Shown here: positions 1 to 64,000 of the stretch, piece after piece
Numbering within the stretch: position 1 is the stretch's first letter
Layout of the letters: each line of letters opens with the position of its first letter
Sequence record: PP761450.1
Length of the DNA stretch: 64,000 bases
Strand: one strand, 5' to 3'
Source: Escherichia phage LHE287
Position numbers and translations under genes: made by a program
The notes under the pieces: model-generated
Databases searched by the model: none
Told to the model about the DNA's origin: nothing
Seen by the model: the letters and a program-made list of their open reading frames with translations, nothing else

Positions 1-450
1 CTTACTACAGTGGCCATCACGGCATGCCATACGGCACTGAATGGCGTTGTAGTATAGGTCGGGACTGATGTGGCAACGGTAGTTCTTCTTGCCCTTCAGG
101 ATGTCTATCGCCACGGCTTTCTCTGCTGCATACTGATCCTGTAAACCTTTGGTCGGCGTCGTGATAGACGTGCGGAACTGACCATACGGGTTGTGCTCAA
201 GAACCAAATGGCGAAGCACGTTATGGATGGTAGTGCCGATGAGGGATTTACCTACACCAGTCGGAGCCTCGATGATCACGTGTTTGAATTTCTTATTCAC
301 AAGGGCATCAATGGCTTCAACGATGCATTCCATCTGGCCGGGGTTGGCGGTGTCATACGGGAAGAACTCAGTGGCAAGAGACTTGATGCGGTCTATGCTG
401 ACTGGTCCGACGCCGTCAAGCGCCTTGGTATATTGGTTGAATGCTGTCAC
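1..450 (-). CDS. SF2 DNA helicase (DinG/Rad3-like), N-terminal fragment; C-terminal part lies beyond the window edge
   Basis: Minus-strand frame open to position 1; GTG start at 448-450 preceded by AGGAGG (455-463); translated N-terminus contains Walker A-like IIEAPTGVGKS. Not in the supplied ORF track. Confidence 0.5.
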   Translation of the reverse strand, partial: MTAFNQYTKALDGVGPVSIDRIKSLATEFFPYDTANPGQMECIVEAIDALVNKKFKHVIIEAPTGVGKSLIGTTIHNVLRHLVLEHNPYGQFRTSITTPTKGLQDQYAAEKAVAIDILKGKKNYRCHISPDLYYNAIQCRMACRDGHCSK

Positions 451-500
451 TTTCTTCCTCCTATGGGATTCGCCTATAGTTTACCCGATCCCCAAGAACG

Positions 501-526
501 AAAAAGCCGGAGTACAATGCTCCGGC
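501..526 (-). terminator. Hairpin plus U-run between HU gene and helicase gene
   Basis: gccggag/ctccggc stem followed on the minus strand by TTTTT. Confidence 0.4.
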
Positions 527-578
527 TTTCTCTTTGCCATGCCCTGTAATGCAGAGCCTGGCCGCGCGTCAGATAGAA

Positions 579-857
579 TTACTTGCCGTTGGCAGCGTTC
601 TTCAGACCTTCGCCCACTTTGAATTTCACAACGTTTTTCGCCGCGATCTGAATGGTCTGGCCGTTCAGAGGGTTGCGACCTTCACGCGCTTCTTGGTGTT
701 TAACTTCGAACGCACCGAAGCCAACCAGCTGTACAGATGCGCCTGCAGCAACTGCAGTTTTAACACCGTCGATAAAGGATGCCACTACTTTCTCCGCTTC
801 GCCTTTGGTGATATTCTGGGTCGAAGCAATGTGGGCAACAAATTCAGTACGATTCAT
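579..857 (-). CDS. HU/IHF-family histone-like DNA-binding protein
   Basis: 92 aa; strong resemblance to bacterial HU (VQLVGFGAFEV...REGRNPLNGQTIQIAAKNVVKFKVGEGLK); RBS GGAGA upstream. Confidence 0.85.
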   Translation of the reverse strand: MNRTEFVAHIASTQNITKGEAEKVVASFIDGVKTAVAAGASVQLVGFGAFEVKHQEAREGRNPLNGQTIQIAAKNVVKFKVGEGLKNAANGK

Positions 858-947
858 CTGGATTTCTCCGTTGGATTAATGTTTACTTTCATGTTCACTA
901 CAAGAGGACTACATCTTACCTAACAAAACATATTGAATAAAGCGAAA

Positions 948-1232
948 TTATTGGGTGTTTCCTTTAGAGATGAATGATTCCATGTCTGTCCGGGAAATAA
1001 TCGTTTCTACACGATCTTCATCGATCAACATTTCGTTCAGAAGATCGTACCCCAGGACTTGTACATCACGCACACCACAAGATCGTTTGTTCAGTTCTGC
1101 CTCAACATTGAGAACCCGCTGAACCGTCAGGCCACCAGAGGAGAACGGTACTGGATAGAAAGCAGAACACACTTGCGTGCTCCCATTTACGCTGTAACGA
1201 ACCAGCAAGACATCACACCATACACCAGCCAT
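948..1232 (-). CDS. hypothetical protein
   Basis: 94-aa ORF with ATG and GGAGG RBS. Confidence 0.5.
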   Translation of the reverse strand: MAGVWCDVLLVRYSVNGSTQVCSAFYPVPFSSGGLTVQRVLNVEAELNKRSCGVRDVQVLGYDLLNEMLIDEDRVETIISRTDMESFISKGNTQ

Positions 1233-1233
1233 A

Positions 1234-1896
1234 TTACACCTCCACCGCGTGAGACTTCAGGAGTTCATCAATCTCTTTCTGTCCCATGTATGAGAACGGG
1301 GTGCGCTGGTAGAACGCCCAGAGTACTAACTGGACAACAGCACGGGAACGGGTTTCGGCCGTCATCACCAGGCCACTGAAATGAGGAGACTCAGCTGTCC
1401 ATTGTATCTCTTCGCCCAGGTCTTGATTACAGGTCACCGAGATGCGGAACTTGTTGCACAGATTGTCGACTTCTTTGTACGCATCGGTAGACACACGAAG
1501 TTGTTCCGCATGCGCCCACGGAGTTGTGACGATTCTTTCACCCATCACTTTATCAGAGATAAACCAATCAATACATTCGGTAAACTCACTAAAATGGTCG
1601 ATACGATAAATGCAGTCTCCCCCTTCCATAGAACGCATGGCATGATAGCGAGCGTCGATTTCGTTGTTGTGCATCGCGTTGAAGTCGATGAACACGCGAC
1701 GCGCCAGCACAACATCTTCTGGTTGAAGTGCCAAGAAATCGTTCAGGCGGCTATAATGGAGGATATTGGAACCGTCGTGGCCACGTGTGCAATATGCGTA
1801 ATAGCTACCGATACGGGCGTGGGCAATATAAGACAACGGGGCGAAGAATAATCCGTCAGGATCAGGACCGACGATAATAGAATAAAGTTTTTCCAT
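1234..1896 (-). CDS. hypothetical protein
   Basis: ORF 1234..1911 trimmed to first ATG (1896); the listed start is TTG. Confidence 0.5.
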   Translation of the reverse strand: MEKLYSIIVGPDPDGLFFAPLSYIAHARIGSYYAYCTRGHDGSNILHYSRLNDFLALQPEDVVLARRVFIDFNAMHNNEIDARYHAMRSMEGGDCIYRIDHFSEFTECIDWFISDKVMGERIVTTPWAHAEQLRVSTDAYKEVDNLCNKFRISVTCNQDLGEEIQWTAESPHFSGLVMTAETRSRAVVQLVLWAFYQRTPFSYMGQKEIDELLKSHAVEV

Positions 1897-1952
1897 GATA
1901 TAGTCACTCAAATGAAAGGGCAGCTTTATGATAAGCCGCCCGAGGTTATTGA

Positions 1953-2807
1953 TTATTGGAAATCGCCAACATACATGTTCAGCTTGTCGTCCCAGTTCAG
2001 AACGACACGGATCGTTCCGGTATCTTCTGGGAAGGTCAGTCTGTCACACATGGCGCGATTAACATAAGTCCCGCTCTGGTTGACGTTGTAGTCCTTGCCT
2101 TGCATGATACCAAAACGCTTGAAGTCGCGAGTGACCATCATGTTCAGAGTTGTCCAAGGGATTGCATCGCGCAGGGCTTTGCACAGGATGATCTTACCAT
2201 CCGACCTGAACGACACAAACAGCTCGTTGGCGATACGACGGCGAGTAGGCGGTTCAAGTTCACGCAGGGAAATGAATTGTGAATTCTTTACCTTTTCTGC
2301 CAGCGTCTGTACTTCTGCTGGATCCGGCTTGAACGACTCCACTGAAGAGTCAGACTTCATCACAACGTCACCCTTGCGCTTCTCAACCAATTGCTCCACA
2401 GCCTTTTGACTGTATTTGGACTTAGGAACAACCGCTGGCTTGATGACAGGGCTTGCATCTGGTTTCGCCTTTGGGGTACTCCGAGCCGCACGCAGCTTTT
2501 CCTGGGCTTCCAGAATGCGCTCTTGACGAGAAAGCGGAGCCTTTGGGGTGATCTTCGTACTGAAGTCAGAAACGCCGACCCAGTCACCCTGGTCATTACG
2601 CTTGGCGACCAGAGTCAGTTTGTGGATGATACCCTGAAGTTTGCTCTCACGTAAGTTGTCGGCATACCAGAACTTCGCGCCCATCTCGAACTTCTCGGCG
2701 AAGATCACGCGAGCGTCTTCGTGTACCAACATAACTTTGGCTGCGTTGGGGGCAAAAGCCTTATTCTTTTCGATAATCGCCGCAGCGATTGTTTTGGTCA
2801 GGAGCAT
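1953..2807 (-). CDS. hypothetical protein, Lys/Pro-rich central region
   Basis: ORF 1953..2891 trimmed to ATG at 2807 with GAAGGAA RBS. Confidence 0.45.
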   Translation of the reverse strand: MLLTKTIAAAIIEKNKAFAPNAAKVMLVHEDARVIFAEKFEMGAKFWYADNLRESKLQGIIHKLTLVAKRNDQGDWVGVSDFSTKITPKAPLSRQERILEAQEKLRAARSTPKAKPDASPVIKPAVVPKSKYSQKAVEQLVEKRKGDVVMKSDSSVESFKPDPAEVQTLAEKVKNSQFISLRELEPPTRRRIANELFVSFRSDGKIILCKALRDAIPWTTLNMMVTRDFKRFGIMQGKDYNVNQSGTYVNRAMCDRLTFPEDTGTIRVVLNWDDKLNMYVGDFQ

Positions 2808-2847
2808 CACAGTGTATTCCTTCAGTTCACAATGTAGGGCTAAAATT

Positions 2848-3174
2848 TTAACCCGAAACTTTATTTTGAAATCCGACAAAGTCCTGGGCAATCCCCCGGC
2901 AATACATCAGGTCTTTCTTCGTTTGTGGACTGTTATCAGCCGCAGTCAGCATCATGGGAAGATCCAGCGCATTCTCTATCTGATCAACACTGAACAGATC
3001 AAGGCGCTTCAGCTCTCCCTCGAAGTCAGACAGTAGGATAGATGTGTCTTTGTCATCTGGGTGGAACTGCTGATACGTCTCCATCCATGCCACACATGTG
3101 TTCAGTTTGGACGGTGGTGCGGCGTTTACACACCCGGCTATCAGTACCAACAAGAGCAGGATTTTACATTTCAT
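2848..3174 (-). CDS. putative lipoprotein
   Basis: N-terminus MKCKILLLLVLIAGC: signal peptide with lipobox-like LIAGC. Confidence 0.5.
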   Translation of the reverse strand: MKCKILLLLVLIAGCVNAAPPSKLNTCVAWMETYQQFHPDDKDTSILLSDFEGELKRLDLFSVDQIENALDLPMMLTAADNSPQTKKDLMYCRGIAQDFVGFQNKVSG

Positions 3175-3860
3175 CACTCGTTCTCCTTCATCATATTGTC
3201 ACAGTCAACACGAGTCTGCTGGAGTTCGCGCGACATGCGAGGATCATCAAGGTTCACGCTCAGATTCGTGGCCAGGTCTTTCAGACCGTTCTGAACCCTG
3301 TCTTCAAAGTAATAATCGTTCTCAACCAGCCAGGCTCTGAGACCAAGAGCGCGGGTGCGCCATTCCTTCTTCAGGATGCGATCAGAGGTCTGCGTGGCGC
3401 TGTATTCGAATACTTTGACGCACTGGTTGCCATCGTTGATGAGGTTCAGGTGACGGCGGCCTATCTGCACACCCTTCTGTAATGCCGGAGAAGGGAGCGA
3501 ACGGCACTGTCTTACGGTCATTCGGCCTTGGGTGCCCATACGCCCAGTCATGATCAAATCGCCAGCCTCCATGCCTCCACGGTTAAATTCGTCGTCATTG
3601 AGGTAGCCTTTGAGGTTATAGGCTCCCTGTTTGTAACGGTTGAACTCAATTCCGGCATTGACGACAGCGGTGGAGACGTTGCCTGTGTTCCAGAGTTCAG
3701 CGAAGTTCTCTATGGAACCAGACTTGTCGATGGCAACCGCCTGGGAGAACCCAGCACAATAGGAAAGGTCGGACCACAGTTTATCACCTGTGGAGTTCAG
3801 CTTGGCAGCGGCGGGTAATGCCAGACCAGCCAGCACAACCCCGAGGATTAAACGTTTCAT
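3174..3860 (-). CDS. secreted protein (signal peptide)
   Basis: Internal start MKRLILGVVLAGLALPAAA at 3860 with AAGGAG RBS; the longer listed ORF has no RBS. Confidence 0.55.
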   Translation of the reverse strand: MKRLILGVVLAGLALPAAAKLNSTGDKLWSDLSYCAGFSQAVAIDKSGSIENFAELWNTGNVSTAVVNAGIEFNRYKQGAYNLKGYLNDDEFNRGGMEAGDLIMTGRMGTQGRMTVRQCRSLPSPALQKGVQIGRRHLNLINDGNQCVKVFEYSATQTSDRILKKEWRTRALGLRAWLVENDYYFEDRVQNGLKDLATNLSVNLDDPRMSRELQQTRVDCDNMMKENE

Positions 3861-3939
3861 GGCGATTCTCCTTATTTCATTGGATGAAATGATAGGCGGC
3901 TCACCATGATGAGTAAAGGGATTCAATAAACTATCGTAT

Positions 3940-4389
3940 TCAGAAACGGGTATCGCTGACCGTTCTGTATCGCACACCCTGAAACTGTTTAGCGAGTTTA
4001 ACAAATTCCATCGCTGGCAAATCAACTTTGTAGACCTTCATGCGCTGTTTGCCGTCCATGTTCAACGCAGCGACAAATCGGTGAGAACCGTCAACAACGT
4101 AATTGTCAGAAGATACCCAAACTCGACCCATAGGTTTCTTATTTCTGATCTGCTTCATAATCTTCCAGACCTTCATTTTATTGATTTCGTTCTGGGTAAG
4201 ACGAAGCGTTTTGATGGGCACTTGCGCAGCATCTATGGACACGCCGTTGTCTTCAAGATATTTGTGAAAATCTTCTTGTTTGTCGGCATCGATTTGCGGC
4301 ATAGAAGAACGAGAAAGCCCGAGGTTCCCAACAGGAATCCTCAGGCCGTTAATGATGTTCAACCAGTCAATAAAAGATGTAAGGAACAT
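3940..4389 (-). CDS. hypothetical protein
   Basis: 149-aa ORF, ATG with GAGGTG RBS. Confidence 0.5.
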   Translation of the reverse strand: MFLTSFIDWLNIINGLRIPVGNLGLSRSSMPQIDADKQEDFHKYLEDNGVSIDAAQVPIKTLRLTQNEINKMKVWKIMKQIRNKKPMGRVWVSSDNYVVDGSHRFVAALNMDGKQRMKVYKVDLPAMEFVKLAKQFQGVRYRTVSDTRF

Positions 4390-4421
4390 GACACACCTCG
4401 GGATATAGGGTTATCCCTTAG

Positions 4422-4622
4422 TTAGCGCATCCATCGATCCTTTCTCTCTTTCTCCTTGCGTTCGCGACGTTTCTGGTCGGATCGGAATAACCAATAGAAG
4501 AAGTTCCCACCCAAGATGAAAACCACCGCGATTATTACTAGGACACCCTTCACAATTTCCCAAACCAATTCTTTATCCAAATTATACCTCTTCTTCTTCT
4601 TCTTCTTCAGGTCCACCGTCAA
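4422..4622 (-). CDS. possible small membrane protein (no ATG start; TTG or GTG or frameshift product)
   Basis: ORF-track frame contains a hydrophobic helix VLVIIAVVFILGG and a basic tail; begins inside the (GAA)6 run of the upstream gene. Confidence 0.25.
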   Translation of the reverse strand: MTVDLKKKKKKRYNLDKELVWEIVKGVLVIIAVVFILGGNFFYWLFRSDQKRRERKEKERKDRWMR

Positions 4623-4878
4623 TCAGGATACGAGCGGCGTCGAAAGTTTCCCCGCCCGTGTTCAGCAGCTTGGTCAGATCGTCAAGATATCGGACCGTGC
4701 CAAGATCAGATGACCGCGATATGAACTCCAGCATACCATACAACGCTGTTTGGAATCGGCTGTTATCGATATCGTTCTTTATTACCATCAGGCGCAAGAT
4801 GTTCTCTGACTGAGTATGGCCAACACACGCCTTGTCTCTGATCATCTCCTTGATAGAACTTCTCTCTGATGGTGTCAT
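4582..4878 (-). CDS. hypothetical protein with C-terminal poly-Glu tail
   Basis: 98 aa ending EEEEEEEV, encoded by a (GAA)6 run; ATG with G-rich RBS. Confidence 0.45.
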   Translation of the reverse strand: MTPSERSSIKEMIRDKACVGHTQSENILRLMVIKNDIDNSRFQTALYGMLEFISRSSDLGTVRYLDDLTKLLNTGGETFDAARILIDGGPEEEEEEEV

Positions 4879-5249
4879 AACGTACCCCCGACAGAGATCA
4901 AGAACTCTTCTTGCATGGTCTTGACCGGGTGGTGGTTGCGGGTTTCGAACATGAAGCCCCAGCCACCGTCGGCGACGTTGCCAAAGGTCTTGACGCCAAA
5001 GGACTTCGTCCCGTTGGAGCAGGAATAGATGTCCAGGACGTATGGGCTACCCTGATTGTCGATCCCACGATTCACGTCGTCTGATACGCAGCGCTCAATC
5101 ATCTTCCCGTTCTTATACAGAACGAGGTCTTGGCCATACGCCTTGAAAGCATAAACACCGTTGGTAGACACTCCGGTGATGACAGGAGGGGCGGAAACAG
5201 CAGCAAAGGAAGCGCCCAGCAGGGCAACAGCGAGGATTAACTTTTTCAT
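4875..5249 (-). CDS. secreted protein (signal peptide)
   Basis: Start MKKLILAVALLGASFAAVSA at 5249. Confidence 0.5.
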   Translation of the reverse strand: MKKLILAVALLGASFAAVSAPPVITGVSTNGVYAFKAYGQDLVLYKNGKMIERCVSDDVNRGIDNQGSPYVLDIYSCSNGTKSFGVKTFGNVADGGWGFMFETRNHHPVKTMQEEFLISVGGTL

Positions 5250-5308
5250 GATATAGTCTCTTGGTTTCAAATAGACGGGGTAATCATACCCCGCCCAAAG
5301 TTATAGAA

Positions 5309-5548
5309 TTAACTGATGTGCTTCAGAAGAGCGAAGAGGATCGCGGCCTTGGCCTTTACCTTTCCTACGATGCCTGTTTCGACATCAACTTCTTCAGCAA
5401 CCCACTCTTTTCCCTTCTTGCTGATGATAACGTCACGACGCTGTGCGTAGACTTCTTTGGTCGCATACACACGGCGGAACCCTTTAGCGCGGAGCAATCC
5501 CCAATTGCGATCAATTTCTACTGAGGTTTCTACCATTTTGTTCTTCAT
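5309..5548 (-). CDS. hypothetical protein
   Basis: 79-aa ORF; upstream AAGGTAAG...TTATATC-ATG. Confidence 0.45.
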   Translation of the reverse strand: MKNKMVETSVEIDRNWGLLRAKGFRRVYATKEVYAQRRDVIISKKGKEWVAEEVDVETGIVGKVKAKAAILFALLKHIS

Positions 5549-5599
5549 GATATAATCTTACCTTTCAACCCGGTGAACCCATCGTTCGCCAGTTATTGA

Positions 5600-5629
5600 A
5601 TAATACGCATTTACCTTATAGAAGTAAAC
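5600..5629 (-). promoter_or_regulatory. candidate sigma70/T4-early-type promoter (GTTTAC-N18-TATTAT)
   Basis: Minus-strand -35 GTTTAC (5624-5629) and -10 TATTAT (5600-5605), upstream of gene starting at 5548. Confidence 0.4.
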
Positions 5630-5640
5630 CCCTAAAAGTA

Positions 5641-5667
5641 AAAATCCCCAACAAACGTTGGGGATTT
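5641..5667 (-). terminator. rho-independent terminator
   Basis: ccccaac/gttgggg stem followed on the minus strand by TTTTTACTTTT; downstream of gene 5682..5906. Confidence 0.55.
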
Positions 5668-5681
5668 AATAAAAGTTATGC

Positions 5682-5906
5682 CTATTTAATTTCTCGGCTT
5701 GAATTTTCTAGTTCTAATTTTCTTATAGCGGAAATTCTGCCTTCATCAGTTGCGGGAAACTCCCAAACAGCACGACGCCCATTGTTGGTATCACAACTTG
5801 CCAGCCAGCAGAAATTAGAGGGGTCCTTAAACAAGACCAACTTCGGATTTCCTAAATTGATGAGGTTAAACGGGGTGAGGTCAACAACACATGATATAGC
5901 AGACAT
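5682..5906 (-). CDS. hypothetical small protein flanked by the two repeat copies
   Basis: 74-aa ORF, ATG with AGAAGG RBS. Confidence 0.4.
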   Translation of the reverse strand: MSAISCVVDLTPFNLINLGNPKLVLFKDPSNFCWLASCDTNNGRRAVWEFPATDEGRISAIRKLELENSSREIK

Positions 5907-5951
5907 AACATATACCTTCTTTCAATGAACGGGAACGCCCCGATCTATGAA

Positions 5952-6020
5952 TTCAATAATACGCATTTACCTTATAGAAGTAAACCCCTAAAAGTAAAAA
6001 TCCCCAACGTTTGTTGGGGA
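5952..6020. repeat. Direct repeat copy 2
   Basis: Same core as 5596..5667; the hairpin is present with its loop reverse-complemented. Confidence 0.7.
5956..5985 (-). promoter_or_regulatory. candidate sigma70/T4-early-type promoter (GTTTAC-N18-TATTAT)
   Basis: Same element as 5600..5629, upstream of gene starting at 5906. Confidence 0.4.
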
Positions 6021-6022
6021 CT
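5996..6022 (-). terminator. rho-independent terminator
   Basis: ccccaac/gttgggg stem plus U-run directly after the stop of the ACP-like gene. Confidence 0.5.
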
Positions 6023-6026
6023 TCTG

Positions 6027-6350
6027 TTATTTGCGCAGGGCAACCACGAGTTCAGCGAGTTCACCCATGGTCGGGTCGTCGCCTTTACTACCTAGCCACC
6101 CGTCGTCGATTTCGACCTGAAACTCTTCTTCGAGGTCCATTACAATTTCGATAGCGTCCAGTTCATCACCGCCGAGGTCTTTCTTGGTACGGAGGCCAGC
6201 CAGCTTGTCCAGGGCGTCCTCGTTCTGAGATGCCACGTCGTCCAGCAATTTGCGCTTGTCATCGTCACGCCACAGATCCATATTCAGATTGTCAGTGGCG
6301 TACTGAGCCAGATGACGCATGACTTCAACATATGTTGGCTTACTGCTCAT
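6027..6350 (-). CDS. acyl-carrier-protein-like protein (Ser-to-Glu at the phosphopantetheine site)
   Basis: KDLGGDELDAIEIVMDLEEEFQVEIDD aligns with E. coli ACP [27 protein letters not shown] (from memory); the conserved Ser is Glu here. Confidence 0.6.
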   Translation of the reverse strand: MSSKPTYVEVMRHLAQYATDNLNMDLWRDDDKRKLLDDVASQNEDALDKLAGLRTKKDLGGDELDAIEIVMDLEEEFQVEIDDGWLGSKGDDPTMGELAELVVALRK

Positions 6351-6369
6351 GCTACTTCTCCCAAAGAAA

Positions 6370-6385
6370 GGCGGGTTGCCCCGCC
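6370..6385 (-). terminator. GNRA-loop hairpin plus U-run after the vWA gene
   Basis: ggcggg-ttgc-cccgcc; minus strand shows a GCAA loop followed by TTTCTTT. Confidence 0.45.
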
Positions 6386-6392
6386 CGTTGGA

Positions 6393-8594
6393 TTAGATTT
6401 TGATTTCTTTCTCTGTCAGTTCGGCAGTGACCTTGTACTTCACGCCATCCACTTCAACTTCCATGGTGGACTCTTCCAGGTCGAGGTCGGTGAACCAGCC
6501 GTGGCCAGCAACGATACCATACACCACTTTAGACAGTGTCTTGTTCAGGGCACGGACTTCGGTGATGGCCGCCTTGGCAGCAGCGTCGATCCAGTTTTCG
6601 ATCAGCTGTTTCTGTAAGGCTTCAGGCACGGCAGTGATCATAGGAGACTTCACGAATGCTTCGTACTCTTTCAGAGCATTGGCGATGAACAAGTCACCAG
6701 CATTGAGTTTCTTGTTCTCTGCGATCTTCTTCTGTACTGCCGCGATGCTCGGTAGTGAAGACGCCCCGGCGATCTTCACGTTCAGCTCACGGCTCATGTA
6801 GAAGTCGGTAGACTCTTTGGTCTCAGTCTTCGGTGAGAAGCCGTAATCGCGGATGCCGTAGGAGGACAGGAACTCGGCCGCCTCAGCGCCGTACTGTACT
6901 GCCAGGCCTTTGGCGTTACCCTTACCAACCAGGGCGTCTCGATAGAACTTCAGCACCTTCTGCTTGCCTTTCAGGGCTTCCAGACGGACATTATCCGCAA
7001 AGAACTGAGCAGCACTGATGTTCTTGACCATGGCGCGGTTGACCAGCGGTACGCTTTCCAGGTTCAGGACAAACACTTCCGGGCCACCAAACACGTGGAC
7101 GCCCATTTCGATCAGCTTCTGTACAACTTCGATATCAGCCTTGAACGGCAGAGTCTTCACGTTAATGATACCGTCTTTGACGATGGTGTAGTTGCGCCAC
7201 TGGAAAGTATCCAGTTCTTCAGGCAGGCCAAACTTCTTCTGTGCGAATTCAGGCACAGCCACAGTACCGTGTTGAATTGTACGCACACTGATGTTCGGGC
7301 GCTCGGAGTTATAGACCAAATCACTGATTGGCACAACACCCAGATCGTTGGTAGGTTCGAACGTCGGGTTCCACTCTTCGTGTTCTGCCAGCTTGAGAGC
7401 CAGGGCTTTACGCTCTTCTTTGGACTGAGCATTCGCGATCTGTTCTGCCAGCTTGTCTTCGGTGTCGTCGGTTTTCTGCACAGTACCGCGCCCGATACTC
7501 TTATAGGAGAACATCGGATGCTTGGTAGCAACAGGTACACCAGCTTCAGCCAGGTACGTCAGCACATCAACGACGGTGGTCGCATCTTCAGCCGGAACCA
7601 GGTCATAGTCAATACCGTCAACGCCGCGCAGCTGGTCGTCAACAATCGCCTGAACCAGATCGTTCTTGATGTTGGAGTAGTCCTGCTTGGTGAAGCAGTT
7701 GCTGTACTGTTTGATGAAGCGAACGTCGCCCGTCTTCTTCAGCGCAGCCCAAACCAGATCTGCGTCCATAGTGTGTACACCGTAGAACGCCAGCACGTAT
7801 GCCGCCTGGATGTCCGTCAGGCTATCCATCTGGTCGATCATGTTAGGGTTTACAACCCACAGCTTGGTGACGCTCTCAGGGATGCTCACATAGCCGACCG
7901 GGTGAGAGTCATCGTCCTGCACCGCCAGTACTGTTGCCACACCGTTTTCGACGTAGATGGCATGGGTGTAGATGACTGGGACATCAACTTTCACCTTCGG
8001 CACTGATGACTTCAGCACGTTTTCCAGTTCGGTCTGGTATTCGGTCTGACCTTCGGCAAACACATGAGTCGCGCCAGAGCGCTCGGACATCAGAGCCAGC
8101 AGTTCGCGGTTACAGTGCCAGCCGTATTCGATGAAAGTAATGTTATCGAACGCAGAAGGCAAGGTTTCGGCGACGGCCAGGATTTCGTTTGAGCGCCAGC
8201 AGTTGTCATAACCATCGGTCATGAATGCCAGGTTGTTGACGTAACCAGGTTTCTTCAGGTCACGCGCAGTATCCATCGCCAGTTTCAACGGCTCAACGAA
8301 GCCAGTACATCCGGACGGTTGCAGGAAGCGATCGATCAGTTTGTTCAGCTCGCTCAGGTCAGACGCAGCACTAACCTGGCGGCCAGCGAACACAGTACCA
8401 AAGTCGCCTTTGGAGGAGAAATACAGAACGCTCACAGTGTCTTCCGGTTTCACCAGGGAAGGCAGGTTCTCCTTCAGATGCTTACGGACTTCAGGGAGCG
8501 CACGGTACATAGAGCCGGAAATGTCTACAACGATTACATGGTTGGACGGGGTAGCAGTCGCAACCGCATTCTTAAATTCTAATGATTCAATCAT
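6393..8594 (-). CDS. von Willebrand factor A (vWA) domain protein, 733 aa
   Basis: N-terminal MIDAS-like VVVDISGSM...TDG; start taken at MIESLEF (8594) with AAGGCGAAGAG RBS. Confidence 0.7.
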   Translation of the reverse strand: MIESLEFKNAVATATPSNHVIVVDISGSMYRALPEVRKHLKENLPSLVKPEDTVSVLYFSSKGDFGTVFAGRQVSAASDLSELNKLIDRFLQPSGCTGFVEPLKLAMDTARDLKKPGYVNNLAFMTDGYDNCWRSNEILAVAETLPSAFDNITFIEYGWHCNRELLALMSERSGATHVFAEGQTEYQTELENVLKSSVPKVKVDVPVIYTHAIYVENGVATVLAVQDDDSHPVGYVSIPESVTKLWVVNPNMIDQMDSLTDIQAAYVLAFYGVHTMDADLVWAALKKTGDVRFIKQYSNCFTKQDYSNIKNDLVQAIVDDQLRGVDGIDYDLVPAEDATTVVDVLTYLAEAGVPVATKHPMFSYKSIGRGTVQKTDDTEDKLAEQIANAQSKEERKALALKLAEHEEWNPTFEPTNDLGVVPISDLVYNSERPNISVRTIQHGTVAVPEFAQKKFGLPEELDTFQWRNYTIVKDGIINVKTLPFKADIEVVQKLIEMGVHVFGGPEVFVLNLESVPLVNRAMVKNISAAQFFADNVRLEALKGKQKVLKFYRDALVGKGNAKGLAVQYGAEAAEFLSSYGIRDYGFSPKTETKESTDFYMSRELNVKIAGASSLPSIAAVQKKIAENKKLNAGDLFIANALKEYEAFVKSPMITAVPEALQKQLIENWIDAAAKAAITEVRALNKTLSKVVYGIVAGHGWFTDLDLEESTMEVEVDGVKYKVTAELTEKEIKI

Positions 8595-8802
8595 TGTTCT
8601 CTTCGCCTTGTGCGTAAGGGTTAAGTTCAGACTCATCAGCGGCTTCGATGCGCGTCTTTACAGAGTCCAGCATATTGTTGATAAATTCACGAGACTGCTC
8701 CAGCTGAGCCAAGAGCACATCCTTTGGAGCATAGTTCTGAATGCAAGCCGGAATACTTTCAGACGTCGCCTTCAGGTCGGTAAAACATTCTTTCAGTATC
8801 AT
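8587..8802 (-). CDS. hypothetical protein
   Basis: 71-aa ORF ending 8 nt inside the vWA start. Confidence 0.4.
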   Translation of the reverse strand: MILKECFTDLKATSESIPACIQNYAPKDVLLAQLEQSREFINNMLDSVKTRIEAADESELNPYAQGEENND

Positions 8803-8880
8803 TTGATCTCACTTAACAGAGACGACGCCCTGTTGGGATTTAATAGCGGTCTTCACAGGCATCAGGTTTCCCTCAAAACA

Positions 8881-8896
8881 GGGGAGTTGCCTCCCC
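8881..8896 (-). terminator. GNRA-loop hairpin after the NAMPT-family gene
   Basis: ggggag-ttgc-ctcccc; followed on the minus strand by GTTTT. Confidence 0.45.
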
Positions 8897-8904
8897 TTCG
8901 GTTA

Positions 8905-10569
8905 TCAGATTTGTGAGGCCAGTTCTGTCACCAGAGGAGCGGCACGAACACGCGCATCTTCCAGTGTTTGAGTATTGAAGAACTCGCCATCACGATACAC
9001 CAGCTGGTGCTGGTTGTCGGCGTCTTGCACCTGATCAAAGGTGATACCGTCAACCAACACTAGTTTACCCTGAGAGTCTTTAATGACTTTAAGGAAACCA
9101 CGCGCAGACTTTTTAGTCCCGCCTTTATCGGTCTTCGGCTCTTTGAAGATCTCACGGAATTCACCGTTCACTTTACCAGCCGTGGCTTTCACTGCTGTGC
9201 CAGTACTGTCACGGGTGTTCATCTGGTAGGTGTAGGAACCGATACCGAACACCACGTTGATGGAAGCGAAGTTCCGGTCAGCCAGACGGCTAAAGATCTG
9301 GTCTTCACGCGCCAGGGTGATAGAATCACCGTAGATCAGGCCGATGTGCTCATCCAACAGGAAGTGCCCAGTTTCAGTCTGGGTGCCACCAAAGATCTCC
9401 CACAGGCGCTGGATAGAGCCGACCGCTTCTGAACGGCTGATGATATTACGGTCATCTACCATCAGAGAGTTGATCGTGCCTTCGCCTGTGATCAGGTGAT
9501 AGGTGTTCGTCTCTTCGATGTGGATAACTTCGGTGCTGCTAGACACGCCGCTGATGTTCAGCGTAGCGCGGTCTTTGAACCCCTCGATGCGGTAGCCGCC
9601 AACGATGTGTACAGGGTCGCCCGAGTCGGGGCGAATCACGACTTTACCATTGCGCGCCATGATAATGTCTTTCAGGCGAGGCAGATAGTCGTCGATGACC
9701 TGCCAGTAATCCCACGCATCAGACACGATGCTGACGATGCCATCAGGATACACGTCCTGCACCAGGCGGCGGAAGGTTTCGAATTCGCCATCCTTCGTGC
9801 CCATACACATCACCGCATGTTCCGTTGCGGCAACCGACCCAGCAACGACATAGTCTTCGTCGATGTCTGCGCCATAATACTCTTCTACGAAGTCCAGGGC
9901 AGGGTTGGTATCGGTGCCTTTGAAGAACACCAGATGACCGGAACCGGAAGACGCGGCATCATGCCACCCGCTCATACCACGAAAGGAGAAGTCGTGGCCT
10001 TGGTAGTCGATGAACCAATGGTCCGGTGATACTCCCGTAGCGAGGGCAGCTTTCACCATCAGTGCCTTGTAATGCAAAGCTATGGTGGCGTTCGTCATCG
10101 GCTTCCAGATCTCAGAGCTGAACACAGTCTCCAGATAGTTGGTCAGCCAGTAGAACTCCGGCAGGGTATTGAACATCACATACACCGGAACGCCATACGG
10201 GCACATGGTACCTTCAGGCAGCGCGCGGACTTCGATAGGCAGGTAGCCGAGGTCATGCAGGGCTTCAATATGCTCTGTGCCGACGCGGCCTGGACCCAGG
10301 ACTTTGTTCATGCGACGGGCATACTTCTTCAGCACCTTGGCCTTCGGGCGCTGGAAGAATGCTTCGTCAAACAGTTCGTGGAACCAGGTCATGAAGCCCT
10401 GGATGCCCCAGACCACCACGCCGTTCTTCGGCAGGTGAGAGTTGAACAGTTTGTTAGAGCGCGGAGTTCCGTTGGAGAACACCAGCTCACTGCCTTCAGG
10501 GAACTGATAGATGTGCCCCGATTTGTAGAAGTCGATCGCATGGATTGGGTCTAAGTGGCGCATGCTCAT
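8905..10569 (-). CDS. nicotinamide phosphoribosyltransferase family protein (NadV/Namat-like)
   Basis: 554 aa with NAMPT-like sequence throughout (DFYKSGH..., GSVAATEHAVM, IRPDSGDP); stop/start overlap with upstream gene. Confidence 0.85.
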   Translation of the reverse strand: MSMRHLDPIHAIDFYKSGHIYQFPEGSELVFSNGTPRSNKLFNSHLPKNGVVVWGIQGFMTWFHELFDEAFFQRPKAKVLKKYARRMNKVLGPGRVGTEHIEALHDLGYLPIEVRALPEGTMCPYGVPVYVMFNTLPEFYWLTNYLETVFSSEIWKPMTNATIALHYKALMVKAALATGVSPDHWFIDYQGHDFSFRGMSGWHDAASSGSGHLVFFKGTDTNPALDFVEEYYGADIDEDYVVAGSVAATEHAVMCMGTKDGEFETFRRLVQDVYPDGIVSIVSDAWDYWQVIDDYLPRLKDIIMARNGKVVIRPDSGDPVHIVGGYRIEGFKDRATLNISGVSSSTEVIHIEETNTYHLITGEGTINSLMVDDRNIISRSEAVGSIQRLWEIFGGTQTETGHFLLDEHIGLIYGDSITLAREDQIFSRLADRNFASINVVFGIGSYTYQMNTRDSTGTAVKATAGKVNGEFREIFKEPKTDKGGTKKSARGFLKVIKDSQGKLVLVDGITFDQVQDADNQHQLVYRDGEFFNTQTLEDARVRAAPLVTELASQI

Positions 10570-11420
10570 TTTACACGTCCTGTATTTTCAGTTTTGAAAG
10601 GGAGCCCGTCGGCGGTGATGTTCTCCCACCAGACGGTGTCGGCATACACAGCATCATAGATCCCGTCGAAAACAGAGAGACCTTTGCTGAAGATGCCATG
10701 GGTAACGAAGAGCGTCATGTGCTTAGGCTTGTGCTTCTGAAGCTCTTTGCCTAACTCAACGAACGTGCGCCCACCGTCGCAGATATCATCGACCACCACC
10801 AGATAGCGGTCTTTGATCAGTTCAGGGTTTGTAACACTCACCCCAATGATCTCACCAGTCTTGGTGTCACGGTTCTTGTGACCGTAGACAACAGGAACAC
10901 CGTCCAACGACAGGCTGAGGGCTTCGGTCTTCTTAGCCGCGCCGCCGTCAGGGGCTACCAACACAGCGTTGTTCCCACGGATGAACCAGCCCAGATACTG
11001 ACGCACGATGTAATCTTGCGGGACAACATGGACGTTGTTGATCAGAGAAGACACAACATGGCTGTGAGGATCTTTGATCGCCACGCGGTCAAAGTTCATG
11101 CTATTGATGAACTCAGCTGCCCACTTCACAGACAGAGGCTCACCGAAGTCACAATGGCGGTCCTGGCGAGCATACGGGAAGTAAGGGATATACGCATGGA
11201 ATGTCGTCAGACGGTCCACGTTACCCAGACCACGAACGGCGTTTACCAGAAGCGCCAGCTCAATGAAGTCAGCCGATGATTTGATGTGAGCATCAATCGC
11301 CACGTTCTGAACGTGGCCGATAGGGATACCAGACTTTTGAATCTTGATATGTTCCTCACCACCTGGGAAGGTGAAGTGTTTGTAGAACACATCTTGGTCG
11401 TTCAATTTCAAACGAAACAT
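10566..11420 (-). CDS. ribose-phosphate pyrophosphokinase family protein (Prs/Adps-like)
   Basis: 284 aa with type I PRTase/PRPP motif VVVDDICDGGRTF; 4-nt overlap with the NAMPT-family gene. Confidence 0.75.
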   Translation of the reverse strand: MFRLKLNDQDVFYKHFTFPGGEEHIKIQKSGIPIGHVQNVAIDAHIKSSADFIELALLVNAVRGLGNVDRLTTFHAYIPYFPYARQDRHCDFGEPLSVKWAAEFINSMNFDRVAIKDPHSHVVSSLINNVHVVPQDYIVRQYLGWFIRGNNAVLVAPDGGAAKKTEALSLSLDGVPVVYGHKNRDTKTGEIIGVSVTNPELIKDRYLVVVDDICDGGRTFVELGKELQKHKPKHMTLFVTHGIFSKGLSVFDGIYDAVYADTVWWENITADGLPFKTENTGRVK

Positions 11421-11528
11421 AATGTAGCCTCATGGTGTATTGTACAGCCGTATTATACTGTGATGCACAAATTGAAACGCCCAGCATTTACGCTGGACGT
11501 TATTGATATTGAAAAGGTTTTGACAAAC

Positions 11529-11762
11529 TCAGGATTTGGAGGAAGCGCCCTTCCATGTCTGACGTTTGTAGTAGGAAGCCATGGCCATCGACCCGGCGTA
11601 TTGCGTTTCACCCCTGACTACCACAGCCACAACCAGCTTATGTCGCAACAGGAAGTCCAGACCTGACTTAGACGGGATATCGCCAATGCTCAGTGGACCA
11701 CGATTGTACAGGGCATACATGGTGTCAAGCGCCGCCCCGGTAAAGATAATCTCTTTAGACAT
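11529..11762 (-). CDS. hypothetical protein
   Basis: Trimmed to MSKEIIF start (11762) to remove the 98-nt overlap in the ORF track. Confidence 0.4.
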   Translation of the reverse strand: MSKEIIFTGAALDTMYALYNRGPLSIGDIPSKSGLDFLLRHKLVVAVVVRGETQYAGSMAMASYYKRQTWKGASSKS

Positions 11763-11769
11763 GGCGGTC

Positions 11770-12075
11770 TCACTTAAACGAGTCAACGATGGATGTAAGA
11801 ATTTCGGGGGTGGGTTTGGCGTCTTGTGGTTCACGGAAACCCACCTTTGCGATGCGACCCAATACATTGTACACTTCGCGCGGAAGGGTGTCTACGACCG
11901 TGTCCGACATGAACACCACGTCTTCTTGGATGGCGTTGTATTCGGCCAGTTTAGCCAGTTCTGATTCTACCAGGGACTTCAGCTTTTGCAATGGGTCGTT
12001 GCAATAGTTGAGACGGTTACAGTTGGTGAGCGCCTGAGTTAGATTCTCAAACGCTTCTTGTATTTCCTTTGACAT
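11770..12075 (-). CDS. hypothetical protein
   Basis: Trimmed to MSKEIQE start (12075) with GAGG RBS. Confidence 0.4.
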   Translation of the reverse strand: MSKEIQEAFENLTQALTNCNRLNYCNDPLQKLKSLVESELAKLAEYNAIQEDVVFMSDTVVDTLPREVYNVLGRIAKVGFREPQDAKPTPEILTSIVDSFK

Positions 12076-12457
12076 TGATATGTGCCTCGTATTGTTGACA
12101 GACAACAACTACTTTACGGCACATGTCGATATCGAACAAGCCAATATGACACTCACGCTTCTTTATCCCCAGCTTATGCGCCAGCCAACTGTAAGCGTCG
12201 CTCCTGCTCCTCTCTCCGCTTTTCCACAATGGGTCAAACGATCTATGGGCTTCCTGCTTAGCAGCACGGAGAGCGGCATTCGCCATCCTTCCCAAAGGTT
12301 GTCTGCCGTCGCCATGGGCATGGCAACCGACACGGGCATCACATGGAGTGCACACCCAGAACTTCAGATTGCGGAGGTCAGGGCGATGAGGGTAGAGAAC
12401 ATCACCACCGACGAATTCGGCTGGGAGGCCACAGTAATCACATATAACAGGTTTCAT
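12047..12457 (-). CDS. zinc-ribbon (Cys-rich) protein
   Basis: CDYCG...CTPCD...CH cysteine pairs; ATG at 12457. Confidence 0.45.
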   Translation of the reverse strand: MKPVICDYCGLPAEFVGGDVLYPHRPDLRNLKFWVCTPCDARVGCHAHGDGRQPLGRMANAALRAAKQEAHRSFDPLWKSGERSRSDAYSWLAHKLGIKKRECHIGLFDIDMCRKVVVVCQQYEAHINVKGNTRSV

Positions 12458-12475
12458 ATTCTTTGTCCAAAAGAA

Positions 12476-12494
12476 ACCCCGCACATGGCGGGGT
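12476..12494 (-). terminator. hairpin plus U-run
   Basis: ccccgc/gcgggg stem; minus strand followed by TCTTTT. Confidence 0.45.
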
Positions 12495-12517
12495 TGCTCA
12501 GGCTGAGGTCAGACAGA

Positions 12518-12889
12518 TTATTTCAGGAGTGCTTCCAGTTCTTCAACAGATTTGCTTTCCAGCTCTTGCTGTTTCTTACGCTGGATCAGCTCCAGGATAA
12601 TCTGGTTGTTCGCCTTACGCTCTGCCGCGTCTCTGCTGTCGTCACGTTCTTTCAGCTTAACACCGATGATGTGCTTGACAACGTCGAAGCGCAGCTGCAG
12701 TTCGGAGTCAACGTTGCTTTTGGTGCCAATGAAATCTTCTTCATCGGTTTCTGCTGCTTTCACCTGACGGCTCAGACCTTTCGCCATTTCGTTCAGGGCA
12801 GTCAGGCTCAGGTCCCAGACCTGCTCAACAGACAGCAGACCTTTGTTAGACTCGAAGCGCAGTTTCATACGGGTTGCTTTATCAAACAT
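12518..12889 (-). CDS. hypothetical protein
   Basis: 123-aa ORF, ATG with GAGGA RBS. Confidence 0.5.
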   Translation of the reverse strand: MFDKATRMKLRFESNKGLLSVEQVWDLSLTALNEMAKGLSRQVKAAETDEEDFIGTKSNVDSELQLRFDVVKHIIGVKLKERDDSRDAAERKANNQIILELIQRKKQQELESKSVEELEALLK

Positions 12890-12933
12890 TTTACTATCCT
12901 CAATGATGAATGGGTTACAATTTCAAATCAGGT

Positions 12934-14952
12934 TTAGAACACAACTTTCACAGTGCGGTTGAACGAACCGCTCACCTTCACGAACACGTGGTTGCGTTGG
13001 GTGGTAGAGAAGCCCAGACCGGACAGCTGCTCAGTGCTTGGCTGTACTTTAATCTTACCACCTAACATTTCAAAAACCTTGCGGTGTTTATCAAGTTCCG
13101 GCTTCAGATATTCGTTATAGAAACCACGGGTGCCGACAGGGTTAGCACAACCTTCCAGGATGAAGAACACGTGCTTGTTGCCAGTCTGCTCGCCGTCCCA
13201 ATGGTTTGGTGAGTTCAGAACCAGCTGTACCTTCTGGAAGACGGAGGTCTTGATGCCCCAGATTTCCTGAGAGCGAGCGTCGTCTTTCAGGGTAGAACTG
13301 ATGTCAACCACCTGACCAGCGCGAACCTGAACCACAACAGCCAACGTGCGATCTTTGTTACCCAGGCCAGGGTGTGAGAAGCGCTTAGTCTGACCTTTGT
13401 ATTCAACTTCGATTTCGAAACCAACGTCACAGGTTTCACGCTTGTTGAAGTTGGTGACATAGAACTCATAATTCCCGTCACGCAACTTGCGTTCATCGCT
13501 AAAGAAGATGTTCTCCACCGGACGGCGGTTTGGATCAATGCCGTCCATACCGTTCATGTCGATGTCCAGAGTTGCGCCAGTTGTCGAACGACGGTTGCGA
13601 AAATATACGTGGTTGTGAAGAGGATCGTTCATGCTCAGATCCAGGTCGTCGTTGTTATGCCAAGCCAGTGACACGCGGAGGAAGCTGTCGACATTGCCGC
13701 CTGCGGTCTTCACGCGCTCTTTGATGGAGTCGGCCACTTCGCCATTGTACGACCAGCTGAAGCCGTTGTTCCACTTGAACAGGTTAGGAGCGCCTGCGGT
13801 AGCCGGAGCGATCAGGGACATCAGGTTGCCAATGTGAGAGTTTTCGACCAGCACTTCCAGGGAATGCGCCTTTGGCAACACGTTGGTCAGGAAGTCGTCG
13901 ATCGTGATCTCTTCAACCTTGTCCAGGGACTTGGTCGGAGTCTTCACTTCAGACGCCAGCTGAGCAAACGGGTCCATCTTCTTCTGAGCTGCCAGATCGG
14001 CGAACAGAACGTTGTTGATGGTCAGATCGTCATACACGGCATAACGGCGACCCAGTGAATCGGTCAGACCCAGCGCTTCGACTTCTTTCTGCGCGTTTTC
14101 AATCATCGACTTCGTGACCAGCGCGGTTGGGCGCTTGTAGTTCGTCGGAGCGACTTTGGCTTCAAAGGACTTCACGGCGGTTTCCAGATCCCGGCCTTCA
14201 TTGAGGTCTACCAGCAGAGAGCCAATCACGGTATTACGAATGCCGTGAGGGGTATGACCGTTTGCACGGTAGCCAGTGCGCCAAGCCCACAGAGCGCGTT
14301 TCTCTTCTGCAGTTTGTTCGTACAGGGTCTTGTTCACCACGAACGCCTGCACTGCCGCTTTGTGCTCTTCACCGCGATACAGAGAATTCTGGTCAATCAA
14401 TTCCAGAACGATTTCAGCCGATTCCAGAGACAGTTCACGCAGGCCGCGCTCAAACACTTCAATCGCCTGGCGGATTTCACCCTTCTTAGAAGCGATGGTA
14501 TCTGCCCGCAGAACATAGCTGCCCAGCAGGTCGGTGTGGAAGTGGTTGTAGGTACGGACAATACCATCTTTCATTTCGTGATTCGACTCAACACCAACTT
14601 TCTTGGTGTCGTTGAAGTACACGTCGACGATTGCGTGCTGCTTAACATATGCTGACAGCGCCGCAGCGACAACGTCGTATTCGTTACCCAGCTGAATGTT
14701 ATCCCAGATAGAGATCACGTTCAGATCGGAGTCGATGGTGACTACACCGCCGATGTTACGGATGAATTGTTTGCAGCAGGTGCAGTCGTGCTCGGTACGC
14801 TCACGATAAAGCGGGTTAGTGCCAGCAGGGAAAGAAGACAGATACAGATCCCACAGAGCATCTTTATCGATGTTGGTCATGAACAGACCAGTTGCTGACA
14901 TGGCCAGCACGTTATTGTTGACAGCTACTGCGAAGGGCTTAAAATCTGACAT
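12934..14952 (-). CDS. hypothetical large early protein (672 aa)
   Basis: Long ORF with AGGAAG RBS; no motif I can assign. Confidence 0.6.
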   Translation of the reverse strand: MSDFKPFAVAVNNNVLAMSATGLFMTNIDKDALWDLYLSSFPAGTNPLYRERTEHDCTCCKQFIRNIGGVVTIDSDLNVISIWDNIQLGNEYDVVAAALSAYVKQHAIVDVYFNDTKKVGVESNHEMKDGIVRTYNHFHTDLLGSYVLRADTIASKKGEIRQAIEVFERGLRELSLESAEIVLELIDQNSLYRGEEHKAAVQAFVVNKTLYEQTAEEKRALWAWRTGYRANGHTPHGIRNTVIGSLLVDLNEGRDLETAVKSFEAKVAPTNYKRPTALVTKSMIENAQKEVEALGLTDSLGRRYAVYDDLTINNVLFADLAAQKKMDPFAQLASEVKTPTKSLDKVEEITIDDFLTNVLPKAHSLEVLVENSHIGNLMSLIAPATAGAPNLFKWNNGFSWSYNGEVADSIKERVKTAGGNVDSFLRVSLAWHNNDDLDLSMNDPLHNHVYFRNRRSTTGATLDIDMNGMDGIDPNRRPVENIFFSDERKLRDGNYEFYVTNFNKRETCDVGFEIEVEYKGQTKRFSHPGLGNKDRTLAVVVQVRAGQVVDISSTLKDDARSQEIWGIKTSVFQKVQLVLNSPNHWDGEQTGNKHVFFILEGCANPVGTRGFYNEYLKPELDKHRKVFEMLGGKIKVQPSTEQLSGLGFSTTQRNHVFVKVSGSFNRTVKVVF

Positions 14953-15066
14953 GATGTAATCTTCCTGTTTCAGTTCAAATGTGCGCCCCGTTTGCTAGGG
15001 CGCTTCGTTTAAGTGAGGTCAATATACGCTGGATTGAGTTATTGAAGAACGAAGTAAAGGAAATCT

Positions 15067-16290
15067 TTATTCAGGTTTCTTCAAACGGTCCAGCAAATTG
15101 ACGGAACCACGTTTGAGAACGACTTCATCACAGCGCTTTTTGTATTCCCCACCGCCGTCATAGCTGACCTTGCCCCGAGGTTTTTCACCGCGCCCAACCG
15201 CCTCAACACAGCGAGTGTACTTGCTCAGTTCACAGAACATGTTCTCCAGCTGCATAACGTTCATGCACTGATCTACAGGCTCTTCAGCCGACCAGAATTG
15301 CTCACGAACATACCCATATTGGGAATACACCGCGTCCTGATTGTCCCGCAACCAGAAGATGCATTCTTCATGCGTCATGCCATCTTTGTCCTGGAACATC
15401 AGATCAATCCCTGCGCGACAGCCTGGTCCAGCAACCGTGAAGTGGTTCTCACTGAAAGGATATCCAGGAATGTACGTGAAATCAACCCAGATCTGGTAGG
15501 CCAGGAATGGACCAAGCCCTTCGATGTCGTCATACATGCGCTGGTATACTTCCAGAGGAGTACCAAGGCGCAGCAAGTCATGGAAATAGTTTGGATACTT
15601 GTTGACGAATGCCTTCAGGGAGCGGATGACACGCATTGGCATGTACGGTTCCCATCCCTCGATGGTATATTCACCAGGATTCTCTTCGACCAGCTTCTTG
15701 GCGACCTTGTAGTCCATCTCTTCCACAATACCCTGGCCAACACGATACACTTTCACCATCATCCCACCGAAGCGCTGCTCCTTGTGGTTGACAACCATCT
15801 CAGGGAAAGCCAGGCATTGTTTCAGGCCGCCCGTGTTGAAGGCATTGGTGAATACCTTACCACCGTCGGCCTCGAACTTCTGAAGTCGTTCGCGGGTTGC
15901 ATCGAGGTTGATCTCGGCGAATTCTTTGATCGTCATCGCGCCGCCGATAGCCTGGATTGGATCCCAGAGGTTGAACATGCGGAACAACACGCAGTTGAAC
16001 ATCTTGTCGGCCATACCCAGAGCATCATTCTTGGCGATGTTGTTGATCAGGTTGAGAGACTGCCTGTCGTGCTCTCTCCGGACGTTACAGAATTTAACCT
16101 GGCGTAATATGGGATTATCAGTCCAAGGAGCAGGAAGGCGCTGGACGTCCTTCTTGACGTGGATCTGATAACGATCGCGCATCCATTCGTAAGACAGGCA
16201 GGTATGGGTCGGACTGAGAACCGGTTTGGCCGACTTTATCTTTTCTTCACGGACACCGCAGTACGGGACGTCCAGGGCTTTATCTTTCAT
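15067..16290 (-). CDS. hypothetical protein (407 aa)
   Basis: Long ORF with AGAGGA RBS. Confidence 0.6.
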   Translation of the reverse strand: MKDKALDVPYCGVREEKIKSAKPVLSPTHTCLSYEWMRDRYQIHVKKDVQRLPAPWTDNPILRQVKFCNVRREHDRQSLNLINNIAKNDALGMADKMFNCVLFRMFNLWDPIQAIGGAMTIKEFAEINLDATRERLQKFEADGGKVFTNAFNTGGLKQCLAFPEMVVNHKEQRFGGMMVKVYRVGQGIVEEMDYKVAKKLVEENPGEYTIEGWEPYMPMRVIRSLKAFVNKYPNYFHDLLRLGTPLEVYQRMYDDIEGLGPFLAYQIWVDFTYIPGYPFSENHFTVAGPGCRAGIDLMFQDKDGMTHEECIFWLRDNQDAVYSQYGYVREQFWSAEEPVDQCMNVMQLENMFCELSKYTRCVEAVGRGEKPRGKVSYDGGGEYKKRCDEVVLKRGSVNLLDRLKKPE

Positions 16291-16310
16291 GGTATCCTCT
16301 TAGAATACGA

Positions 16311-16337
16311 AAACAGAGGCCATTATAGCCTCTGTTG
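16311..16337 (-). terminator. rho-independent terminator
   Basis: acagaggc/gcctctgt 8-bp stem followed on the minus strand by TTTT. Confidence 0.55.
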
Positions 16338-16358
16338 TTTAGTGAATAACTGTATATC

Positions 16359-17231
16359 TTAATCGATACGGGTCAGTTGGGTGATAGATGATTGCACTGG
16401 GCTGGCCACATAGATACGGACGTTGGCTTTCCATTCACCCCAGATCAACGGCAGAGTTGGGAAGTTGTCTTCATTGAAAACAAACACGGGAATGTAGCTC
16501 TCGACTGTTTCGCCAGAGAACGCCTGAAAGCCCATCTTGGTGTATCCCATGATCTCGTCAATAAAATCGAACGGAGCGAAGGCAACACCAGCGTGTTCGT
16601 TGCATCCGAGCTGGCCTGGAGTGGCCGTACCTGTCAGAATGATTTCGGTGATCTGGCGCTTAGGCTCGGCGGTCAACATATCAGAGAAGTCAGGCTCTTT
16701 GAAGGTTGCCATGTTCTTCAGGAACTTGCCAGCCGGGTACTCTTTGCCGTCGACAGTGATGGTGTCTACCACTTTGATGCACGCCTGAGGGAATTCCCCT
16801 TCGATGCGCAGACTTTCGCGTGGGAAGCCTTTGTTGTAGTAGTAATCCAGTGCTGGCACAACTTCACCTTCATTACGGATGAACTTGCTCATGTTAGAGG
16901 CATACACGCGCTGTAGACATTCGTCACCGTCGAAACCAGCAATATGAGCCACACCGTCGTTGACTGTTGTGATGTCGCCCTGGGCATCCATGATCTGGCG
17001 CATAATGTCTTTGATGTCGACAACAACGGGTTCTTTCAGGACTCGCGGAGATGCGGTGAACTCAATTTTCACCTCGTGGTCGAAATACGCCGCTTCCAGC
17101 AGTTCACGGGTTTCTTCCAGCACCAGTTTCGCCTGATTGCGGATCTTACCAAAGTCGGGCGATGTGACGTCGCCCTTTGCATTACCGAAAGCCAGATTCA
17201 GATTCACGTTCTTGGAAAATGTAGTTGTCAT
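16359..17231 (-). CDS. hypothetical protein (290 aa); N-terminal region weakly MazG-like
   Basis: KLVLEETRELLEA resembles the MazG/HisE EExxE helix; GGAG RBS. Confidence 0.45.
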   Translation of the reverse strand: MTTTFSKNVNLNLAFGNAKGDVTSPDFGKIRNQAKLVLEETRELLEAAYFDHEVKIEFTASPRVLKEPVVVDIKDIMRQIMDAQGDITTVNDGVAHIAGFDGDECLQRVYASNMSKFIRNEGEVVPALDYYYNKGFPRESLRIEGEFPQACIKVVDTITVDGKEYPAGKFLKNMATFKEPDFSDMLTAEPKRQITEIILTGTATPGQLGCNEHAGVAFAPFDFIDEIMGYTKMGFQAFSGETVESYIPVFVFNEDNFPTLPLIWGEWKANVRIYVASPVQSSITQLTRID

Positions 17232-17247
17232 GATTTAGCGACTCCAG

Positions 17248-17712
17248 TTATTCGCTTTTTGCCTTCGTAGGCCGGATGATGTATTTTGGAACCAGTTTCC
17301 ATTCAGGAACCTGATCGTGTTTAACCACTTTAATGCGAGACATATCGGCTGCTTCAGTGACCTGCTCAGGATGAATGACCTTCACCATGTTCCACTGCTC
17401 CAGCAGCTTGATGATTCGGTTCATCCTCAGGACATCTTCGCGGTTAAATCCGTTGTAATGCCCGTCCAGCATAAATAGATGCTTAAAGTGGACGATATAA
17501 TACTTGCCACACTTATGAAGAATATGGCAAGTCTGATACAGAGTATTCGGCTCTTGGCGCGTGTTTACCCCAATTCGACTCAGTGTTTCCTTGATCCCCA
17601 GGAATATACCTGGCCGATCTTGGTTCAATTGAACTTCAACCATACAATCAACGATGCTGGCCTCATCGTTGACTGCTGAAATATTCAATATGTCTAGCGT
17701 ATTACGCGCCAT
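17248..17712 (-). CDS. regA: RegA-like translational repressor of early genes
   Basis: LYQTCHILHKCGKYYIVHFK and EWKLVPKY closely match T4 RegA as I recall it; sits downstream of genes 45-44-62 as in T4. Confidence 0.8.
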   Translation of the reverse strand: MARNTLDILNISAVNDEASIVDCMVEVQLNQDRPGIFLGIKETLSRIGVNTRQEPNTLYQTCHILHKCGKYYIVHFKHLFMLDGHYNGFNREDVLRMNRIIKLLEQWNMVKVIHPEQVTEAADMSRIKVVKHDQVPEWKLVPKYIIRPTKAKSE

Positions 17713-17741
17713 GACTCATTCCCCTTTTACAATAGTTTGAA

Positions 17742-18164
17742 CTATTTAGCCTTGCGCGGTTTCGCTTTGGCGTTCAGCTCAGTGCGTCTCATCTTCTCGC
17801 GTATCTCGGCCAGGACTTCCTTCGGCAAGAAACGGACGTACTCCGATGCCTTCTCCATGCTGATGTAGAAGTACTCGGAGAGTAACTTCACGTCAGGATC
17901 AATCGGACCTTTCTTAGACCATTTGTCGTAGCGTTTCCGAGCCGGAATGGTGTAAAAGGCATATGACCATTGCATCCATGGAGTGATAGCATGTAGCTTA
18001 TTCATCTGTTGTGCAGCCACTAGTGTGTCTTTGCTCTGAGCTAAACCACGCCGCGTCATAAACGGGTCGAATCCTTTCAACACTTCTGGGTCATCAGACC
18101 GCAAAAGGTTTTCTTTGCTGCTGTTCAGAGCAGCCAGGTAATCGAACAATCCAAGGGCGGCCAT
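17742..18164 (-). CDS. gp62: clamp loader small subunit (gp62-like)
   Basis: T4-like position after gp44; ARKRYDKWSKK resembles T4 gp62 RGKRYGKWAKL; start trimmed to MAALGLF. Confidence 0.55.
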   Translation of the reverse strand: MAALGLFDYLAALNSSKENLLRSDDPEVLKGFDPFMTRRGLAQSKDTLVAAQQMNKLHAITPWMQWSYAFYTIPARKRYDKWSKKGPIDPDVKLLSEYFYISMEKASEYVRFLPKEVLAEIREKMRRTELNAKAKPRKAK

Positions 18165-18168
18165 AATA

Positions 18169-19158
18169 TCACTTCCACTTGATGTTGAGCATGACATTGG
18201 TCAGGAAAAACACAGCATGCAGCCAGACATCGCCGACTTGACGGTGTTCAATCTGAGACTGACCACACACGCATACCAGATCAGGGATAGACTCATTCTG
18301 AACCAACATTTGCTTCTCTTTATCCTGTGGTACACAGAACTGGAAGAAGCGGGAATAGAAGTCTTCAGTGATATAGTTCTGGTTGTCGGTCACCCACTGC
18401 TTCATCCCAGCCCAGTCATTATCCTTCAACATATTCACCAACATGCCCATATCGGCCGATTTTAACACAGCCAGTGCACGTTCGTCGATCTTGCCGTAAG
18501 TGGTGACGTTATCCTGTAGAACACCCATGATGCGGCGGTTATCAGGGAAATGGCGCTTGACAATAGCAGCCAACACAGGAGGGTCATACTCAACACCTTC
18601 GCAGCGAAGGATTTCAGCACAGCGGCGCATGAACTGAAGTTTTACCTCATCAGCCTCAGCCTCATTCCAGATAAAGTCGATTTCACGGCAACGAGAGCGC
18701 AGAGGTTCGTTCACACGTTGCTTGGCGTTGGTGGTCAAGATGAATGAACAGTTCTTGGAGACCTTCTCCACAATACCCTTCAGCGACTCCTGTGCCGCCA
18801 TAGACAGACGCTCTACTTCGTCGAGGATAACGACTTTGCGGCCACCGAATACGCTCACACCAGTAGAGTACTGAATCACGCGGTCACGGATAACGTCAAT
18901 GCTGTTGTCCAGGGATGCGTTGATCATCAGTGGTTGCTTACAACCGATTTCATTACACACGGCCAGGGCAGAGGTAGTCTTGCCAGTACCAGGCTGAGGA
19001 GAGTAGAACAGCATAGACGGGATGTTGCCGTTGCCGCTGGTGATGTAGCCATGGATTTTAGCGCGGACGTCTTGAGGGATGATAATCTCGTCCAGGTTGT
19101 CAGGGCGATACTTGTTTTCCCATGCGTACTGGTCGGAAACGATAGTGATATTAGACAT
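18169..19158 (-). CDS. gp44: clamp loader large subunit, AAA+ ATPase (gp44-like)
   Basis: ENKYRP...SPQPGTGKTT...ILDEVERL with overall similarity to T4 gp44; start at MSNITIV. Confidence 0.85.
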   Translation of the reverse strand: MSNITIVSDQYAWENKYRPDNLDEIIIPQDVRAKIHGYITSGNGNIPSMLFYSPQPGTGKTTSALAVCNEIGCKQPLMINASLDNSIDVIRDRVIQYSTGVSVFGGRKVVILDEVERLSMAAQESLKGIVEKVSKNCSFILTTNAKQRVNEPLRSRCREIDFIWNEAEADEVKLQFMRRCAEILRCEGVEYDPPVLAAIVKRHFPDNRRIMGVLQDNVTTYGKIDERALAVLKSADMGMLVNMLKDNDWAGMKQWVTDNQNYITEDFYSRFFQFCVPQDKEKQMLVQNESIPDLVCVCGQSQIEHRQVGDVWLHAVFFLTNVMLNIKWK

Positions 19159-19190
19159 TTCAGCCTCGTGTAGAAGAATCATTTCAAATA

Positions 19191-19208
19191 GGCGGGGAAC
19201 GCCCCGCC
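19191..19208 (-). terminator. GC hairpin after the sliding clamp gene
   Basis: ggcgggg-aacg-ccccgcc. Confidence 0.4.
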
Positions 19209-19238
19209 CACACATTATAGCATCAGGCTGGAGATTGA

Positions 19239-19907
19239 TTACTCAATCTGTGCGCCGACGAAGTAATTGATCGTCGCGTCGGATGATTGGAAGTTCACCA
19301 TCTGTAGATCAGCACAGGCACGCAGAGTGTAGTTGCCTTCGATCATTTTCAGGTTGGCAACATCCAGTGGCATTACGAAGTCCGGCAGCGCGGTTTCGCC
19401 CAGCTCAACAGTGTAGTTGTTGGAGTTGTCTAGGGTAGTGGTGGTTGCAACCAGGCGTGTTTTGCCACCCTGAGCAACCAGACGCACAGTCTTGTGTCCG
19501 AGGGTAGAGCAGGCGCGGGTCAGTTCTTTCATCTTCTCTGGAGTGATGATCGCTTCAAAGTCAACAGACGGCAGTTCAATAGTATCAGCCGGAACAACAG
19601 TGAGTTCTTTAGCAGAACGCCAGAATTGCAGCTGAGAGCTTTCGCCTTTCAACAGGATGTAGTCCTGATGAAATTCGGCTTTGGCACCTTTGAAGGAAGG
19701 TAGGCGCTGGATGGCCAGAAGTTTGGTCAGGTCCAGAATCGGGAACTCAAACGGGAAGTCTTCTTCGATCTGCGCCACGGCGATCACAGTAGAAGAATCA
19801 TTAATACTGCGCAGCATCTTGCCTGGTGTCAGAACGATAGATGGGTTGATGGTCTCAAAGTTGGCCAGCAACTGAAGTGTACGTTCGGAGAGAGTGATCT
19901 CTTGCAT
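19239..19907 (-). CDS. gp45: sliding clamp (gp45-like)
   Basis: 222 aa; LLANFETINPSI resembles T4 gp45 N-terminus LLKNFATINSGI; synteny with 44/62. Confidence 0.8.
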   Translation of the reverse strand: MQEITLSERTLQLLANFETINPSIVLTPGKMLRSINDSSTVIAVAQIEEDFPFEFPILDLTKLLAIQRLPSFKGAKAEFHQDYILLKGESSQLQFWRSAKELTVVPADTIELPSVDFEAIITPEKMKELTRACSTLGHKTVRLVAQGGKTRLVATTTTLDNSNNYTVELGETALPDFVMPLDVANLKMIEGNYTLRACADLQMVNFQSSDATINYFVGAQIE

Positions 19908-20040
19908 TTGTATGTATCCTCAAAATATAGTGGGGGTTCAAGTCATGTTTGACGCAATCTAGTATCGCTGTGTTTTGCTTATAGAACAAGTGGCAAATTG
20001 CGCTACGCGTTATTAATAAATGCCTTCGGCATTTATGGAC

Positions 20041-20089
20041 TTTATTAAAGATAATAACCTTTATTAAAGATAATAACCTTTATTAATCC
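20041..20089. repeat. 19-bp tandem direct repeat, about 2.5 copies
   Basis: TTTATTAAAGATAATAACC x2 plus partial third copy, in the divergent AT-rich intergenic region. Confidence 0.7.
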
Positions 20090-20119
20090 TATTCGCTTCG
20101 CTCATAAAACAAATACTCG

Positions 20120-20149
20120 TTGTTCGCTAACGCTCACAACTCGTATAAT
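20120..20149 (+). promoter_or_regulatory. candidate plus-strand sigma70-like promoter
   Basis: TTGTTC-N17-TATAAT (TATAAT at 20144-20149), about 120 nt upstream of plus gene 20269. Confidence 0.35.
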
Positions 20150-20268
20150 ACCACGCCATTGTTCAACAAGAAAGCAGTTTTTATTCAACAGCAAAAATAA
20201 TTTATTTGGTCTAAACATGCACGCGAAATAATATGTATGTCATGTTAACCAACACACGAGAGTAATAT

Positions 20269-20640
20269 ATGAAACAGTTCGTAGGATTATACGCAGTCGG
20301 GTGTAGTAAGCCAGACGCCAACCTCACCACAGGTCAATTTATCACAGGCACCCCAGTTTATCTGACACAGCTGGCGTCAGACAAGAACTTACCATCGGAG
20401 CCGCGATTTGTCCCTCTGGGTTTGATGACAGGCCTGAAAGTTGGTCTGTATGTCGGTGCGGTGACGTTTGAAAACGGCATCGAAGCGAAGGTTCTGCCAT
20501 TCAAATTGGGTAGCGAACAAATGCTGAAGGATACGATCAGTGAACACCTGAACTCACAATGTCTGGCTTCTCTGGACAAATTGTTCGGTGTAGTAACTGA
20601 TGAAGGCGAGGCCACCCCCGCCTATGTGAATCAAGATTAA
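20269..20640 (+). CDS. hypothetical protein (lone plus-strand gene)
   Basis: 123-aa ORF; stop overlaps the stop of the converging helicase gene. Confidence 0.5.
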   Translation: MKQFVGLYAVGCSKPDANLTTGQFITGTPVYLTQLASDKNLPSEPRFVPLGLMTGLKVGLYVGAVTFENGIEAKVLPFKLGSEQMLKDTISEHLNSQCLASLDKLFGVVTDEGEATPAYVNQD

Positions 20641-22145
20641 TCGTGATTACCCAGCGCCACCTTCATGAATTCCACAGGGTGGCGCTCTGCCAGGTAAAAC
20701 TTGTAACGCTCGTGAGAGTGCCTAAGAGCGTGGTTCGTGCTGGCGTTGTACGATGCATCATCCACTAAGTCCCATATCCACGCGACGTCCTTAGAGGAGT
20801 GCTGACGCATCAGACGACCCAATGTCTGTATGACGCGGATATATGACTTGCTCGGGTGTGCAAGTACAAGGTGGTGTAGTTTCTTGATCGACACACCCTG
20901 CTGCATTGTCCCGTATGATGCCAACAGGGTGATGTCCTCTCCATCCTCCATCGCTTTCTGTATGCGGCGGCGGTCTTCGATCTTCACTTCCCCGTTGATG
21001 ACAAACACGTTGGGCTTGACTGCGCTCAGCATATCATACACGACCATCATGTGACCATCAATACGCTCGAACATGATGGCCACGTTTCCTTTCAGATTCA
21101 GTGCCATCTTGGCGATCAGTTCGTTGCGGGACTGGTGTGTGATAAGGTATTCTATTTCCTTGGAATAATCCCCGTCCAGACCAACAGCATCCGCCGGAGT
21201 GTGCTTCAGCTGAATCATCTTCACTTTGATGTCAGTGGCGTACCCGAGATTGATAAGATCGCGAGCTGTGATGATCTTATGGTACGCCCCGAAGTGAGCC
21301 ACCACCTGAAGCCCGGCAACTTTGGTGTTCGCCAGCGTACCTGTAACCCCCAGGCGCTGGTCGGCATAGATGCAGTTGTTTAGGATGTAAGACAGTTTCT
21401 CAGACTTGGAGGTGTGCACTTCATCCACCACGATATCACCGAACTGGTGGAACCATTCCTTCGGTTGATCTTGAATGCCTTGCCATGTACTGATGACGAT
21501 TGGTTTGCTGATCTCCTTTGTCGCGCCCTCAAAAATCAGCTGGGTGTTAACAACGGGCTTCCAATCACTGCCATGCGCATACTCTTCGAAGTTGTCGTAC
21601 AGCTGAGTGACTAAGTGGATTGACGGCACCACGATAAGCGTCTTCAGAGGACTTTCGAGAGCTTCTCTGCGTCGCCTGTAGTACCGCGCCATGACATACA
21701 GAATAAAGGACTTACCGGCACTCGTAGCCAGTTCACAGACGCATCTGGTTTGACGCATAGCCTTGGCGATGGTGTCGTACTGGTAGTCACGAGTCTCGGC
21801 ATCGATATATTCGTGATTTTCGGTACGGATCTTTGGATGCAGACTGTCGATGAATTCACGGATTTCTTCATCTGGGATGTCCTGAATGTACTTCAGCGCC
21901 GGATCCAGTTCAATGGTGTATCCGTTGTTCTTACAGAACTTAAATACCTCAAACAGCAGACCGATATCGATTAGACCAGATGACTTGGTAAATAGGCGGA
22001 CAACCCCGTCCCATTTAGAGAAGGGGTTGGGAACGAAGTTCGGGTCTTCGAATTTGAAGTAGTCATTAAGTTCTTCCCTGATAGAAAGATCTGCGATGCA
22101 ACGCATGCGGACTTCGTTAACCTTAACAATCTGAATGTCTGCCAT
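20637..22145 (-). CDS. SF2 DNA helicase (UvsW-like)
   Basis: Walker A TSAGKS and DEVH box; start trimmed to MADIQIV (22145); CTAAATA motif upstream. Confidence 0.7.
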   Translation of the reverse strand: MADIQIVKVNEVRMRCIADLSIREELNDYFKFEDPNFVPNPFSKWDGVVRLFTKSSGLIDIGLLFEVFKFCKNNGYTIELDPALKYIQDIPDEEIREFIDSLHPKIRTENHEYIDAETRDYQYDTIAKAMRQTRCVCELATSAGKSFILYVMARYYRRRREALESPLKTLIVVPSIHLVTQLYDNFEEYAHGSDWKPVVNTQLIFEGATKEISKPIVISTWQGIQDQPKEWFHQFGDIVVDEVHTSKSEKLSYILNNCIYADQRLGVTGTLANTKVAGLQVVAHFGAYHKIITARDLINLGYATDIKVKMIQLKHTPADAVGLDGDYSKEIEYLITHQSRNELIAKMALNLKGNVAIMFERIDGHMMVVYDMLSAVKPNVFVINGEVKIEDRRRIQKAMEDGEDITLLASYGTMQQGVSIKKLHHLVLAHPSKSYIRVIQTLGRLMRQHSSKDVAWIWDLVDDASYNASTNHALRHSHERYKFYLAERHPVEFMKVALGNHD

Positions 22146-22170
22146 ACAAAATCTCCCAAGGATTATGGGG

Positions 22171-22177
22171 TATTTAG
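22171..22177 (-). promoter_or_regulatory. late-promoter-like CTAAATA motif
   Basis: Minus strand CTAAATACCCC about 26 nt upstream of helicase start. Confidence 0.4.
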
Positions 22178-22920
22178 TGATCCGGCCAGACTCCGTTTTG
22201 TTCTTTATCCATGCGATGATACAGACGAACACGCTCAAACATCTTTGTCAGAATGTCATCACGGTTGAACTCAATGACGGTTGGTAGAGGGGAAGACTCG
22301 TTGGCAATCACGTTGATGAGGCGGGTGATCTTGACGCCGAACATCTGCTGGAACATGACCGAATATAAGCACAGCTGGATACTGTAATCCTCGATCATGC
22401 CCCGCGTCTTCATGGTGTTCGATGTCTTGAAGTCGATGACAGCAGGTTTACCCTCATAAACCCCGATAAGGTCTACACGGCCTGCAAGACCAAGCACCTC
22501 GCTATATAATGGGATCTCCTGAGCATAGATCTTTGTCATCTTGTTCAGGTAAGGGAACAGCTGCTTGAACATGAACATGTATTCACCAGCCGCTTCCAAC
22601 ACTTCTTTCATTGGGCGGTTCTTTAGATACAGTTCACAAGCAAGGTGCAGCTTCTCCCCTCGGTCAGCACAGCGCATGGTCTCAAGATCAGCGGCCTCTG
22701 CGCCCAGCTTCTTCCTCCAAGACTCAAGCCATTCATGATCTCCAGTGCGTCCCAGCATAGTCGTGACGGATGTCAGTTTAACACCAGACGGTGAAACGTA
22801 ATGACGACCATTCTCCGTCGTAACACACTCCAGTTCCTTATGAGGAAGTTCGTATTGCTGGAATGTGTAATGACGGTTTTCGAAGTCATTCAGCTTGCGT
22901 AGATCCTGGAGAGATGCCAT
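22174..22920 (-). CDS. hypothetical protein, possible PD-(D/E)xK nuclease
   Basis: GRVDLIGVY...VIDFKT...QLCLYS pattern resembles RecB-family nuclease motifs. Confidence 0.4.
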   Translation of the reverse strand: MASLQDLRKLNDFENRHYTFQQYELPHKELECVTTENGRHYVSPSGVKLTSVTTMLGRTGDHEWLESWRKKLGAEAADLETMRCADRGEKLHLACELYLKNRPMKEVLEAAGEYMFMFKQLFPYLNKMTKIYAQEIPLYSEVLGLAGRVDLIGVYEGKPAVIDFKTSNTMKTRGMIEDYSIQLCLYSVMFQQMFGVKITRLINVIANESSPLPTVIEFNRDDILTKMFERVRLYHRMDKEQNGVWPDH

Positions 22921-22935
22921 TATGTGTGATCCTCG

Positions 22936-23388
22936 TTATACACCATCAATATATTTTCTCCACTCAATAGCATTTTTCACTTCGTATCCCAGTTTGTTCA
23001 GGCGATCCAAACAAGTCTCTATGAACTTGACTTTTGCTTTTTGTTCTTGTAACAGAACAGACAACTCCACATAGTCATCGTCTGCTTTGACCCATGTATC
23101 TAGGTCAGACTTCAGGGGGCGAACCTTCAGGGGGCGATCTGCGTAGATGTTAGGGGGTAACTCCCCTGCATAGTAGCGGCGCAGATAGAGATCGATTTGG
23201 CGGAAGCGCCCGTTGAGAAATTCAAGATAACGTCCCTCGCGCAGATAATGCCGCTGTACAGCCATCCAAGAGCGCCCGATTTTCAGTGAGATCTGGTCAA
23301 GGTTCATGTCTTCTGGGTCCACTGTGATCAGCGGCTCCAGTTCGTTCATGATGTCCTCGGTAGCCATTGTCTGTAGTTGTTCTTTCAT
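22936..23388 (-). CDS. hypothetical protein (possible UvsY-like recombination mediator)
   Basis: 150 aa; weak LYLRRYYAG resemblance to UvsY and position next to the UvsW-like gene. Confidence 0.3.
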   Translation of the reverse strand: MKEQLQTMATEDIMNELEPLITVDPEDMNLDQISLKIGRSWMAVQRHYLREGRYLEFLNGRFRQIDLYLRRYYAGELPPNIYADRPLKVRPLKSDLDTWVKADDDYVELSVLLQEQKAKVKFIETCLDRLNKLGYEVKNAIEWRKYIDGV

Positions 23389-23430
23389 AAAATATCCCAG
23401 CTTGTCAATGTCATAGAATTATACCGCATT

Positions 23431-23931
23431 TCATGGATTAGAATCAATCGCCTTCCCACCAGATAGTGGAACCAGCTGTTGGAACTTGAAGGTCACTGTT
23501 GTCACCAGCTGAGGTACAGCCGCGTCTACGTCCACCAGTACGTTGTCCAAAGCAGTCGGGCGGGCTTCCTCCAGCACGAGAGTGAGGCCAATCGGTCGGT
23601 TGAGGTTATCCAGCAATTCAATGGTAATGTCCTTGCTGACAGGCAAATCCTTGCCGACGTTGCTGGTAATCCATTGGTGGATCTGTAACCATGATTTCCA
23701 GTCCTCGTCTATAACGAAAGTAAATACGACGGGATCATAGGTTAAACGCTCTGAAGGTATAGAAACCAACACGTCACCAGGAGACGGACCATCGATGCCT
23801 TCGGAGTACACCCCTGGTATACTGAAGTCGTGGATGTTACGGGTTAGGAGTACAAGGTCTCCGATAGTCAGACGCCACTTATCGGACGCCGCGAAATTAG
23901 GGTTTTCGTTCTTGAATTGTACGTTGGACAT
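23431..23931 (-). CDS. hypothetical protein
   Basis: ORF trimmed to MSNVQFK start at 23931. Confidence 0.45.
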   Translation of the reverse strand: MSNVQFKNENPNFAASDKWRLTIGDLVLLTRNIHDFSIPGVYSEGIDGPSPGDVLVSIPSERLTYDPVVFTFVIDEDWKSWLQIHQWITSNVGKDLPVSKDITIELLDNLNRPIGLTLVLEEARPTALDNVLVDVDAAVPQLVTTVTFKFQQLVPLSGGKAIDSNP

Positions 23932-24202
23932 AATAGCACCTTTGCTGTGGAGATATTTTGTGACCCTGATGCGCGGGATCAGTAGATTGTTGTTGGCATG
24001 CTCGATGCTCTTGTTTACGAGCTGTCGCATCTTTGTCACGCCAATAATTTCTGTTTCCGAACTCTGGAACCCAGAAGTGCGCACTGTACCTGTGACGTTG
24101 TCGGCCAGCGTTCCCACTTGTAACAAGGGTATGCTGGACATCATCGTGCAAGAGTTCCAGCCCTTCCAGAAGCTCGTACCTTTAGGTTGCTTTGATGAGA
24201 AC

Positions 24203-24610
24203 ATGAGCACCCTCAAGCCATACTGGAAGACCACAATTCCTCTCCTGCGGCATGGCGATGAAGGGAAGATTCCATACCTATCAGCAAGTATTTATTACTC
24301 TCAGAACAACAGCATCATTATCACCTTTAATCCATCATTCTACGCCAAGCTGAAGCAACAAATGGTTGGACGACTGGGTACAACATCAGATATAATCGTG
24401 ACGTTCAAGATCATGAATGACTCAGATAAACCAGTACGAATCGCAACTCAGGGTGTGTTCGTTAACAACGAAGCGGTTGGAAATGGGATGAGTATCTTTG
24501 AAGTTAACCCAGGGGGAACGATCTTGATCAGACTGAGTAATGTGGGTGTGAACTCCCTGCTGTTGGATGGCATCGAACCAGTGGGAGTTCTTCCGGCGCG
24601 GGAGCACTGA
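24203..24610 (+). CDS. hypothetical protein (plus strand)
   Basis: Plausible start MSTLKPYW within ORF 23795..24610; converges tail-to-tail with 24611..25339. Confidence 0.35.
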   Translation: MSTLKPYWKTTIPLLRHGDEGKIPYLSASIYYSQNNSIIITFNPSFYAKLKQQMVGRLGTTSDIIVTFKIMNDSDKPVRIATQGVFVNNEAVGNGMSIFEVNPGGTILIRLSNVGVNSLLLDGIEPVGVLPAREH

Positions 24611-25339
24611 TTACTTCAGCGCGTTCTTCAGATTATCGGAACCGATGCTGTTGATGACACCTCCGGCGCAGATATCTTTCGCCCACTCTGATATCACGTT
24701 GGCAAAAGAGAAGTTAAGACACTTACCAACCATGTCTTGGATATGGGCTAACTCTGCTGCAATACCGTTCGTGATGTCTTGAGCAATAGAGGCTACTGAT
24801 GCGACAGCAGTGTCGATGGCTTGAGTAACTTCAGCAGCCAGTGCCCGAATAGCATCAAGACCAGCACTGACACCCTGAGCTACCAACTCAGCCAGCTCAT
24901 TCATCTTGTTTGTGATAGTTGTGAGAACACTTTGCATGGTGTTGATCCACTGTTTGCCGAGGTTCTGAATAACCCCAAATGCATTATTGATCAGATCACA
25001 GTTGTTCGGTTCTCGACCTATAGACTTCAGGGCGGACTTATACGACACAGATGTACCGATGCGGGAATATGCCTCGTTCACTGACTGGTCGCCATAGTTG
25101 TTCAAAGTAGTGATGCTGTTGTTGGCTGAGTTGAACATTGCTGTAGATTCGTTGAGTTTGGCTGTAGTCAACCCACCTGCCGTCAGCGCTTCCTGAATCT
25201 GCGCATTTCCGGTGTTAGCCAGTGACGCTGCAGTCGCCTTACCACTGGTGATTAACCCCTGTGAGGCGCTGCTGAGGGACGGGAGAGGATTGGTAAAGGC
25301 GTTGCCCTGTGATAGGGCGTCATAGATCTGTGCGTTCAT
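24611..25339 (-). CDS. hypothetical Ala/Ser-rich protein, possibly virion-associated
   Basis: Start MNAQIYD (25339); CTAAATACCCCC late-type motif upstream. Confidence 0.5.
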   Translation of the reverse strand: MNAQIYDALSQGNAFTNPLPSLSSASQGLITSGKATAASLANTGNAQIQEALTAGGLTTAKLNESTAMFNSANNSITTLNNYGDQSVNEAYSRIGTSVSYKSALKSIGREPNNCDLINNAFGVIQNLGKQWINTMQSVLTTITNKMNELAELVAQGVSAGLDAIRALAAEVTQAIDTAVASVASIAQDITNGIAAELAHIQDMVGKCLNFSFANVISEWAKDICAGGVINSIGSDNLKNALK

Positions 25340-25367
25340 AAGAAAATACCCCCATGGATGATGGGGG

Positions 25368-25374
25368 TATTTAG
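25368..25374 (-). promoter_or_regulatory. late-promoter-like CTAAATA motif
   Basis: CTAAATACCCCC with inverted copy GGGGGTATTT before the ATG at 25339. Confidence 0.45.
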
Positions 25375-25377
25375 GGA

Positions 25378-25548
25378 TCATGGTAGTTTGTAAACGAAGT
25401 TGGACCAGAACTTACGAACAAACTTCTTGACATAAACCATTCGGTTGGCGTATTCCCCATCCTTCAGGTCATTGTAGGTCTCGATCCCTACCGCGCCCAA
25501 GAAGTACGCCGTGAAGATATAGCAGAACAGATTGATGACGACAAACAT
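25378..25548 (-). CDS. small membrane protein
   Basis: MFVVINLFCYIFTAYFLGAVGI transmembrane helix; GGAGAT RBS. Confidence 0.35.
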   Translation of the reverse strand: MFVVINLFCYIFTAYFLGAVGIETYNDLKDGEYANRMVYVKKFVRKFWSNFVYKLP

Positions 25549-25587
25549 GATGTATCTCCGCTGTGTGCTCAAATTATTTATGATATG

Positions 25588-26010
25588 TTACAAAAGGCGC
25601 TTGGTCTTCGGCTTACCCATTAGAGTGATATCCACAGGGAGGCCAGCTTTCTTGCAACGGTTGATCATGTCCAGGGTGCCAGTGGACGAACCATCCCACA
25701 TCGCAATCGGATACACTTCCAGCTTGGTCTGTCTGACGAGATCCAATGCCTTGTCTAACATGTCCTGATTGCGTTTGTTGCCCATCCCTTTCCCATACTT
25801 TTCATAATAGCTCGGAGGTATTGGCATAGGAGTGATATGAACATAATTGATTTCAGCCCAATCACGGCAAATCTTGTCCACACCAGAGGCTTCACCCTCA
25901 ATCAGTGTATAGACCTCACGAGGATCCAAGAGTTCGTCCAGCTTGGCGAATACCTTATCCCGCTCGGTGATTGAGCGGGAACCCGTAATGAGAACGATAT
26001 ACTTCTTCAT
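25588..26010 (-). CDS. SLOG/DprA-LOG-like nucleotide-binding fold protein (tentative)
   Basis: KYIVLITGSRSI...GEASGVDKI...WDGSSTGT pattern. Confidence 0.4.
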   Translation of the reverse strand: MKKYIVLITGSRSITERDKVFAKLDELLDPREVYTLIEGEASGVDKICRDWAEINYVHITPMPIPPSYYEKYGKGMGNKRNQDMLDKALDLVRQTKLEVYPIAMWDGSSTGTLDMINRCKKAGLPVDITLMGKPKTKRLL

Positions 26011-26015
26011 AGAAC

Positions 26016-26336
26016 TCACAGCGCCCCAAGATTGCCGATTACGTACAGGGAGCACAGAGGAGTGCCTGACGAACGCGGTTCGATCGTCATCCCGCTCAGG
26101 CGGATCAGTTCCAGTAAGCCGTCAGTGGTCTGATACGCGCGTGTCGAACCGTTCGGTCGATATAGCTCCAGCTCAGTTCGCCCTTCCTTTATTGCATTTC
26201 GAATGCGAGTGAACACGCTGTGGTCGCCGAACTTCTGTTTCAGAAGATCCAGCTTGGTGGTCAGGCGGCGACGTGGTTTGCGCGCACGAGGGTTCTCTTT
26301 TACGACCGCTTCTAAAATCGGGATGCTGTTAGCCAT
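26016..26336 (-). CDS. hypothetical protein
   Basis: 106-aa ORF. Confidence 0.45.
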   Translation of the reverse strand: MANSIPILEAVVKENPRARKPRRRLTTKLDLLKQKFGDHSVFTRIRNAIKEGRTELELYRPNGSTRAYQTTDGLLELIRLSGMTIEPRSSGTPLCSLYVIGNLGAL

Positions 26337-26491
26337 GATAAAGTCCTCTATTTGTAGGGGATAGGGTATGCGGTTAACATACCCTGTTCAAAGGTTTAGA
26401 ACAAATTGCTGCAATGTTACTTTGTAACGAGAGTGGTGATAGTTCCTTCATTTCAGAGTCAGTGTTGTGCTGCTTATGGAATGAAGTATAC

Positions 26492-26530
26492 GGGGTTTAT
26501 TGAAGAATTAAACCCCGTATATTGAATAAA
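26492..26530. other. 13-bp perfect-stem hairpin in intergenic region
   Basis: TATACGGGGTTTA-ttgaagaat-TAAACCCCGTATA. Confidence 0.5.
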
Positions 26531-26538
26531 TTTAAAAT

Positions 26539-26775
26539 TTATTTGAAGCGATCAGGAAGGGTGTCGTGAACCTCGGCGCTCAGCACCAGAAACTTACCAT
26601 CCGTCGTTGGGAAGCAATAGTCTTTCTTGATGTGACGCAAGTGTTCAGCTACAGCTGCTACGCAGTCATCTGTCACGTCGGTCTTCTCACCAACCCACAT
26701 GCTGGTTTTGGTGTTCAACCTGCCCTGGAATATAGTACCAGTGAGAGGACTTGCGCCGATCTTTTTGATAATCAT
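26539..26775 (-). CDS. hypothetical protein
   Basis: 78-aa ORF. Confidence 0.45.
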   Translation of the reverse strand: MIIKKIGASPLTGTIFQGRLNTKTSMWVGEKTDVTDDCVAAVAEHLRHIKKDYCFPTTDGKFLVLSAEVHDTLPDRFK

Positions 26776-26783
26776 GTTTAACC

Positions 26784-27227
26784 TCAGTTGTTAACGCGGA
26801 ATGCCGCCGGATACCCACCTGGATGCCCTTCTCCGGTCACGAAGACCTCGTACCGGGCACCTTTAACCAAACCAGGCAAATTGCCTGAGTCAAGCAGATA
26901 GCGGATTTTATCCATAGTCTCCATCCAGGACTTAGCAGGTTCGGCCTCGGCCTCCCCACGGTTGATTTTGATCACACCCTCTGAATAATACTTCCCATTG
27001 TCCTTCATGTAGTACAGCTTGACATCGATAAACTGTGGGGATGGAACTTCTGTCCAACCCTCATCGTTCAAATCCTGGCGATCATTGTCGAAACTCTGAA
27101 AATCAACATCACCGCATGCCAGGCGATAATCTTTGAATTTACGGAAACCTTCCACCTTGTCCCCAACGGAGCTACGGAAGAACTGTTTCTTGGCGGGACT
27201 AATGAAAATGAAATTCTTGTTACACAT
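26784..27227 (-). CDS. hypothetical protein
   Basis: Start MCNKNF (27227) with AAGGAAGG RBS and CTATATC spacer. Confidence 0.5.
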   Translation of the reverse strand: MCNKNFIFISPAKKQFFRSSVGDKVEGFRKFKDYRLACGDVDFQSFDNDRQDLNDEGWTEVPSPQFIDVKLYYMKDNGKYYSEGVIKINRGEAEAEPAKSWMETMDKIRYLLDSGNLPGLVKGARYEVFVTGEGHPGGYPAAFRVNN

Positions 27228-27534
27228 GATATAGATCCTTCCTTTCAAAGAATGTTGTGTTCGTCGATATCGGACTGCGTTGCAATCTCCCAGCGGACGA
27301 TGTTCTCGGTTGTGACGAAATCACGGTTCAGGTGAGAGGCTGGCACATACACCATCGTGTCTCGACCATGAAGTAACACTGCTCATTGTTACAAGAATCA
27401 ACGTAAACCTCGATGAGGCACACCTCGGCAACACCGGCTTTCGGCTTCTTCACAGTCTTTTTCAAGTACATGGTACAACCCTCGGATAGTAGACGGGGCA
27501 ATAATACCTCTCACCCCGTTATTGAAATGTTCTT

Positions 27535-29007
27535 TTAGTTCAAGACATATTTGATCAGTCCACAATTCCAAATCCTGACCAGCCCGGCTTCGGTTGCTAA
27601 CTGGCTTTCTGTTTTGCCTTCTACGTCATACCCCATGCGAGCAAATGAACCTTTTCTGAAACCGAATTTGTGCTCACGCATAAATGTGCCAGGCTTGTGG
27701 TATTTGTAGTCTGGCTTCTGTACTTCCTCTTCTACGAATCCGTGGGATAGGTAAATGTTGGACAACCTGCTTACAACACACCTATCCCCAAAGGAATAGA
27801 TTTTGGTGTCGGTAAATTTTCTTCTGAAGTGTGAAAGAAGTTTACTGAATGCCCCGTGGCAATCATTAGAGGCAAATCTGACTAATTCCAGGCCATCTTT
27901 CCTTTTAGTGAATAGCATCACGGCTTGTATGACCCCACTCTTGTCAATTAACGACAAATGGTGGGTGGAAGAAACGGAACCTTGTATGTGGTGGTTGTCT
28001 AAAAACTCCCTCAAGCCGCTTATATTCCCCCAAACGACTTTGTGTTGGCGAGCATATGACGCGGGTGTTTTAATGCCAAGTTTAGCTTTCAGAAGAGATT
28101 TGACCACTTCCTGTTTCTCAACCCATTCATCTTCCCAGATGTGGATCAACTGGATACCCTGAGTTTCACATATTTCAGTCTTTTCCAGGTGATAATGTTT
28201 CTCTTTAAAAACTTCTGAATGCCAGTACAGGCCATTAAATTCGATCGCCAATTTGTGTTCAGGGCAATAGATATCCAGTTGTTTACCGGATAATATACTG
28301 TAATCAGAAACAGTGTTTACAACTCCCATTGAGGTGAGAAACTCGGATATTTCCTTTTCATAAGAAGATTTCTTGTTCCTGATAGAACCATTGCTGAACA
28401 ACGCACGTTTTAGTATGTTCGAGTTTTTCATAGGGTTGTCAACACCATAACGTTCTTGTAACGTTGCCAACGCCTTCTCCCTCACACCAGGTAATTGTAG
28501 TGTGGAGCAGCTTCCGTATTTGGATATATTCGAATTCTCTATGGCTTTCCGACCAATCCCACCTTTACACATAGAAACCTGATAACATTCTTCAGAACAA
28601 TATGTTCTGTAATCTTTATTATTGATATAAAAGTTGGTTTCCTTGGAACACACCGGGCATATTTTCACGGTTCTATTGTACAGCCAAGCTGTGACTTTAC
28701 AAGCCAAATCTTGTAGGGTGTTGTGGGTATTGGCGAACACTAAAAGGTCTACATTGATGTGCTTCATAAGCAGTTCAGATTTGCATTTTTGGATATCCAA
28801 TTTGTTGTTCTTGGTAAACATATATTTGTAGAAAAATTGGCGATATGATTCCTCGTCAGACAATTCATTCACTGCTTCAAGGAAACCTTCCGGGAGGTTC
28901 TTTAGGGTGTTCGATGCGAAGGTCTTGCAAGCATCTGAACAAAATTTCTTATCTTTCCTGGATGCTTTGAACTGTTCATGGCAGACACTACAGATTACCT
29001 GATACAT
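27535..29007 (-). CDS. free-standing nuclease: zinc-finger N-terminus plus Vsr-like (PD-(D/E)xK) domain; putative homing endonuclease
   Basis: PEHKLAIEFNGLYWHSE and GIQLIHIWEDEW parallel E. coli Vsr PKHRLAIFVDGCFWHGH and GWRVLIVWECAL; two CxxC...C clusters; GGAGGAG RBS at start 29007. Confidence 0.6.
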   Translation of the reverse strand: MYQVICSVCHEQFKASRKDKKFCSDACKTFASNTLKNLPEGFLEAVNELSDEESYRQFFYKYMFTKNNKLDIQKCKSELLMKHINVDLLVFANTHNTLQDLACKVTAWLYNRTVKICPVCSKETNFYINNKDYRTYCSEECYQVSMCKGGIGRKAIENSNISKYGSCSTLQLPGVREKALATLQERYGVDNPMKNSNILKRALFSNGSIRNKKSSYEKEISEFLTSMGVVNTVSDYSILSGKQLDIYCPEHKLAIEFNGLYWHSEVFKEKHYHLEKTEICETQGIQLIHIWEDEWVEKQEVVKSLLKAKLGIKTPASYARQHKVVWGNISGLREFLDNHHIQGSVSSTHHLSLIDKSGVIQAVMLFTKRKDGLELVRFASNDCHGAFSKLLSHFRRKFTDTKIYSFGDRCVVSRLSNIYLSHGFVEEEVQKPDYKYHKPGTFMREHKFGFRKGSFARMGYDVEGKTESQLATEAGLVRIWNCGLIKYVLN

Positions 29008-29064
29008 AATTATTCTCCTCCATATGGTATCTAGTATAACCTGTTCGATAATATGAACAAATAA

Positions 29065-29086
29065 AAACCCCGCCGAAGCGGGGTTT
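29065..29086 (-). terminator. UUCG-loop terminator after major capsid gene
   Basis: aaaccccgcc-gaag-gcggggttt; minus strand shows cUUCGg loop followed by TTTTAT. Confidence 0.6.
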
Positions 29087-29111
29087 GTCAGGGTTAAGGA
29101 CAACTATTCGA

Positions 29112-30443
29112 TTAGAAAAGTCCCTTAATTAACCCTTTGCGGAAATACACGTTGGTGTCCTTGGCGATACCATCCGCAGTCACATAGACCTGTGGATCCT
29201 GGTTCGCTGGGATCTGAACGAATGGGTTAGCACAAATCCCGTAGCGGGTCTTGAACGCCATACGTGGTGCGAAGGTGGTTTCACCCTGGGTGCGGTACAT
29301 TTCCAGCGGTACATACGGTGCGAAGAAGATACCAGCGTCCAGCGCAGTTGCGCCTTTGTATGCCAGGGTGATGTATTCTGCTACTGCATACGGGTCGATG
29401 TAGACACGCATACCGTTAGACAGCACACCAGCGAAGGTCTGACCAGTCGGATCAATCGCCAGCTTGGTGTTTTCCTGCAGCGCCGGAGCATAATCCAGCA
29501 TACCGGACATCGCCAGGGCAGACGCTACGTTCGGGGAGCACAGAACACGGTTGCCTTTACCACGACGGGTGTCAACACCGATGCCGTTCGCTTCAACTTC
29601 CAGCATGAAAGTCATGTACTTCCATTTTTCCAGCGCCCAACGACCGGAGATGTCAGTGGAGATGTCTACGATACCGTTGGTGCCGAATTTTTTGAAGCGT
29701 ACTGCGCTGAAGTTCATGGTGCGGATAAACTCACGGTTCATCTCTGCCTGAATTTCAGTTACCATCACGTCGGACAGGATGCTGTCAACGTCTTCGCCGT
29801 GGATCGCCATCATGTCCTGGCGCAGTTCATGGCTGTAGTCAGCGTACAGGCCGCGAGACTTCGCAGTCACGGTTGCTTTCTGAACGGTGATACCGACACG
29901 TGCCCATGGGTTGGTGGTGGTGCCCAGCAGTTCAGCGTCGGAAGTTGACATACCTTTACCGATGGTGGTGGTAGCAGCGCCGGAACCTTCGATCTCAGTC
30001 TGGGAGAAGCCAGATGGGTCGCCAGCCTGTGCAGTGTCGTCACCAGAGTAGCCAGAATCAGCTTCCTGCATGAACAGTTCTTTACGGGACTGTGCGGTGT
30101 TGGAACCGTCTGCAACACCTTGGCGAGCACGCAGTGCGAAGATCTGACCGTCAGGACCAGACAGCGGTTGAACACCGAAGAAGTCCATCGCGATGTTGAC
30201 CGGAGCCAGACGTTTGGCCATGTCGATCAGGACTGGCTGCCATTTACCCACAGAGGTGTTCACGGAGCCAGGAGCGTCGGATTCGCCCAGGTTTTTGGCG
30301 TTCCACTCAGCCTGGTTTTGCAGCAGACGGACGGCAACGTTTTCGGCAGAAAGCGGCTGGATGCTTTCAGATTCTTTCTGAAGAACTGGCAGCCACTGCT
30401 CGCGCATTTGTTCAGTAACAAGTTTCTTAGCCATGATGGTCAT
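29112..30443 (-). CDS. gp23: major capsid protein (gp23-like)
   Basis: 443 aa with extensive similarity to T4 gp23 (FALRA, TTNPW, EINRE, FAGVL, RVYIDPYA, DAGIFFAPYV, FKTRYGI, YFRKG). Confidence 0.9.
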   Translation of the reverse strand: MTIMAKKLVTEQMREQWLPVLQKESESIQPLSAENVAVRLLQNQAEWNAKNLGESDAPGSVNTSVGKWQPVLIDMAKRLAPVNIAMDFFGVQPLSGPDGQIFALRARQGVADGSNTAQSRKELFMQEADSGYSGDDTAQAGDPSGFSQTEIEGSGAATTTIGKGMSTSDAELLGTTTNPWARVGITVQKATVTAKSRGLYADYSHELRQDMMAIHGEDVDSILSDVMVTEIQAEMNREFIRTMNFSAVRFKKFGTNGIVDISTDISGRWALEKWKYMTFMLEVEANGIGVDTRRGKGNRVLCSPNVASALAMSGMLDYAPALQENTKLAIDPTGQTFAGVLSNGMRVYIDPYAVAEYITLAYKGATALDAGIFFAPYVPLEMYRTQGETTFAPRMAFKTRYGICANPFVQIPANQDPQVYVTADGIAKDTNVYFRKGLIKGLF

Positions 30444-30526
30444 TCCTTACATTGATATTCAGTTAAGTTGAAATTACTTAGTAGTTCAAAATCAAGCCCC
30501 CTTTTCGAGGGCTGTGGCTGCTAAAA

Positions 30527-31378
30527 TTAGCCGTTGATGCCGAAGCGACGATTATAGTCGGCCAACTGACGCTTGATAGATTCTTTCAGCTCTTTGTCTG
30601 TTTCATCTTCATCGTCATCTTCATCGCCTTCTTTCTTAGGCTTTTTGCCTTCGGCTTTAACATCTTTGTTGTCGTCATCGCCGTCTTTACCGCCGACTTT
30701 GTCCTGGAAGTCATCGTCATCGTCATCGCCTTCTTTCTTCACGGACTTACCTTCTACCAGGTTGCGGAAGGTGTGTACGCGGGAAGCGAATTCGCTTTCG
30801 GTGGTGAACTGCACAGCTTCCAGCAGATTGACAACCGTTGCTTTCTTGGTGTCGACCATACCTTCACAGATACGGGCGATCACAGAGTCACGCAGAGTCG
30901 CATTCGCGGCTTCTTTGATTTGACGGTTTTCGCTTTCGGCAATCGCAGCACGTCGTTCTGCTTCGGTCAGGCGGGCAGTCAGCGCAGCGATCTGGCCGTT
31001 TTCGTCGGTGGCAAAGTTGATACCAGCTTCTTTCAGAACACCAGTCAGGCCAGTCAGCAGATTTTCAGCCGCTTCACGTTTGATCTGAGCATCGATTGCA
31101 GGAGCGTTCTTGTTAGCCCACTCTTCTACAACAGCATTCAGGAAGCCATCGACTTTGGTCGCGATTTCCATCAAGTGAGACTCTTTCAGCTGAGCAATCT
31201 CAGCCTGATGAGCTTCAACCAGACGCAGGCGCTCAATATTGGCAGCGTTTTCGGTTTCTTGAATAGCGGTCAGGCGAGCGGCTTCTACTTTAGATTCCAG
31301 CAGACCAGACACTTTATCCAGGAAGTCGGTGCTGAGGCCGTTAACACCCTCAAACAGTTTTTGCAATTCAGGTTTCAT
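30527..31378 (-). CDS. gp22: prohead scaffold protein (gp22-like)
   Basis: Acidic, coiled-coil-like, Asp/Glu-rich C-terminus; between gp21 and gp23 as in T4; late motif upstream. Confidence 0.6.
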   Translation of the reverse strand: MKPELQKLFEGVNGLSTDFLDKVSGLLESKVEAARLTAIQETENAANIERLRLVEAHQAEIAQLKESHLMEIATKVDGFLNAVVEEWANKNAPAIDAQIKREAAENLLTGLTGVLKEAGINFATDENGQIAALTARLTEAERRAAIAESENRQIKEAANATLRDSVIARICEGMVDTKKATVVNLLEAVQFTTESEFASRVHTFRNLVEGKSVKKEGDDDDDDFQDKVGGKDGDDDNKDVKAEGKKPKKEGDEDDDEDETDKELKESIKRQLADYNRRFGING

Positions 31379-31405
31379 GATTGTTTCCTTCTGAACGATT
31401 TTCAG

Positions 31406-31412
31406 TATTTAG
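31406..31412 (-). promoter_or_regulatory. late-promoter-like CTAAATA motif
   Basis: 28 nt upstream of the scaffold gene. Confidence 0.45.
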
Positions 31413-31423
31413 TGAGGCTGAAT

Positions 31424-32092
31424 TCAGCCCAGATGTTTCAATGCGATATCGAGGCGGCGCAGGAAGTCGTCTTCTAACTGAATATTGGTTTTTACCAATG
31501 AATCGACCACATGCCCCTTAATGTCCTTAGGAACCCAAATTCCTGAAGATTCATCAAGCTGCCATTCCACAGATTCGCTCACAGCCTTTACATAACAAAC
31601 TTGTCCAGAAGGACGGTCGACTGCATCAACAGCAGTGAGCATAAAGCCGGGTTGAACGTCATCATAGCCGTTCACTGACTTGGTCTCACCAAGGCCACGT
31701 GTAGACACTGCCAGGTTGAAGTCTGCTTCAGCCAGAGCACGAATGATCTGACCTTTCGGTGTATTCAGGATCCGCGCTCGACCGATAGCGTTGGTGCCTT
31801 CCCAGCGCAAAGATTCGGTTTTGAGTGCAGCGTGTTCGATATCGGGGAAAGGATAATCCGGATGCTTGAGTTCACCGATTGCACGACGATCCTGGATATA
31901 CTCTTTGTCGTATGCTTCGACAGCAGGGATACCCACTTTTTGGAGATCGTAGTTGCGACCATTACGGTTCACCTGGTTACACATCACGAATGGACCTTCG
32001 ATGTACATGGCTTTGCCGCCAGTAGCCGTGGCCGCTTCACCAATCTGAAGGTCTTTCCCTATCGCAGTGATCTCACGCAACAGTTTCATCAT
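31424..32092 (-). CDS. gp21: prohead protease (gp21-like)
   Basis: GELKHP, GRARI, STRGLG match T4 gp21 signatures. Confidence 0.85.
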   Translation of the reverse strand: MMKLLREITAIGKDLQIGEAATATGGKAMYIEGPFVMCNQVNRNGRNYDLQKVGIPAVEAYDKEYIQDRRAIGELKHPDYPFPDIEHAALKTESLRWEGTNAIGRARILNTPKGQIIRALAEADFNLAVSTRGLGETKSVNGYDDVQPGFMLTAVDAVDRPSGQVCYVKAVSESVEWQLDESSGIWVPKDIKGHVVDSLVKTNIQLEDDFLRRLDIALKHLG

Positions 32093-32099
32093 TCGCTCC

Positions 32100-32405
32100 T
32101 TAACTCAGTCCCATCATACGACGGAACTTCATTGCTTTTTTCTTACGACGCTCGATTTTGCGTTGGTATCCCATACCCATGCGTTTCTTGGCTCGGATCG
32201 CCTTGCGGTTGCCCAGCTTGCGGGTACGGCGCTCACTGGCGACCATCACCTCACAACGGGAACCATCCGCAGACAGTTTGAAACCAGGAGCACACTGCAG
32301 ACGGCGACGGCGTTTGCCTTTTGCGTTCACCTTGTCAATGACTTTCTGCTCATCCATGCGGGAAGCCAGGAAATCAGCGAACGTTGCAACTTCTTCGATT
32401 TCCAT
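32100..32405 (-). CDS. basic prohead core protein (gp68-position)
   Basis: 101 aa, highly basic C-terminus; position between portal and protease. Confidence 0.4.
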   Translation of the reverse strand: MEIEEVATFADFLASRMDEQKVIDKVNAKGKRRRRLQCAPGFKLSADGSRCEVMVASERRTRKLGNRKAIRAKKRMGMGYQRKIERRKKKAMKFRRMMGLS

Positions 32406-32417
32406 GATACATTCCTC

Positions 32418-32639
32418 TTACTGGTCGTCGCCGAAAGGACCCATGTCTTGGCTCAGGGAGTTCAAGACATATTCAGTACCCTGCTGGACCAGTTCTTGGG
32501 CGCGAGCGGATAGCTCCATTTCGCATTCAGCAGCAGCGGCATCAGTATCACCGGCGATGATTGCTTTTACCAGATCGATAGCAGCCATGTTCATATCCTC
32601 TAAATGTTTTCTATACTTAGTCGAATTATTCTTCACCAC
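32418..32639 (-). CDS. small acidic protein (gp67-position prohead core protein?)
   Basis: 73-aa ORF in the portal-protease interval. Confidence 0.35.
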   Translation of the reverse strand: MVKNNSTKYRKHLEDMNMAAIDLVKAIIAGDTDAAAAECEMELSARAQELVQQGTEYVLNSLSQDMGPFGDDQ

Positions 32640-34320
32640 CAGGAGGGTTAGTCGCTGGGATGACGTTAGGTCTGAATTTCAGTGGACTGACTTCCCCGCT
32701 GCCGAAGCCGCCGGACTCATCTGCCTGCACTTCAGGGTATTTGCCTTCTTTCTTCTCTTTCGCGATCTTCTCTTGCTGGTCTTTGATGTCTTCATCGGAC
32801 ATACGCAGCAAATTTCGTTGAGCAAAATCGATAGAGAAGAGAGTGCCGATATATGGTTCGATCTGACCGAGAGCCGCCATACGCTGTGACAAGATTTCGT
32901 TCTCTTGTTGTTCACGGATGAAGCTGTCAGAAGTGAATTCGAACTTGACGAACGGCTTGATCTTCTCATTCCAGTCAGCCTGATCTGTAATGCCTTTCAA
33001 TATCAGTTGACGGCGCAGAAGTTCCAGGAAGATACCAGAAGAATAACGACGGCGCAGGCTCGCACAGAACTTGTTGAAGCGCAGTTCTTCCTGTGTGATT
33101 TCAGCAAGATTGGAACCACCGATGTTGATGGAACCTTCCTCTTGCAGGCGGCTCTTAGGGATCATCAGAGCCTCGTAGAGCTTCTCGCGGAAGTATACCA
33201 CATGATCCATTTGACCCAGTTGATCGCCACCGCCTACGTTGGAGATCTCGGTTGCGTTCTGCCCTTCGCGACGTGGTAGCCAGTAGTCCTCAGCGATACC
33301 CATCAAATGAGTGTTACCAGCCACCTTACCAGTGGTGCGATCATACGCCAGACGGTTCTTGAATTTGCCCATCATGGCTTGCATGTATTCTTCGGCCGAC
33401 TTCTTACCCAGCGTACCCACGTCGAGATAGAACGCTCGCTTCTCAGGAGCACGTGTGATCGCATAGATCACCGTTGCATCTTCAGTTGTAACAAGGTTGT
33501 TCAGGGGACGGATAGCTGGGTTCAGCAGGCTTGGTACAACCCCATTTGCCAGAGGCTCTTCACCACTGTCCAGATACACTATGCTCTCATCATCAAACAC
33601 CAGCTCTTGCTGTGACGGTTGGAAGTTCTGAGACGTACCGGACTGGCCAGTGAATTGGTTGCGGTTGTAGTTCGGGTTGTAGTAGTATTGAAGTTTTACG
33701 TCATTGATGACTTCGATACCGTCGCGCATCGCCTTTTGAACGATGTACACTGGGCGGATACAGCGTGAGTCCATCATGATGAGTTTGGCGATACCCGCTT
33801 TCTTGTTCTTCGGGTCCACCACAACGTGGAATGCCTGACGGCCTTCAATATACCATTTGCGGATCTTCTGATACGCTGTGTTGTCAAAGTCAAGGAGATG
33901 CATGATCTCTTTGAATGCGTCAGTGATCTTCTCTTTGACTTCGTCTGTGATGCCATCTACCTTTTCCAGGTTGATGGTTACAGGAGTCTCTTCCTCTTCA
34001 CAAGTGACGACGTCGTTGACAATGATATCCACAGCCTTACGAATCTCAGGCTGCTGAGCCATAGACTGGTACTCTTCGACCAGCTGTTTGACGTTGAGCA
34101 ACTCATTCTCAACACCAACGAAATTGAATGTGTTCGCGCCGCCCTGGAGGATGATGGAACCATCCTGAGAATCGTCCAGCGCAACAACAGTCGCTTTTGA
34201 AAGCAACTTCTCTTCTTGGTTCGTGACCATCTTGTCGGTATCAATCGGCGCTTCTACTTTGCCGCCTCTGCCGAACAAGCCGAAGAACCCATTTCCGAAT
34301 GCACCATTACCGAATGCCAT
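32626..34320 (-). CDS. gp20: portal protein (gp20-like)
   Basis: 564 aa; position upstream of prohead core/protease/capsid genes and size consistent with T4 gp20. Confidence 0.75.
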   Translation of the reverse strand: MAFGNGAFGNGFFGLFGRGGKVEAPIDTDKMVTNQEEKLLSKATVVALDDSQDGSIILQGGANTFNFVGVENELLNVKQLVEEYQSMAQQPEIRKAVDIIVNDVVTCEEEETPVTINLEKVDGITDEVKEKITDAFKEIMHLLDFDNTAYQKIRKWYIEGRQAFHVVVDPKNKKAGIAKLIMMDSRCIRPVYIVQKAMRDGIEVINDVKLQYYYNPNYNRNQFTGQSGTSQNFQPSQQELVFDDESIVYLDSGEEPLANGVVPSLLNPAIRPLNNLVTTEDATVIYAITRAPEKRAFYLDVGTLGKKSAEEYMQAMMGKFKNRLAYDRTTGKVAGNTHLMGIAEDYWLPRREGQNATEISNVGGGDQLGQMDHVVYFREKLYEALMIPKSRLQEEGSINIGGSNLAEITQEELRFNKFCASLRRRYSSGIFLELLRRQLILKGITDQADWNEKIKPFVKFEFTSDSFIREQQENEILSQRMAALGQIEPYIGTLFSIDFAQRNLLRMSDEDIKDQQEKIAKEKKEGKYPEVQADESGGFGSGEVSPLKFRPNVIPATNPPGGEE

Positions 34321-34386
34321 GATTAAGTCCTCAACATTTTCTTGTAATTAGTGAGGGGGAATAAAGATCCCCCAGCACTGAGGACA

Positions 34387-34920
34387 TTAGAGAGACTTGT
34401 CTGAAATGGCCTGGAAGTAACGCAGGTCAACAGTGAACTGAGTATAAGAGTCCATTGCAGACATGTCCAGTTCCAGCTGACCGAGGTTCTGAGGCCAGGT
34501 GCCCTGAAGGGTCCAGGTCTTGGTGACGTTGTCATTCGCATCCAGCAGTTCCATGATTACATCACGGAAATAATCATCTGGGTTAGCAGACGCACGGTTG
34601 TTGTTGCTGCCGTTGATATACTGCTGCCAGACTTCGAATGCGTTGTACGGGGCGTTGTCCACGACGTTGATGAACGTCACAGGCAGAGCCTCGAAACGAC
34701 GGTCGCCTGGGAATGGAAGTTCACGACCACCCCATGGGACGAGTATTTCCCCGAGCTGGCCTGTTGGGGTATTTGTGGTCACCGCTAACAGCGAAACATC
34801 ACGGATGGTATCGCTTCCAGCCACGAAGGAAGGGAAGTTAACAGTCACACGCCAACGGTGTTGGCGCTGAACGCCGCCCCCGCGTGACATAGCTGCTCTG
34901 AATTCATTAACTGTAGCCAT
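34387..34920 (-). CDS. gp19: tail tube protein (gp19-like)
   Basis: 177 aa; C-terminal LGQLELDMSAMDSYTQFTVDLRYFQA parallels T4 gp19 LQLDWDSNNEIQTFEVTLALDYWE; late motif upstream. Confidence 0.7.
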   Translation of the reverse strand: MATVNEFRAAMSRGGGVQRQHRWRVTVNFPSFVAGSDTIRDVSLLAVTTNTPTGQLGEILVPWGGRELPFPGDRRFEALPVTFINVVDNAPYNAFEVWQQYINGSNNNRASANPDDYFRDVIMELLDANDNVTKTWTLQGTWPQNLGQLELDMSAMDSYTQFTVDLRYFQAISDKSL

Positions 34921-34946
34921 GGTCGTTCTCCTCTGAATAGTGTAAA

Positions 34947-34953
34947 TATTTAG
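34947..34953 (-). promoter_or_regulatory. late-promoter-like CTAAATA motif
   Basis: 27 nt upstream of the tail tube gene. Confidence 0.45.
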
Positions 34954-35311
34954 TTTTGAAATAAATGGGGGTTAAAATACCCCAAAGTGAGGATATTTAT
35001 TATGTCATTCCCCCGATAAAATTGTTCATGCTACCACAAACCGTTCACCCCAACCAGGAAGGCTGCGTTGTATTGTAGTGACGAATGTAAATCATTCATG
35101 CTGGGAACGATGAAACGCAACTCAGATTTATTGGTCAATCTTCCGGCGACCGAAACTGAATGCCGCTCTTGGGTTGATAGTAAACTCAGGAAGAAAGATG
35201 GTTCGTTGAACTTGGATACGATACAGAAGGAAAACAGAGGATATGCTGGCGATAGAAGCCGGGTTGGGTGTATCTGGGGTGTGGTCTTATCCGGTATGAA
35301 CTGGAAACTAA

Positions 35312-35330
35312 AACCCCGCCTCAGCGGGGT
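35312..35330 (-). terminator. hairpin terminator
   Basis: aaccccgcc-tca-gcggggt followed on the minus strand by TTTAGTTT. Confidence 0.5.
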
Positions 35331-35336
35331 AAACTA

Positions 35337-35693
35337 CTATTTGCGAATGCTAACCTGAGCATAATACACATGATAATCACCATGGGCACGGAAGCTGGTG
35401 AGGTGGAATGTGACGAGGTGGCTCCCGAAAGCTACAACTTTGGTATCTGGGGAGCATAAATCATTAGCCAGTTCACCCAGAACCTTACCACAAAACTCCT
35501 CAACGATAGCGTTAAATCTGTCAATGTGTGGACTGGTCACCGTCATTGGACCAACATCTGCACAGTAGATCCCTTTTATCATCTTTCCCTGGCTGTCGCG
35601 TACTGGCTTTGCAGGCTGGTAAGGATTGATGCGGCGTTTCAGGTTACAGAGGCCGATTTCTTTCAGGATAGCGTTAATTTCAGTCTTGGTCAT
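35337..35693 (-). CDS. hypothetical protein (accessory gene between sheath and tube genes)
   Basis: Start MTKTEIN (35693) with AAGGAA-CTATATC-ATG; sigma70-like promoter upstream. Confidence 0.45.
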   Translation of the reverse strand: MTKTEINAILKEIGLCNLKRRINPYQPAKPVRDSQGKMIKGIYCADVGPMTVTSPHIDRFNAIVEEFCGKVLGELANDLCSPDTKVVAFGSHLVTFHLTSFRAHGDYHVYYAQVSIRK

Positions 35694-35740
35694 GATATAG
35701 TTCCTTCGTTTCAAGTTGGTGTCGTACTGCTTATGTTTAG

Positions 35741-35768
35741 AATTATACGTGAGTTATTGAAGAAGTAA
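35741..35768 (-). promoter_or_regulatory. candidate sigma70/T4-early-type promoter (TTTACT-N16-TATAAT)
   Basis: Minus-strand -10 TATAAT (35741-35746) and -35 TTTACT (35763-35768). Confidence 0.4.
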
Positions 35769-35802
35769 AGTAATTCAATAAAATAATCTGGGAAAAATTT
35801 AA

Positions 35803-35821
35803 AACCCCGCCGAAGCGGGGT
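35803..35821 (-). terminator. UUCG-loop terminator
   Basis: accccgcc-gaag-gcggggt; U-run on the minus strand. Confidence 0.55.
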
Positions 35822-35825
35822 CTTG

Positions 35826-36128
35826 TTACACTTTGCTGTATTTCTTAAACAATTTACCGAGTTCACCTGGGGCTTCTCGAGTTCCAGCAGCTTTGCTAAC
35901 AACCTGTTTATCTTTCTTCAGGTCGAATACTTTGATCTCTTTGCCATTATATGTATATTCAAAATCATCAATGGTTATGCGGAAGAAATCTCCAAATACT
36001 CCATTTTCGATATCACCCTTTTTGAGCCTTACATCTTGGTCTTCCAACCATTCAATCACGGAGTCTTTAACTTTCTGAAGGTCACCTTTTAGGCCTGCTT
36101 CTGCTAAAAATTGAGAAAAACTTTTCAT
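35826..36128 (-). CDS. hypothetical protein
   Basis: 100-aa ORF with GAGGT RBS. Confidence 0.45.
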   Translation of the reverse strand: MKSFSQFLAEAGLKGDLQKVKDSVIEWLEDQDVRLKKGDIENGVFGDFFRITIDDFEYTYNGKEIKVFDLKKDKQVVSKAAGTREAPGELGKLFKKYSKV

Positions 36129-36144
36129 AACAATACCTCAATGT

Positions 36145-36160
36145 GCCCTCCGAAGAGGGC
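36145..36160 (-). terminator. UUCG-loop hairpin after sheath gene
   Basis: gccctc-cgaag-agggc. Confidence 0.4.
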
Positions 36161-36170
36161 ATGGAGTAAA

Positions 36171-38066
36171 TTAAGAAACGGCTACGATACCACCACCAGT
36201 TTCGATCTCGCTGAACTCCATGTCCGGACGTACCGCAGCAAAGTCCAGATACACCCAGTTGATGGAGTATTCTGGTTTCAGCCAGATACCCGCGACCATC
36301 TGGTTCGCAGCGATAACATCAGCGGTGTTGTTGTCCTCGTCACACTTCACCATCCCGTCATAGATCGCGCCCATGTTGGCCAACTGGCGGATATATGGGC
36401 GGACAGCGTTGCTGAACAACCCACGAGTGAATGCATCGTTGTTCTCACCAAGGTAGTATTTGGCGATGGCTGCGATGTTCTGCTCTGCCATAATGAACAG
36501 ACCACGAACGTTGATGCGGTCGAACGCAGATGGGCGGGTCAGGCCAGTCTTGTCGCCGTACAACACGATGCCTTCGTTGGAGAAGGTGACGATGCTGTTG
36601 ATCTGGTTGCGATACAGCACAGCACGCTCATCAGAAGACGCAGACCACGCCATTCGATTATAGTTGTTGTATTTACCACGGTTGTGGAACGCTGGAGACT
36701 TGTAGATACCCGCGATTTCAATGCTTCGCGCCCAAACACCTGCGGTGCCGCCACAAGCCGGAATCCAACGCATTTTGTCGTTGTACTTGTCGTACACATA
36801 CGCCCAGTTGTCATCCATGAAGAAGTAGGAGGAGTCGCGAACAAGGCTTTCACGCCAGGCCACAACATCATCCATCTCACGGCCACGGTTTCCGACGACC
36901 GTATCGCGAAGAGGAGACACGAAGGACACTGTGTCTTTACGCTCAGTGGACAGGTCGATCAGCGCCTGCTGCTCAATCAGTTCTTCACAGAAACCGAACA
37001 CTGGCTTGGCATCATACGCTTCGGCGTTGTTCAGTGCCTGGATAGCCGCAACACGGTTCCCAGTGTAATCGTCTACACCACCTTCGAGTTCAATGACACC
37101 AGCAGCCAGGGTATTGGCGAAGGCGTACACCCAATTTGAGGTGCCGTTGATCACGTCTTTGAAGTACGCATTGGATCCATCAGATTTCTTAGAACCCTGA
37201 GCGGTCTGCACCAGTTCATACTTCTCGATGATCGTACCGGAAGCACCAACAGTGGTGACGGCAGCGGTAGCAGTCAGACCATTCGCGTCTGGAACAATCG
37301 CAGTCGCAGCCTGAGGACCGATTGCTTTGTGAGTGACGGTGACGGTGTTGGACTTCACGACAACAGAAGAATACACTTCAGACAGGGACGTCAGCGCAGT
37401 TCCGATCTTTGTCGCCAAGGTCGCCGGGGTGTCAGCGTCAGTGTACGCCACGGCTTCACCAGCAACAGAGATGGAACCAGCAGCGGTGGCAGTACCGGAT
37501 ACAGAGATACGATCAACCTGACTAACAGCGCCAGAAGAGTCGGTGATGCGACCTACTTTGTCAACGATGGCGATATGGTACTCGCCATCCTGCGGAGCAT
37601 ATGCGAAGTTGTTACGGAATTCCCAGGTCGGGAACAGCGCAGCGTCACAGATGTTCACAGCAATGTCGTTACCCAGAGAGCCAGCATAGCGGCCTGTCCA
37701 GGTAATAGACGCAGATGGAGACGCAGTTTCGAAGTCTAGTTTGTTGCGGATAAGGATTGCAGTCTGACCTTTGGTTACAGCGTTGCGTGCCGCCGGACCG
37801 ACCACACGGGTCACCCATGCAACAGAGCTGTAAGACAGGAAGTCAGCAATCACCAAGAAGTCGGTGGCAGTTGCATCGTTTGGCTTGAAGAATTTCTTCA
37901 CCAGACCAGTTTCGCCACCAGTGACCAACACAGGGAGTTCTGCTTCACCCCATTGGAATTTGCCGACAGTCGCACCCTGAACAACAACGGATGGAGACGT
38001 CTGAAGCGTGGCATCACGCTCAGTCCACTGTACGGACGGCGCAACGCTGAAGCTTTGAGTTGCCAT
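36171..38066 (-). CDS. gp18: tail sheath protein (gp18-like)
   Basis: 631 aa from MATQSF start (38066) with GAAGGA RBS; position between terminase and tube genes; late motif at 38109. Confidence 0.8.
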   Translation of the reverse strand: MATQSFSVAPSVQWTERDATLQTSPSVVVQGATVGKFQWGEAELPVLVTGGETGLVKKFFKPNDATATDFLVIADFLSYSSVAWVTRVVGPAARNAVTKGQTAILIRNKLDFETASPSASITWTGRYAGSLGNDIAVNICDAALFPTWEFRNNFAYAPQDGEYHIAIVDKVGRITDSSGAVSQVDRISVSGTATAAGSISVAGEAVAYTDADTPATLATKIGTALTSLSEVYSSVVVKSNTVTVTHKAIGPQAATAIVPDANGLTATAAVTTVGASGTIIEKYELVQTAQGSKKSDGSNAYFKDVINGTSNWVYAFANTLAAGVIELEGGVDDYTGNRVAAIQALNNAEAYDAKPVFGFCEELIEQQALIDLSTERKDTVSFVSPLRDTVVGNRGREMDDVVAWRESLVRDSSYFFMDDNWAYVYDKYNDKMRWIPACGGTAGVWARSIEIAGIYKSPAFHNRGKYNNYNRMAWSASSDERAVLYRNQINSIVTFSNEGIVLYGDKTGLTRPSAFDRINVRGLFIMAEQNIAAIAKYYLGENNDAFTRGLFSNAVRPYIRQLANMGAIYDGMVKCDEDNNTADVIAANQMVAGIWLKPEYSINWVYLDFAAVRPDMEFSEIETGGGIVAVS

Positions 38067-38108
38067 AATCTTATTCCTTCTCTGTAGAGTTTCGCTCAAT
38101 TTGAAAGA

Positions 38109-38115
38109 TATTTAG
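38109..38115 (-). promoter_or_regulatory. late-promoter-like CTAAATA motif
   Basis: Upstream of the tail sheath gene. Confidence 0.45.
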
Positions 38116-38118
38116 TGA

Positions 38119-40347
38119 TCACCGTCTCAGCCATTCTTCCATAGACACACCAGAGCGTTCATCATAAACCTGAATTCCACCGAACCCTGGGATGTTCTCC
38201 ACAGAGTGAGGATCTGGTGTCGACATCATACCCCCAAATGGTAGCATCTGAGATTCTTCCATCGCAGACAACCGTCCTCTCATGTCCACAGAGATATTTG
38301 AATTGGTGAGATCACTAAACCATTCTTGTTTCACCGCCCATGCATACAACACGAGGGGCATTACACAGTCATCATGACAACCATCATCGGCTTCATACCT
38401 TGTTCCAGTCCATACGAATGTACTGAGTTCATCTATCGTGTCCTGGTCATCTATCACCAGCATTTCACGTTCAATCAGGGCTTTCAGGTTGGCACAGCCG
38501 TTTGTGCGCACCTTCTTGTTGGTATTGATACCAGGCTCAGGGCGGCGACCACCGATTCTCTTGCCTGTACCCTTGGTATCTGTTGTAGTGAAGATGATCT
38601 CGGGATATTCAATTTCCTGGTATAGAATTGTGATTACCTGACCACCCACGTCGTTGTTGGTCTCGACTAGCATCGGGCACGTTCCATACTTCTCACCCAT
38701 ATCGGCGATTGTGTACGCGTACATCATTGGAGGTATCGTGTTATTTCGATACTTGGCTGCGATCTTGTGAGGATAGTCTGTGATGTCGATAATGGTCAGC
38801 ACAGAATAATCCCCTTCGACACCCTTGCCTGTATCTGCGATACCCATATAGATGCGCTTAGGATCGTAGTCGTGATAAATCTTGGTGAACTCGTTCGGCT
38901 CCTGATACAGCTTCGAGGTCATCTTGTCCAGACACTTGGCAGGTATCAGTGATCCCACAGAACCACGGAACTTAATGCCAAATTCTTGATCGAAACGTGC
39001 ATCACCCAGCTTCGCCCTTTGTTTGGATTCCCAGTCTGGATCTTTGGTGTACGTTGGAACACGATACCATGGGACCTCTGTGAGTTTGAAGTCGTTGTAT
39101 TGTGGATGTTCTGGGTTCGCCTTGGTGACGATGTCGTAGAACAACCCGCGCTGACCTTTCGGCGTACTGGTCAGAATACAACGTGAAGTCTCTGCAGATG
39201 CAATCGCCGGGAATGTAGACTCCCAGAATTCAAAGTCGTTTTCAATGAACGCCACTTCGTCCACATACAGGAGCGATACAGATCGACCACGGATGGAGTC
39301 GGAAGATGTCGCATAGGCGTAGATCTTTGATCCGTTTTCGAACTCTATCAGCGTGGAACCGAACTTCTCACAACCCTGTTGGAGGAAGAATGGCAAATCT
39401 TGATATGCTTTGCGAATACGATCTAGGATTTCAATCGCCTGCTTCTCTTTGTTCGCCAGTACTGCGATCTCTTTGTCGGAGTGGAACATCGCATACCAGA
39501 GCAGGAACGCTGCCACGACAGTCGTGTTGTGGCTGAGGAAGCCGTTGGTGTAGTAGCGCTGATCACTAGATTTCACCTGTAGGTCATACATGTGATGCGT
39601 CTCACCAGTCTGCCAAACCTCACGGATTTCTTCTGGACCTTCTGACGTCATGATGTATGACCCAGCATTCAGGTCTTTGGCAAATATCTCCTTCATTTCC
39701 GGAGTGAAGAATATATGTTCGTCGGCCACGTTAATTCGCCGCCCAGTAACAGTCACAATAACGAATTCCGCATATTTCTTCGTCTTATGCGCTGCGATAA
39801 CCGGAACCCAGCCACTATCGGATTGCACAAAGTAACGCTTGCCGAAGCGGCTGTCCACGAACTTGTCATGGTTGCCAATGGTATTCAGCGGCACAGCGTG
39901 GTTGACGTCCTCGAAGCGGCTGTGAAGCTCCCCTATGGTCAGGAGCAACTGCTCTTGGCTGAGAGTATCGTAAACTGTGACAAGCGTGTCACCTTTTACA
40001 CATTTCCCAGACTGACGAGCCTGGACGACCGCATTGAATCGATAGTCCTGGAAGTCATGGAACAACTGCTTCTGGTAATCGTGCATGTCAAAGAGGATGA
40101 AGCCTTTATCGATGGTCGTGATCTTGTAGTAGTTGGCGGCGAAGTAATGGGCGTCCATCGCACACTCGACGAACTCCGATTCTTGTTCGTCGGTTAGCAT
40201 CAACTCCACACGAGGTGCACGCACAGACGGCTTGCGCATGAACGTTTGGTCCATACGCAGTCTGACGTCTTCTGTCTTAAACCCCGTCTTGAGCGGGGCG
40301 TATTCTACATCACGCTTCTGATACGCCATTGTCTTCACCTTCTCCAT
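38119..40347 (-). CDS. gp17: terminase large subunit (gp17-like) interrupted by an in-frame mini-intein
   Basis: Exteins match T4 gp17 around the P-loop (ARQSGK / TTVVAAFLLWYAMF...AIEILDRIRKAYQDLPFFLQQG); 159-aa insertion begins CVKGDTLV and ends NGFLSHN followed by Thr. Confidence 0.85.
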   Translation of the reverse strand: MEKVKTMAYQKRDVEYAPLKTGFKTEDVRLRMDQTFMRKPSVRAPRVELMLTDEQESEFVECAMDAHYFAANYYKITTIDKGFILFDMHDYQKQLFHDFQDYRFNAVVQARQSGKCVKGDTLVTVYDTLSQEQLLLTIGELHSRFEDVNHAVPLNTIGNHDKFVDSRFGKRYFVQSDSGWVPVIAAHKTKKYAEFVIVTVTGRRINVADEHIFFTPEMKEIFAKDLNAGSYIMTSEGPEEIREVWQTGETHHMYDLQVKSSDQRYYTNGFLSHNTTVVAAFLLWYAMFHSDKEIAVLANKEKQAIEILDRIRKAYQDLPFFLQQGCEKFGSTLIEFENGSKIYAYATSSDSIRGRSVSLLYVDEVAFIENDFEFWESTFPAIASAETSRCILTSTPKGQRGLFYDIVTKANPEHPQYNDFKLTEVPWYRVPTYTKDPDWESKQRAKLGDARFDQEFGIKFRGSVGSLIPAKCLDKMTSKLYQEPNEFTKIYHDYDPKRIYMGIADTGKGVEGDYSVLTIIDITDYPHKIAAKYRNNTIPPMMYAYTIADMGEKYGTCPMLVETNNDVGGQVITILYQEIEYPEIIFTTTDTKGTGKRIGGRRPEPGINTNKKVRTNGCANLKALIEREMLVIDDQDTIDELSTFVWTGTRYEADDGCHDDCVMPLVLYAWAVKQEWFSDLTNSNISVDMRGRLSAMEESQMLPFGGMMSTPDPHSVENIPGFGGIQVYDERSGVSMEEWLRR
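39526..40002 (-). other. mini-intein coding segment within the terminase large subunit gene
   Basis: N-terminal Cys codon at 40000-40002, C-terminal His-Asn at 39526-39531, +1 Thr; YDLQV...NGFLSHN block; no endonuclease domain (159 aa). Confidence 0.75.
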
Positions 40348-41017
40348 TCGGCTCTGCCTGAACGTCGATTACATCTTCTTCGGGATCAGGTCCTTTGGAC
40401 GCAGCTTTCGCTGCAGCACGTTCTTCAGCACGTTTACGGGCGTCTTCGATGGTCTTCAGTAGATCACGGGAAGACCTGGCCTGTTTACCGACGTTGACCG
40501 TGGTTGTGCCATCAGGGGACGTGGTGACCTCGACGGTTGTTTCGTCTCCAGGAGGTGGCTCTCTGTCGCCCGTGACCGCCTTGATAGTTTTCTGGTTCTC
40601 CATCAGGTCTTTGTTCAGACCGCGCATGAGTTCACCCAACTCTTTGAAGACTGTGAAAGCACGGGGTGCTTCAGTCGTCGTCGCAAGTTTGGCTGCCTGT
40701 CCCATCATGAACATCGTGGCTTCCTGCATGGCATAAGTCGTGTCACGGATGCGTTTGTAGTCGGTGGTGGCATCAGTATCTTCGAAGTCTGGAACCTTAG
40801 ACTCCTTGGGCTTCAGCTCTTCTGGGTCCAATGAAGGAGGAAACACCACAGGCTCATACCCCGCAGGCTTTTCACCCAACCATTCGCCTGTATCCGGATC
40901 GTAATCTTTTCCGGCCATAGGCGAGGTCTTCTCCATGACTTCTTGAGCGACCTCATCCCGCGCTTGGATAGCACTGAGGGTGGATAATAGGCGTTCTGAC
41001 ATAGCACTCATAATCAA
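40310..41017 (-). CDS. terminase small subunit-position protein (gp16-position)
   Basis: 235-aa ORF immediately upstream of and overlapping the terminase large subunit gene. Confidence 0.4.
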   Translation of the reverse strand: MIMSAMSERLLSTLSAIQARDEVAQEVMEKTSPMAGKDYDPDTGEWLGEKPAGYEPVVFPPSLDPEELKPKESKVPDFEDTDATTDYKRIRDTTYAMQEATMFMMGQAAKLATTTEAPRAFTVFKELGELMRGLNKDLMENQKTIKAVTGDREPPPGDETTVEVTTSPDGTTTVNVGKQARSSRDLLKTIEDARKRAEERAAAKAASKGPDPEEDVIDVQAEPNGEGEDNGVSEA

Positions 41018-41709
41018 TCTCCAGGATGATGTACACCGTCTTTATCAACACGGAACCACTCCGGCAGTTCCGTCCACGGTGTTTTCAAATCATTAGACAT
41101 TTCGATAATTATCTCTTTGATCCCGTTAGGATCCCCGCCTCCCTCGTTGTCCACCCAATAGTCATACCCGTAGATGAAGCCGCTCAGCTGGAACATGAAG
41201 GAGCAGTCGACGTGTGGTGAATCAGAAGCATCCCCTTCCCAGTTATCGGACATCTGGTGGCTGATCAGTTGGATCTTGATCTTCTGGTCTTGCTGTAGTG
41301 TATCGTTGTCCTTGATACCACAGTCTAGAGAGGGAGTGAATACCGAATAAACCTGCTCTAGCACCTGTAACATCTCAACCAATTTCTTGGTTCGGATATT
41401 GTACTCAAAATCGATAATCAGGGGGATTCGCTGCTTCGCCCCTGCTGTTGGTGTCGATTGTCGATTGTGGTACGTCTTCGTCACCTGTTTGTTGATCTCA
41501 AACTGACCAAAAGAGAAGGTCGCAAATGGAAGCATGTTGGACGGCACGTTCCTGTTGAGGTCATTGCGTCTCCCGATGGCCATGTGTAATGGGACTTCCA
41601 TAAGACCACGCTCTGTGTTCACCTTCAGATCAGACATAATGGTGGCAAACAGATTGATGTATTTCATCAATGAATCATGGTAGAAGTAATTTTCAAATGG
41701 TCTGGCCAT
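41014..41709 (-). CDS. tail completion/sheath stabiliser-position protein (gp15-position)
   Basis: Synteny with T4 13-14-15-16-17-18 order. Confidence 0.4.
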   Translation of the reverse strand: MARPFENYFYHDSLMKYINLFATIMSDLKVNTERGLMEVPLHMAIGRRNDLNRNVPSNMLPFATFSFGQFEINKQVTKTYHNRQSTPTAGAKQRIPLIIDFEYNIRTKKLVEMLQVLEQVYSVFTPSLDCGIKDNDTLQQDQKIKIQLISHQMSDNWEGDASDSPHVDCSFMFQLSGFIYGYDYWVDNEGGGDPNGIKEIIIEMSNDLKTPWTELPEWFRVDKDGVHHPGD

Positions 41710-41711
41710 GA

Positions 41712-42362
41712 TTATTCTCCAAAGTCGATCTTCATCTTGTCTGTTGCAAGCCCCTTCTCAAGATCATCTGCTAAAGCATTGTCGGTCTGCAGAGAAGAAT
41801 CCTTGTACACGTCCGGTTCGTTCTCTTCGTCCAAGATGGACAGACGTTTGTCGATATCGTCGATCTCCGGAACGCCCGTATCGAAGTTTTCGTTGCCGTA
41901 CTGGAACAACGTACACGGCAGAGAGAACGTATACCATTTGCCAAATTGCATGAAGTCTTCATCGTTGTTCGGGTTGTTGACCTTGAAGATCTTGTTCGCC
42001 AGTGGTAGATAGATCAGGTCACCTTCCTGAGGTTGTTGTTCAAACCCAACACCGTTGCCTATCACCTCGGCAAATCGGCGGCGCGAGATAGAGAACGTCA
42101 CTTCGTCTTGCAATTGGATACCCCCAAACTTCTCCCACATCTGGGTGTTGAAGCCCTGATAATCCTGCATGTATGCTTCGATGTCGAACGCCTGATCGAA
42201 TCTGTGGTTAGCATCGTTGGTGATAGGAAATTTTTCAACGATGGAACGGGGTATATACTTGATGTCTATCCCGCGCAACTCAATCATTTCCTGTACCAAA
42301 TCTTCAATCAGCTTCTGTGTGCCTTGGTGATTGGTGGCGTTGAAATATTTAGAAGTGGCCAT
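41712..42362 (-). CDS. neck protein-position (gp14-position)
   Basis: Synteny; CTAAATA late motif upstream (42386). Confidence 0.4.
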   Translation of the reverse strand: MATSKYFNATNHQGTQKLIEDLVQEMIELRGIDIKYIPRSIVEKFPITNDANHRFDQAFDIEAYMQDYQGFNTQMWEKFGGIQLQDEVTFSISRRRFAEVIGNGVGFEQQPQEGDLIYLPLANKIFKVNNPNNDEDFMQFGKWYTFSLPCTLFQYGNENFDTGVPEIDDIDKRLSILDEENEPDVYKDSSLQTDNALADDLEKGLATDKMKIDFGE

Positions 42363-42385
42363 ATCGATACCCTCAATTTTGAAGG

Positions 42386-42392
42386 TATTTAG
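42386..42392 (-). promoter_or_regulatory. late-promoter-like CTAAATA motif
   Basis: 24 nt upstream of the gp14-position gene. Confidence 0.45.
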
Positions 42393-42421
42393 TCGAAGTT
42401 TATTCTTTTGAGGAATAGCTC

Positions 42422-42634
42422 ATGCAAGTGGAAGACATCAAAGAAGTTCGCAGCGGTCGTCGCGTCCGAATCATCTGTGTGGACGCCAAGATTGGAGGTG
42501 GTGATTACGACATCGTCGGTCTGGTGAAAGAAGTAGATGGCACAGACTTCATTGAGTGGTGGAACTCCAAAGACAAGACAGAAGACGGTCTGCTGCGTGG
42601 TAGTGGCAACGGAAACCTGGATTTGAAAATCTAA
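42422..42634 (+). CDS. hypothetical small protein (plus strand, inside the neck gene block)
   Basis: 70-aa ORF with GAGGA RBS; followed by a GC hairpin. Confidence 0.4.
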   Translation: MQVEDIKEVRSGRRVRIICVDAKIGGGDYDIVGLVKEVDGTDFIEWWNSKDKTEDGLLRGSGNGNLDLKI

Positions 42635-42642
42635 AAGAAGGG

Positions 42643-42660
42643 CGGGTAATCCCGCCTTTC
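42643..42660. terminator. hairpin shared by converging genes
   Basis: gggcggg-taat-cccgcc, T-rich on both sides. Confidence 0.4.
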
Positions 42661-42661
42661 C

Positions 42662-43420
42662 TTATCCCATGTAGAAGTCGATAGGGTACTGCTGACCAGT
42701 ACGCAATTCTTCCTCTAAACGCTCTATCTCCGCTTCAGCCTCACTGAACATACTATCGCCATCCAGCTCGATACCGCCAGGGAGACGGATGCCTCTTGCC
42801 TTCTTGAGCACTTCTGCCCAGCGGCGCTTGACCAACGCAGTTGCATATGCCTTCAGCCACATATCATTCCATGCTTCTTCATTACCCTCAACCTCTGGGT
42901 CGATGTTCTGGAAGCATTTGAACGCCAACACCTCGTCCTTTGTCAGGGCGAATTGTGGGTAGAGTTTGCGCTGGAATTTCTTGTAAACGAAGGTGCGCTT
43001 CACGTTCAGCACACTGGTGATGTCAGACAAACGCTGTTGCATTGAAACATAGTCGACCAAGCGGATGGAAACAAGGGCGGCCTTTGGTACCAACATGGCT
43101 TGGGCCATCTGCCATTGAGGGGTTGCCCAGTTACCGATCGATTCAATCGGAGGGCCAACGATGACTTCAACCACGTCGTCGATGTCTTTGGGGAATTCGA
43201 TGTAACCGTTGGTGATAGTTTCTTCAGTCACCTGGTGAACAAAGAATGCGTCCTGACTGCCATCACGATGATACTCCCAAAACTTCTGTAGAGCATCGTC
43301 TACAGCATCCGAAACTTGCGTTGGGTCAAGGTTGATCTGAATTACAGGTGCCCCCAATTTCTTGAGAATGTAATTCATAAATCCTTTACGATCAACAATA
43401 GAATTAACGGCCATTGCCAT
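42662..43420 (-). CDS. neck protein-position (gp13-position)
   Basis: 252-aa ORF; synteny. Confidence 0.4.
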   Translation of the reverse strand: MAMAVNSIVDRKGFMNYILKKLGAPVIQINLDPTQVSDAVDDALQKFWEYHRDGSQDAFFVHQVTEETITNGYIEFPKDIDDVVEVIVGPPIESIGNWATPQWQMAQAMLVPKAALVSIRLVDYVSMQQRLSDITSVLNVKRTFVYKKFQRKLYPQFALTKDEVLAFKCFQNIDPEVEGNEEAWNDMWLKAYATALVKRRWAEVLKKARGIRLPGGIELDGDSMFSEAEAEIERLEEELRTGQQYPIDFYMG

Positions 43421-43742
43421 TCCCCTTGTTGCTCTGGATATCAGCGACGGTGATACGTAAAGTGCGAACGTCGTCGAATAGACTGTTGCTATTGAGTTTC
43501 AACTCAGCAACGTTCTGCTTGACGTAGTTAACGTCTGTGTTTAACACAGCAATCTTCTCATTCATATCGTTCACCTTGGTGAGGATTAGGTCGACCTTGT
43601 TGGAGTCACGCTCAACCACATCAAGGCGATTCTCAAATTTACCCATCATCCAAACAACCGAGCCAACAGAGACTATCGTCGCCGTCAGCACCCCGGTGAG
43701 GATCGCTTTCACATCGATCACAGTGTCAGTTTGGGTTGCCAT
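43404..43742 (-). CDS. membrane-anchored coiled-coil protein (i-spanin-like?)
   Basis: Start MATQTDTV with AGGAGG RBS; N-terminal TM helix ILTGVLTATIVSVGSVVWMM then coiled-coil-like segment. Confidence 0.35.
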   Translation of the reverse strand: MATQTDTVIDVKAILTGVLTATIVSVGSVVWMMGKFENRLDVVERDSNKVDLILTKVNDMNEKIAVLNTDVNYVKQNVAELKLNSNSLFDDVRTLRITVADIQSNKGNGNGR

Positions 43743-43974
43743 CTTGGCCTCCTGACGGGAGTTCAATCCCGAGGTGTTCCGCCATGAGTTGTACCATCGC
43801 TGTCAGTTGATCTATTTGCGCTGCCTGCGCTGCAATAGTTCTGTCCTTTTCTTCCTGATTTCGACGAGCGTTCAGTGCTGCCAAACCGGCAGCATTGTCT
43901 GTGCAGATGATAGCCCCAGGGCAAGAGCTACTTCTCATCATCGATGCATGCCCTTGTACTTTTACACCACGCAT
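43726..43974 (-). CDS. hypothetical protein
   Basis: 82-aa ORF. Confidence 0.35.
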   Translation of the reverse strand: MRGVKVQGHASMMRSSSCPGAIICTDNAAGLAALNARRNQEEKDRTIAAQAAQIDQLTAMVQLMAEHLGIELPSGGQDGNPN

Positions 43975-44023
43975 GATAATATCCTCTGTTAATGGCGGGG
44001 CAACCCCGCCTTGTTAATACTAC

Positions 44024-47000
44024 TTATGCCAGAGCAATCAAACGGAAATCTTTGAATGACGGCGGTGCTATGCGGTTGCCTCTGACCAGCAGGCGGATCT
44101 TCAGGCCAACGAAAGGATTGGTGCTGTCTACAGTCTTGTCATACTCATATTCGAAGAATGTAGAACCGTCATTGACCAGAGGGGATGTCGGTGTCACAGT
44201 TTCCCATGCCACATTATCCATTTCCTGGCCTGCGCGCAGCAGCTTAACCTGCACAGTCATTGAAGACTGAGAAGGTAGCATCGCGCCGAAGTATTGCTTC
44301 AGAGTGGTGCAAGGGTTATCGAATCCGATATCCTTGGTCACATAGCTGAACACATCTTCAAACGGATCCACGCCGTAGGTGTTGAAGATGATAGTGAAAT
44401 CATCACCGTCGATCATTGGAGCCGTGTAGACATTACTCTCGTTGCGAGTCATGGTTGCACGAACCTGGAAGTCGCCCACCTGACGATAGATACCTTCCGT
44501 CGGCAGAGACACGTCCGTATCGGATTCGAACTCAACCCAATCAGAGAATGAGTTGGAGGTCGCATCGCGATAGCGGTATTCCAGTTTCAACACAGATCCT
44601 TCTAGGGCTGAATTGGTGACGCTTGCGTAGAACATGTCTACCAAGTAGTTACCTAGGAAAGAAGCCGCTTCACCACCAATCTGACCGTCGGAGTCGGCGT
44701 TGGAACTCAGAACGAATTTGAACGTCGTGAACGTCGCATCGGTCACAGTGTGTTGAGCGTTCAGTTGCTCAGGAGTGAAACCGCAACCACCCGTCAACCC
44801 AGACAGAGTAACACTTTCACCCGCAGTCAGACCATGCCCCGGAGCGTACACAGTAACAGTTGAAGAACCATTGACACATTTCACGGTGTTCAGACCCAGA
44901 GGGCGGATCTTCGGACCGACTTTAGCATCGAAGGTCACGATGTTTGAACCAGCGGAGAAGTTACAGCGATACACACGGAACTTCATATCGGCAGTCTGGT
45001 TTGGAGTCCAGGTCGTACCATTTGAAGATGTGAAGAACACGCCAGTGTACGGCTGTTTGGCAATGAACTCGTTGGTCAGCAAGTTCTTCTTGCCCATCTC
45101 TGCGATGTATGCGTTGTAGTCCTGAGTGTTGGCCAGGAGTACGATCGCGAACTCAGTCTGCGCCTGCAGATACACAGGATAATCAAACTTGAACATCGTC
45201 GGCACAGAAGAGTCTGTGGAGACGGAAACTTCTGATGGATTCAGAGTCTTACGAGTGACGACTGTCGTCGCTGGCAGACCATTGCTCATCTCACGGATTT
45301 CCAGAGTGATTGGAATATCGCGAGACTTGGTAGAGAAGAACACTTCAATGCCTTCGATGTATTCGCCGCCGATATTGGTGGCAACCATGAAGGACTGGGC
45401 GATAGGGTCTTTCCACTTCGCGACTTCAACCGTCTCTGTTTTGTTTTCCGTAGACTTGGACGAAGTGTATCCCAGGACGCGGGTGTTGACATAAGTCTTC
45501 TGGATGCCCTGTTTCTTGCCGAAGGACTTATGAACAGCCTCGGCATTGGTCAGGGTATCATCAGCAGACTTGCTGTCCACAGGACTATCAGTCAGACGGA
45601 AGACGTTGTCACCCGTGTTAAACTTGATAGTCTCGTTCTGAGGAACCGCAAACACACCTTTGATGTTGCCGTTGGCATCAGTGTTCAACGCACCACCCAG
45701 TACACCACCGTTTGGGGTACAGTACGCGCTCACATCACGTCCAGAGAAGAACGGATACACACGAGTGAACGGACGCAGGCCTGTGGCTTCGAAGTTGATG
45801 TTCGTTTTGCGCATGTATGGGATTACCTGCGTTTCAACGATCTGCTCGCCAGTCAGGGTAGTGGTCGTCTTGTCGGTGTACGTGTACGTGGTGACGTCAC
45901 GGGTAGACACAGTCGTGCGGTAGCGATAGCCCCACCATACACCACCTGCACCATGCGGTTCCCACACACGCTCAGACACGGACACAGTACGCCATGTGCC
46001 ATACACAGAACCTTCTTTGATCGCACCACGGGTGTTGATCGTTTCGTTGATCACACGTGGAGTAACATAGTAGTTCTCAAACCAGTAATCAGTAGTTGGG
46101 TTCAGCTTCAAGAAACCTTCCCAGTTGAACACCGCATACGGGTTCACGTTGATGGTCGTGGTTGCATAGTCTTGGCGGACAGAGATCTCACGGGTGTAGT
46201 TGCATACAACCATGCCATCCTGAACGTTGTTCCAACCGACTGGCGTCAGGTCAATCGCGTTCTGCTGAACAAACGGGCGTAGGCGACCATTGTCAGTGTC
46301 GATTGAACCCACCCAGTCTGCAGACAAATCGTCGATCAGACGGAAGTCTTTGAACGGGTCTGCTGCGATACCGTTCTTGAAGCGCGGGTTGCCAGTAATT
46401 GGATCGAACACCTGTTGTGACATCGCCGAGGATTCCAGCTGAGACAGTGAGGTGTAATATTCGACATTGGAGATACGGGTCTCCAGTTTACCGATATCGC
46501 GCATCGTGTAGCGGCGGTTGTCGATAGTACGAATCTGGATGTCGTCAATGTTGGCCGTGTATGGTGGGATCATCAATTCATACAGGCGCATGCCGTTGTC
46601 TGGGATCGCAGGGGAAGCCAGGTTGTTGGAACTCACACCACGAGCAACGTTGAACACACCGTTGTCTGCCAGATACACAGCATCAATACGAGGCAGATAG
46701 TACTCTGCATCTAGGATGATCGCGGTGTTCGGGCGAACCATGTCCGTGTCAGACGCTCCGCTGGTGATCTTGGGACGGAAGTCCAGACTATCGGCCAACC
46801 CATACACAGTACCAGAACTGGATGAAACATAGTTCGGGATGTCTGGGTAGTTGATGGACGAATAGGAGTCCGCTGTAAAGAAATCACCAGAGCTGTGAGC
46901 GAAATACTGATACACCACCGTGAACGTCCCTGAAATGGCTCCAGTGGACGATATGAGATTAGAAAGGTAGTATGCAGCATCACGCTGGCCGCCGTCCAGA

Positions 47001-48862
47001 GTGAAGTTAGAGGTGACGTCAGCGCCATTTGCGTTCTTCACGCTGATCAGCTTGTAACCATCATGGTTCCCAAGTTGTGCGCTGGCCGCCGCAGTAAACG
47101 TCACAGTCTCGGTGACTTCGGTAACAGTCTTGGTCTTGATCGTCGCTGTGGTGCGGACCATCAATGCCAACAGGTTGATAGACTGGTTGGCGTACCCCGC
47201 GCCCAGGGAAATCTGTAGTGCTGAACCAACCGGAGTACCAGCCAGGGACAGTCCCGAAGAGATATCAAACTGAGCTGCAGTGCCATCTGCCTTCGCTGCG
47301 GAGTACAGTGAAAACTCAGGGCTGAAGCTGTAACCCAGAGGAGCAGAGATTGAGCCTGCACCAGCGGCGTTCAACGTGATCTTGTTTGACCGCAGGACAG
47401 TGTAGTTGATGTCGATGGTGCCTGTAGGTGCTAGAGTCTTCACACCAAATACAGGAAGAGGGAAGATCAGGTCAATCGCCGAACTCTGGCTGAACTGATT
47501 GGACTCCAGTTCGCAAGAGAACATGGTTGTGCCGCTTTCTTCGTATGCAACTTTGGTAACAGTACCCATGTCCCCAGTCACAACCAGGTCGCGCATATAC
47601 AGACGGAATTCAGTACCAGAGCGCTCTGCCGAAATCAGCAGGGCGGTGGCCTGCACATCGCTGGATGCGTTCAGGAACTTGTAGCGGATTGTGCGGGAGA
47701 CAACCGGAACCCCTTTGGAGTTCTTGGACACCAGATAGTTGCCAGTCGAAACAGCCACAGGGTTGTTGTTCAGGATATCAGTGTCACGGGCTTTGTCAAT
47801 TATGACCAGCTCTTCGCCGAGGTTTTCGATACGACGACCACGAACGTAGGATATCCCTGGCTTCATAACCGCCACGAATTTGCTTTCGTCGCCACCTTCG
47901 GCCGGAGTGTATACGCCACCGTTGTTGTTCTGTTTCAGATGTTCACGCAGGTCGATCTGGTGAGTAGAGACGTTGTAGTCACCATTGGTCTCATAGGTAC
48001 GCTGAGCCATGGCGTCTTCGAGGATGTTGTACGTTGACTGGGTGACCATGGACTGAATGCGACCGTCTTTCACCTTCGCCAGTTCAACGAAGTCGGCCAC
48101 TTCTTCATCATAACCGTAGCGAGACAACACGAGGTCGACGCGCAGGCGATGCGCACCAGGGGCTTTAGAGTTCGGAGTACCCTGAGCATTGGAGAACAGA
48201 CTTTCATCTTCTGCTTCAGTCACGATTGTTTCTGTAACTTTGAAGCCAATGCGGTGAGATGTAGAGTTCGATGCGTTGTCTACGATCAAAGTGGCTGGTT
48301 CAACATCCAGGAACATACCACGAACGAAATAAACACCCTTTGTCATGCGAGCGACAATCGAACCGCCAACAGTATCGGCCACACCATAGCCGACACGGAT
48401 GAAGTTATCGTTCACGTCATAAGTGTTGAAGTATAGATTGTCGCCAGCTTCGAAACCGTCTGAACTACCACTCTCAGTCATCTCTAAGATGGCATACATT
48501 GTATCCGGCTCAGCTGGATAACGTTCCAAAGACAGGACGCGTGCTTTCGCATTGTTGTCCTTGCCCAGAACATAGAGTTCGGAGATACCTTCCAGATCAG
48601 TGAACTCACTACCACCAGCCAGAGTGAACTTCATGGACACAGCAGTATTGGTGATCGTCAGGCCGCCGGGGATAACCATTGAACCGTCTTTGAACAGATG
48701 GTTGCCAAGTTTCTCCAGTTGATCCTGGAAGATGGTCTGCATCTGGTTCAGTTCACGCGTCTGAACTTTGATAGGTGCCGGACGGAATAGGATGCGCGAA
48801 AAACGCTTCTCTGGATTCCAGTCATCCCAATATGGGCGGCGGTTGAGGTTCATTTCTTGCAT
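44024..48862 (-). CDS. very large virion structural protein (1612 aa; baseplate/fibre-like)
   Basis: Start MQEMNL (48862) with GGAG RBS; CTAAATA late motif at 48897; sits in the structural module. Confidence 0.6.
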   Translation of the reverse strand: MQEMNLNRRPYWDDWNPEKRFSRILFRPAPIKVQTRELNQMQTIFQDQLEKLGNHLFKDGSMVIPGGLTITNTAVSMKFTLAGGSEFTDLEGISELYVLGKDNNAKARVLSLERYPAEPDTMYAILEMTESGSSDGFEAGDNLYFNTYDVNDNFIRVGYGVADTVGGSIVARMTKGVYFVRGMFLDVEPATLIVDNASNSTSHRIGFKVTETIVTEAEDESLFSNAQGTPNSKAPGAHRLRVDLVLSRYGYDEEVADFVELAKVKDGRIQSMVTQSTYNILEDAMAQRTYETNGDYNVSTHQIDLREHLKQNNNGGVYTPAEGGDESKFVAVMKPGISYVRGRRIENLGEELVIIDKARDTDILNNNPVAVSTGNYLVSKNSKGVPVVSRTIRYKFLNASSDVQATALLISAERSGTEFRLYMRDLVVTGDMGTVTKVAYEESGTTMFSCELESNQFSQSSAIDLIFPLPVFGVKTLAPTGTIDINYTVLRSNKITLNAAGAGSISAPLGYSFSPEFSLYSAAKADGTAAQFDISSGLSLAGTPVGSALQISLGAGYANQSINLLALMVRTTATIKTKTVTEVTETVTFTAAASAQLGNHDGYKLISVKNANGADVTSNFTLDGGQRDAAYYLSNLISSTGAISGTFTVVYQYFAHSSGDFFTADSYSSINYPDIPNYVSSSSGTVYGLADSLDFRPKITSGASDTDMVRPNTAIILDAEYYLPRIDAVYLADNGVFNVARGVSSNNLASPAIPDNGMRLYELMIPPYTANIDDIQIRTIDNRRYTMRDIGKLETRISNVEYYTSLSQLESSAMSQQVFDPITGNPRFKNGIAADPFKDFRLIDDLSADWVGSIDTDNGRLRPFVQQNAIDLTPVGWNNVQDGMVVCNYTREISVRQDYATTTINVNPYAVFNWEGFLKLNPTTDYWFENYYVTPRVINETINTRGAIKEGSVYGTWRTVSVSERVWEPHGAGGVWWGYRYRTTVSTRDVTTYTYTDKTTTTLTGEQIVETQVIPYMRKTNINFEATGLRPFTRVYPFFSGRDVSAYCTPNGGVLGGALNTDANGNIKGVFAVPQNETIKFNTGDNVFRLTDSPVDSKSADDTLTNAEAVHKSFGKKQGIQKTYVNTRVLGYTSSKSTENKTETVEVAKWKDPIAQSFMVATNIGGEYIEGIEVFFSTKSRDIPITLEIREMSNGLPATTVVTRKTLNPSEVSVSTDSSVPTMFKFDYPVYLQAQTEFAIVLLANTQDYNAYIAEMGKKNLLTNEFIAKQPYTGVFFTSSNGTTWTPNQTADMKFRVYRCNFSAGSNIVTFDAKVGPKIRPLGLNTVKCVNGSSTVTVYAPGHGLTAGESVTLSGLTGGCGFTPEQLNAQHTVTDATFTTFKFVLSSNADSDGQIGGEAASFLGNYLVDMFYASVTNSALEGSVLKLEYRYRDATSNSFSDWVEFESDTDVSLPTEGIYRQVGDFQVRATMTRNESNVYTAPMIDGDDFTIIFNTYGVDPFEDVFSYVTKDIGFDNPCTTLKQYFGAMLPSQSSMTVQVKLLRAGQEMDNVAWETVTPTSPLVNDGSTFFEYEYDKTVDSTNPFVGLKIRLLVRGNRIAPPSFKDFRLIALA

Positions 48863-48896
48863 TTTGATGCTCCATCGATAGGTGCCATTATAGAGA

Positions 48897-48903
48897 TATT
48901 TAG
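48897..48903 (-). promoter_or_regulatory. late-promoter-like CTAAATA motif
   Basis: 35 nt upstream of the 1612-aa gene. Confidence 0.45.
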
Positions 48904-48933
48904 TATACAACCAACCGAGGAATAGAAAGAAAT

Positions 48934-48949
48934 AAGCCCGAAGGGGCTT
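48934..48949 (-). terminator. UUCG-loop terminator
   Basis: aagccc-gaag-gggctt followed on the minus strand by TATTTCTTTC. Confidence 0.5.
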
Positions 48950-49141
48950 TGATTATCTTTCTGCGGTTATGGTCATGGATTCGAGACCTCTGCCATTTGT
49001 GGTGGTCGCAGCAGAAGCCGTGTCCCTAACATCAATTATTTACCCTCGTTCAGGTCTCGCGTGTACACGCGGACACTGTTGATATCTGACGCCAGAGAAC
49101 TCAGAGTTTCAGAGTACTATCGACATACACCACCCAACTAG

Positions 49142-49480
49142 ATGTTACCTGACACCACACAAGTTGGCATATTGACCTCCGCATTCTTCAGGAACTATTG
49201 CAGGAGGTGCTGGTACAGCAAGAGATGGAGAACGAAAACAAGACGAACCAATGGAACTATGGTAGTATGTTCAGACGCTAGTGTTAAAGTACAAGGTACT
49301 GACATTGCTAACAGGGACAACGTATTAGCTACATACACACTTGGTTCAACTGACCCATTCATGGTGGATGGTATTCAGTTGGGTATGTTTAACATATCCG
49401 GTCAGACTATTACTTTAACTGCTGTATCGGTAAGGGTAATGCAAACAGTTAACTCTATAAAAAGTATTATTAATAAGTAA
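49142..49480 (+). CDS. questionable plus-strand ORF
   Basis: Listed ORF without a convincing RBS; C-terminal 70 aa look protein-like. Confidence 0.3.
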   Translation: MLPDTTQVGILTSAFFRNYCRRCWYSKRWRTKTRRTNGTMVVCSDASVKVQGTDIANRDNVLATYTLGSTDPFMVDGIQLGMFNISGQTITLTAVSVRVMQTVNSIKSIINK

Positions 49481-49483
49481 AAC

Positions 49484-49503
49484 AACCCCGCCGATGCGGG
49501 GTT
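49484..49503 (-). terminator. hairpin terminator after tail spike gene
   Basis: aaccccgcc-gat-gcggggtt followed on the minus strand by TTGTTTTA. Confidence 0.5.
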
Positions 49504-49508
49504 GCAAA

Positions 49509-51482
49509 TCAAACAACCTGAATTATTCCTTGCACATTAGTGATGTTTGTGCCAGCAATGGCAATAGTCATCCTGTTGTTCTCATCATATGTGATAGTCA
49601 TGGGTTTAGCGCCAGATGGTTGCATTAGACCAAAGCTACCAAATAACGTACCACATGCATTTATTGGAGTTCCATTATCAGTAACCAGCAGGTTAATGTG
49701 AACTATATTATATGGGCTACGTACCACCTGAGTGGTAATGGTGGCTCTTGCCGGGTCGCTGGTGTTGACAGTACAGAACGGAACGCTATTACTTGGCAGT
49801 ACTGTGCTAATAGTTTGCCCCGTATATCTCTTAGGGGCTGTACTGCTTTGGCGTAAATTTCGCGCAATAACAGCCCCTGATGAATCCGTGAGTGTTTCAA
49901 TGCGCTTAATCTCCACTCCTTGTCCAACGAGATAGTTACCAGGTATCGAACTGCCATTCTGAATGGTGCTTACGTAATCCTCAATCTCAATGATGAATGT
50001 CTTCTCACCACTACGACCAGTGACTGCAAAATCACCACGCCAGTTAGTTCCTGATGGATGTGCTCCATCCTTAAAGTTGCATGATTTATCAATCCCACCT
50101 GATAAAACAGTTGACGCTTCCAGATGAATCATTTGCCAATGTAAATATGAATTTCTGATATAAAGCCTTTCAACTATTGCTGAAGGATCAACTCGTATCC
50201 CTATTGTGTTTTTCTCAAAGTACCAGTTATGTAATTCAAGGTTTTGAATATTTCCTGAATCAGAACCATAAATATCCACACCACGGACACCATTTTCAGC
50301 TGTGCAAGAATCAAAACAATCTGCTGAGCTAAGACCGGTTATCTTCCAGTTAGTATGGAAACCAGACGCTACGCATTTACGAACGCCCATTGCCTGGATA
50401 TTTGATTCAATCTGGAATGCTATAGACCCATCAGCGCCTGCCGGAGGACTCATTGCGGAGATTTCCTCAATGGTTCCATAGAAGCTGTCTTTAACTATAA
50501 CTGGGTAACGCGTCGCAGTGATGCGAGTGTCCTTGATTGCACTCCCATAAATCATCTGGTACATCTTGTAAGCAGAACCGGCAAATCTGATGCGCCCACC
50601 ACCAATACGCATATCAGGAACAAGGCCAATTGAGCCAACTGAACTAGCAGGAACTGACCAGTTTGATTTAAGTTCCCCTGCATCCCAATAAGCTGACTCA
50701 AAAATAGTGTTTGTGCCAACTACGCCTTGGCTACCATTCCCTTCTATGACTGCGTGGTTTAAATCTATTGAAACTCCACCTGGAACCAGAATTGTCCCCA
50801 TTATTTTAACTACAGATTTTCTAGGCAGCTTTAACTTGATCATCGAGCCGTTTGCTTCTGTTATTGCACTTTGTATTGCGGCAGTGTCATCAGCAACACC
50901 ATTGCATTTAGCACCCCATCCTCTGATGTCACCTTCATCTCGCCATCTTGCAATCTGTAGTGCTGGGTATAGAGATGCACCATTAGGATTTGATATTTGA
51001 TTTCTTAATACAATATCTCCAACACTAACCCACTTACCTAAACCAACGCCACCAGTACTCTCTGGGGTTGAGCCAGCAGAAACGATTTTAGGTAATTCAC
51101 CATCCCAGCGATACTTACCATCAGCAAAGACAACCAGTTCATTCTTAACATTAACGGTTACTCCGGTAGAGAATGACCCAGGTAAAGTCACATACTCTTC
51201 ACGAGTGACAGCTAATTCACCCAAGTCCACATTACCAGCAGAGTGAACTAATACCCCAGCAGGGCTGAGACTTACAGCAGTAACCCCTGAGTCAATACTG
51301 GTTGGTAATGAGTAAGCACGCTGGGTAGTCTTATCATAAATAACTTTGTAACCACCCAAGTCCACACCCACAGCAAAGTAGACTACTTCATTTTGCTTGA
51401 CACCAAACTTACGGGCAATGGCTTGTTTGTTGGTAAGAATACCAGTGGAGCCTTTACCACCTTGTGAGAATAACTCGTTCAT
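49509..51482 (-). CDS. tail spike protein (right-handed beta-helix type)
   Basis: 657 aa; N-terminal module shared with the 1183-aa spike; Asn/Gly-rich repetitive C-terminal domain. Confidence 0.65.
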   Translation of the reverse strand: MNELFSQGGKGSTGILTNKQAIARKFGVKQNEVVYFAVGVDLGGYKVIYDKTTQRAYSLPTSIDSGVTAVSLSPAGVLVHSAGNVDLGELAVTREEYVTLPGSFSTGVTVNVKNELVVFADGKYRWDGELPKIVSAGSTPESTGGVGLGKWVSVGDIVLRNQISNPNGASLYPALQIARWRDEGDIRGWGAKCNGVADDTAAIQSAITEANGSMIKLKLPRKSVVKIMGTILVPGGVSIDLNHAVIEGNGSQGVVGTNTIFESAYWDAGELKSNWSVPASSVGSIGLVPDMRIGGGRIRFAGSAYKMYQMIYGSAIKDTRITATRYPVIVKDSFYGTIEEISAMSPPAGADGSIAFQIESNIQAMGVRKCVASGFHTNWKITGLSSADCFDSCTAENGVRGVDIYGSDSGNIQNLELHNWYFEKNTIGIRVDPSAIVERLYIRNSYLHWQMIHLEASTVLSGGIDKSCNFKDGAHPSGTNWRGDFAVTGRSGEKTFIIEIEDYVSTIQNGSSIPGNYLVGQGVEIKRIETLTDSSGAVIARNLRQSSTAPKRYTGQTISTVLPSNSVPFCTVNTSDPARATITTQVVRSPYNIVHINLLVTDNGTPINACGTLFGSFGLMQPSGAKPMTITYDENNRMTIAIAGTNITNVQGIIQVV

Positions 51483-51506
51483 ATAAACCTCATTGTTTTT
51501 CTAGAA

Positions 51507-51525
51507 AACCCCTCCGAAGAGGGGT
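51507..51525 (-). terminator. UUCG-loop terminator
   Basis: aacccctc-cgaag-aggggt followed on the minus strand by TTTCTAG. Confidence 0.55.
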
Positions 51526-51533
51526 GGATTAAT

Positions 51534-53771
51534 TTAACGCTTAAGTGCTACTACCTGAGAATCAGTAGTAATTTCGAAATAGAATGTACCCGCAGCAGAG
51601 CCAATTGGGGTAGCAATGAGTTCGTTGGAAGAACCAATTGACCAGGTAAAGCTAGGTGTTCCTGCTACATTACCTGACACGTAACCAAGCTGCTTAATTA
51701 ACTCACACTCTTTGCCCGTATCTGCACCGGAACAAACTAGTAGTTTATAAATAGCAACACGACGAGTAGCTGTAGAGGGTGGGTTAACACTGGCGACTAT
51801 AGTTACTTCACCGGCAAACGACTCAGTGCTTGAGTCAGAATTATTACCGTGACCCTGGGTACTTCTCAGGTTACATACTGCTACCGGTCCTGATACGCCA
51901 GACTTCTGTGTATAAAGTGTATGGTGTACCCAATCAATATAACCACCATTACGAGATTGCCAACCATTCGGTAGAACACAGTTATCTACAATAACTACAG
52001 TTTCATTACCATCAGCAATAATATCTGGGGTTGTGCCAATACTGGCGTGGGCTGTACTATCCGCTATTCGAACACGGTTGATAGTATTCTGTGCACTAAT
52101 TGCATGAAGCAGGTTTGCATGAGTACCTGAACCGTTGTTGTGACAGAAGGCTCCATGAATAGCAATACTTCTGTTTTCCCCCAAGCTGGAGGATGCTTCA
52201 ACCATAATGCCAGCACCTTTATTACTCTCAGCACCGGGAGCAACCATAACAAAACCTTCTGACTTGGCAATAGCATACCCATGCCCAGCATTCTGATCAG
52301 ATGCTGGAGTAATGGCAGCAGAGTAGTTCATAAATCCGAATCGCCAGCCATTGCCACCGTTCTTCAACTGATACCCTGCAAGGGTTGTAGTGCTGGTTTT
52401 CTGTGCTGTTATTGAGAAGTGGACACCATTACCAGTACATTGGTCAGCAAGAACTTGGTTATAGACGTTAACCCAGCTATTACCTATATACACACCATCC
52501 GATGTAGCAGTGGATACTCTAAGGTTATCAATTGATGTACGGGAAGCAGTTTCAACACGTAACCCGTTGTATCCACCTTTGGTTCCTAAGTCCTTTAGCT
52601 TGAAGCCTTGAACATATTTACCGCTTGGTAGATTAGTATTTAAGATTGCACTTCCTGCTGGGAAACCAGAAGCAGCAACAAGAAGAGTGCTACCCTTACC
52701 TGAACCGGAGATTAAGTATTCATCCCCTGTATCATCTTCACCTGCTGGAACACGGTCAAACACTATTGGGGTATCTAGAGACATTTGTCTACGTGGAAGA
52801 TTGAGACGCCCCCCTATTTTATAGGTTGTGTTCTGCGAACGGAGGAAATCTAATCCAGCGTTAATCTGAATACCCACATCTGAACCAGAAAAGTCATCCA
52901 TAGACAAGGTACGGTCAGTGAGGTCTTCCAGCATTCCCCCAACAGTTCCTTTATTGTATGTTTCTGCTGGGTCATACCCAATCTCACCTGCACCATTAGA
53001 TGCAGACAGATTCTCATAAGAATCCGGAGTAGGAACCAGGTCTACTGTAATATTTCCCGGAGAGTAGGTTAACTGACCACCTGAGACAGACTTAATATAT
53101 ACGTTAGTAGGTAGGTTAGGTAAACCGTAAGCCTTCTGCTCACTAACAGAGAATACTACCTTCTTACCATTAAGAAACTGAGAAGTATCCGTGCTGAGAA
53201 TTACTTCAGAGTCTTTTACGTTAGCAGCACGAGCGATTTCTTGAATACTTCGGTCAAACAACAGACCGATATTCGATTGTTTAACAGACATTTCAGCGAC
53301 TACCCAAACGCCTGCAGTCAGCGCAGTTTGTAAAGACACTTTCCCTGTCGTTCTGTCATAGGAATATTCAATTTCGGGTGTTTTGTACTCACCACCGATA
53401 TAAAGAGATTGGACTCCATAAGATGTGTAATCAGGAGTGAACTCGGTTTCACCTCCTATAGCCTGAAACTTATAGATTCGAATCCCGGTTTTATAATCTT
53501 CTGGAGACAAAATCTTATCAAACAGGCAGAACACAACGTCACCTTTGGATAATGCACGCCCGAGATTCAACGTATTTCCATCGATTTCAAAGTTGTCTAA
53601 CGGAACTTGCATGCCACCGTTGATTGTGACTATACCAGTGACAGGGTAGAAAGGGAGGGAGATAAACTTCTCTCCGCCCGTTGCTGTGTAAGTGTATGGA
53701 ATCTGGTGTGGAGCTGTTACGACCGCTCCAAAGATGCTCTCGACGTTTCTGGTCATTTGAAGATACCCCAT
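51534..53771 (-). CDS. tail spike protein (beta-helix type)
   Basis: 745 aa; late motif CTAAATACCCC upstream; start could alternatively be 53756. Confidence 0.65.
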   Translation of the reverse strand: MGYLQMTRNVESIFGAVVTAPHQIPYTYTATGGEKFISLPFYPVTGIVTINGGMQVPLDNFEIDGNTLNLGRALSKGDVVFCLFDKILSPEDYKTGIRIYKFQAIGGETEFTPDYTSYGVQSLYIGGEYKTPEIEYSYDRTTGKVSLQTALTAGVWVVAEMSVKQSNIGLLFDRSIQEIARAANVKDSEVILSTDTSQFLNGKKVVFSVSEQKAYGLPNLPTNVYIKSVSGGQLTYSPGNITVDLVPTPDSYENLSASNGAGEIGYDPAETYNKGTVGGMLEDLTDRTLSMDDFSGSDVGIQINAGLDFLRSQNTTYKIGGRLNLPRRQMSLDTPIVFDRVPAGEDDTGDEYLISGSGKGSTLLVAASGFPAGSAILNTNLPSGKYVQGFKLKDLGTKGGYNGLRVETASRTSIDNLRVSTATSDGVYIGNSWVNVYNQVLADQCTGNGVHFSITAQKTSTTTLAGYQLKNGGNGWRFGFMNYSAAITPASDQNAGHGYAIAKSEGFVMVAPGAESNKGAGIMVEASSSLGENRSIAIHGAFCHNNGSGTHANLLHAISAQNTINRVRIADSTAHASIGTTPDIIADGNETVVIVDNCVLPNGWQSRNGGYIDWVHHTLYTQKSGVSGPVAVCNLRSTQGHGNNSDSSTESFAGEVTIVASVNPPSTATRRVAIYKLLVCSGADTGKECELIKQLGYVSGNVAGTPSFTWSIGSSNELIATPIGSAAGTFYFEITTDSQVVALKR

Positions 53772-53791
53772 AAAGGATGTCCAATATGGGG

Positions 53792-53798
53792 TATTTAG
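53792..53798 (-). promoter_or_regulatory. late-promoter-like CTAAATA motif
   Basis: CTAAATACCCCATA with inverted copy TATGGGGTAT before the start. Confidence 0.45.
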
Positions 53799-53835
53799 GC
53801 TGAACTAATAAATTTATGAACAAAGGTATAATAAG

Positions 53836-53855
53836 AACCCCGCCAAAGCGGGGTT
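53836..53855 (-). terminator. hairpin terminator
   Basis: aaccccgcc-aaa-gcggggtt. Confidence 0.5.
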
Positions 53856-53859
53856 GGTT

Positions 53860-56800
53860 TTATGTATAAGATGTCTCTGATATGGATATCGCCACTGTTT
53901 TAGACCGCGATGGTGTGCTTCTGTTTACAAAATACACGGTGTGTGTTACCCCCATATCCGCATTTAGTTGGTAGTACTCAGCCCCATAAGGTACTCTGTA
54001 ACTCAGAGGGTGCACAGCAGAAGCTGTTAATGCGCCTGAGTAATTGGGTGCGGACGGTTTTGCGTTCAGGAAGTTATACCATATGGACACTCCGGATACA
54101 GAACCGGTATTGGGCGCTACGCAACTCTTGTCTATGATGCCAGTGTAGATGTTGGCAACCGCGCCGCATTGAACAAGAACAGAACCAACGCCTTTAAGGA
54201 TGGCTCCTTTAAGGTACGCTGGATAGTTACTTGACATGCACGCAATCGTGCAAGACACAAAAGTATCATTTATTGACTCTAAGCCACGGGTGTTATTGTT
54301 TATAGACGTAGACTTGACGAGATAGGCGCAGTCCACATCGTTGAACACATTTGACTCAATATCTAATCTAAAGTTTGTAGATATAGTCACACATGCAACC
54401 ATAACCCCTAAATGAATGTTTCTGAATTTACAATTTTTAATGCTTACACTACGTGTACCCTGTACGTAACCAAAAACTCCAGCAACACCCCCGTTTATTA
54501 GCGCGGTTACTGTACTAGGGAGGTACAGGTCCGCTGTTTTTGTGAAATCTACTAAAGAAGTATAATCAATAGCGGCCCTGCTCTCGTTATAGTAGAACTC
54601 ACAGTCATCAAGATAAATTCTTTGCGTCGGGGCGGACACGAAACCAGCCCAACCGAACGGTTTGGAACCTGTATCATATAAATTAACACAACCAGACGAA
54701 GGAGTGCCAGCACCCCCTACGTAGTAAAACTTATTCCTGCGTAGGTCTACTGTGTAGCTTACCGTATTCTCTATCCCGGCAGATAATCTAATAGTGTTGT
54801 CAGTAAATTGGTTAAAAATAACCCCCAGATTCGTCAAACTGTAACACTCTATGTTGTTATTGGAGATAATATTACCTTTGTTAAAAGCGTAGTCCCCAAT
54901 ACCATGTCGGGCATTTACTTTGTTACCGGTAGCCACGTTGTAATCACAATGAGTGTGGAAGATAAGCCCCCAGTGATATCCTGAAGTAGCTTCTCCATTG
55001 ATTACATTACCAGTAAATACGTTACGGCAGCAGTTCTTAAAGACGATTAGCACTGCATCTTTAATTACCTCTGGAGTAACAAAGCTGTTATTAGAGAAGG
55101 AGTTATGATAACAGTTCCAGGACAACATGAAGGTGTACCCAATATCCAGCGTGTTATTCTCAACCTTGTTAAAGTTAGAGAAGTAACTAATCTCTGGATA
55201 ATTTAAACGACCAGTGCAGTTAGAAATACCACCTCCATAGTTCCTACGGAATCGTAAAACGCCGTCGGTATCTGCCGTACCAGTATTTTCATCTATAAAA
55301 TGGATATTTCTAAAGTGTGCGTGGTTTACCTCGGAGTACACAATAGCGGTAGCTCCAGGAGCAGAAAAGTTGGGCGTTATATCGAGATACGCACGACTAT
55401 TTATGCTGTCATATTTAATCACCTTGAACAGGCAGGAGCGAAGCGTTCCAAAATTGGCGTCATCCTTTGATAGCGACATTATATCTATGGTGTTTGCCGT
55501 AGCAGTTTCTGCGGCCATAACATAGTCAGTTTTACCGTTGGTGATTTCCAGGTATTTCCCTGTCAGGTCCACAGAAGAACTAACCCACGGTTGGTTGTAA
55601 ACTAAATTTACACTCTGTGTGGTGGAAGTGGATGGGCTTGTAAAGAATATTTTTGCACCATCAGCTATTCTAAGAGATGCTTTTATCCTTGCTTTGAATT
55701 CTCCAATACCAAGAGGTAGGGTTATGCTAGTGGCAATGTATGTCGTAGTATAGTCCGGCAGGATGACATATTTAAGGTCGTTAGCCATAGCCTCGATAGC
55801 TGCGGAATCGTCAGTGATGCCGTCGCAAACCGCTCCGTAATCAAGTATGGTTTTCAATTGCTCTAACTGCTCAGCAATAGTCCTGCTAACTGTTCCATCC
55901 CCTTTATTTTTGTTTCCTATGATACTAGCTCCAGAGTTCGAAGCCAGATCGCTTCTTAAGGAAGTATCCCCAACACTAATCCACGCGCCCGAACCTTCCC
56001 CACCAGTTGTCGAAGGGGTTGAACCAGCAGAAACTTCTTTAGGTAATGCACCATCCCAACGGTACTTGCCATCAGTAAAGACAACCAGTTCATTCTTGGT
56101 ATTAACTGTTACACCGGTATCAAATGACCCGGACAATGTGACGTACTCTTCACGAGATACAGCCAATTCCCCGAGATCTACAGAACCCGCTGAATGTACA
56201 AGTACAGCGGAAGAACTAAGACTGACAGCAGTAGTACCAGGGACAATATCAGCAGGCAAGGGATAAGCCCTTTGCGTCTCCTTGTCATAAATAACTTTAT
56301 ACCCACTTAACGCAGCACCAACACTAAAATAAACGACCTCTGTATCTTTAACATTGGTCACACGAGCAACTTCCCGCAAAGTATAATCAATTTGATTATA
56401 GATGTTTGGTGTTCCATTGATAATTACAACAACTTCATCCTCCGGTTCCAGTTCTTGCGCAAGAGTGATTTTACTGGTTAATGGATCGAATGTGAATCCC
56501 AGATTTTTATACTGGCGACTTCCGTTTATATCAATGGCCGGAACATCATCAACAACGACGTCCAACGTGATTTCGGTTTCACCACCAATCGCTGAACCCC
56601 CATTATAGACCCAAGTAATCGTAGAAGAACTAGAACCACCGCCATTACCCAATTGAATAGGAGTATATTCAATCACCTGAAGTTCTGTGTTAGCTGGCAA
56701 AGAAGGACTGAAAGTGATTACATTCCCATCTAGTGAATATTTAGATTCCGCAAGACGTTTCCCATCAGCATACACGTCCACGATTGTTGGTGGAGTATTG

Positions 56801-57411
56801 AGAGCGACAGAACTTGTTTCAGAAGCCAAAATTTTTGTAAAGATTTCACGACTGTAGACACGACCTTGGCCAAGACCGACGCCGGATGTAATAATCCAAC
56901 CTTGTTCAGGCCCAGACCAAGTGAACGTTGCTGATACATTATCGGTTGTTATAGCCATGTCTTCAGTGGAGCCATACAAATTATTTCCAGAAGGAGACAC
57001 GGTCAATGGGTAAGTGGCAAATTTCCCATAAGCATCACAAATAGTAACGGAATCCCCAATACGCGTAGGGGAAGGGAGAACCACTGTAGATGCCCCTGTG
57101 GTATTATTAATGAGATAGCCTCGCCCTTCAGTGAGCGTTGTCGTAGAGGCATGCGGAAGGACTTCCCAGCGGATACCACCGCCACCCAGCGGCAACCATC
57201 CACCATTTTCATAGAAGCCCTCAAATTCGTCGGAGTCGGCATTGTAGCGAACGGAAGACGGGAGTCCTGCGCTGGTATTACCCTCGGGTAAAGTCAGGAC
57301 AGCATCTGGTCCATGCTCAATCGTACCCGTGTTGAGGATACCAGCCAAAGTAGACTGCTCTTCAGCCGCCAGACCGAGAGGGAAAACAGGCTGTGTTGGT
57401 TTATTAGCCAT
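53860..57411 (-). CDS. large tail spike protein (beta-helix type)
   Basis: Start MANKPTQ (57411); repeated N-x-x-x-N rungs (NNSFVTPEV..., GNVINGE..., GNKVNARHGIGDYAFNKGNIISNNNIE). Confidence 0.7.
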   Translation of the reverse strand: MANKPTQPVFPLGLAAEEQSTLAGILNTGTIEHGPDAVLTLPEGNTSAGLPSSVRYNADSDEFEGFYENGGWLPLGGGGIRWEVLPHASTTTLTEGRGYLINNTTGASTVVLPSPTRIGDSVTICDAYGKFATYPLTVSPSGNNLYGSTEDMAITTDNVSATFTWSGPEQGWIITSGVGLGQGRVYSREIFTKILASETSSVALNTPPTIVDVYADGKRLAESKYSLDGNVITFSPSLPANTELQVIEYTPIQLGNGGGSSSSTITWVYNGGSAIGGETEITLDVVVDDVPAIDINGSRQYKNLGFTFDPLTSKITLAQELEPEDEVVVIINGTPNIYNQIDYTLREVARVTNVKDTEVVYFSVGAALSGYKVIYDKETQRAYPLPADIVPGTTAVSLSSSAVLVHSAGSVDLGELAVSREEYVTLSGSFDTGVTVNTKNELVVFTDGKYRWDGALPKEVSAGSTPSTTGGEGSGAWISVGDTSLRSDLASNSGASIIGNKNKGDGTVSRTIAEQLEQLKTILDYGAVCDGITDDSAAIEAMANDLKYVILPDYTTTYIATSITLPLGIGEFKARIKASLRIADGAKIFFTSPSTSTTQSVNLVYNQPWVSSSVDLTGKYLEITNGKTDYVMAAETATANTIDIMSLSKDDANFGTLRSCLFKVIKYDSINSRAYLDITPNFSAPGATAIVYSEVNHAHFRNIHFIDENTGTADTDGVLRFRRNYGGGISNCTGRLNYPEISYFSNFNKVENNTLDIGYTFMLSWNCYHNSFSNNSFVTPEVIKDAVLIVFKNCCRNVFTGNVINGEATSGYHWGLIFHTHCDYNVATGNKVNARHGIGDYAFNKGNIISNNNIECYSLTNLGVIFNQFTDNTIRLSAGIENTVSYTVDLRRNKFYYVGGAGTPSSGCVNLYDTGSKPFGWAGFVSAPTQRIYLDDCEFYYNESRAAIDYTSLVDFTKTADLYLPSTVTALINGGVAGVFGYVQGTRSVSIKNCKFRNIHLGVMVACVTISTNFRLDIESNVFNDVDCAYLVKSTSINNNTRGLESINDTFVSCTIACMSSNYPAYLKGAILKGVGSVLVQCGAVANIYTGIIDKSCVAPNTGSVSGVSIWYNFLNAKPSAPNYSGALTASAVHPLSYRVPYGAEYYQLNADMGVTHTVYFVNRSTPSRSKTVAISISETSYT

Positions 57412-57448
57412 TTCAAATACCCCTAAATGTGTTCGTTTCATCTAGGGG

Positions 57449-57455
57449 TATTTAG
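57449..57455 (-). promoter_or_regulatory. late-promoter-like CTAAATA motif
   Basis: CTAAATACCCCTA with inverted copy TAGGGGTATTT before the start at 57411. Confidence 0.45.
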
Positions 57456-57457
57456 TT

Positions 57458-58648
57458 TTAGAAAGAAGCTACAATAGAATAATCGACCGAACAAGCAGTT
57501 GTTGTATTCGCATTAACAACGGAAATTCTCAATTTACCACCCACCACAGAACCTGTGAACGTCACTGTACCGCTCGTACTTTTCTGAACCAACAACTCCG
57601 ATTTGATAGTTCCGTCGCGAGTTATGGTTACTCGATATGTATCAACAACGTTACCTGTTCCCCATTGCGCGGTCACCAGTATTTGACAAAGGTTCACCAA
57701 ATCAAAATCTGGAAGAGCCGTCGTCCCAGAAGCCGAAACCGTGTAAGAAGACAAATTCGTTTTGGTACGATAAACGGCGTTCCCTAAACTATTGTCGACA
57801 GAGGTCATCTTGGCGTTATACGTTGATACATTAACTTTATCACTGGAAAGAGAACTGATGCTGTTATCCAGAGATGTCATCTTCGTGTTGTACGTGCTGA
57901 CCTCGACTTTATTACCCAGAGACGTATTGATATTGGAGATACTCAAATCCAACGACGCCATCTTAGTGTTGTAAGTCGATGTGTTGACTTTCCCGTTCAA
58001 CGATGTGTTGATGTTATTAATCTGGGACTCTAGACTCAGCATATCTGAGTCATACGCTGTCGATGTCACATATCCATTAAATCGGTTATCTGCAAACAAC
58101 GCATCAAAAAATGCAGTCATTGTCCAATAACGCGCTCCAGAATCTGTTTGTACTGGAATTGAAGTCGGCATCGTTGATCCGGTATACGCAGACAATCTGG
58201 TGAAATCCAAATTGAATTTGTAATATCCGGATGCCAACAACTCCCCAGCCAAACCAGAACCAGGTGGGGTAGTGTCTTCACTGACACCATGCTTTCTCAA
58301 CATGCTCAGGTTAACACCATCTGTCGCTACTATAGGCTCATCCGCGATAGACAGTTTCTTTCCAGCCGGAACAGTCAGGCCGCCGTTGGCTGTCAACAAC
58401 GCAGCAAAAGTCTTGTTCCCGTTGATCGTTTGTTCACCACCGTCGGTGCGGATCACTTTGTTTTCCAGTGTGTCGTAGATATTATCCACAGAACGCTTCA
58501 GCTCGTATGTCAAATGAGCTGAAGGAGGGAACAACGGATCATCAACAGCGAAATCGTTGACAACATCAGTCTTGCTTATTTTATCGTCAACAGAAGAAAG
58601 GATTGCATCAATCTGCTGACCTGTGTATCGACTCAGAAAATCGGCCAT
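57458..58648 (-). CDS. tail fibre/spike-associated protein with tandem repeats
   Basis: 396 aa; about 24-aa repeats (NINTSLNGKVNTSTYNTKMASLD...) and a beta-rich C-terminus. Confidence 0.55.
   Translation of the reverse strand: MADFLSRYTGQQIDAILSSVDDKISKTDVVNDFAVDDPLFPPSAHLTYELKRSVDNIYDTLENKVIRTDGGEQTINGNKTFAALLTANGGLTVPAGKKLSIADEPIVATDGVNLSMLRKHGVSEDTTPPGSGLAGELLASGYYKFNLDFTRLSAYTGSTMPTSIPVQTDSGARYWTMTAFFDALFADNRFNGYVTSTAYDSDMLSLESQINNINTSLNGKVNTSTYNTKMASLDLSISNINTSLGNKVEVSTYNTKMTSLDNSISSLSSDKVNVSTYNAKMTSVDNSLGNAVYRTKTNLSSYTVSASGTTALPDFDLVNLCQILVTAQWGTGNVVDTYRVTITRDGTIKSELLVQKSTSGTVTFTGSVVGGKLRISVVNANTTTACSVDYSIVASF
57800..58020. repeat. Imperfect tandem DNA repeat (about 72-nt period, 3 units) inside the fibre gene
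   Basis: Units beginning GTCATCTTGGCGTTATACG, GTCATCTTCGTGTTGTACG and GCCATCTTAGTGTTGTAAG. Confidence 0.5.
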
Positions 58649-58650
58649 TT

Positions 58651-59505
58651 TTAACTCCTTGAACTTTCTAGGAATACAGTAAACCCAGCAGGATGGAAAT
58701 GCTGACGGAAGACGCGGTCAAACACACCTTCAAATTCAGATACGTTGCCAGGAACTCTTATCACATACGTGAATTCATCATAGTAGTAATCGTCACGCAT
58801 TCCTGTCGCGCCGTCACATTCAAAGTTGTCATCCAGGCCACCAATTGCTTCCTTGGGATAATACACACTCACTGGGCAACCAAAGTAAATCCAGAAGAAC
58901 AATTCAATCGCTTTCTTCGTCCCGCGAATGCGATAAATGTGTTTAAGTAACTTCAACCAGCGTACATGGTCCAGTGTCCGGCGTTCAGTTCCCTCGACAT
59001 ACACAGAGAGTGTGTCTCCGTCTGAAGTCACCAAACTGTCCGAACCAACTGGCACAAACTTCCCGAACTCCAGGAAGGACTTATCAACCGTTCTCTGGAA
59101 TCCAAAATCAGCATACCAATCGTCGATGCGTTCGTTCTTGTCTTCCATTGAGATTAATGGTCGACCGTCCACGTCCAGCAAATCTTCGAAGTCTAGCGCC
59201 ATCATGTTCTCAAACGTGCGCGTCAGGAACTTGTCTTCCAAGAAGTCTTTGGCCTCAGTACCTGGCGTCTTGCGCTTCTTGATGTCAATCAACTGCTCAA
59301 TAGGAGACTGATCCGTATTTGGGTTCACCCAGCCACCAGTGTCTGCCAGATACGCCAAGATCTCCTCTTCGGTGAATCCCTGCTGTCGATACAACCAGTT
59401 GAAGAACGTATCCATAAACTCGATGAATACTGGGAATTCATTCTGGTAAAACAATGGGGTTTCATATTTCACCCCATTGTGTCCGTTATTAAGATCTTTG
59501 GACAT
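58651..59505 (-). CDS. baseplate-associated protein (position of gp7/gp53 in T4)
   Basis: 284-aa ORF overlapping the gp6-like gene end. Confidence 0.35.
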   Translation of the reverse strand: MSKDLNNGHNGVKYETPLFYQNEFPVFIEFMDTFFNWLYRQQGFTEEEILAYLADTGGWVNPNTDQSPIEQLIDIKKRKTPGTEAKDFLEDKFLTRTFENMMALDFEDLLDVDGRPLISMEDKNERIDDWYADFGFQRTVDKSFLEFGKFVPVGSDSLVTSDGDTLSVYVEGTERRTLDHVRWLKLLKHIYRIRGTKKAIELFFWIYFGCPVSVYYPKEAIGGLDDNFECDGATGMRDDYYYDEFTYVIRVPGNVSEFEGVFDRVFRQHFHPAGFTVFLESSRS

Positions 59506-61267
59506 AACGCACCTCCGGCTCCACAGTTACAGCACCGATGCGGAGCACCTGATTCTGTGTGGCCTGAATGTTCTGGTCAAGACCGTCTGGAGACACAATT
59601 ATTGTCACACCCTCAGTGTTGTAGTTGGATACTATGATACGCTGGAGTTCAACAACGCCAGTCACATAATCAACCGTTCCAACAGCTTGTACCAGATATT
59701 CCTTGGTCGTGTCTGTTGTACTCACCTTGTACATATTCAGGACACCACTGACGTCGCGTATGTAGTAAGTGAATTCGACCTCGGCCGGAAGCGGCTTAAA
59801 CCCACTGATACGCACAGAACCAGACGCAATCGAGCGCCCAAAATCGAATGTGAAGCTGTCCAGTACCCCGTAGTCTGGCTTGAAATGGCGTTTATACTTC
59901 ACAGAAGTGATGTTTGACACTATCGATCTGTCCATGTCGGTGATGGCCGACTGTAACTGCTCTTTATCGAACAGTTCGTCGAATCCTTCTAGGTTCCCCA
60001 AGCCCCAGTTGACAACACCGTTCTTCACGACTATCTTCAACTGCTCTTCGGTATAGGACGTGGAAGTGGGATCCCAGAACACGCGGGTGGTGACATCAAC
60101 ATAAGTCAGTTCAGCGTCGACAATCTTGGGTGTGATCGTGCCCACATTGTACTTGTCCAACGTCGCCACGATATCTGCCTTCTCAGCGTCCGAGAGCGCC
60201 TCACCAACAGAAGGTATCACAGCAATGTAAACGTATCCGGAGTCGGGCGGAGAGAGCGTGTCGCCGCCATATGCTTTGGCGCGGGAGACGTTAGAGAACA
60301 GACGCTCGGTCAACACAGCATAATCGACTTCGGCCACTGCCGCACCCTCAGCCTGATAAGCCAGCGGAGCAAGGCGCTTGATGTCCTCAATGCTCTCTGG
60401 GTCCTTACCACCGGAAGAACGTTCTGACACCAGCTCAACATCTACAAGGTTGAATCCCCCGATGGAAGACGCGGAGGACAAGGTAGTGATGTCATTGCCG
60501 TCTGCACCAGCTGTCTCCAGATACTGGAGGTACACGACGTTCCCGTCTTCTACTCGCTTACAGATATACCCATCACCGAATTCGAACGTGTACATCCCGT
60601 CCAACCCCAGCTCAACGAAGTAGAGTTGCGCATACTGGCTCAAATCGAACGGGCTGACATATCGTGAGAAGGTAGACCGCACGTCAGATGTCTCAGATTC
60701 CTGCACCTGCACCACCATATGGTCGATGTCCACGGAAGAAGATGGGATCACATAGGTAGAGATCGCGCTGCCTTCCACATCATAAGACTTGTACAGCCAG
60801 TTACCCTGTATGAGTTTGATGTTCTCGAACTTGTAAGAGCCGTCTACAAGAGAGGCACTCACAGGTTGGTCAACCGTGAAGTTATAAGATTTGCCATCCT
60901 TCACCCCAATGAACATCGCGCGGCGATCCATTACAATCGTGTCTGGAGCCGTGCTGGCGTCATATGGAGTGACTGTGACGTTTGCGTACAGGTACGCGGC
61001 CTGGTAGTTGTGAGGGGTGTAAGATAAGAACCCCGCCGCCAGACCGACATTAGAACGCTGTTGAGCAGAGTGAAGATGGCTTTCGCCATTCAGCATGTTC
61101 TGCATGAACCCGATAGAGTTGGCATCCGAGGCCAAGATACGCACGATTGCACTGAGACCAGAACCTTCAAAGTCATAATCCTTGAAAGTTGGATCAGCTT
61201 TCATGCGCTTCTTGATAAGATACTCGAAAGCCCTGACATCGAGTGAAGGGACTGTTTGCGTGGCCAT
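59489..61267 (-). CDS. gp6: baseplate wedge protein (gp6-like)
   Basis: Start MATQTV (61267) with GGAGAT RBS; DYDFEGS and ITPKI match T4 gp6 as I recall it; late motif at 61308. Confidence 0.7.
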   Translation of the reverse strand: MATQTVPSLDVRAFEYLIKKRMKADPTFKDYDFEGSGLSAIVRILASDANSIGFMQNMLNGESHLHSAQQRSNVGLAAGFLSYTPHNYQAAYLYANVTVTPYDASTAPDTIVMDRRAMFIGVKDGKSYNFTVDQPVSASLVDGSYKFENIKLIQGNWLYKSYDVEGSAISTYVIPSSSVDIDHMVVQVQESETSDVRSTFSRYVSPFDLSQYAQLYFVELGLDGMYTFEFGDGYICKRVEDGNVVYLQYLETAGADGNDITTLSSASSIGGFNLVDVELVSERSSGGKDPESIEDIKRLAPLAYQAEGAAVAEVDYAVLTERLFSNVSRAKAYGGDTLSPPDSGYVYIAVIPSVGEALSDAEKADIVATLDKYNVGTITPKIVDAELTYVDVTTRVFWDPTSTSYTEEQLKIVVKNGVVNWGLGNLEGFDELFDKEQLQSAITDMDRSIVSNITSVKYKRHFKPDYGVLDSFTFDFGRSIASGSVRISGFKPLPAEVEFTYYIRDVSGVLNMYKVSTTDTTKEYLVQAVGTVDYVTGVVELQRIIVSNYNTEGVTIIVSPDGLDQNIQATQNQVLRIGAVTVEPEVRYVQRS

Positions 61268-61307
61268 GATAATCTCCATCACCTGAGTTTGAATATGGTG
61301 TTGAAGA

Positions 61308-61314
61308 TATTTAG
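61308..61314 (-). promoter_or_regulatory. late-promoter-like CTAAATA motif
   Basis: 41 nt upstream of the gp6-like gene. Confidence 0.45.
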
Positions 61315-61632
61315 CCAACGGGAATCAAAACGCTCGCGCGCGTTTAATTTATTCGAATATAACTCGCGAGGGGGCTGACGCCCTCGCTCGTAACACCGCC
61401 CTATGCGGGCAGCACCATTCCACAGCCATGGAGGCTGCTTCTCGTTGTTCGTTGACACTCACAACTCGAAGGGCACTGCGTTAGGATACAGTTTCTTGAT
61501 GTTGTAGAAAAGTAGTTTTTACCTATTAATAATCACTGTCATTATTTTATTGGTCATTCCTGTGTTTATATTCAATAAACATACTCCCAATATAATAACG
61601 GAGACATTTAATCAATCCAGTGAGGCTCCGGA

Positions 61633-62202
61633 ATGCATATTAACACAGCAATCATGAAACACATTATTCCTTTGTTAGCAAAATACGAAGGGGAACGCGC
61701 CACGAAAATCCCTTTTGGAACAATCACCGATGAAGTAAAACGCCTGACAGGTAAAAGTATCAATTTCCGTCGCGTTATTGAATCTGCGTTAGAGTTGGCC
61801 CGTTCTGATTTACGAAATCCAACATTTTCATTTAATATTGACATAACTTCTTCACTTCGACAAGAATTGGAAGAATCATCACAAGCACGGCGCGATCGCT
61901 TCCGTCATTTATATGTTCGTAACGAATTCTCTGAAAGTCGTGTTGGTATGAAACTGGAGTCTATTCGTTCTGACATTTGCTTCACTGTCAACTATGTTTT
62001 AGAGCCAGAAAGTGGGCGCATTTATTTTGGCGCGATTATCGGTTTCTATGGGAACTCTATTAATGGTTGGGCTGAACGCGTTGGATTAAAAGAAACCCAG
62101 AACACTCATTCCACACCTTCTACCCATTATATGACGCATGAAGCTGCTGGTGAATATGTTTACATTCTGCGTCGTATTGTGAAGTTAGAAGTGTTAAAAT
62201 AA
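61633..62202 (+). CDS. hypothetical protein (plus strand)
   Basis: 189-aa ORF downstream of the divergent intergenic region. Confidence 0.45.
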   Translation: MHINTAIMKHIIPLLAKYEGERATKIPFGTITDEVKRLTGKSINFRRVIESALELARSDLRNPTFSFNIDITSSLRQELEESSQARRDRFRHLYVRNEFSESRVGMKLESIRSDICFTVNYVLEPESGRIYFGAIIGFYGNSINGWAERVGLKETQNTHSTPSTHYMTHEAAGEYVYILRRIVKLEVLK

Positions 62203-62259
62203 CGCTTTATTCAATAAATAATTGCAGTAAAGTTAGTTGCATGGAAGGGAGGGAACACT

Positions 62260-62406
62260 ATGTTTTACATGATGTTACTCCTCATCCTCCTGATCGGGAT
62301 TACCTTTACTCTCCTGGGTCTACCCGATCAGTCCGGTAAACAGACGCCCACTTCGGCGCATCCGGTTTTGAGTGAAGGTTCGTCCGCACTGCTGTGGGCA
62401 GTGTAG
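62260..62406 (+). CDS. small hydrophobic peptide (48 aa)
   Basis: Not in ORF track (<60 aa); strong RBS GGAAGGGAGG 7 nt before ATG; MFYMMLLLILLIGITFTLLGL transmembrane helix. Confidence 0.35.
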   Translation: MFYMMLLLILLIGITFTLLGLPDQSGKQTPTSAHPVLSEGSSALLWAV

Positions 62407-62409
62407 CAC

Positions 62410-64000
62410 AAAGAGGAGAGGACTTTTCAAATTAGCTTGGCTGTAGTATAGTAAATTTTATGGTGTAAAGAGTCGGGCGACCAGCGGTGTAAAGGCTGAG
62501 GCCAAGCACAGTCCTAGGACGAGGACTCCGGCTCCATAAGTCAATATCCACCTTGCATGGTGTCAGTGGACGCACTTGACCGTCGGAGAACGAAACTCCC
62601 TGTTGTAGCGTGATTAGCTCAGAATCAGAGAGCACCCCGTTGGCAAGTCGACACCAACACAAGGGGAGGTCGGGGGCGCTAATCTCCATCACGCCGACAA
62701 CATTATGAGTCTTCCATAGAGGGTTCATAATGTTGCGTCAAAGGGCAACAAGGTTCCTGTTGGTTGAATTAACTTGATTCATAGTTCCTACTGATCTTCC
62801 CGGATTCGAAGGAGCACCAACAGGCGAGGCCGGATGCGTAAGTTCCGGTAAATCGATGGTGATACCCTCGCCAACAAAAATAAAAGGTTTTATCAATAAC
62901 GGGTTACAAAGTATAGTTAACCCACTGAAGCGAAAAGCTGTTTGGGCATTAGACAAACACTTCGATGTGAACCCAGGACATGGCGTCTTGTGCTCAAACA
63001 GGTTTTCGTTTTCGTTGTGAGTGACTTTGCGGGTTTTTAGAAACTGACCAAGCAAATAACTGCTAATGATTCCGAAGTTCTGATGGCGGCGTAACAGCCT
63101 ATAAGTCAGTGAGGTCTTCCGATTCCTCATCACCAAATTCGGCGCACTAAAATAGACGGGAGGGTGTGATTAATAATCTCCCGTCGACAATGCCGTTATA
63201 TCTGACTGTCCAAAGGGGATAAGCTCCTGAGTAAGCAGAGGTGGGTTGCCTAAGTCAGATGGGATGTAAGGTCAGCGCTGGCCAAGCATTTGGGTTCGAC
63301 TCCTAAAAACGGCTCCACATCTTTGAGGATATTCTCACGAGTATCTTGAAAGATGTGAGCGAAGTCTTGCCATCAGCCCTGATCCCTGGCAGGTGAAGGG
63401 CACACAAATCGAAGTGCCTTGACAATTTATCTTAAACCCAAAGGTTGATCTACAAATTGGGCGGCCAATCCGGTGGACGATAACAGCATATTGGGCCATA
63501 CTGTTGAGTCAGGGCACTTCGATTTGTGAACTTGAGAGAGCATTGGGTGAAATAGACCATGCCTTGCAGATTGCGATGCCTATACATTCCGGACACTGGT
63601 GGGCACCAAGAAGAACTCAGTAGCAGACGAGCCATCAGGGTTAGCTACCCGGCGCGGCGAGGACTGGGAGGCCGAACTAAGGGGAAACCCGAGACAGGCG
63701 TAGTATTCTCAAGTTCACAAAATGAAGAGCATTAAAGAACTCGCAAAGGACCTGAAATTGGTATCCCTGGCTTGTACCACTGAGTGTTCTTCATCTTTGG
63801 TGATTCTATGTTGCCGGGCTATCAACCCATGCTTGCTGGAGCAACCAGCGGCTCTGAATCAACCAGCCAGCCTCGTTTGGTCCGAGCGTTAGAGGACAAG
63901 TTGCTTCTACATGGAAGCTGCGAGTTGCGACATTGGTTGCAACTTTGATGGCTCTGGATTTTATAAACCATGTCTATGGGTGACGCGGGATCTTTAGTAC
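62410..64000. other. ORF-poor region of about 1.6 kb, possibly structured non-coding RNA (unclassified)
   Basis: No convincing ORF in any frame; multiple nested GC-rich helices; tRNA-like T-arm/acceptor 3' motif at 63290-63317. Confidence 0.3.

What the first reader, a model, noticed from the sequence alone, without database searches (positions are those of the whole stretch)
6393..8594. 733-aa early protein with an N-terminal vWA/MIDAS domain
vWA domains in phage early regions are uncommon and usually act with AAA+ partners, but no MoxR-like ATPase is adjacent here. The 600-aa C-terminal region has no motif I can assign. The gene sits directly upstream of the Ser-less ACP-like gene, and the two are probably co-transcribed.
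Basis: partly seen in the sequence, partly recalled or inferred. Interest (0 to 1): 0.4.

Follow-up and report, generated by a model that had tools for sequence, protein, structure and literature searches.

The report
Conserved phage vWA protein, function unknown
This is a real, expressed and very widely conserved gene of large bacterial viruses. It encodes a metal-dependent protein-binding module fused to a 410-residue region of unknown fold, it has no fixed partner gene, and its function is still unknown.

Summary
The ORF is real: minus strand, 6393..8594, 733 aa. The window comes from an Ackermannviridae phage, 97% identical in DNA to Escherichia phage AV101.

The family is PHROG 2426. It has about 1,000 clusters at 50% identity, all 680-825 aa, almost only in large lytic phages.

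No MoxR ATPase lies in the 64-kb window or beside 45 divergent homologues. No neighbour is conserved across lineages.

The ACP-like gene follows after 42 nt, but that spacer holds a terminator-like hairpin. The linkage exists only inside Ackermannviridae.

"Early" is unproven. The local block lacks the late-promoter-like motif, yet the Bacillus phage AR9 homologue has a mapped late promoter.

Best reading: a cytoplasmic, non-virion, MIDAS-dependent adaptor that works without a dedicated ATPase. Its target is unknown.

The parts
6393..8594 (-). Complete CDS of the vWA protein: 733 aa plus the TAA stop at 6393-6395.
   Evidence: ORF list. The start is supported by the PHROG and homologue alignments. 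Escherichia phage AV101 carries a 99.2% identical protein.
8007..8546 (-). vWA (Rossmann-like alpha/beta) domain, residues about 17-196.
8511..8525 (-). MIDAS motif D24-I-S26-G-S28.
   Evidence: Translates to DISGS. D, S and S are kept in 257, 256 and 257 of 259 relatives. The motif aligns with the DxSxS of ArnB-type chain 8s05.
8304..8306 (-). MIDAS threonine T97, within GCTGF.
   Evidence: Kept in 259 of 259 relatives.
8214..8216 (-). MIDAS aspartate D127, within FMTDGYDN.
   Evidence: Kept in 259 of 259 relatives.
7848..8006 (-). Beta-sandwich, residues about 197-249. The N-terminal strand (residues 3-6, within 8547-8594) probably adds to it.
7635..7847 (-). Helix bundle, residues about 250-320.
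6396..7634 (-). Family-specific C-terminal module, residues 321-733. It is a confidently modelled alpha/beta region with near-invariant N434, W700, D597, D474, K546, R432 and R467. Its helical segments 516-580 and 616-700 are basic.
8587..8802 (-). Upstream 71-aa ORF whose stop overlaps the vWA start (ATGATTGA). Translational coupling is likely. The ORF is specific to Ackermannviridae.
   Evidence: Matches phrog_20065.
6369..6386 (-). GC-rich hairpin GGGCGGGGCAACCCGCC followed by TTTCTTT, in the 42-nt spacer between the vWA stop and the ACP-like start. It looks like a terminator or attenuator.
6027..6350 (-). Downstream ACP-like gene (107 aa) with Glu in place of the phosphopantetheine-attachment Ser. 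It is a neighbour; it is not shown to be a functional partner.
   Evidence: Pfam PP-binding and phrog_4154. Alignment with E. coli AcpP. Distribution limited to Ackermannviridae.

Best explanation
The gene encodes a soluble, cytoplasmic, non-virion protein of large lytic phages.

[quoted passage not shown] The conserved 410-residue C-terminal module supplies a second, family-specific activity or binding surface.

The protein works on its own as an adaptor or scaffold. It is not the co-factor of a dedicated MoxR-type AAA+ ATPase, and it does not require the ACP-like neighbour.

Shown here:
- the fold of residues 1-320;
- conservation of the MIDAS site;
- absence of a linked ATPase or of any other conserved neighbour;
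- fixed architecture across the family and restriction to phages;
- translation of the orthologue, and only a trace of it in purified virions.

Inferred, not shown:
- metal-dependent binding of a protein ligand;
- cytoplasmic action during infection;
- that the C-terminal module carries a separate function.

The identity of the target, host or phage, is unknown.
For: - **MIDAS site.** The five residues are kept in at least 256 of 259 full-length relatives spanning down to about 30% identity.
- **Selection on the whole protein.** There are 996 representatives at E<=1e-30. The best 150 are all 680-825 aa, and 131 of them match in one stretch over nearly the whole profile; the other 19 match in two.
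- **Autonomy.** The only AAA hit in the 64-kb window is the clamp loader. No MoxR family appears among the 25 families listed (of 63) for 115 flanking proteins from 45 lineages. No neighbour cluster is shared across lineages. Many homologues are flanked by genes on the opposite strand, and AR9 g068 has its own promoter.
- **Cytoplasmic and non-virion.** pI is 5.1 and there is no hydrophobic segment. CsCl-purified Sajous1 virions gave 1 spectrum for this protein against 924 for the major capsid protein, the same level as dUTPase and the clamp loader. AR9 g068 is not among the proteins annotated as virion proteins.
- **Phage-restricted.** Only 12 loci were found in 185,579 species genomes, and most are phage-like contigs.
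Against: - No ligand, metal binding or phenotype has been measured for any member of the family.
- "Adaptor" is a generic role. The near-invariant polar residues of the C-terminal module (N434, D474, K546, D597, R432, R467) could equally mark an enzyme active site.
- The AR9 homologue has late kinetics, which would also fit a role in assembly.
- Without AFDB searches (library unavailable), a known fold for residues 321-733 cannot be fully excluded.
Confidence: 0.4

Rival explanations
1. Counter-defence or host-takeover factor. The protein binds and neutralises a conserved host component, such as an immune sensor or effector. It would belong with the anti-defence genes beside it.
For: - The two genes upstream, Prs-like at 10566-11420 and NAMPT-like at 8905-10569, have the gene order and annotations of the NARP1 NAD+-reconstitution operon (bioRxiv 10.1101/2024.02.11.579819).
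- In KP15 the gene lies in a block of accessory genes that starts after an NMN adenylyltransferase/Nudix gene.
- Other loci carry a cytosine methylase, RlaP, RNA ligases or NAMPT nearby.
- The family is phage-restricted and sits among lineage-variable accessory genes.
Against: - NAD-pathway genes lie within 8 kb in only 4 of 47 lineages.
- There is no PADLOC hit, though that library holds defence models, not anti-defence ones.
- The hosts range from Bacillus to Proteobacteria and Actinobacteria, so the target would have to be almost universal.
- Known anti-defence proteins are usually small and patchily distributed. They are not 730-aa core genes with a fixed architecture.
Confidence: 0.15
2. 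Late-acting assembly factor or minor virion protein. The vWA module would help build the tail or head, or be packaged in low copy number.
For: - AR9 g068 reads 0.96, 106 and 431 FPKM at 5, 20 and 40 min, and it has a mapped late promoter (PMC5312081).
- Some database records label homologues "minor tail protein".
- MoxR-vWA systems help virion assembly in other viruses (PMC7824862).
- One spectrum was found in CsCl-purified Sajous1 virions.
Against: - A single spectrum, against 924 for the capsid protein, is at the level of contaminants.
- AR9 g068 is not annotated as a virion protein although its neighbours are.
- In this window the gene sits in the replication and nucleotide-metabolism block. 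All six copies of the late-promoter-like motif CTAAATAC lie between 22 and 57 kb, and none lies near the gene.
- PHROG 2426 carries no structural annotation.
Confidence: 0.15
3. Co-factor of a MoxR-type AAA+ ATPase supplied in trans, either a host RavA-like ATPase or an unlinked phage one. This would resemble ViaA, CbbO, NorD or BchD.
For: - Many prokaryotic MIDAS-bearing vWA proteins work with MoxR partners (established knowledge).
Against: - No MoxR gene lies in the 64-kb window.
- None appears among the families listed for 115 flanking genes in 45 lineages.
- AR9 has a separate AAA-plus-zincin-vWA pair (g028/g029), and g068 is not next to it.
- The closest structural relatives (ArnB, vWA2, 4fx5) are not MoxR partners.
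Confidence: 0.1
4. In Ackermannviridae only, a two-protein unit with the ACP-like neighbour. The Glu or Asp that replaces the phosphopantetheine Ser at the tip of ACP helix II would be the acidic ligand that completes the MIDAS site.
For: - The two genes are adjacent in 23 of 24 Ackermannviridae-type loci.
- The Ser36 position is Glu or Asp in all 20 distinct orthologues.
- MIDAS sites typically take a Glu or Asp from the ligand (PMC6509490).
- Both proteins were detected by mass spectrometry in Sajous1.
Against: - Synteny within one phage family applies to nearly all its genes, so it carries little weight.
- The ACP-like gene is absent near the vWA gene in 52 other loci.
- It is absent from about 230 vWA-positive phage records at tblastn E<=1e-3.
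- No analogous small acidic gene follows the vWA gene in other lineages.
- A terminator-like hairpin separates the two genes.
- No complex prediction could be run.
Confidence: 0.08

Closest known systems
ArnB / vWA2 (Sulfolobus acidocaldarius; PDB 5A8J, 8S05) and Caci_2163 (PDB 4FX5)
   Different: - Sequence identity is only 11-16%.
- The phage protein carries an extra 410-residue C-terminal module.
- No ArnA-like FHA/zinc-ribbon partner, kinase or phosphatase was seen next to it.
- The biology differs: archaellum regulation there, lytic phage infection here.
PHROG 2426, annotated as "VWA domain-containing protein" in Ackermannviridae, Slopekvirus (KP15 gp100), RB43-like phages, pf16 and AR9 g068
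   Same: It is a full-length member: E = 0, with profile positions 2-736 of 736 matched. It is 99.2% identical to the Escherichia phage AV101 protein.
   Different: Nothing differs. The family itself has no assigned function.
MoxR-vWA chaperone pairs (RavA-ViaA, NorQ-NorD, BchI-BchD; the jumbo-phage MoxR + zincin-vWA pair)
   Different: - There is no adjacent or window-wide MoxR gene.
- The domain context is different.
- In AR9 the MoxR-linked vWA gene (g029) is a separate gene from the homologue g068.
Sec23/Sec24 trunk, beta-barrel and helical core; other intracellular eukaryotic vWA scaffolds (TFIIH p44/Ssl1, Rpn10)
   Different: There is no zinc finger and no gelsolin-like domain was detected. 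No Ku structure appears among the 60 listed matches.

Membership tests
vWA superfamily with MIDAS | Sequence profile match to the vWA domain | tested here: met
   PF00092 scores 30.8 bits against a cut-off of 23.8. 36 of 42 relatives hit VWA_2.
vWA superfamily with MIDAS | Rossmann-like alpha/beta vWA fold | tested here: met
vWA superfamily with MIDAS | Complete MIDAS motif: DxSxS, then T, then D | tested here: met
   DISGS, T97 and D127 are present and kept in at least 256 of 259 relatives.
vWA superfamily with MIDAS | Metal-dependent ligand binding | not testable with these tools
   This needs biochemistry.
ArnB/vWA2/Caci_2163-type tripartite vWA proteins | vWA domain joined to an eight-stranded beta-sandwich, including N-terminal strands that precede the vWA domain | tested here: inconclusive
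ArnB/vWA2/Caci_2163-type tripartite vWA proteins | C-terminal four-helix bundle after the sandwich | tested here: met
ArnB/vWA2/Caci_2163-type tripartite vWA proteins | Partner FHA/zinc-ribbon protein (ArnA) and phospho-regulation | tested here: not met
   No FHA, kinase or phosphatase family is among those listed for the window or for flanking genes. Phosphorylation itself is not testable here.
MoxR-vWA chaperone systems | MoxR-class AAA+ ATPase gene adjacent or in the same operon | tested here: not met
   The only AAA hit in the window is the gp44 clamp loader. Neighbours within 12 kb are annotated otherwise. No MoxR family is listed for 115 flanking proteins from 45 lineages.
Ku70/80-like | vWA domain followed by a DNA-encircling beta-barrel ring | tested here: not met
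PHROG 2426 | Full-length profile match | tested here: met
   E = 0, 1229 bits, residues 15-747 matched to profile positions 2-736 of 736.
   The ACP-like gene is linked in 23 Ackermannviridae-type loci and in none of 52 others. It is found in 271 phage records against 503 for the vWA gene.
Virion structural protein | Abundant in purified particles | tested here: not met
   Sajous1 gave 1 spectrum against 924 for the capsid protein (PMC10892097). AR9 g068 is not annotated as a virion protein.

The most novel reading that the evidence does not exclude
Probability: 0.25. Interest if true: 0.6.

Novelty: new variant of a known kind. Interest (0 to 1): 0.33.

Why it matters
This is one of the larger protein families of big lytic phages that still has no function. 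It occurs in Ackermannviridae, several T4-like genera, PBS1/AR9-type phages and metagenomic jumbo phages. Its architecture is rigid and its metal site is invariant, so it does something these phages need.

Knowing the MIDAS ligand would show either a new way of controlling the host or a shared step in the biology of large phages. Many of the carriers are therapy candidates against Salmonella, E. coli O157 and Klebsiella, so an uncharacterised 80-kDa core protein is also a gap in their safety annotation. One paper files it under "Virulence" and another discusses possible virulence links, in both cases only because of the vWA label. Nothing found here supports that reading.

Tried and rejected
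- **Pfam vRNAP_dom hit at residues 637-685.** E is 0.027, below the cut-off, and it appears in only 1 of 42 members, so it is treated as chance.
- **Role in thymidine hypermodification.** A 5-hmdU DNA kinase lies 6.5 kb away. However, the published gene set that reconstitutes 5-NeOmdU in extracts contains no vWA protein (PMC8989533).
- **Link to NAD+ salvage genes.** Such genes lie near the vWA gene in only 4 of 47 lineages.
- **Conserved small partner upstream or downstream.** None exists outside Ackermannviridae.
- **Defence-system membership.** No PADLOC hit.
- **Bacterial homologues with informative context.** Only 12 loci were found in GTDB genomes. The one inspected, in Achromobacter, looks phage-like.
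- **T4-type late promoter TATAAATA.** It is not enriched in the window.
- **Fusions to other domains (Rosetta stone).** The best 150 library hits show none.

Full report
**Where the window comes from.** Megablast of 5500-9000 finds Escherichia phage AV101 at 96.9% identity, then other Agtrevirus, Kuttervirus and Limestonevirus genomes. The annotated relative Shigella phage Gloob is classed as Ackermannviridae. Nearly all genes in the window are on the minus strand.

**The ORF.** The mechanical ORF is 6393..8636 on the minus strand, 747 aa.
- The PHROG 2426 profile aligns from residue 15 of the long form.
- The consensus of 42 homologues begins at that Met.
- The ATG overlaps the stop codon of the upstream 71-aa ORF as ATGATTGA. 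This suggests translational coupling.

The gene is real. tblastn finds it in 503 phage records, and 488 of them cover at least 80% of it. A profile search of 1.84 billion representative proteins finds 996 hits at E<=1e-30. The best 150 are all 680-825 aa; 131 match in one stretch over nearly the whole profile and 19 match in two. The Kuttervirus orthologue, Sajous1 gp185, was detected by mass spectrometry (PMC10892097).

**The N-terminal domain.**
- Pfam VWA scores 30.8 bits against a curated cut-off of 23.8.
- An AlphaFold2 model built from 42 sequences has mean pLDDT 86.9.
- The MIDAS residues are D24-I-S26-G-S28 (8511-8525), T97 (8304-8306) and D127 (8214-8216).
- In 259 full-length relatives aligned to the family HMM they are kept in 257, 256, 257, 259 and 259 sequences.

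**The remaining 410 residues.**
- The viral structure library returns only members of the same family.
- A profile search of PDB sequences finds only vWA hits.
- Scanning 42 members against Pfam at E<=1 finds no recurrent family other than vWA.
- The region is nonetheless strongly constrained. N434 is kept in 259 of 259 relatives and W700 in 257. D597 is D or E in all 259. D474, K546, R432 and R467 are each kept in 247-251.
- The most conserved stretch is residues 581-615. Helical segments 516-580 and 616-700 are basic, while the whole protein is acidic (pI 5.1) and has no hydrophobic segment.
- The AFDB library was not available, so "no known fold" holds for PDB and BFVD only.

**Distribution.**
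- The carriers are Ackermannviridae (about 269 records at 60% identity or more), Slopekvirus (KP15), RB43-like T4 relatives, Pseudomonas phage pf16, Rhizobium phages and Bacillus phage AR9 at 26% identity.
- Metagenomic jumbo-phage contigs of 200-500 kb also carry it.
- A scan of one genome for each of 185,579 prokaryotic species found only 12 loci. Most are phage-sized or phage-like contigs.
- The family is therefore essentially confined to large lytic phages.

**Partners.**
- No MoxR-type ATPase lies within 12 kb.
- In the whole 64-kb window the only AAA hit is the gp44-type clamp loader.
- I clustered the ORFs of 76 related loci. Beyond Ackermannviridae, no neighbour cluster is shared across lineages.
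- 47 lineages are distinct at 80% identity. In many of them the gene is flanked by genes on the opposite strand.
- Pfam scanning of 115 flanking proteins from 45 lineages gave a mixed bag. It contained transglycosylase, DNA polymerase B, RecA, RNA ligases, RlaP and HNH. No MoxR family was among the 25 families listed out of 63.
- NAD-pathway genes lie within 8 kb in only 4 of 47 lineages.
- AR9 carries a separate AAA plus zincin-vWA pair (g028/g029), and g068 is not next to it. This is the MoxR-vWA pair type noted for jumbo phages in PMC7824862.

The family therefore appears to work without a dedicated, linked partner.

**The ACP-like neighbour.**
- Gene 6027..6350 encodes 107 aa. It hits PP-binding at E 2.8e-5 and phrog_4154 "acyl carrier protein".
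- Aligned with E. coli AcpP, its motif reads GGDELD where AcpP has GADSLD. The Ser36 position is Glu or Asp in all 20 distinct orthologues.
- jackhmmer finds the gene directly downstream of the vWA gene in 20 loci, counting Bue1-type L062. It lies about 850 nt further in the two 3M-type loci. It is found in none of 52 other loci, and one Ackermannviridae-type locus (L030) also lacks it.
- tblastn finds it in 271 phage records, essentially all Ackermannviridae, against 503 for the vWA gene.
- No analogous small acidic gene follows the vWA gene in other lineages.
- The 42-nt spacer holds the hairpin GGGCGGGGCAACCCGCC followed by TTTCTTT.
- A stronger terminator-like hairpin lies just after the ACP-like gene. 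It is followed by a sigma-70-like promoter, and both sit inside a 73-nt element present twice.

Co-transcription by read-through is possible but not established. The linkage is lineage synteny.

**Timing.**
- In this window the motif CTAAATAC precedes several structural genes.
- It occurs six times, always on the minus strand, between 22 and 57 kb. About 1.2 copies are expected by chance, and 0 of 100 shuffles reach six. None of the six lies in the 1-22 kb block that holds the vWA gene.
- No promoter consensus was found between the NAMPT-like gene and the 71-aa ORF.
- This fits non-late expression, but it is indirect evidence.
- The only measured homologue is AR9 g068. It reads 0.96, 105.6 and 431.5 FPKM at 5, 20 and 40 min, and it has its own mapped late promoter with a TSS at 56698 (PMC5312081 Tables S3 and S4).
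- "Early" is therefore unproven and may differ between lineages.

**Virion association.** CsCl-purified Sajous1 virions gave one spectrum for gp185 and one for the ACP-like gp186. The major capsid protein gave 924. dUTPase, thymidylate synthase and the clamp loader also gave one each. AR9 g068 is not annotated as a virion protein although its neighbours are. The "minor tail protein" labels in a few records have no support.

**Mechanism.** What is shown:
- an ArnB-type module with an invariant MIDAS site;
- a constrained, unassigned C-terminal module;
- soluble, acidic character;
- restriction to phages;
- no linked partner;
- expression of the protein, with only a trace in purified virions.

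From established knowledge of MIDAS sites, the invariant site most likely binds a divalent cation and an acidic residue of a protein ligand. Integrin I-domains and midasin work this way, and it has been proposed for ArnB (PMC6509490). My best reading, with confidence 0.4, is an autonomous cytoplasmic MIDAS-dependent adaptor or scaffold, whose C-terminal module provides a second binding or catalytic function. The target is unknown.

The rivals are:
- a counter-defence factor (0.15), suggested by the NARP1-like pair directly upstream;
- a late assembly factor (0.15), suggested by the AR9 kinetics;
- a co-factor of an unlinked MoxR ATPase (0.1);
- an Ackermannviridae-specific complex with the Ser-to-Glu ACP mimic (0.08).

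**Novelty and score.** The gene is an ordinary member of an already annotated family, "VWA domain-containing protein" or PHROG 2426, that has never been characterised. As a kind of system it is a variant of known vWA/ArnB-type proteins, with a large extra module that has no known fold. It is a reasonable target for experiments but not a surprise. Interest 0.33.

Noticed in passing
window 8905-11420 (minus strand): The two genes upstream of the 71-aa ORF are a Prs-like gene (10566-11420) followed by a NAMPT-like gene (8905-10569; PF04095, E 5e-32). Their order and annotations match the NARP1 NAD+-reconstitution operon (Adps + Namat) described in bioRxiv 10.1101/2024.02.11.579819. Substrate specificity (ADPR against ribose-5-phosphate) was not tested.
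   Followed up: partly
window 6027-6350 (minus strand); L001-L019, L022, L028, L034, L062: The ACP-like protein carries Glu or Asp at the phosphopantetheine-attachment Ser36 position in all 20 distinct orthologues (DEL or DDL in place of DSL). It cannot be a normal acyl carrier, and the acidic replacement is itself conserved.
   Followed up: partly
window 5595-5667 and 5951-6023: A 73-nt element occurs twice, 356 nt apart, at 92% identity. On the minus strand each copy holds a strong hairpin with a T-run, followed by TTTACT-17 nt-TATTAT. It looks like a terminator-plus-promoter cassette flanking a small ORF just downstream of the ACP-like gene.
   Followed up: partly
window 6369-6386 and about 8878-8893 (minus strand): The GC-rich hairpins after the vWA stop (GGGCGGGGCAACCCGCC) and after the NAMPT-like stop (GGGGAGGCAACTCCCC) both have a GCAA tetraloop. 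They may be a shared RNA-stability or attenuator element.
   Followed up: no
window 22170-57455 (minus strand): CTAAATAC occurs six times, all on the minus strand and all in the 22-57 kb part of the window that holds the structural genes. About 1.2 copies are expected, and 0 of 100 shuffles reach six. It is a likely late-promoter core for this phage. The T4 motif TATAAATA is not enriched.
   Followed up: partly
window 12934-14952 and 15067-16290 (minus strand): A 5-hmdU DNA kinase (PF18723, E 3e-81) sits next to a 672-aa protein of PHROG 1735 that has no Pfam family. Some records annotate that protein as "putative DNA-directed RNA polymerase", and no profile search here supported the label.
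   Followed up: no
L077 (Bacillus phage AR9) and PMC5312081 Table S4: AR9 encodes two unrelated vWA proteins: g029 (a zincin-vWA fusion next to the AAA ATPase g028, already expressed at 5 min) and g068 (the homologue of this family, late). The MoxR-linked and the stand-alone vWA types therefore coexist in one phage.
   Followed up: partly
L020-L031, L039, L052 (RB43/KP15-like and jumbo-phage loci): An RlaP-family nucleotidyltransferase (PF10127, an RNA-repair family) lies about 3-5 kb upstream of the vWA gene in 11 loci from two unrelated phage groups. It was not examined further.
   Followed up: no

Follow-up and report, generated by a model that had tools for sequence, protein, structure and literature searches.

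A probable minimal NARP1 module of Adps-like and Namat-like genes in the Agtrevirus-like Escherichia phage LHE287

The window, by which we mean the whole stretch of 64,000 nucleotides analyzed, belongs to Escherichia phage LHE287, an Agtrevirus-like member of the Ackermannviridae with 98% identity to Escherichia phages YX22 and AV101. A sequence-only reading of this DNA had described a 554-aa NAMPT homologue placed just downstream of a 284-aa Prs-like protein, with an overlap of 4 nt; both were confirmed as open reading frames of the minus strand (Table 1), within a block of genes on that strand that includes replication genes (helicase, clamp loader, RegA). The same ATGA junction was present in AV101, SKML-39, and Klebsiella phage May. 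The pair had also been termed translationally coupled. The anatomy behind this term was found, namely the ATGA overlap and a Shine-Dalgarno-like AGGA inside the upstream gene, and coupling of adps to namat may reasonably be inferred from it. Current GenBank, Pfam, and PHROG labels for the two proteins are Prs (ribose-phosphate pyrophosphokinase) and NAMPT (nicotinamide phosphoribosyltransferase).

Table 1. Positions in the window of the two genes and of the sequence features discussed in the text.
Feature	Position	Strand	Basis or remark
adps, predicted to encode the ADP-ribose pyrophosphate synthetase of NARP1 (first enzyme); 284 aa, Prs-like	10566..11420	-	ORF, ATG start
namat, predicted to encode the nicotinamide ADP-ribose transferase of NARP1 (second enzyme); 554 aa, NAMPT-like	8905..10569	-	ORF, ATG start
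Overlap of adps stop and namat start, ATGA	10566..10569	-	Read from sequence; junction ...GGACGTGTAAAATGAGCATG...
AGGA, Shine-Dalgarno-like, for namat; within the 3' end of adps	10578..10581	-	8 nt 5' of ATG; putative
GAGG, Shine-Dalgarno-like, for adps	11428..11431	-	7 nt 5' of ATG; putative
GC-rich hairpin AGGGGAG-GCAA-CUCCCCU with short U-tract, possible terminator	8875..8897	-	8 nt 3' of namat stop; weak
Adps Lys182 codon, equivalent of SPbetaL1 Adps K162, catalytic lysine	10875..10877	-	Alignment
Adps substrate loop DDICDGGRTF, residues 211-220	10761..10790	-	Alignment; same as in Bas63 Adps
Namat selectivity-clamp helix (SCH) motif GSYTYQMNTRD, residues 444-454	9208..9240	-	Matches published consensus except Met at position 7
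Namat selectivity-clamp loop (SCL) SNKLFNSHLPK, residues 38-48	10426..10458	-	Lys40 third; aligns with SPbetaL1 R40 and Bas63 K
Insertion of about 58 aa relative to SPbetaL1 Namat, residues 326-383; small alpha/beta subdomain	9421..9594	-	Alignment and model

A scan of positions 8500-11900 called neither a sigma-70 promoter nor a canonical terminator for the pair, with counts at the level of shuffled sequence, and we make no claim for an autonomous transcription unit. A perfect TATAAT was located at 11452-11457, without a -35 partner. The hairpin that follows namat, which received no call in the terminator scan, had a folding energy of -17.3 kcal/mol (z -2.0) and a U-tract of 4 U only; the record of Klebsiella phage May carries an annotated terminator at the corresponding site. 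In the two ORFs downstream of the pair and the five upstream of it, Pfam and PHROG scans detected no Macro domain, RyR domain, NMNAT, Nudix, or other NAD/ADP-ribose domains, and neighboring ORFs yielded only VWA, DUF3268, and PHROGs of unknown function. No NMNAT homologue was found in the 64-kb window (best tblastn E 0.89), and a tRNA scan of the window was likewise negative.

The 284-aa protein matched PHROG 619 (E 3e-90) and TIGR01251 (E 6e-30), in the latter case with 104.2 bits vs. a cut-off of 113. Its scores were under every NCBIfam cut-off for Prs, the equivalog models giving 47-90 bits where 296-536 are required (for example, 81.6 vs. 297), and a leave-one-out Adps HMM assigned it 273 bits vs. 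77 bits for a Prs HMM. In a neighbor-joining tree it grouped with all three validated Adps (from Bas63, SPbetaL1, and FADO), the bootstrap value of the Adps clade being 90.5 against archaeal Prs and 99.5 against bacterial Prs, and it shared with Bas63 Adps a subclade of Gram-negative phages at 100%; identity to the validated enzymes was only 24-33%. Cellular Prs have the fold and the catalytic lysine in common with Adps and differ in their N- and C-terminal extensions and in the substrate loop. Alignment showed that the LHE287 protein lacks the N- and C-terminal segments of class I Prs and carries DDICDGGRTF where canonical Prs present DD[ML]IDTGGT, so that it departs from canonical Prs in both family score and loop. 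The string ICDGGRTF recurred in 94 of the 120 closest homologues. In SPbetaL1 Adps, replacement of the equivalent of Lys182 (K162A) impaired NAD+ production, and this homologue formed no Prs-type product in vitro (Osterman et al.). ADP-ribose, and not ribose-5-phosphate, is the predicted substrate of the LHE287 enzyme; no Adps structure that would define the selecting residues was found in the PDB.

The 554-aa protein scored 472.6 bits (E 1e-141) with NCBIfam NF006629; for both proteins the family matches greatly exceed what chance would give. Its best match in the PDB was SPbetaL1 Namat (9W5X/9W5W; 455 bits, E 2e-135 for 9W5X), human Nampt reaching around 173 bits, and in a fold search its AF2 model (pLDDT 94.3) fitted 9W5X with a TM score of 0.95 and an rmsd of 1.9. 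The protein was placed in a 100% bootstrap clade with the validated Namats (46-51% identity), apart from Nmnat-linked Nampt (29-32% identity). HdNadV, crystallized with NMN (PDB 9KE8/9KEO) and 44% identical to the LHE287 protein, lies in the same clade, and therefore membership of this clade does not by itself fix the substrate; HdNadV bears Glu/Gln/Arg at the clamp positions. All the residues of the SPbetaL1 core (F189, D215, R306, D308, D13, Y15, and T398-R399-D400) were identical in the alignment, as were 16 of the 20 NAD-contact residues, with three others exchanged as in the validated Bas63 or FADO enzymes.

In the published description of Namats, the third position of the SCL may be R, K, or Y; Lys40 occupies it in LHE287 and precedes Leu-Phe; the loop resembles that of Bas63 in length and exceeds that of Nmnat-linked Nampt. 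The published SCH consensus is GSX-phi-X-phi-X-phi-TRD, in which position 7 is "most often aromatic" and contacts adenine, and the corresponding site of Nmnat-linked Nampt reads GGGLLQxV[TN]RD. Position 3 of the LHE287 motif is aromatic, as in the consensus (Tyr446), whereas position 7 is the non-aromatic Met450 and not Tyr/Phe, the residue of SPbetaL1, Bas63, FADO, and ICP1 being Tyr. Each of the 120 closest homologues carried a Namat-type SCH motif; at position 7, Met was seen in 12 of these sequences, with His and Cys as further variants of the site. No validated Namat with Met at this position was found, and single clamp mutants are published to lower activity just 1.3-1.7-fold. The insertion, located after the catalytic RPDSGDP loop, was confidently modeled by AF2 (strands 328-331, 348-351, and 356-359); it is absent from the Namats of SPbetaL1, FADO, and Staphylococcus, and insertions similar in kind occur in Bas63, K5, and Antha. 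There is a slender chance that Met450 and the insertion change the range of substrates or add an interaction, making the protein a functional NARP1 variant and not a plain orthologue; it might, for example, accept a modified ADP-ribose derivative, or dock Adps to channel the labile ADPR-pyrophosphate (ADPR-PP).

Among characterized systems, we compared the pair with genes 79-80 of Bas63 (JohannRWettstein, a Felixounavirus; Osterman et al., 2024), which show the same order, Prs-like and then NAMPT-like, as do FADO, DuncansLeg, Antha, and MD-2021a. Both phages have the identical Adps loop, Lys at SCL position 3, Tyr at SCH position 3, and a large Namat insertion after the motif RPDSGDPVHIV, with identities of 32.6% for Adps and 46.1% for Namat. 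They differ in the junction (an intergenic gap of 45 nt in Bas63 vs. an overlap in LHE287), in SCH position 7, and in the insertion, which is around 30 aa longer in Bas63; in addition, a deletion phenotype exists for Bas63 and none is reported for LHE287. The NARP1 systems of Gram-positive origin, from the Bacillus phage SPbetaL1 and FADO, share the catalytic core, the Adps lysine, and the Namat-type SCH motif (Adps 24-30% and Namat around 49% identity), but their Adps loop reads DDLSS[FY]GGTF, their Namats lack the insertion, and SPbetaL1 has Arg instead of Lys at SCL position 3. NARP2 systems of the KVP40 type (Nampt plus a bifunctional Nmnat) also rebuild NAD+ during infection by means of a NAMPT-fold enzyme; in contrast to the LHE287 pair, they start from PRPP, include an NMNAT/Nudix partner, and combine a short SCL with GGGLLQ at the site of the clamp motif (29-32% identity). 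NARP1-AP, with the Macro-domain phosphatase Adpp, and the RyDEP-extended NARP1 share the Adps plus Namat core. Since the flanking genes encode no Macro or RyR domain, the LHE287 pair corresponds to the minimal form of NARP1.

Comparison of the pair with AV101, SKML-39, and May gave dN/dS values of 0.01-0.07 over dS up to 0.9, indicative of strong purifying selection; for Namat these values come from AV101 and SKML-39 only, as compensating indels in May shift the register in an ungapped comparison (93.3% amino acid identity when properly aligned). The pair was present in 8 of 14 Agtrevirus genomes. It was deleted in RPN242 and appeared fused and truncated in Ag3. Strong selection together with patchy loss fits the role of a conditionally useful, accessory counter-defense gene.

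Osterman et al. took as paired any Namat located at most 10 genes from an Adps; in LHE287 the two genes abut on the same strand and overlap. According to the same authors, a Namat is found nearby for 97% of the genes of the Adps clade. In our searches, the pairing of a Prs-like protein with a nicotinamide transferase extended over >1500 phage records. Phage matches to the LHE287 Namat were bimodal, those with at least 37% identity having a Prs-like neighbor and those with 28% or less an NMNAT/Nudix neighbor. Chromosomal homologues in Bacteroidota were considered as a sign of an ordinary NadV clade, and this was rejected because they are Adps-type/Namat-type pairs under NrtR-like regulators.

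Every sequence discriminator tested favored NARP1, in agreement with what the sequence-only reading had proposed. In view of the clades occupied by both proteins, the Adps HMM, the Prs scores below cut-off, the clamp motif, the match to the SPbetaL1 Namat structure, and the absence of an NMNAT from the window, we consider it highly probable that the two genes make up a minimal NARP1 module (Adps plus Namat; NAD+ reconstitution pathway 1). Phylogenetic placement, which that reading had named as a check, put both proteins inside the clades of the validated Bas63, SPbetaL1, and FADO enzymes. Its opinion that NARP1 and ordinary salvage could not be told apart from sequence was too cautious, given the published motifs and trees; it holds insofar as no enzyme assay, metabolite measurement, deletion phenotype, or defense test in Ackermannviridae phages was found in the literature.

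By homology, a host effector of the SIR2, TIR, or SEFIR type would split NAD+ into ADP-ribose and nicotinamide during infection of an LHE287 host; Adps would then transfer pyrophosphate from ATP onto ADP-ribose, and Namat would replace the pyrophosphate of the resulting ADPR-PP by nicotinamide, giving NAD+ directly, and phage replication would go on. Both enzymes may be made from one mRNA, as the overlapping junction and the internal AGGA suggest. This chemistry has been shown elsewhere, in vitro with the SPbetaL1 enzymes and in vivo by deletions in Bas63 and FADO, and in LHE287 the pair would most likely protect against NAD+-depleting defenses. Since neither Adpp nor RyDEP is present, the module should, by analogy with published work, counter the defenses that yield plain ADP-ribose and not aRES, which yields ADPR-1''-phosphate.

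Ordinary NAD salvage would instead combine a true PRPP synthetase with a NadV/Nampt producing NMN, to be converted into NAD+ by host NadR or PncC-dependent routes, that is, a NARP2-like pathway with a host adenylyltransferase. The Pfam, PHROG, and GenBank labels read this way and the NMN-forming HdNadV falls within the same sequence clade; moreover, Namat enzymes retain PRPP-dependent NMN synthesis in vitro, and some salvage activity may remain. We regard this explanation as unlikely, considering that the Prs-like protein is well short of all the NCBIfam Prs cut-offs and clusters with Adps, that its SPbetaL1 homologue gave no Prs-type product, and that the adenine clamp, missing from HdNadV and Nmnat-linked Nampt, is found in the NAMPT-like protein. 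Phage Nampt of the NMN route pair with an NMNAT, absent from the window, and Bas63 NARP1 is published to be functional in a pncC nadR double mutant. The same properties of the Prs-like protein and of its SPbetaL1 homologue make it very improbable that the pair supplies PRPP for nucleotide synthesis and so enlarges the pool of precursors from which phage DNA is replicated, a role suggested in the discussion of the AV101 genome paper. [quoted passage not shown]

Loss or breakage of the pair in the sister phages RPN242 and Ag3, together with the departure from the usual aromatic at SCH position 7, could also be taken as signs of a decaying, non-functional remnant in the LHE287 lineage. This we find extremely improbable, as both ORFs are intact and of full length, the dN/dS values are low over appreciable divergence, the catalytic residues are all kept, and the structure model is confident.

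The NARP1 assignment is already known, near-identical copies from sister phages having been catalogued and discussed. The orthologues of SKML-39, MK-13, Ag3, and 0507-KN2-1 are listed in the Adps and Namat tables (S1/S2) of Osterman et al., flagged as paired ("Yes", "Adps-associated"), and a 2024 review of the Ackermannviridae ties genes of the Adps/Namat type to the evasion of NAD depletion. DNA identity to the Ackermannviridae orthologues (SKML-39 of Salmonella, MK-13 and Ag3 of Shigella, Klebsiella 0507-KN2-1, and NAMPT/RPPK of AV101) was 95-98%, around 95% for SKML-39 and MK-13; the catalogued ones have an identical junction and identical clamp residues, with no substantive difference except in Ag3. 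No new biology is involved, and the practical gain is a corrected annotation. NARP1 repairs damage and does not block a sensor, and in this way allows escape from a whole class of defenses (SIR2-HerA/Nezha, Thoeris, DSR1/2, SEFIR, and others). Ackermannviridae are widely considered for use against Salmonella, E. coli, Shigella, and Klebsiella, and knowing which therapy candidates carry NARP1 aids the prediction of host range. Phages with and without the pair occur naturally, AV101 or YX22 vs. RPN242 offering a ready comparison.

The Prs-like and NAMPT-like ORFs of the sequence-only reading, with their 4-nt overlap, were confirmed far beyond chance by the ORF list, the shared ATGA and family matches (Pribosyltran/Pribosyltran_N for the 284-aa protein and NAPRTase for the 554-aa protein in Pfam; NCBIfam NF006629, 472.6 bits, for the latter). 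Sequence inspection located AGGA 8 nt 5' of the namat ATG and GAGG 7 nt 5' of the adps ATG. The pair lies within a long minus-strand block with replication genes on one side and hypothetical genes on the other, the remainder of the window comprising structural and tail-spike genes.

Features of the NAD+-related gene pair and its surroundings
Feature	Coordinates	Strand	Basis or remark
adps (Prs-like), 284 aa	10566..11420	minus	ORF list
namat (NAMPT-like), 554 aa	8905..10569	minus	ORF list
ATGA, adps stop overlapping namat start	10566-10569	minus	sequence
~58-aa insertion, Namat residues 326-383	9421-9594		just after catalytic RPDSGDP loop
747-aa protein, N-terminal VWA domain, PHROG 2426, conserved	6393-8636	minus	flanks module
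672-aa protein, PHROG 1735, no Pfam match, conserved	12934-14952	minus	flanks module
Hairpin followed by short U-tract	8880-8897		after namat stop
Perfect TATAAT	11452-11457	minus	31 nt upstream of adps start
Sigma-70-like site	11866-11894	minus	upstream of preceding small ORF

NAD+ reconstitution pathway 1 (NARP1) was described from a Prs-like plus Nampt-like operon spotted in BASEL phages, and once it was deleted from Bas63, plaque numbers on SIR2-HerA cells dropped about 20-fold (Osterman et al., bioRxiv 10.1101/2024.02.11.579819). According to the same study, the Prs-like enzyme of SPbetaL1 (Adps) converts ADP-ribose and ATP to ADPR-pyrophosphate (ADPR-PP), a control reaction having yielded nothing of the Prs type, and the Nampt-like enzyme (Namat) forms NAD+ from ADPR-PP and nicotinamide, favouring ADPR-PP over PRPP when offered both; the pathway is impaired by K162A in Adps and by R306G in Namat. 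Adps forms a phage-dominated clade separate from Prs, 97% of its members having Namat nearby, and the pathway occurs in 859 phages (4.3%; Osterman et al., bioRxiv 10.1101/2024.02.11.579819). Structures of SPbetaL1 Namat (9W5X, 9W5W), reported in NAR in 2026, revealed a selectivity clamp with two elements, a variable loop (SCL) whose third residue is R, K or Y and the helix motif GSX-phi-X-phi-X-phi-TRD (SCH), in which positions 3 and 7 stack on adenine; activity fell 1.3-1.7-fold in single clamp mutants and as much as 16.6-fold in double mutants (PMC12774641).

The NARP1 assignment for the Ackermannviridae pair is already known. Table S1 of Osterman et al. (bioRxiv 10.1101/2024.02.11.579819) flags the Prs-like proteins of SKML-39, MK-13, Ag3 and Klebsiella phage 0507-KN2-1 as 'Namat within 10 genes: Yes', and Table S2 marks the NAMPT-like proteins of SKML-39 and MK-13 as 'Adps-associated'. 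Since Table S1 also includes ordinary bacterial Prs rows, flagged 'No', listing there is not in itself proof, and clade placement was therefore tested independently. A 2024 Ackermannviridae review, citing Osterman et al., proposed that the Agtrevirus NAMPT and RPPK genes could aid evasion of NAD+-depleting defence (PMC11721090); our literature search found no NARP1 experiment in this family.

The Prs-like protein was aligned with the validated Adps of Bas63, SPbetaL1 and FADO, with a further 14 Prs-like proteins linked to Namat (13 phage proteins and one of the bacterium Curtobacterium) and with Prs sequences, namely that of E. coli, four from actinobacteria that carry the 'No' flag and an archaeal fragment. 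In a neighbour-joining tree (200 bootstraps) it grouped with all validated Adps and not with Prs; the clade was separated from the archaeal Prs with 90.5% support and from bacterial Prs with 99.5%, and within it the window protein and Bas63 Adps formed a 100% subclade. The window protein scored 273 bits with an HMM of other Adps-clade sequences vs. 77 bits with a Prs HMM. Lys182 aligned with catalytic K162 of SPbetaL1 Adps, and the substrate loop DDICDGGRTF was identical to that of Bas63, Prs having instead DD[ML]IDTGGT; among the 120 nearest database homologues, 94 carried ICDGGRTF. The window protein lacks the N- and C-terminal segments that class I Prs has.

The NAMPT-like protein clustered with every validated Namat at 100% bootstrap support (46-51% identity, vs. 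29-32% to Nmnat-linked Nampts). Its top PDB match was SPbetaL1 Namat (455 bits, E 2e-135), followed by 9KE8 (355 bits) and mammalian Nampt (about 173 bits). The AlphaFold2 model (pLDDT 94.3, pTM 0.93) superposed on 9W5X with TM 0.95 and rmsd 1.9 A, the fold search giving 0.92 for HdNadV and 0.88-0.91 for mammalian Nampt. Of the 20 residues that contact NAD in SPbetaL1 Namat, 16 were identical; R40K, A362S and F392Y also occur in validated Bas63 or FADO, which leaves Y396, replaced by Met450, as the sole change without a counterpart there. The SCH reads GSYTYQMNTRD, with GGGLLQxV[TN]RD at this place in Nmnat-linked Nampts, and a Namat-type motif was present in all 120 nearest homologues, with position 7 occupied by Tyr (92 homologues), Met (12), His (8), Phe (7) or Cys (1). 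We know of no validated Namat with Met at that position. NrsAB of Vibrio phage ICP1, presented by its authors as a functional system for NAD+ regeneration and as the equivalent of Adps and Namat, reads GSYTYQYVTRD at the SCH. The insertion at residues 326-383, which the model folds with confidence into a small alpha/beta subdomain, had no counterpart in the SPbetaL1, FADO and Staphylococcus Namats and was shared in variable form by those of Bas63, K5 and Antha (Gram-negative-phage Namats).

Homologues of namat were detected by tblastn in 2,046 of 50,697 phage records. Among matches sampled across the ranking below close Ackermannviridae relatives, identities were bimodal (at least 37%, or about 28% and lower), only partial or split matches falling outside both groups. 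In the upper group, the regions fetched carried a Prs-like gene directly upstream in FADO, MD-2021a, K5, DuncansLeg and Antha; in Staphylococcus phage phiSA039 it lies beyond the fetched stretch, and Table S1 flags the pairing. In the lower group an NMNAT/Nudix gene adjoins the homologue in RHph_X66 and Moby, and no partner was found in the stretch fetched from T4-like phages K14-2 and 60AhydR15PP.

Clade, clamp residues and Adps partner together bear out the earlier proposal, and the pair very probably represents NARP1. Ordinary NAD salvage, the other possibility raised from the sequence, draws on HdNadV (9KE8/9KEO), which was crystallised with NMN and nicotinamide and falls inside the same 100% clade, so that membership alone does not decide the substrate. 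HdNadV differs in its clamp, with Glu (SCL), Gln (SCH3) and Arg (SCH7); Namat-like and Nampt-like specificities appear to interconvert within one clade. Judged from sequence, clamp residues and an Adps partner would decide the substrate, and both are present in the window. The window contained no NMNAT (tblastn with three phage NMNAT queries; best E 0.89), and salvage is unlikely. A role in PRPP supply is very improbable; the 284-aa protein stayed below the cut-off of every NCBIfam Prs model (TIGR01251, 104.2 vs. 113; equivalogs, 47-90 vs. 296-536).

That the NARP1 genes are a decaying remnant is extremely unlikely, given the strong constraint in dN/dS (adps: 0.074 with AV101, 0.036 with SKML-39 and 0.036 with May; namat: 0.026 with AV101 and 0.011 with SKML-39). 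Loss does occur in sister phages. Escherichia phage RPN242 (L016 3864-4134), with flanks 97-98% identical, lacks window 11274-9445 and 9299-8857 and retains a 78-aa ORF in which 49 adps codons continue, out of frame, into a remnant of namat; it is a natural knockout usable in comparison. In Shigella phage Ag3 (P0129, 547 aa), Adps 1-222 and Namat 227-554 are fused in frame at a shared FVE tripeptide (microhomology), which removed the Namat N-terminal domain; PHROG 12872 matches both window proteins because it was built on this chimera. Strong constraint where present and repeated loss fit a conditionally useful counter-defence gene. Both flanking proteins of 747 and 672 aa were kept in RPN242 despite the NARP1 gene loss.

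Promoter and terminator scans called no signal specific to the pair. The hairpin (dG -17.3, z -2.0), at a position equivalent to a terminator annotated in the Klebsiella phage May record, is tentatively regarded as a putative terminator. Neither the TATAAT, which has no recognisable -35, nor the sigma-70-like site (10/12, TAGACA-17-TACAAT) exceeded shuffle expectation.

Two downstream and five upstream ORFs contained no Macro domain (the Adpp mark of NARP1-AP) or RyR domain (the RyDEP mark), the flanking ORFs being a VWA protein, a DUF3268 zinc-finger protein and PHROGs of unknown function; the module is the minimal two-gene form of NARP1. In Acinetobacter phage MD-2021a (L009 593-3810), a bifunctional NMNAT/ADP-ribose pyrophosphatase stands in a row with Adps and Namat, which may be a combined NARP1 and NARP2-like arrangement. 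Two genes downstream of its Namat, Pseudomonas phage K5 (L011 3383-3862) has a gene annotated 'phosphatase', which might be a Macro-domain Adpp (NARP1-AP). The Bacteroidota chromosomes of Fibrella aestuarina (L017 2361-7174) and Chitinophaga caseinilytica (L018 3321-6923) combine an NrtR-type Nudix regulator with Adps-type (DDICDGGGTF, DPHS) and Namat-type (GS[YF]TYEYVTRD) genes, and additionally an ADP-ribosylglycohydrolase or Tpt1-like (PTS_2-RNA) gene; these clusters look like housekeeping, ADP-ribose-regulated NARP1.

By megablast, 89 phage records matched the 2.5-kb segment, led by Escherichia phages YX22 (98.4%) and AV101 (97.9%) and followed by Shigella phage MK-13 (95.5%) and Salmonella phage SKML-39 (95.2%), all belonging to the Aglimvirinae/Agtrevirus group of the Ackermannviridae. 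Three 'Ralstonia' records were also among the close DNA matches. The 111-kb record OR844942.1 ('Enterococcus phage Efm 3-10') holds at 4898-5749 an adps copy 93% identical to the enterobacterial-phage gene and is probably mislabelled or contaminated.

What the first reader, a model, noticed from the sequence alone, without database searches (positions are those of the whole stretch)
12934..17231. T4-like 45-44-62-regA replisome block followed by unassigned large proteins where DNA polymerase would be expected
The order gp45, gp44, gp62, regA reproduces T4. In T4 the next gene is DNA polymerase 43, but here the following three ORFs (290, 407 and 672 aa) show no polymerase motifs that I can recognise. 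Possibilities include nucleotide-metabolism or DNA-modification enzymes, which this phage group is known for; this is speculative.
Basis: inference. Interest (0 to 1): 0.4.

Follow-up and report, generated by a model that had tools for sequence, protein, structure and literature searches.

The report
Known phage block plus one mystery gene pair
The three unassigned genes after the T4-like clamp/regA block of this ViI-like (Ackermannviridae) phage are a MazG-type nucleotide pyrophosphatase, the still-unexplained "clade 1" member of the known thymidine-hypermodification gene set, and a widespread phage protein of unknown function that always travels with a small partner gene; the DNA polymerase simply sits elsewhere in this phage family.

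Summary
On the minus strand the order is gp45, gp44, gp62, regA, then ORFs of 290, 407 and 672 aa, none of them a polymerase. The window is an Agtrevirus-like Ackermannviridae phage (96% DNA identity to E. coli phage vB_EcoM-ZQ1), and the block is syntenic with Salmonella phage ViI. In ViI and in the Agtrevirus ChubbyThor the B-family polymerase lies elsewhere, beside other hypermodification genes.

- **290 aa:** an all-alpha MazG/DR2231-like NTP pyrophosphohydrolase domain with its acidic residues intact, plus a family-specific tail.
- **407 aa:** 87% identical to ViI gp160, the "aG/PT-PPlase1" (Pfam HMUDK_hel) of the published thymidine-hypermodification gene set. Its role is still undetermined.
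- **672 aa:** Pfam DUF8224, with a TerD-like beta-sandwich insert and no other recognisable fold. It is found in very diverse phages. A ~130-aa gene follows it in 48 of 48 lineages sampled, and no other neighbour is conserved, so it is not tied to base modification.

The block itself is already in the literature. What remains open is what gp160-type proteins and the DUF8224 cassette do.

The parts
19239..19907 (-). gp45-like sliding clamp (222 aa)
   Evidence: phrog_223 1.1e-64; Pfam gp45-slide_C 0.002, below Pfam's cut-off
18169..19215 (-). gp44-like clamp-loader large subunit (348 aa)
   Evidence: Pfam AAA, Gp44_lid; phrog_168 2e-105
17742..18197 (-). gp62-like clamp-loader small subunit (151 aa)
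   Evidence: Pfam Phage_clamp_A 1.7e-10; phrog_225 6e-42
17248..17712 (-). RegA translational repressor (154 aa)
   Evidence: Pfam Translat_reg 2.1e-34
16662..17231 (-). 290-aa ORF, residues 1-190: all-alpha MazG/DR2231-like NTP pyrophosphohydrolase domain
   Evidence: phrog_2144 5e-133, phrog_671 3e-20. Distant homologs cover only residues ~1-190. Invariant N12 E40 E43 D82 D86 K169 K172. Family profile hits DR2231 MazG-like NTP-PPase at E 9e-6. 13/40 relatives match Pfam PRA-PH, 4 MazG-like, 2 MazG.
16359..16661 (-). 290-aa ORF, residues 191-290 plus stop: C-terminal extension restricted to Ackermannviridae
   Evidence: Full-length matches only in Ackermannviridae. N4-like and other phages match residues 1-186 only.
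16312..16336 (-). terminator-like hairpin (11-bp stem) between the MazG-like gene and the 407-aa gene
   Evidence: sequence. The number of such sites in the region is not above shuffled expectation, so this is suggestive only.
15067..16290 (-). 407-aa ORF: ortholog of ViI gp160 = aG/PT-PPlase clade 1 = Pfam HMUDK_hel; no P-loop kinase domain
   Evidence: Pfam PF18723 2.6e-81 over residues 32-364. 87% identity to Vi01_130c/orf00160. Lee 2018 Table 3 lists gp160 as aG/PT-PPlase1. Remote homologs are annotated aGPT-Pplase1 or lie next to a nucleotide kinase.
15220..15246 (-). invariant motif E349-N350-x-x-C353-E354-x-x-K357 of the 407-aa family
   Evidence: Invariant in 28 sequences down to 43% identity. 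hhalign's only hit to ViI gp247 aligns it with ETSGAC-W (not significant).
15418..15429 (-). invariant G288-P-G-C291 motif of the 407-aa family
12934..14952 (-). 672-aa ORF: DUF8224 (PF26675), function unknown
   Evidence: phrog_1735 E=0. PF26675 on all homologs, named DUF8224. More than 5,400 homolog clusters. 553 phage records. AF2 model mean pLDDT 83.
13168..13659 (-). DUF8224 residues ~432-595: TerD-like beta-sandwich inserted into the core protein
14518..14952 (-). DUF8224 residues 1-145: alpha/beta domain with invariant C57-x-x-C60 and H137; no structural relative found
12518..12889 (-). 123-aa partner gene of DUF8224 (phrog_2018), helical, conserved N-terminal K-L-R-F...K-G-x-L-x-V-E-D-L-W-D-L motif
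   Evidence: Immediately downstream on the same strand in 48/48 lineages. 34% identity to the partner on a Bradyrhizobium-labelled contig. Consensus. Deleted together with DUF8224 in Dickeya phage Ds23CZ.
12475..12495 (-). terminator-like GC-rich hairpin with T-run just after the partner gene
   Evidence: phiCbK has an annotated terminator at the same place after its cassette.

Best explanation
This is the standard, already sequenced gene block of ViI-like (Ackermannviridae) phages. A T4-type clamp / clamp-loader / regA operon is followed by accessory genes, not by the polymerase, which this family keeps in another part of the genome.

(1) The 290-aa protein is a MazG/DR2231-type all-alpha NTP pyrophosphohydrolase. 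It most likely hydrolyses an unwanted dNTP (dUTP and/or dTTP) to the monophosphate. That would favour 5-hmdUTP incorporation and feed dUMP to the phage hydroxymethylase. The fold and catalytic residues are shown; the substrate is inferred.

(2) The 407-aa protein is the ortholog of ViI gp160, the clade-1 aG/PT-PPlase (Pfam HMUDK_hel). It is a stand-alone copy of the domain that is fused to the 5-hmdU DNA kinase in SP10 gp186, and it belongs to the gene set unique to thymidine-hypermodifying phages. It most likely acts on 5-hmdU or 5-phosphomethyl-dU in replicated phage DNA, using its invariant Cys/Glu motif. It is not the serine transferase that makes 5-NeOmdU, and its product is unknown. Membership and conservation are shown; activity is inferred.

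(3) The 672-aa protein (DUF8224) and the 123-aa gene after it form an autonomous, dispensable two-gene cassette found across unrelated phages. The core has a CxxC...His site, which may bind a metal, and carries a TerD-like, probably Ca2+-binding, insert. I infer an accessory host-directed or counter-defence function that is unrelated to DNA modification.
For: Family and synteny:
- 96% DNA identity to vB_EcoM-ZQ1, with the block shared by Ackermannviridae.
- The ViI map shows the same order, orf00165-orf00158.
- The polymerase is Vi01_190 at 145 kb in ViI and a 999-aa DNA_pol_B at 18.4-21.4 kb in ChubbyThor, next to HMUD2, ADDT and a PLP enzyme.

290 aa:
- PHROG MazG-like.
- Invariant E40/E43/D82/D86.
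- Profile hit to DR2231 at E 9e-6.
- PRA-PH, MazG-like and MazG hits in distant relatives.
- A dUTPase/dCTPase-fold dTTPase/dUTPase that spares 5hmdUTP was shown experimentally in another thymine-hypermodifying phage (PMC13458397).

407 aa:
- PF18723 at 2.6e-81 and 87% identity to gp160.
- gp160 is listed as aG/PT-PPlase1 and as unique to hypermodifying phages.
- A close relative, SW16-7, has all five pathway genes reported.
- Invariant ENxxCE..K and GPGC motifs.
- The SP10 kinase works without this domain, so the domain is not merely part of the kinase.

672 aa:
- DUF8224.
- Partner present in 48/48 lineages, next best neighbour 7/48, and the modification genes adjacent only in the 2 Ackermannviridae groups.
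- TerD-like insert.
- Co-deletion with the partner in Dickeya Ds23CZ and a frameshift in ViI.
Against: - No activity was measured here for any of the three proteins.
- ViI-type genomes carry two further all-alpha NTP pyrophosphatases. One (dUTPase_2) sits beside the dUMP hydroxymethylase and HMUDK1, so it may be the dTTPase/dUTPase instead.
- The closest non-family homologs of the 290-aa domain are in N4-like enterobacterial phages, which are not known to hypermodify thymidine.
- gp160 was not needed with purified enzymes: kinase, gp247 and gp226 gave 5-NeOmdU (PMC8989533).
- gp160 has no detectable sequence similarity to gp247, and the motif alignment is not significant.
- For DUF8224 the functional statement is weak inference only. 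No fold match exists outside the TerD insert, and PADLOC gives nothing.
Confidence: 0.75

Rival explanations
1. The 407-aa gp160-type protein is a non-catalytic helper. It would be a DNA-binding or base-flipping helix-hairpin-helix module that recruits or targets the small P-loop 5-hmdU DNA kinases (HMUDK1/HMUD2) to particular sequence contexts, as suggested by its fusion to the kinase in SP10 and by Pfam's name 'kinase helical domain'.
For: Pfam names the family HMUDK_hel. SP10 gp186 is a kinase plus clade-1 domain fusion (Lee 2018 Table 3). A remote homolog in Stenotrophomonas phage Sonora lies under features annotated as pyrophosphorylase and nucleotide kinase. gp160 is dispensable for 5-NeOmdU synthesis in vitro. 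Hypermodification is described as sequence-specific in vivo.
Against: Two invariant cysteines and an invariant E-N-x-x-C-E..K motif persist down to 43% identity, which is unusual for a purely DNA-binding module. The SP10 kinase domain alone is active. The ViI kinases gp67 and gp243 phosphorylate DNA without gp160.
Confidence: 0.3
2. All three ORFs together form one DNA base-modification module, with the 672-aa protein as a further modification enzyme.
For: Adjacency and shared strand in Ackermannviridae. DUF8224 has conserved Cys/His/Arg/Tyr residues that could be catalytic.
Against: DUF8224 occurs in 553 phage records of unrelated families: phiCbK, Vequintavirinae, the roseophage DSS3_VP1 (Naomviridae), Bacillus, Clostridioides, Microcystis and Cellulophaga phages. 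In 46 of 48 lineages it has no HMUDK_hel or MazG-like neighbour. A terminator-like hairpin and 114-nt and 68-nt spacers separate the genes. Limestonevirus phages deleted DUF8224 and its partner but kept the MazG-like and gp160-like genes.
Confidence: 0.05
3. The 672-aa protein is a DNA-directed RNA polymerase, as annotated in the GenBank/RefSeq records of Shigella phage ChubbyThor and Klebsiella phage KNP2.
For: Only the product names in two records.
Confidence: 0.02

Closest known systems
Salmonella phage ViI (Vi01) genes orf00165-orf00155 (Vi01_135c-127c), and the same block in Agtrevirus phages (Ag3, SKML-39, ChubbyThor, vB_EcoM-ZQ1)
   Same: Same gene order and strand: gp45, gp44, gp62, regA, MazG-like, gp160, DUF8224, partner, DUF3268. 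Protein identities to ViI are 60% (MazG-like), 87% (gp160), about 82% (DUF8224) and 81% (partner). DNA identity to ZQ1 is 96%.
   Different: DUF8224 is one intact ORF here but two frames in the ViI record. This phage carries the PRPP-synthetase-like and NAMPT-like pair, which ViI and ZQ1 lack.
ViI gp247 / M6 gp51 / PaMx11 gp46 clade-2 aGPT-Pplase (Pfam ADDT, amino acid:DNA transferase)
   Same: Predicted helix-hairpin-helix glycosylase-like fold (literature). Restricted to 5-HMUDK phages. The 407-aa family has an invariant Glu...Cys motif resembling the essential Glu/Cys of clade 2.
   Different: No significant sequence similarity (BLASTP E about 1; hhalign probability 0.09). Clade 1 is not required for 5-NeOmdU or N-alpha-GlyT formation in vitro. 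Its substrate and product are unknown.
Deinococcus radiodurans DR2231 (MazG-like NTP pyrophosphohydrolase) and SH-Ab 15599 gp18 dTTPase/dUTPase
   Same: All-alpha NTP-PPase with conserved acidic residues. The profile hits DR2231 at E 9e-6. gp18 sets a precedent for dTTP/dUTP clearance in a thymine-hypermodifying phage.
   Different: The match covers only about 55-70 residues. The 290-aa protein has an extra ~100-aa C-terminal region. No direct comparison with gp18 was possible, and the substrate is untested.
TerD (Klebsiella tellurite-resistance protein, 2kxt) and SCO6318 (2qz7)
   Different: Only an inserted domain of a 672-aa protein is similar, at 9-17% identity. There is no Pfam TerD hit and no ter operon context.

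Membership tests
T4-type 45-44-62-regA replisome accessory operon | Sliding clamp, two clamp-loader subunits and RegA in that order on one strand | tested here: met
   Pfam and PHROG assignments for all four ORFs, contiguous on the minus strand.
T4-type 45-44-62-regA replisome accessory operon | Gene 43 DNA polymerase immediately downstream of regA (the T4 arrangement) | tested here: not met
   The next three ORFs have no polymerase domains. In ViI and ChubbyThor the DNA_pol_B gene lies elsewhere.
aG/PT-PPlase clade 1 / Pfam HMUDK_hel (PF18723) | Significant match to the family model over most of its length | tested here: met
   E 2.6e-81, 273.5 bits against a cut-off of 25, profile positions 6-278 of 281.
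aG/PT-PPlase clade 1 / Pfam HMUDK_hel (PF18723) | Orthology to the reference member ViI gp160 | tested here: met
   87% identity over all 407 residues and the same genomic position.
aG/PT-PPlase clade 1 / Pfam HMUDK_hel (PF18723) | Co-occurrence in the genome with 5-hmdU DNA kinase, clade-2 transferase (ADDT) and dUMP hydroxymethylase | tested here: inconclusive
   Those genes lie outside this 64-kb window. They are present in ViI and in the Agtrevirus ChubbyThor (HMUD2, ADDT, PALP), and are reported for SW16-7, which is 93% identical over this block.
aG/PT-PPlase clade 1 / Pfam HMUDK_hel (PF18723) | Helix-hairpin-helix DNA-glycosylase-like fold | not tested
The fold is taken from Lee 2018.
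5-hmdU DNA kinase (P-loop; Pfam HMUDK_HMUD1 / HMUD2) | P-loop kinase domain | tested here: not met
   The 407-aa ORF matches only the helical-domain model. ViI gp67 and ChubbyThor gp26 match HMUDK_HMUD1 and HMUD2 in the same kind of scan.
Amino acid:DNA transferase (clade-2 aGPT-Pplase, Pfam ADDT) | Sequence membership in PF18724 and similarity to ViI gp247 | tested here: not met
   No ADDT hit. BLASTP to gp247 gives E 0.99. hhalign probability is 0.09.
All-alpha NTP pyrophosphohydrolase superfamily (MazG / PRA-PH / dimeric dUTPase) | Homology to characterised members | tested here: met
   No direct Pfam hit. However, the family profile hits DR2231 at E 9e-6, and 13/40 homologs match PRA-PH, 4 MazG-like and 2 MazG. 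PHROG MazG-like at 5e-133.
All-alpha NTP pyrophosphohydrolase superfamily (MazG / PRA-PH / dimeric dUTPase) | Conserved acidic metal-binding residues (ExxE ... DxxxD) | tested here: met
   E40, E43, D82 and D86 are invariant in 40 sequences down to 20% identity.
All-alpha NTP pyrophosphohydrolase superfamily (MazG / PRA-PH / dimeric dUTPase) | NTP to NMP + PPi activity and substrate specificity | not testable with these tools
   Requires an enzyme assay.
DUF8224 (PF26675) | Sequence membership | tested here: met
   All homologs carry PF26675 in the precomputed Pfam column, named DUF8224. phrog_1735 E=0 over residues 1-672. The model is absent from the local Pfam copy, so there is no direct hmmscan hit.
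TerD family | TerD beta-sandwich fold | tested here: met
TerD family | Sequence membership (Pfam TerD) and ter-operon context | tested here: not met
   No Pfam hit even at E<=10 for the isolated segment. No ter genes nearby.

The most novel reading that the evidence does not exclude
The gp160-type clade-1 aG/PT-PPlase encoded at 15067-16290 could be the missing enzyme that turns the remaining (phosphorylated) 5-hydroxymethyl-dU in newly replicated DNA into ordinary thymidine. It would use the same Cys-C6 attack and exocyclic-methylene chemistry as the clade-2 transferases, but end in reduction. That would explain why ViI-type genomes are a sequence-specific mosaic of roughly 40% 5-NeOmdU and canonical T. 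Lee et al. 2018 state that how 5-hmdU is converted to thymidine is unknown. The protein is unique to hypermodifying phages, is dispensable for the hypermodification itself, has an invariant ENxxCE motif, and a clade-2 enzyme plus borohydride yields thymidine.
Probability: 0.12. Interest if true: 0.7.

Novelty: already known. Interest (0 to 1): 0.27.

Why it matters
As a genome feature this is ordinary. It is the conserved ViI-like layout, and the thymidine-hypermodification pathway of this family is published. Two loose ends are still worth recording.

First, the clade-1 aG/PT-PPlase (gp160 type) is the only member of the hypermodification gene set without an assigned reaction, and the enzyme that converts 5-hmdU to thymidine in these phages has not been identified. 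The invariant Cys/Glu motif found here gives a direct mutagenesis target.

Second, DUF8224 with its obligate small partner is a very widespread two-gene phage cassette, strongly conserved (about 45-50% identity across unrelated phage families). It has a TerD-like insert and an otherwise unrecognised fold. It is mis-annotated as an RNA polymerase in some records.

Tried and rejected
- **Split or cryptic polymerase:** considered that 407 + 672 aa might be a split gene 43, as in some Aeromonas T4-like phages. Rejected: no DNA_pol_B hits, and the real polymerase was located in relatives.
- **407 aa as the kinase:** the Pfam name suggests it, but there is no P-loop domain. The ViI kinases are gp67 and gp243.
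- **123-aa gene as an ArfB-like peptidyl-tRNA hydrolase:** NCBIfam E 0.042, but there is no GGQ motif and the score is far below cut-off.
- **DUF8224 linked to the vWA protein or a CobS/CobT-like pair:** the 712-aa neighbour on a Bradyrhizobium-labelled contig is unrelated to the window's vWA protein, and vWA adjacency is seen in only 2/48 lineages.
- **DUF8224 linked to NAD+ salvage:** NAMPT or NMNAT genes lie nearby in DSS3_VP1, KNP2 and B1VFA, but in only 3/48 lineages in the census. NARP3 is a different gene pair.
- **Searches that gave nothing for DUF8224:** Foldseek against PDB, Pfam on five separate segments at E<=10, PADLOC, PDB sequence search, and a literature search for 'DUF8224'.
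- **Direct Pfam or PDB hit for the 290-aa ORF:** none. Only the profile route worked.
- **Promoter and terminator scans:** counts are not above shuffled expectation.

Full report
**1. Observation.**
All genes in the region lie on the minus strand:
- gp45, 19239-19907
- gp44, 18169-19215
- gp62, 17742-18197
- regA, 17248-17712
- three further ORFs of 290 aa (16359-17231), 407 aa (15067-16290) and 672 aa (12934-14952)

Pfam and PHROGs confirm the first four. For gp45 the Pfam hit is below cut-off and the assignment rests mainly on phrog_223. None of the three following ORFs matches a polymerase family in Pfam, NCBIfam, PHROGs or PDB sequences. The other large ORFs scanned in the window are not polymerases either. 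Those that get a named family are terminase, sheath, portal, capsid, tail spikes, a UvsW-like helicase, a vWA protein and NAD-salvage enzymes.

**2. What the window is.**
The 4.3-kb block is 96% identical to E. coli phage vB_EcoM-ZQ1 and 92-96% identical to other Agtrevirus-like phages. It is recognisable in 280 phage records, nearly all from hosts of Ackermannviridae. The ViI (Vi01) map has the same order:
- gp45 to regA (orf00165-162)
- MazG-like (orf00161)
- orf00160
- orf00158, split into two CDS
- orf00155
- orf00153

In ViI the polymerase is Vi01_190 at 145 kb. It lies next to gp243 (kinase 2) and gp247. In the Agtrevirus ChubbyThor, a 999-aa DNA_pol_B protein at 18.4-21.4 kb is flanked by a PLP enzyme, HMUD2 and ADDT. 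The clamp/regA block of ChubbyThor is at 122-125 kb. A polymerase is therefore not expected after regA in this family.

**3. The 290-aa ORF.**
PHROGs place it in a family labelled MazG-like pyrophosphatase (5e-133). Pfam gives nothing directly. An exhaustive phmmer search found 235 representatives, and the distant ones cover only residues ~1-190. In a 40-sequence alignment, N12, E40, E43, D82, D86, K169 and K172 are invariant. The profile hits the D. radiodurans MazG-like NTP pyrophosphohydrolase DR2231 at E 9e-6. Of the 40 members, 13 match Pfam PRA-PH, 4 MazG-like and 2 MazG.

The C-terminal ~100 residues are confined to Ackermannviridae. A dUTPase/dCTPase-fold enzyme of another thymine-hypermodifying phage is a dTTPase/dUTPase that spares 5hmdUTP (PMC13458397). 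That is the most likely role by analogy.

Two points weaken this:
- ViI has two more all-alpha NTP-PPases, and one sits beside the hydroxymethylase and HMUDK1.
- The nearest outside homologs are in N4-like phages.

The substrate is therefore inferred, not shown.

**4. The 407-aa ORF.**
It matches Pfam PF18723 (HMUDK_hel) at 2.6e-81 over residues 32-364 and has no P-loop domain. It is 87% identical to ViI orf00160. Lee et al. [quoted passage not shown]

Pfam now uses the names HMUD2 and ADDT for kinase 2 and clade 2. I infer that HMUDK_hel is the current name for clade 1. Remote tblastn hits support this: one is annotated 'aGPT-Pplase1 domain-containing protein', and another lies under features annotated as pyrophosphorylase and nucleotide kinase.

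The literature shows the following:
- A kinase plus gp247 (serine:DNA transferase) and gp226 (decarboxylase) suffice for 5-NeOmdU (PMC8989533).
- The SP10 kinase domain works without the clade-1 domain.
- gp160 has no assigned function.

In 28 homologs down to 43% identity, the motifs G288-P-G-C291 and E349-N-x-x-C353-E354-x-x-K357 are invariant. The only hhalign hit to ViI gp247 places ENM-FCE over ETSGACW. That hit is not significant (probability 0.09). Clade-2 enzymes depend on a Glu and a Cys that lie close together in the sequence. This suggests a catalytic protein but does not prove one.

**5. The 672-aa ORF.**
It has no Pfam hit in the local copy, and no NCBIfam or PDB sequence hit. All homologs carry PF26675, which is DUF8224. 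There are more than 5,400 homolog clusters, many about 50% identical over the full length. It is found in 553 phage records. These include:
- phiCbK
- Vequintavirinae
- the roseophage DSS3_VP1 (Naomviridae)
- Bacillus, Clostridioides, Microcystis and Cellulophaga phages

*Neighbourhood census.* I took 84 loci, including the window, and collapsed them to 48 lineages at less than 70% DUF8224 identity.
- A ~130-aa gene lies immediately downstream on the same strand in 48 of 48 lineages.
- The next most conserved neighbour is present in 7 of 48.
- The gp160-like and MazG-like genes are adjacent only in the two Ackermannviridae groups.
- NAMPT is adjacent in 3 of 48.

The partner here is 12518-12889. 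It is 34% identical to the partner on a Bradyrhizobium-labelled contig. It carries a conserved N-terminal KLRF...KGxLxVEDLWDL motif.

*Structure.* The AF2 model has mean pLDDT 83.
- Homologs of ~540 aa lack exactly residues ~432-595, so that domain is an insertion.
- C57, C60, H137, R193, Y272, R274, R302, E614, R624 and E628 are invariant even at 22-25% identity.

*Dispensability and annotation.* Dickeya phage Ds23CZ has one deletion that removes most of DUF8224 together with the partner. The ViI record has the gene in two frames. The cassette is therefore dispensable. The 'DNA-directed RNA polymerase' label in two public records has no support.

**6. Operon structure.**
Terminator-like hairpins lie between the MazG-like and 407-aa genes (16336-16312) and just after the partner gene (12495-12475). 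phiCbK has an annotated terminator at the equivalent place. The scan counts are not above chance, so this is suggestive only.

**7. Verdict.**
- The block is a known, conserved feature of Ackermannviridae.
One ORF is a nucleotide-pool enzyme, and one is a member of the published thymidine-hypermodification gene set. The third is wrongly included.
- Nothing here is a new kind of system.
- Two open points remain: the reaction catalysed by clade-1 aG/PT-PPlases, and the function of the DUF8224 cassette.
- On the first point, Lee 2018 state that how 5-hmdU is converted to thymidine is unknown. The gp160-type protein is a candidate for that step, at low probability.

Noticed in passing
window 8905-11420 (minus strand): A PRPP-synthetase-like ORF (284 aa, 10566-11420) overlaps by 4 nt with a NAMPT-like ORF (554 aa, 8905-10569). 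This two-gene layout matches the phage NAD+ reconstitution pathway NARP1 (Adps + Namat; PMC12774641, PMC13586617). The pair is present in ChubbyThor, absent from the closest relative ZQ1 and from ViI, and reduced to a NAMPT fragment in Dickeya phage Ds23CZ.
   Followed up: partly
window 12047-12484 (minus strand): A 145-aa DUF3268 zinc-finger protein (Pfam 2.6e-37) follows the DUF8224 cassette. It is conserved next to the cassette in only 3 of 48 lineages, is truncated in ZQ1, and forms one deletion junction in Dickeya Ds23CZ.
   Followed up: partly
window 20040-20086: A perfect tandem repeat, period 19, 2.5 copies (TAATAAAGGTTATTATCTT on the gene strand), lies in the 360-nt intergenic region upstream of gp45, next to a hairpin. 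It may be a regulatory or origin-related element.
   Followed up: no
window 6393-8636 (minus strand): A 747-aa protein with an N-terminal vWA domain (phrog_2426, function unknown) is conserved across Ackermannviridae. An acyl-carrier-like gene is annotated beside it in ChubbyThor and ViI.
   Followed up: no
relatives of window 12934-17231 (Salmonella phages Marshall and Maynard, E. coli phages AV101 and RPN242): In these phages the three-ORF block is matched in two pieces. Marshall and Maynard have an HNH homing endonuclease annotated inside it; the window lacks this insertion.
   Followed up: no
L093 (Stenotrophomonas phage QDWS359), L094 (Rhizobium phage B1VFA), L010 (roseophage DSS3_VP1): DUF8224 or its short TerD-less form often lies among RNA-repair genes (RtcB, Rnl2, PNK/3'-phosphatase) and NAD-salvage genes (NAMPT, NadM-Nudix). 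This hints at a counter-defence neighbourhood, but the pattern is not statistically supported in the 48-lineage census.
   Followed up: partly
window 27535-29103 (minus strand): A 522-aa ORF has weak REase_MTES_1575 and DUF7487 hits, both below Pfam cut-offs. It is annotated as an HNH or homing endonuclease in relatives and is probably a mobile endonuclease upstream of the capsid genes.
   Followed up: no
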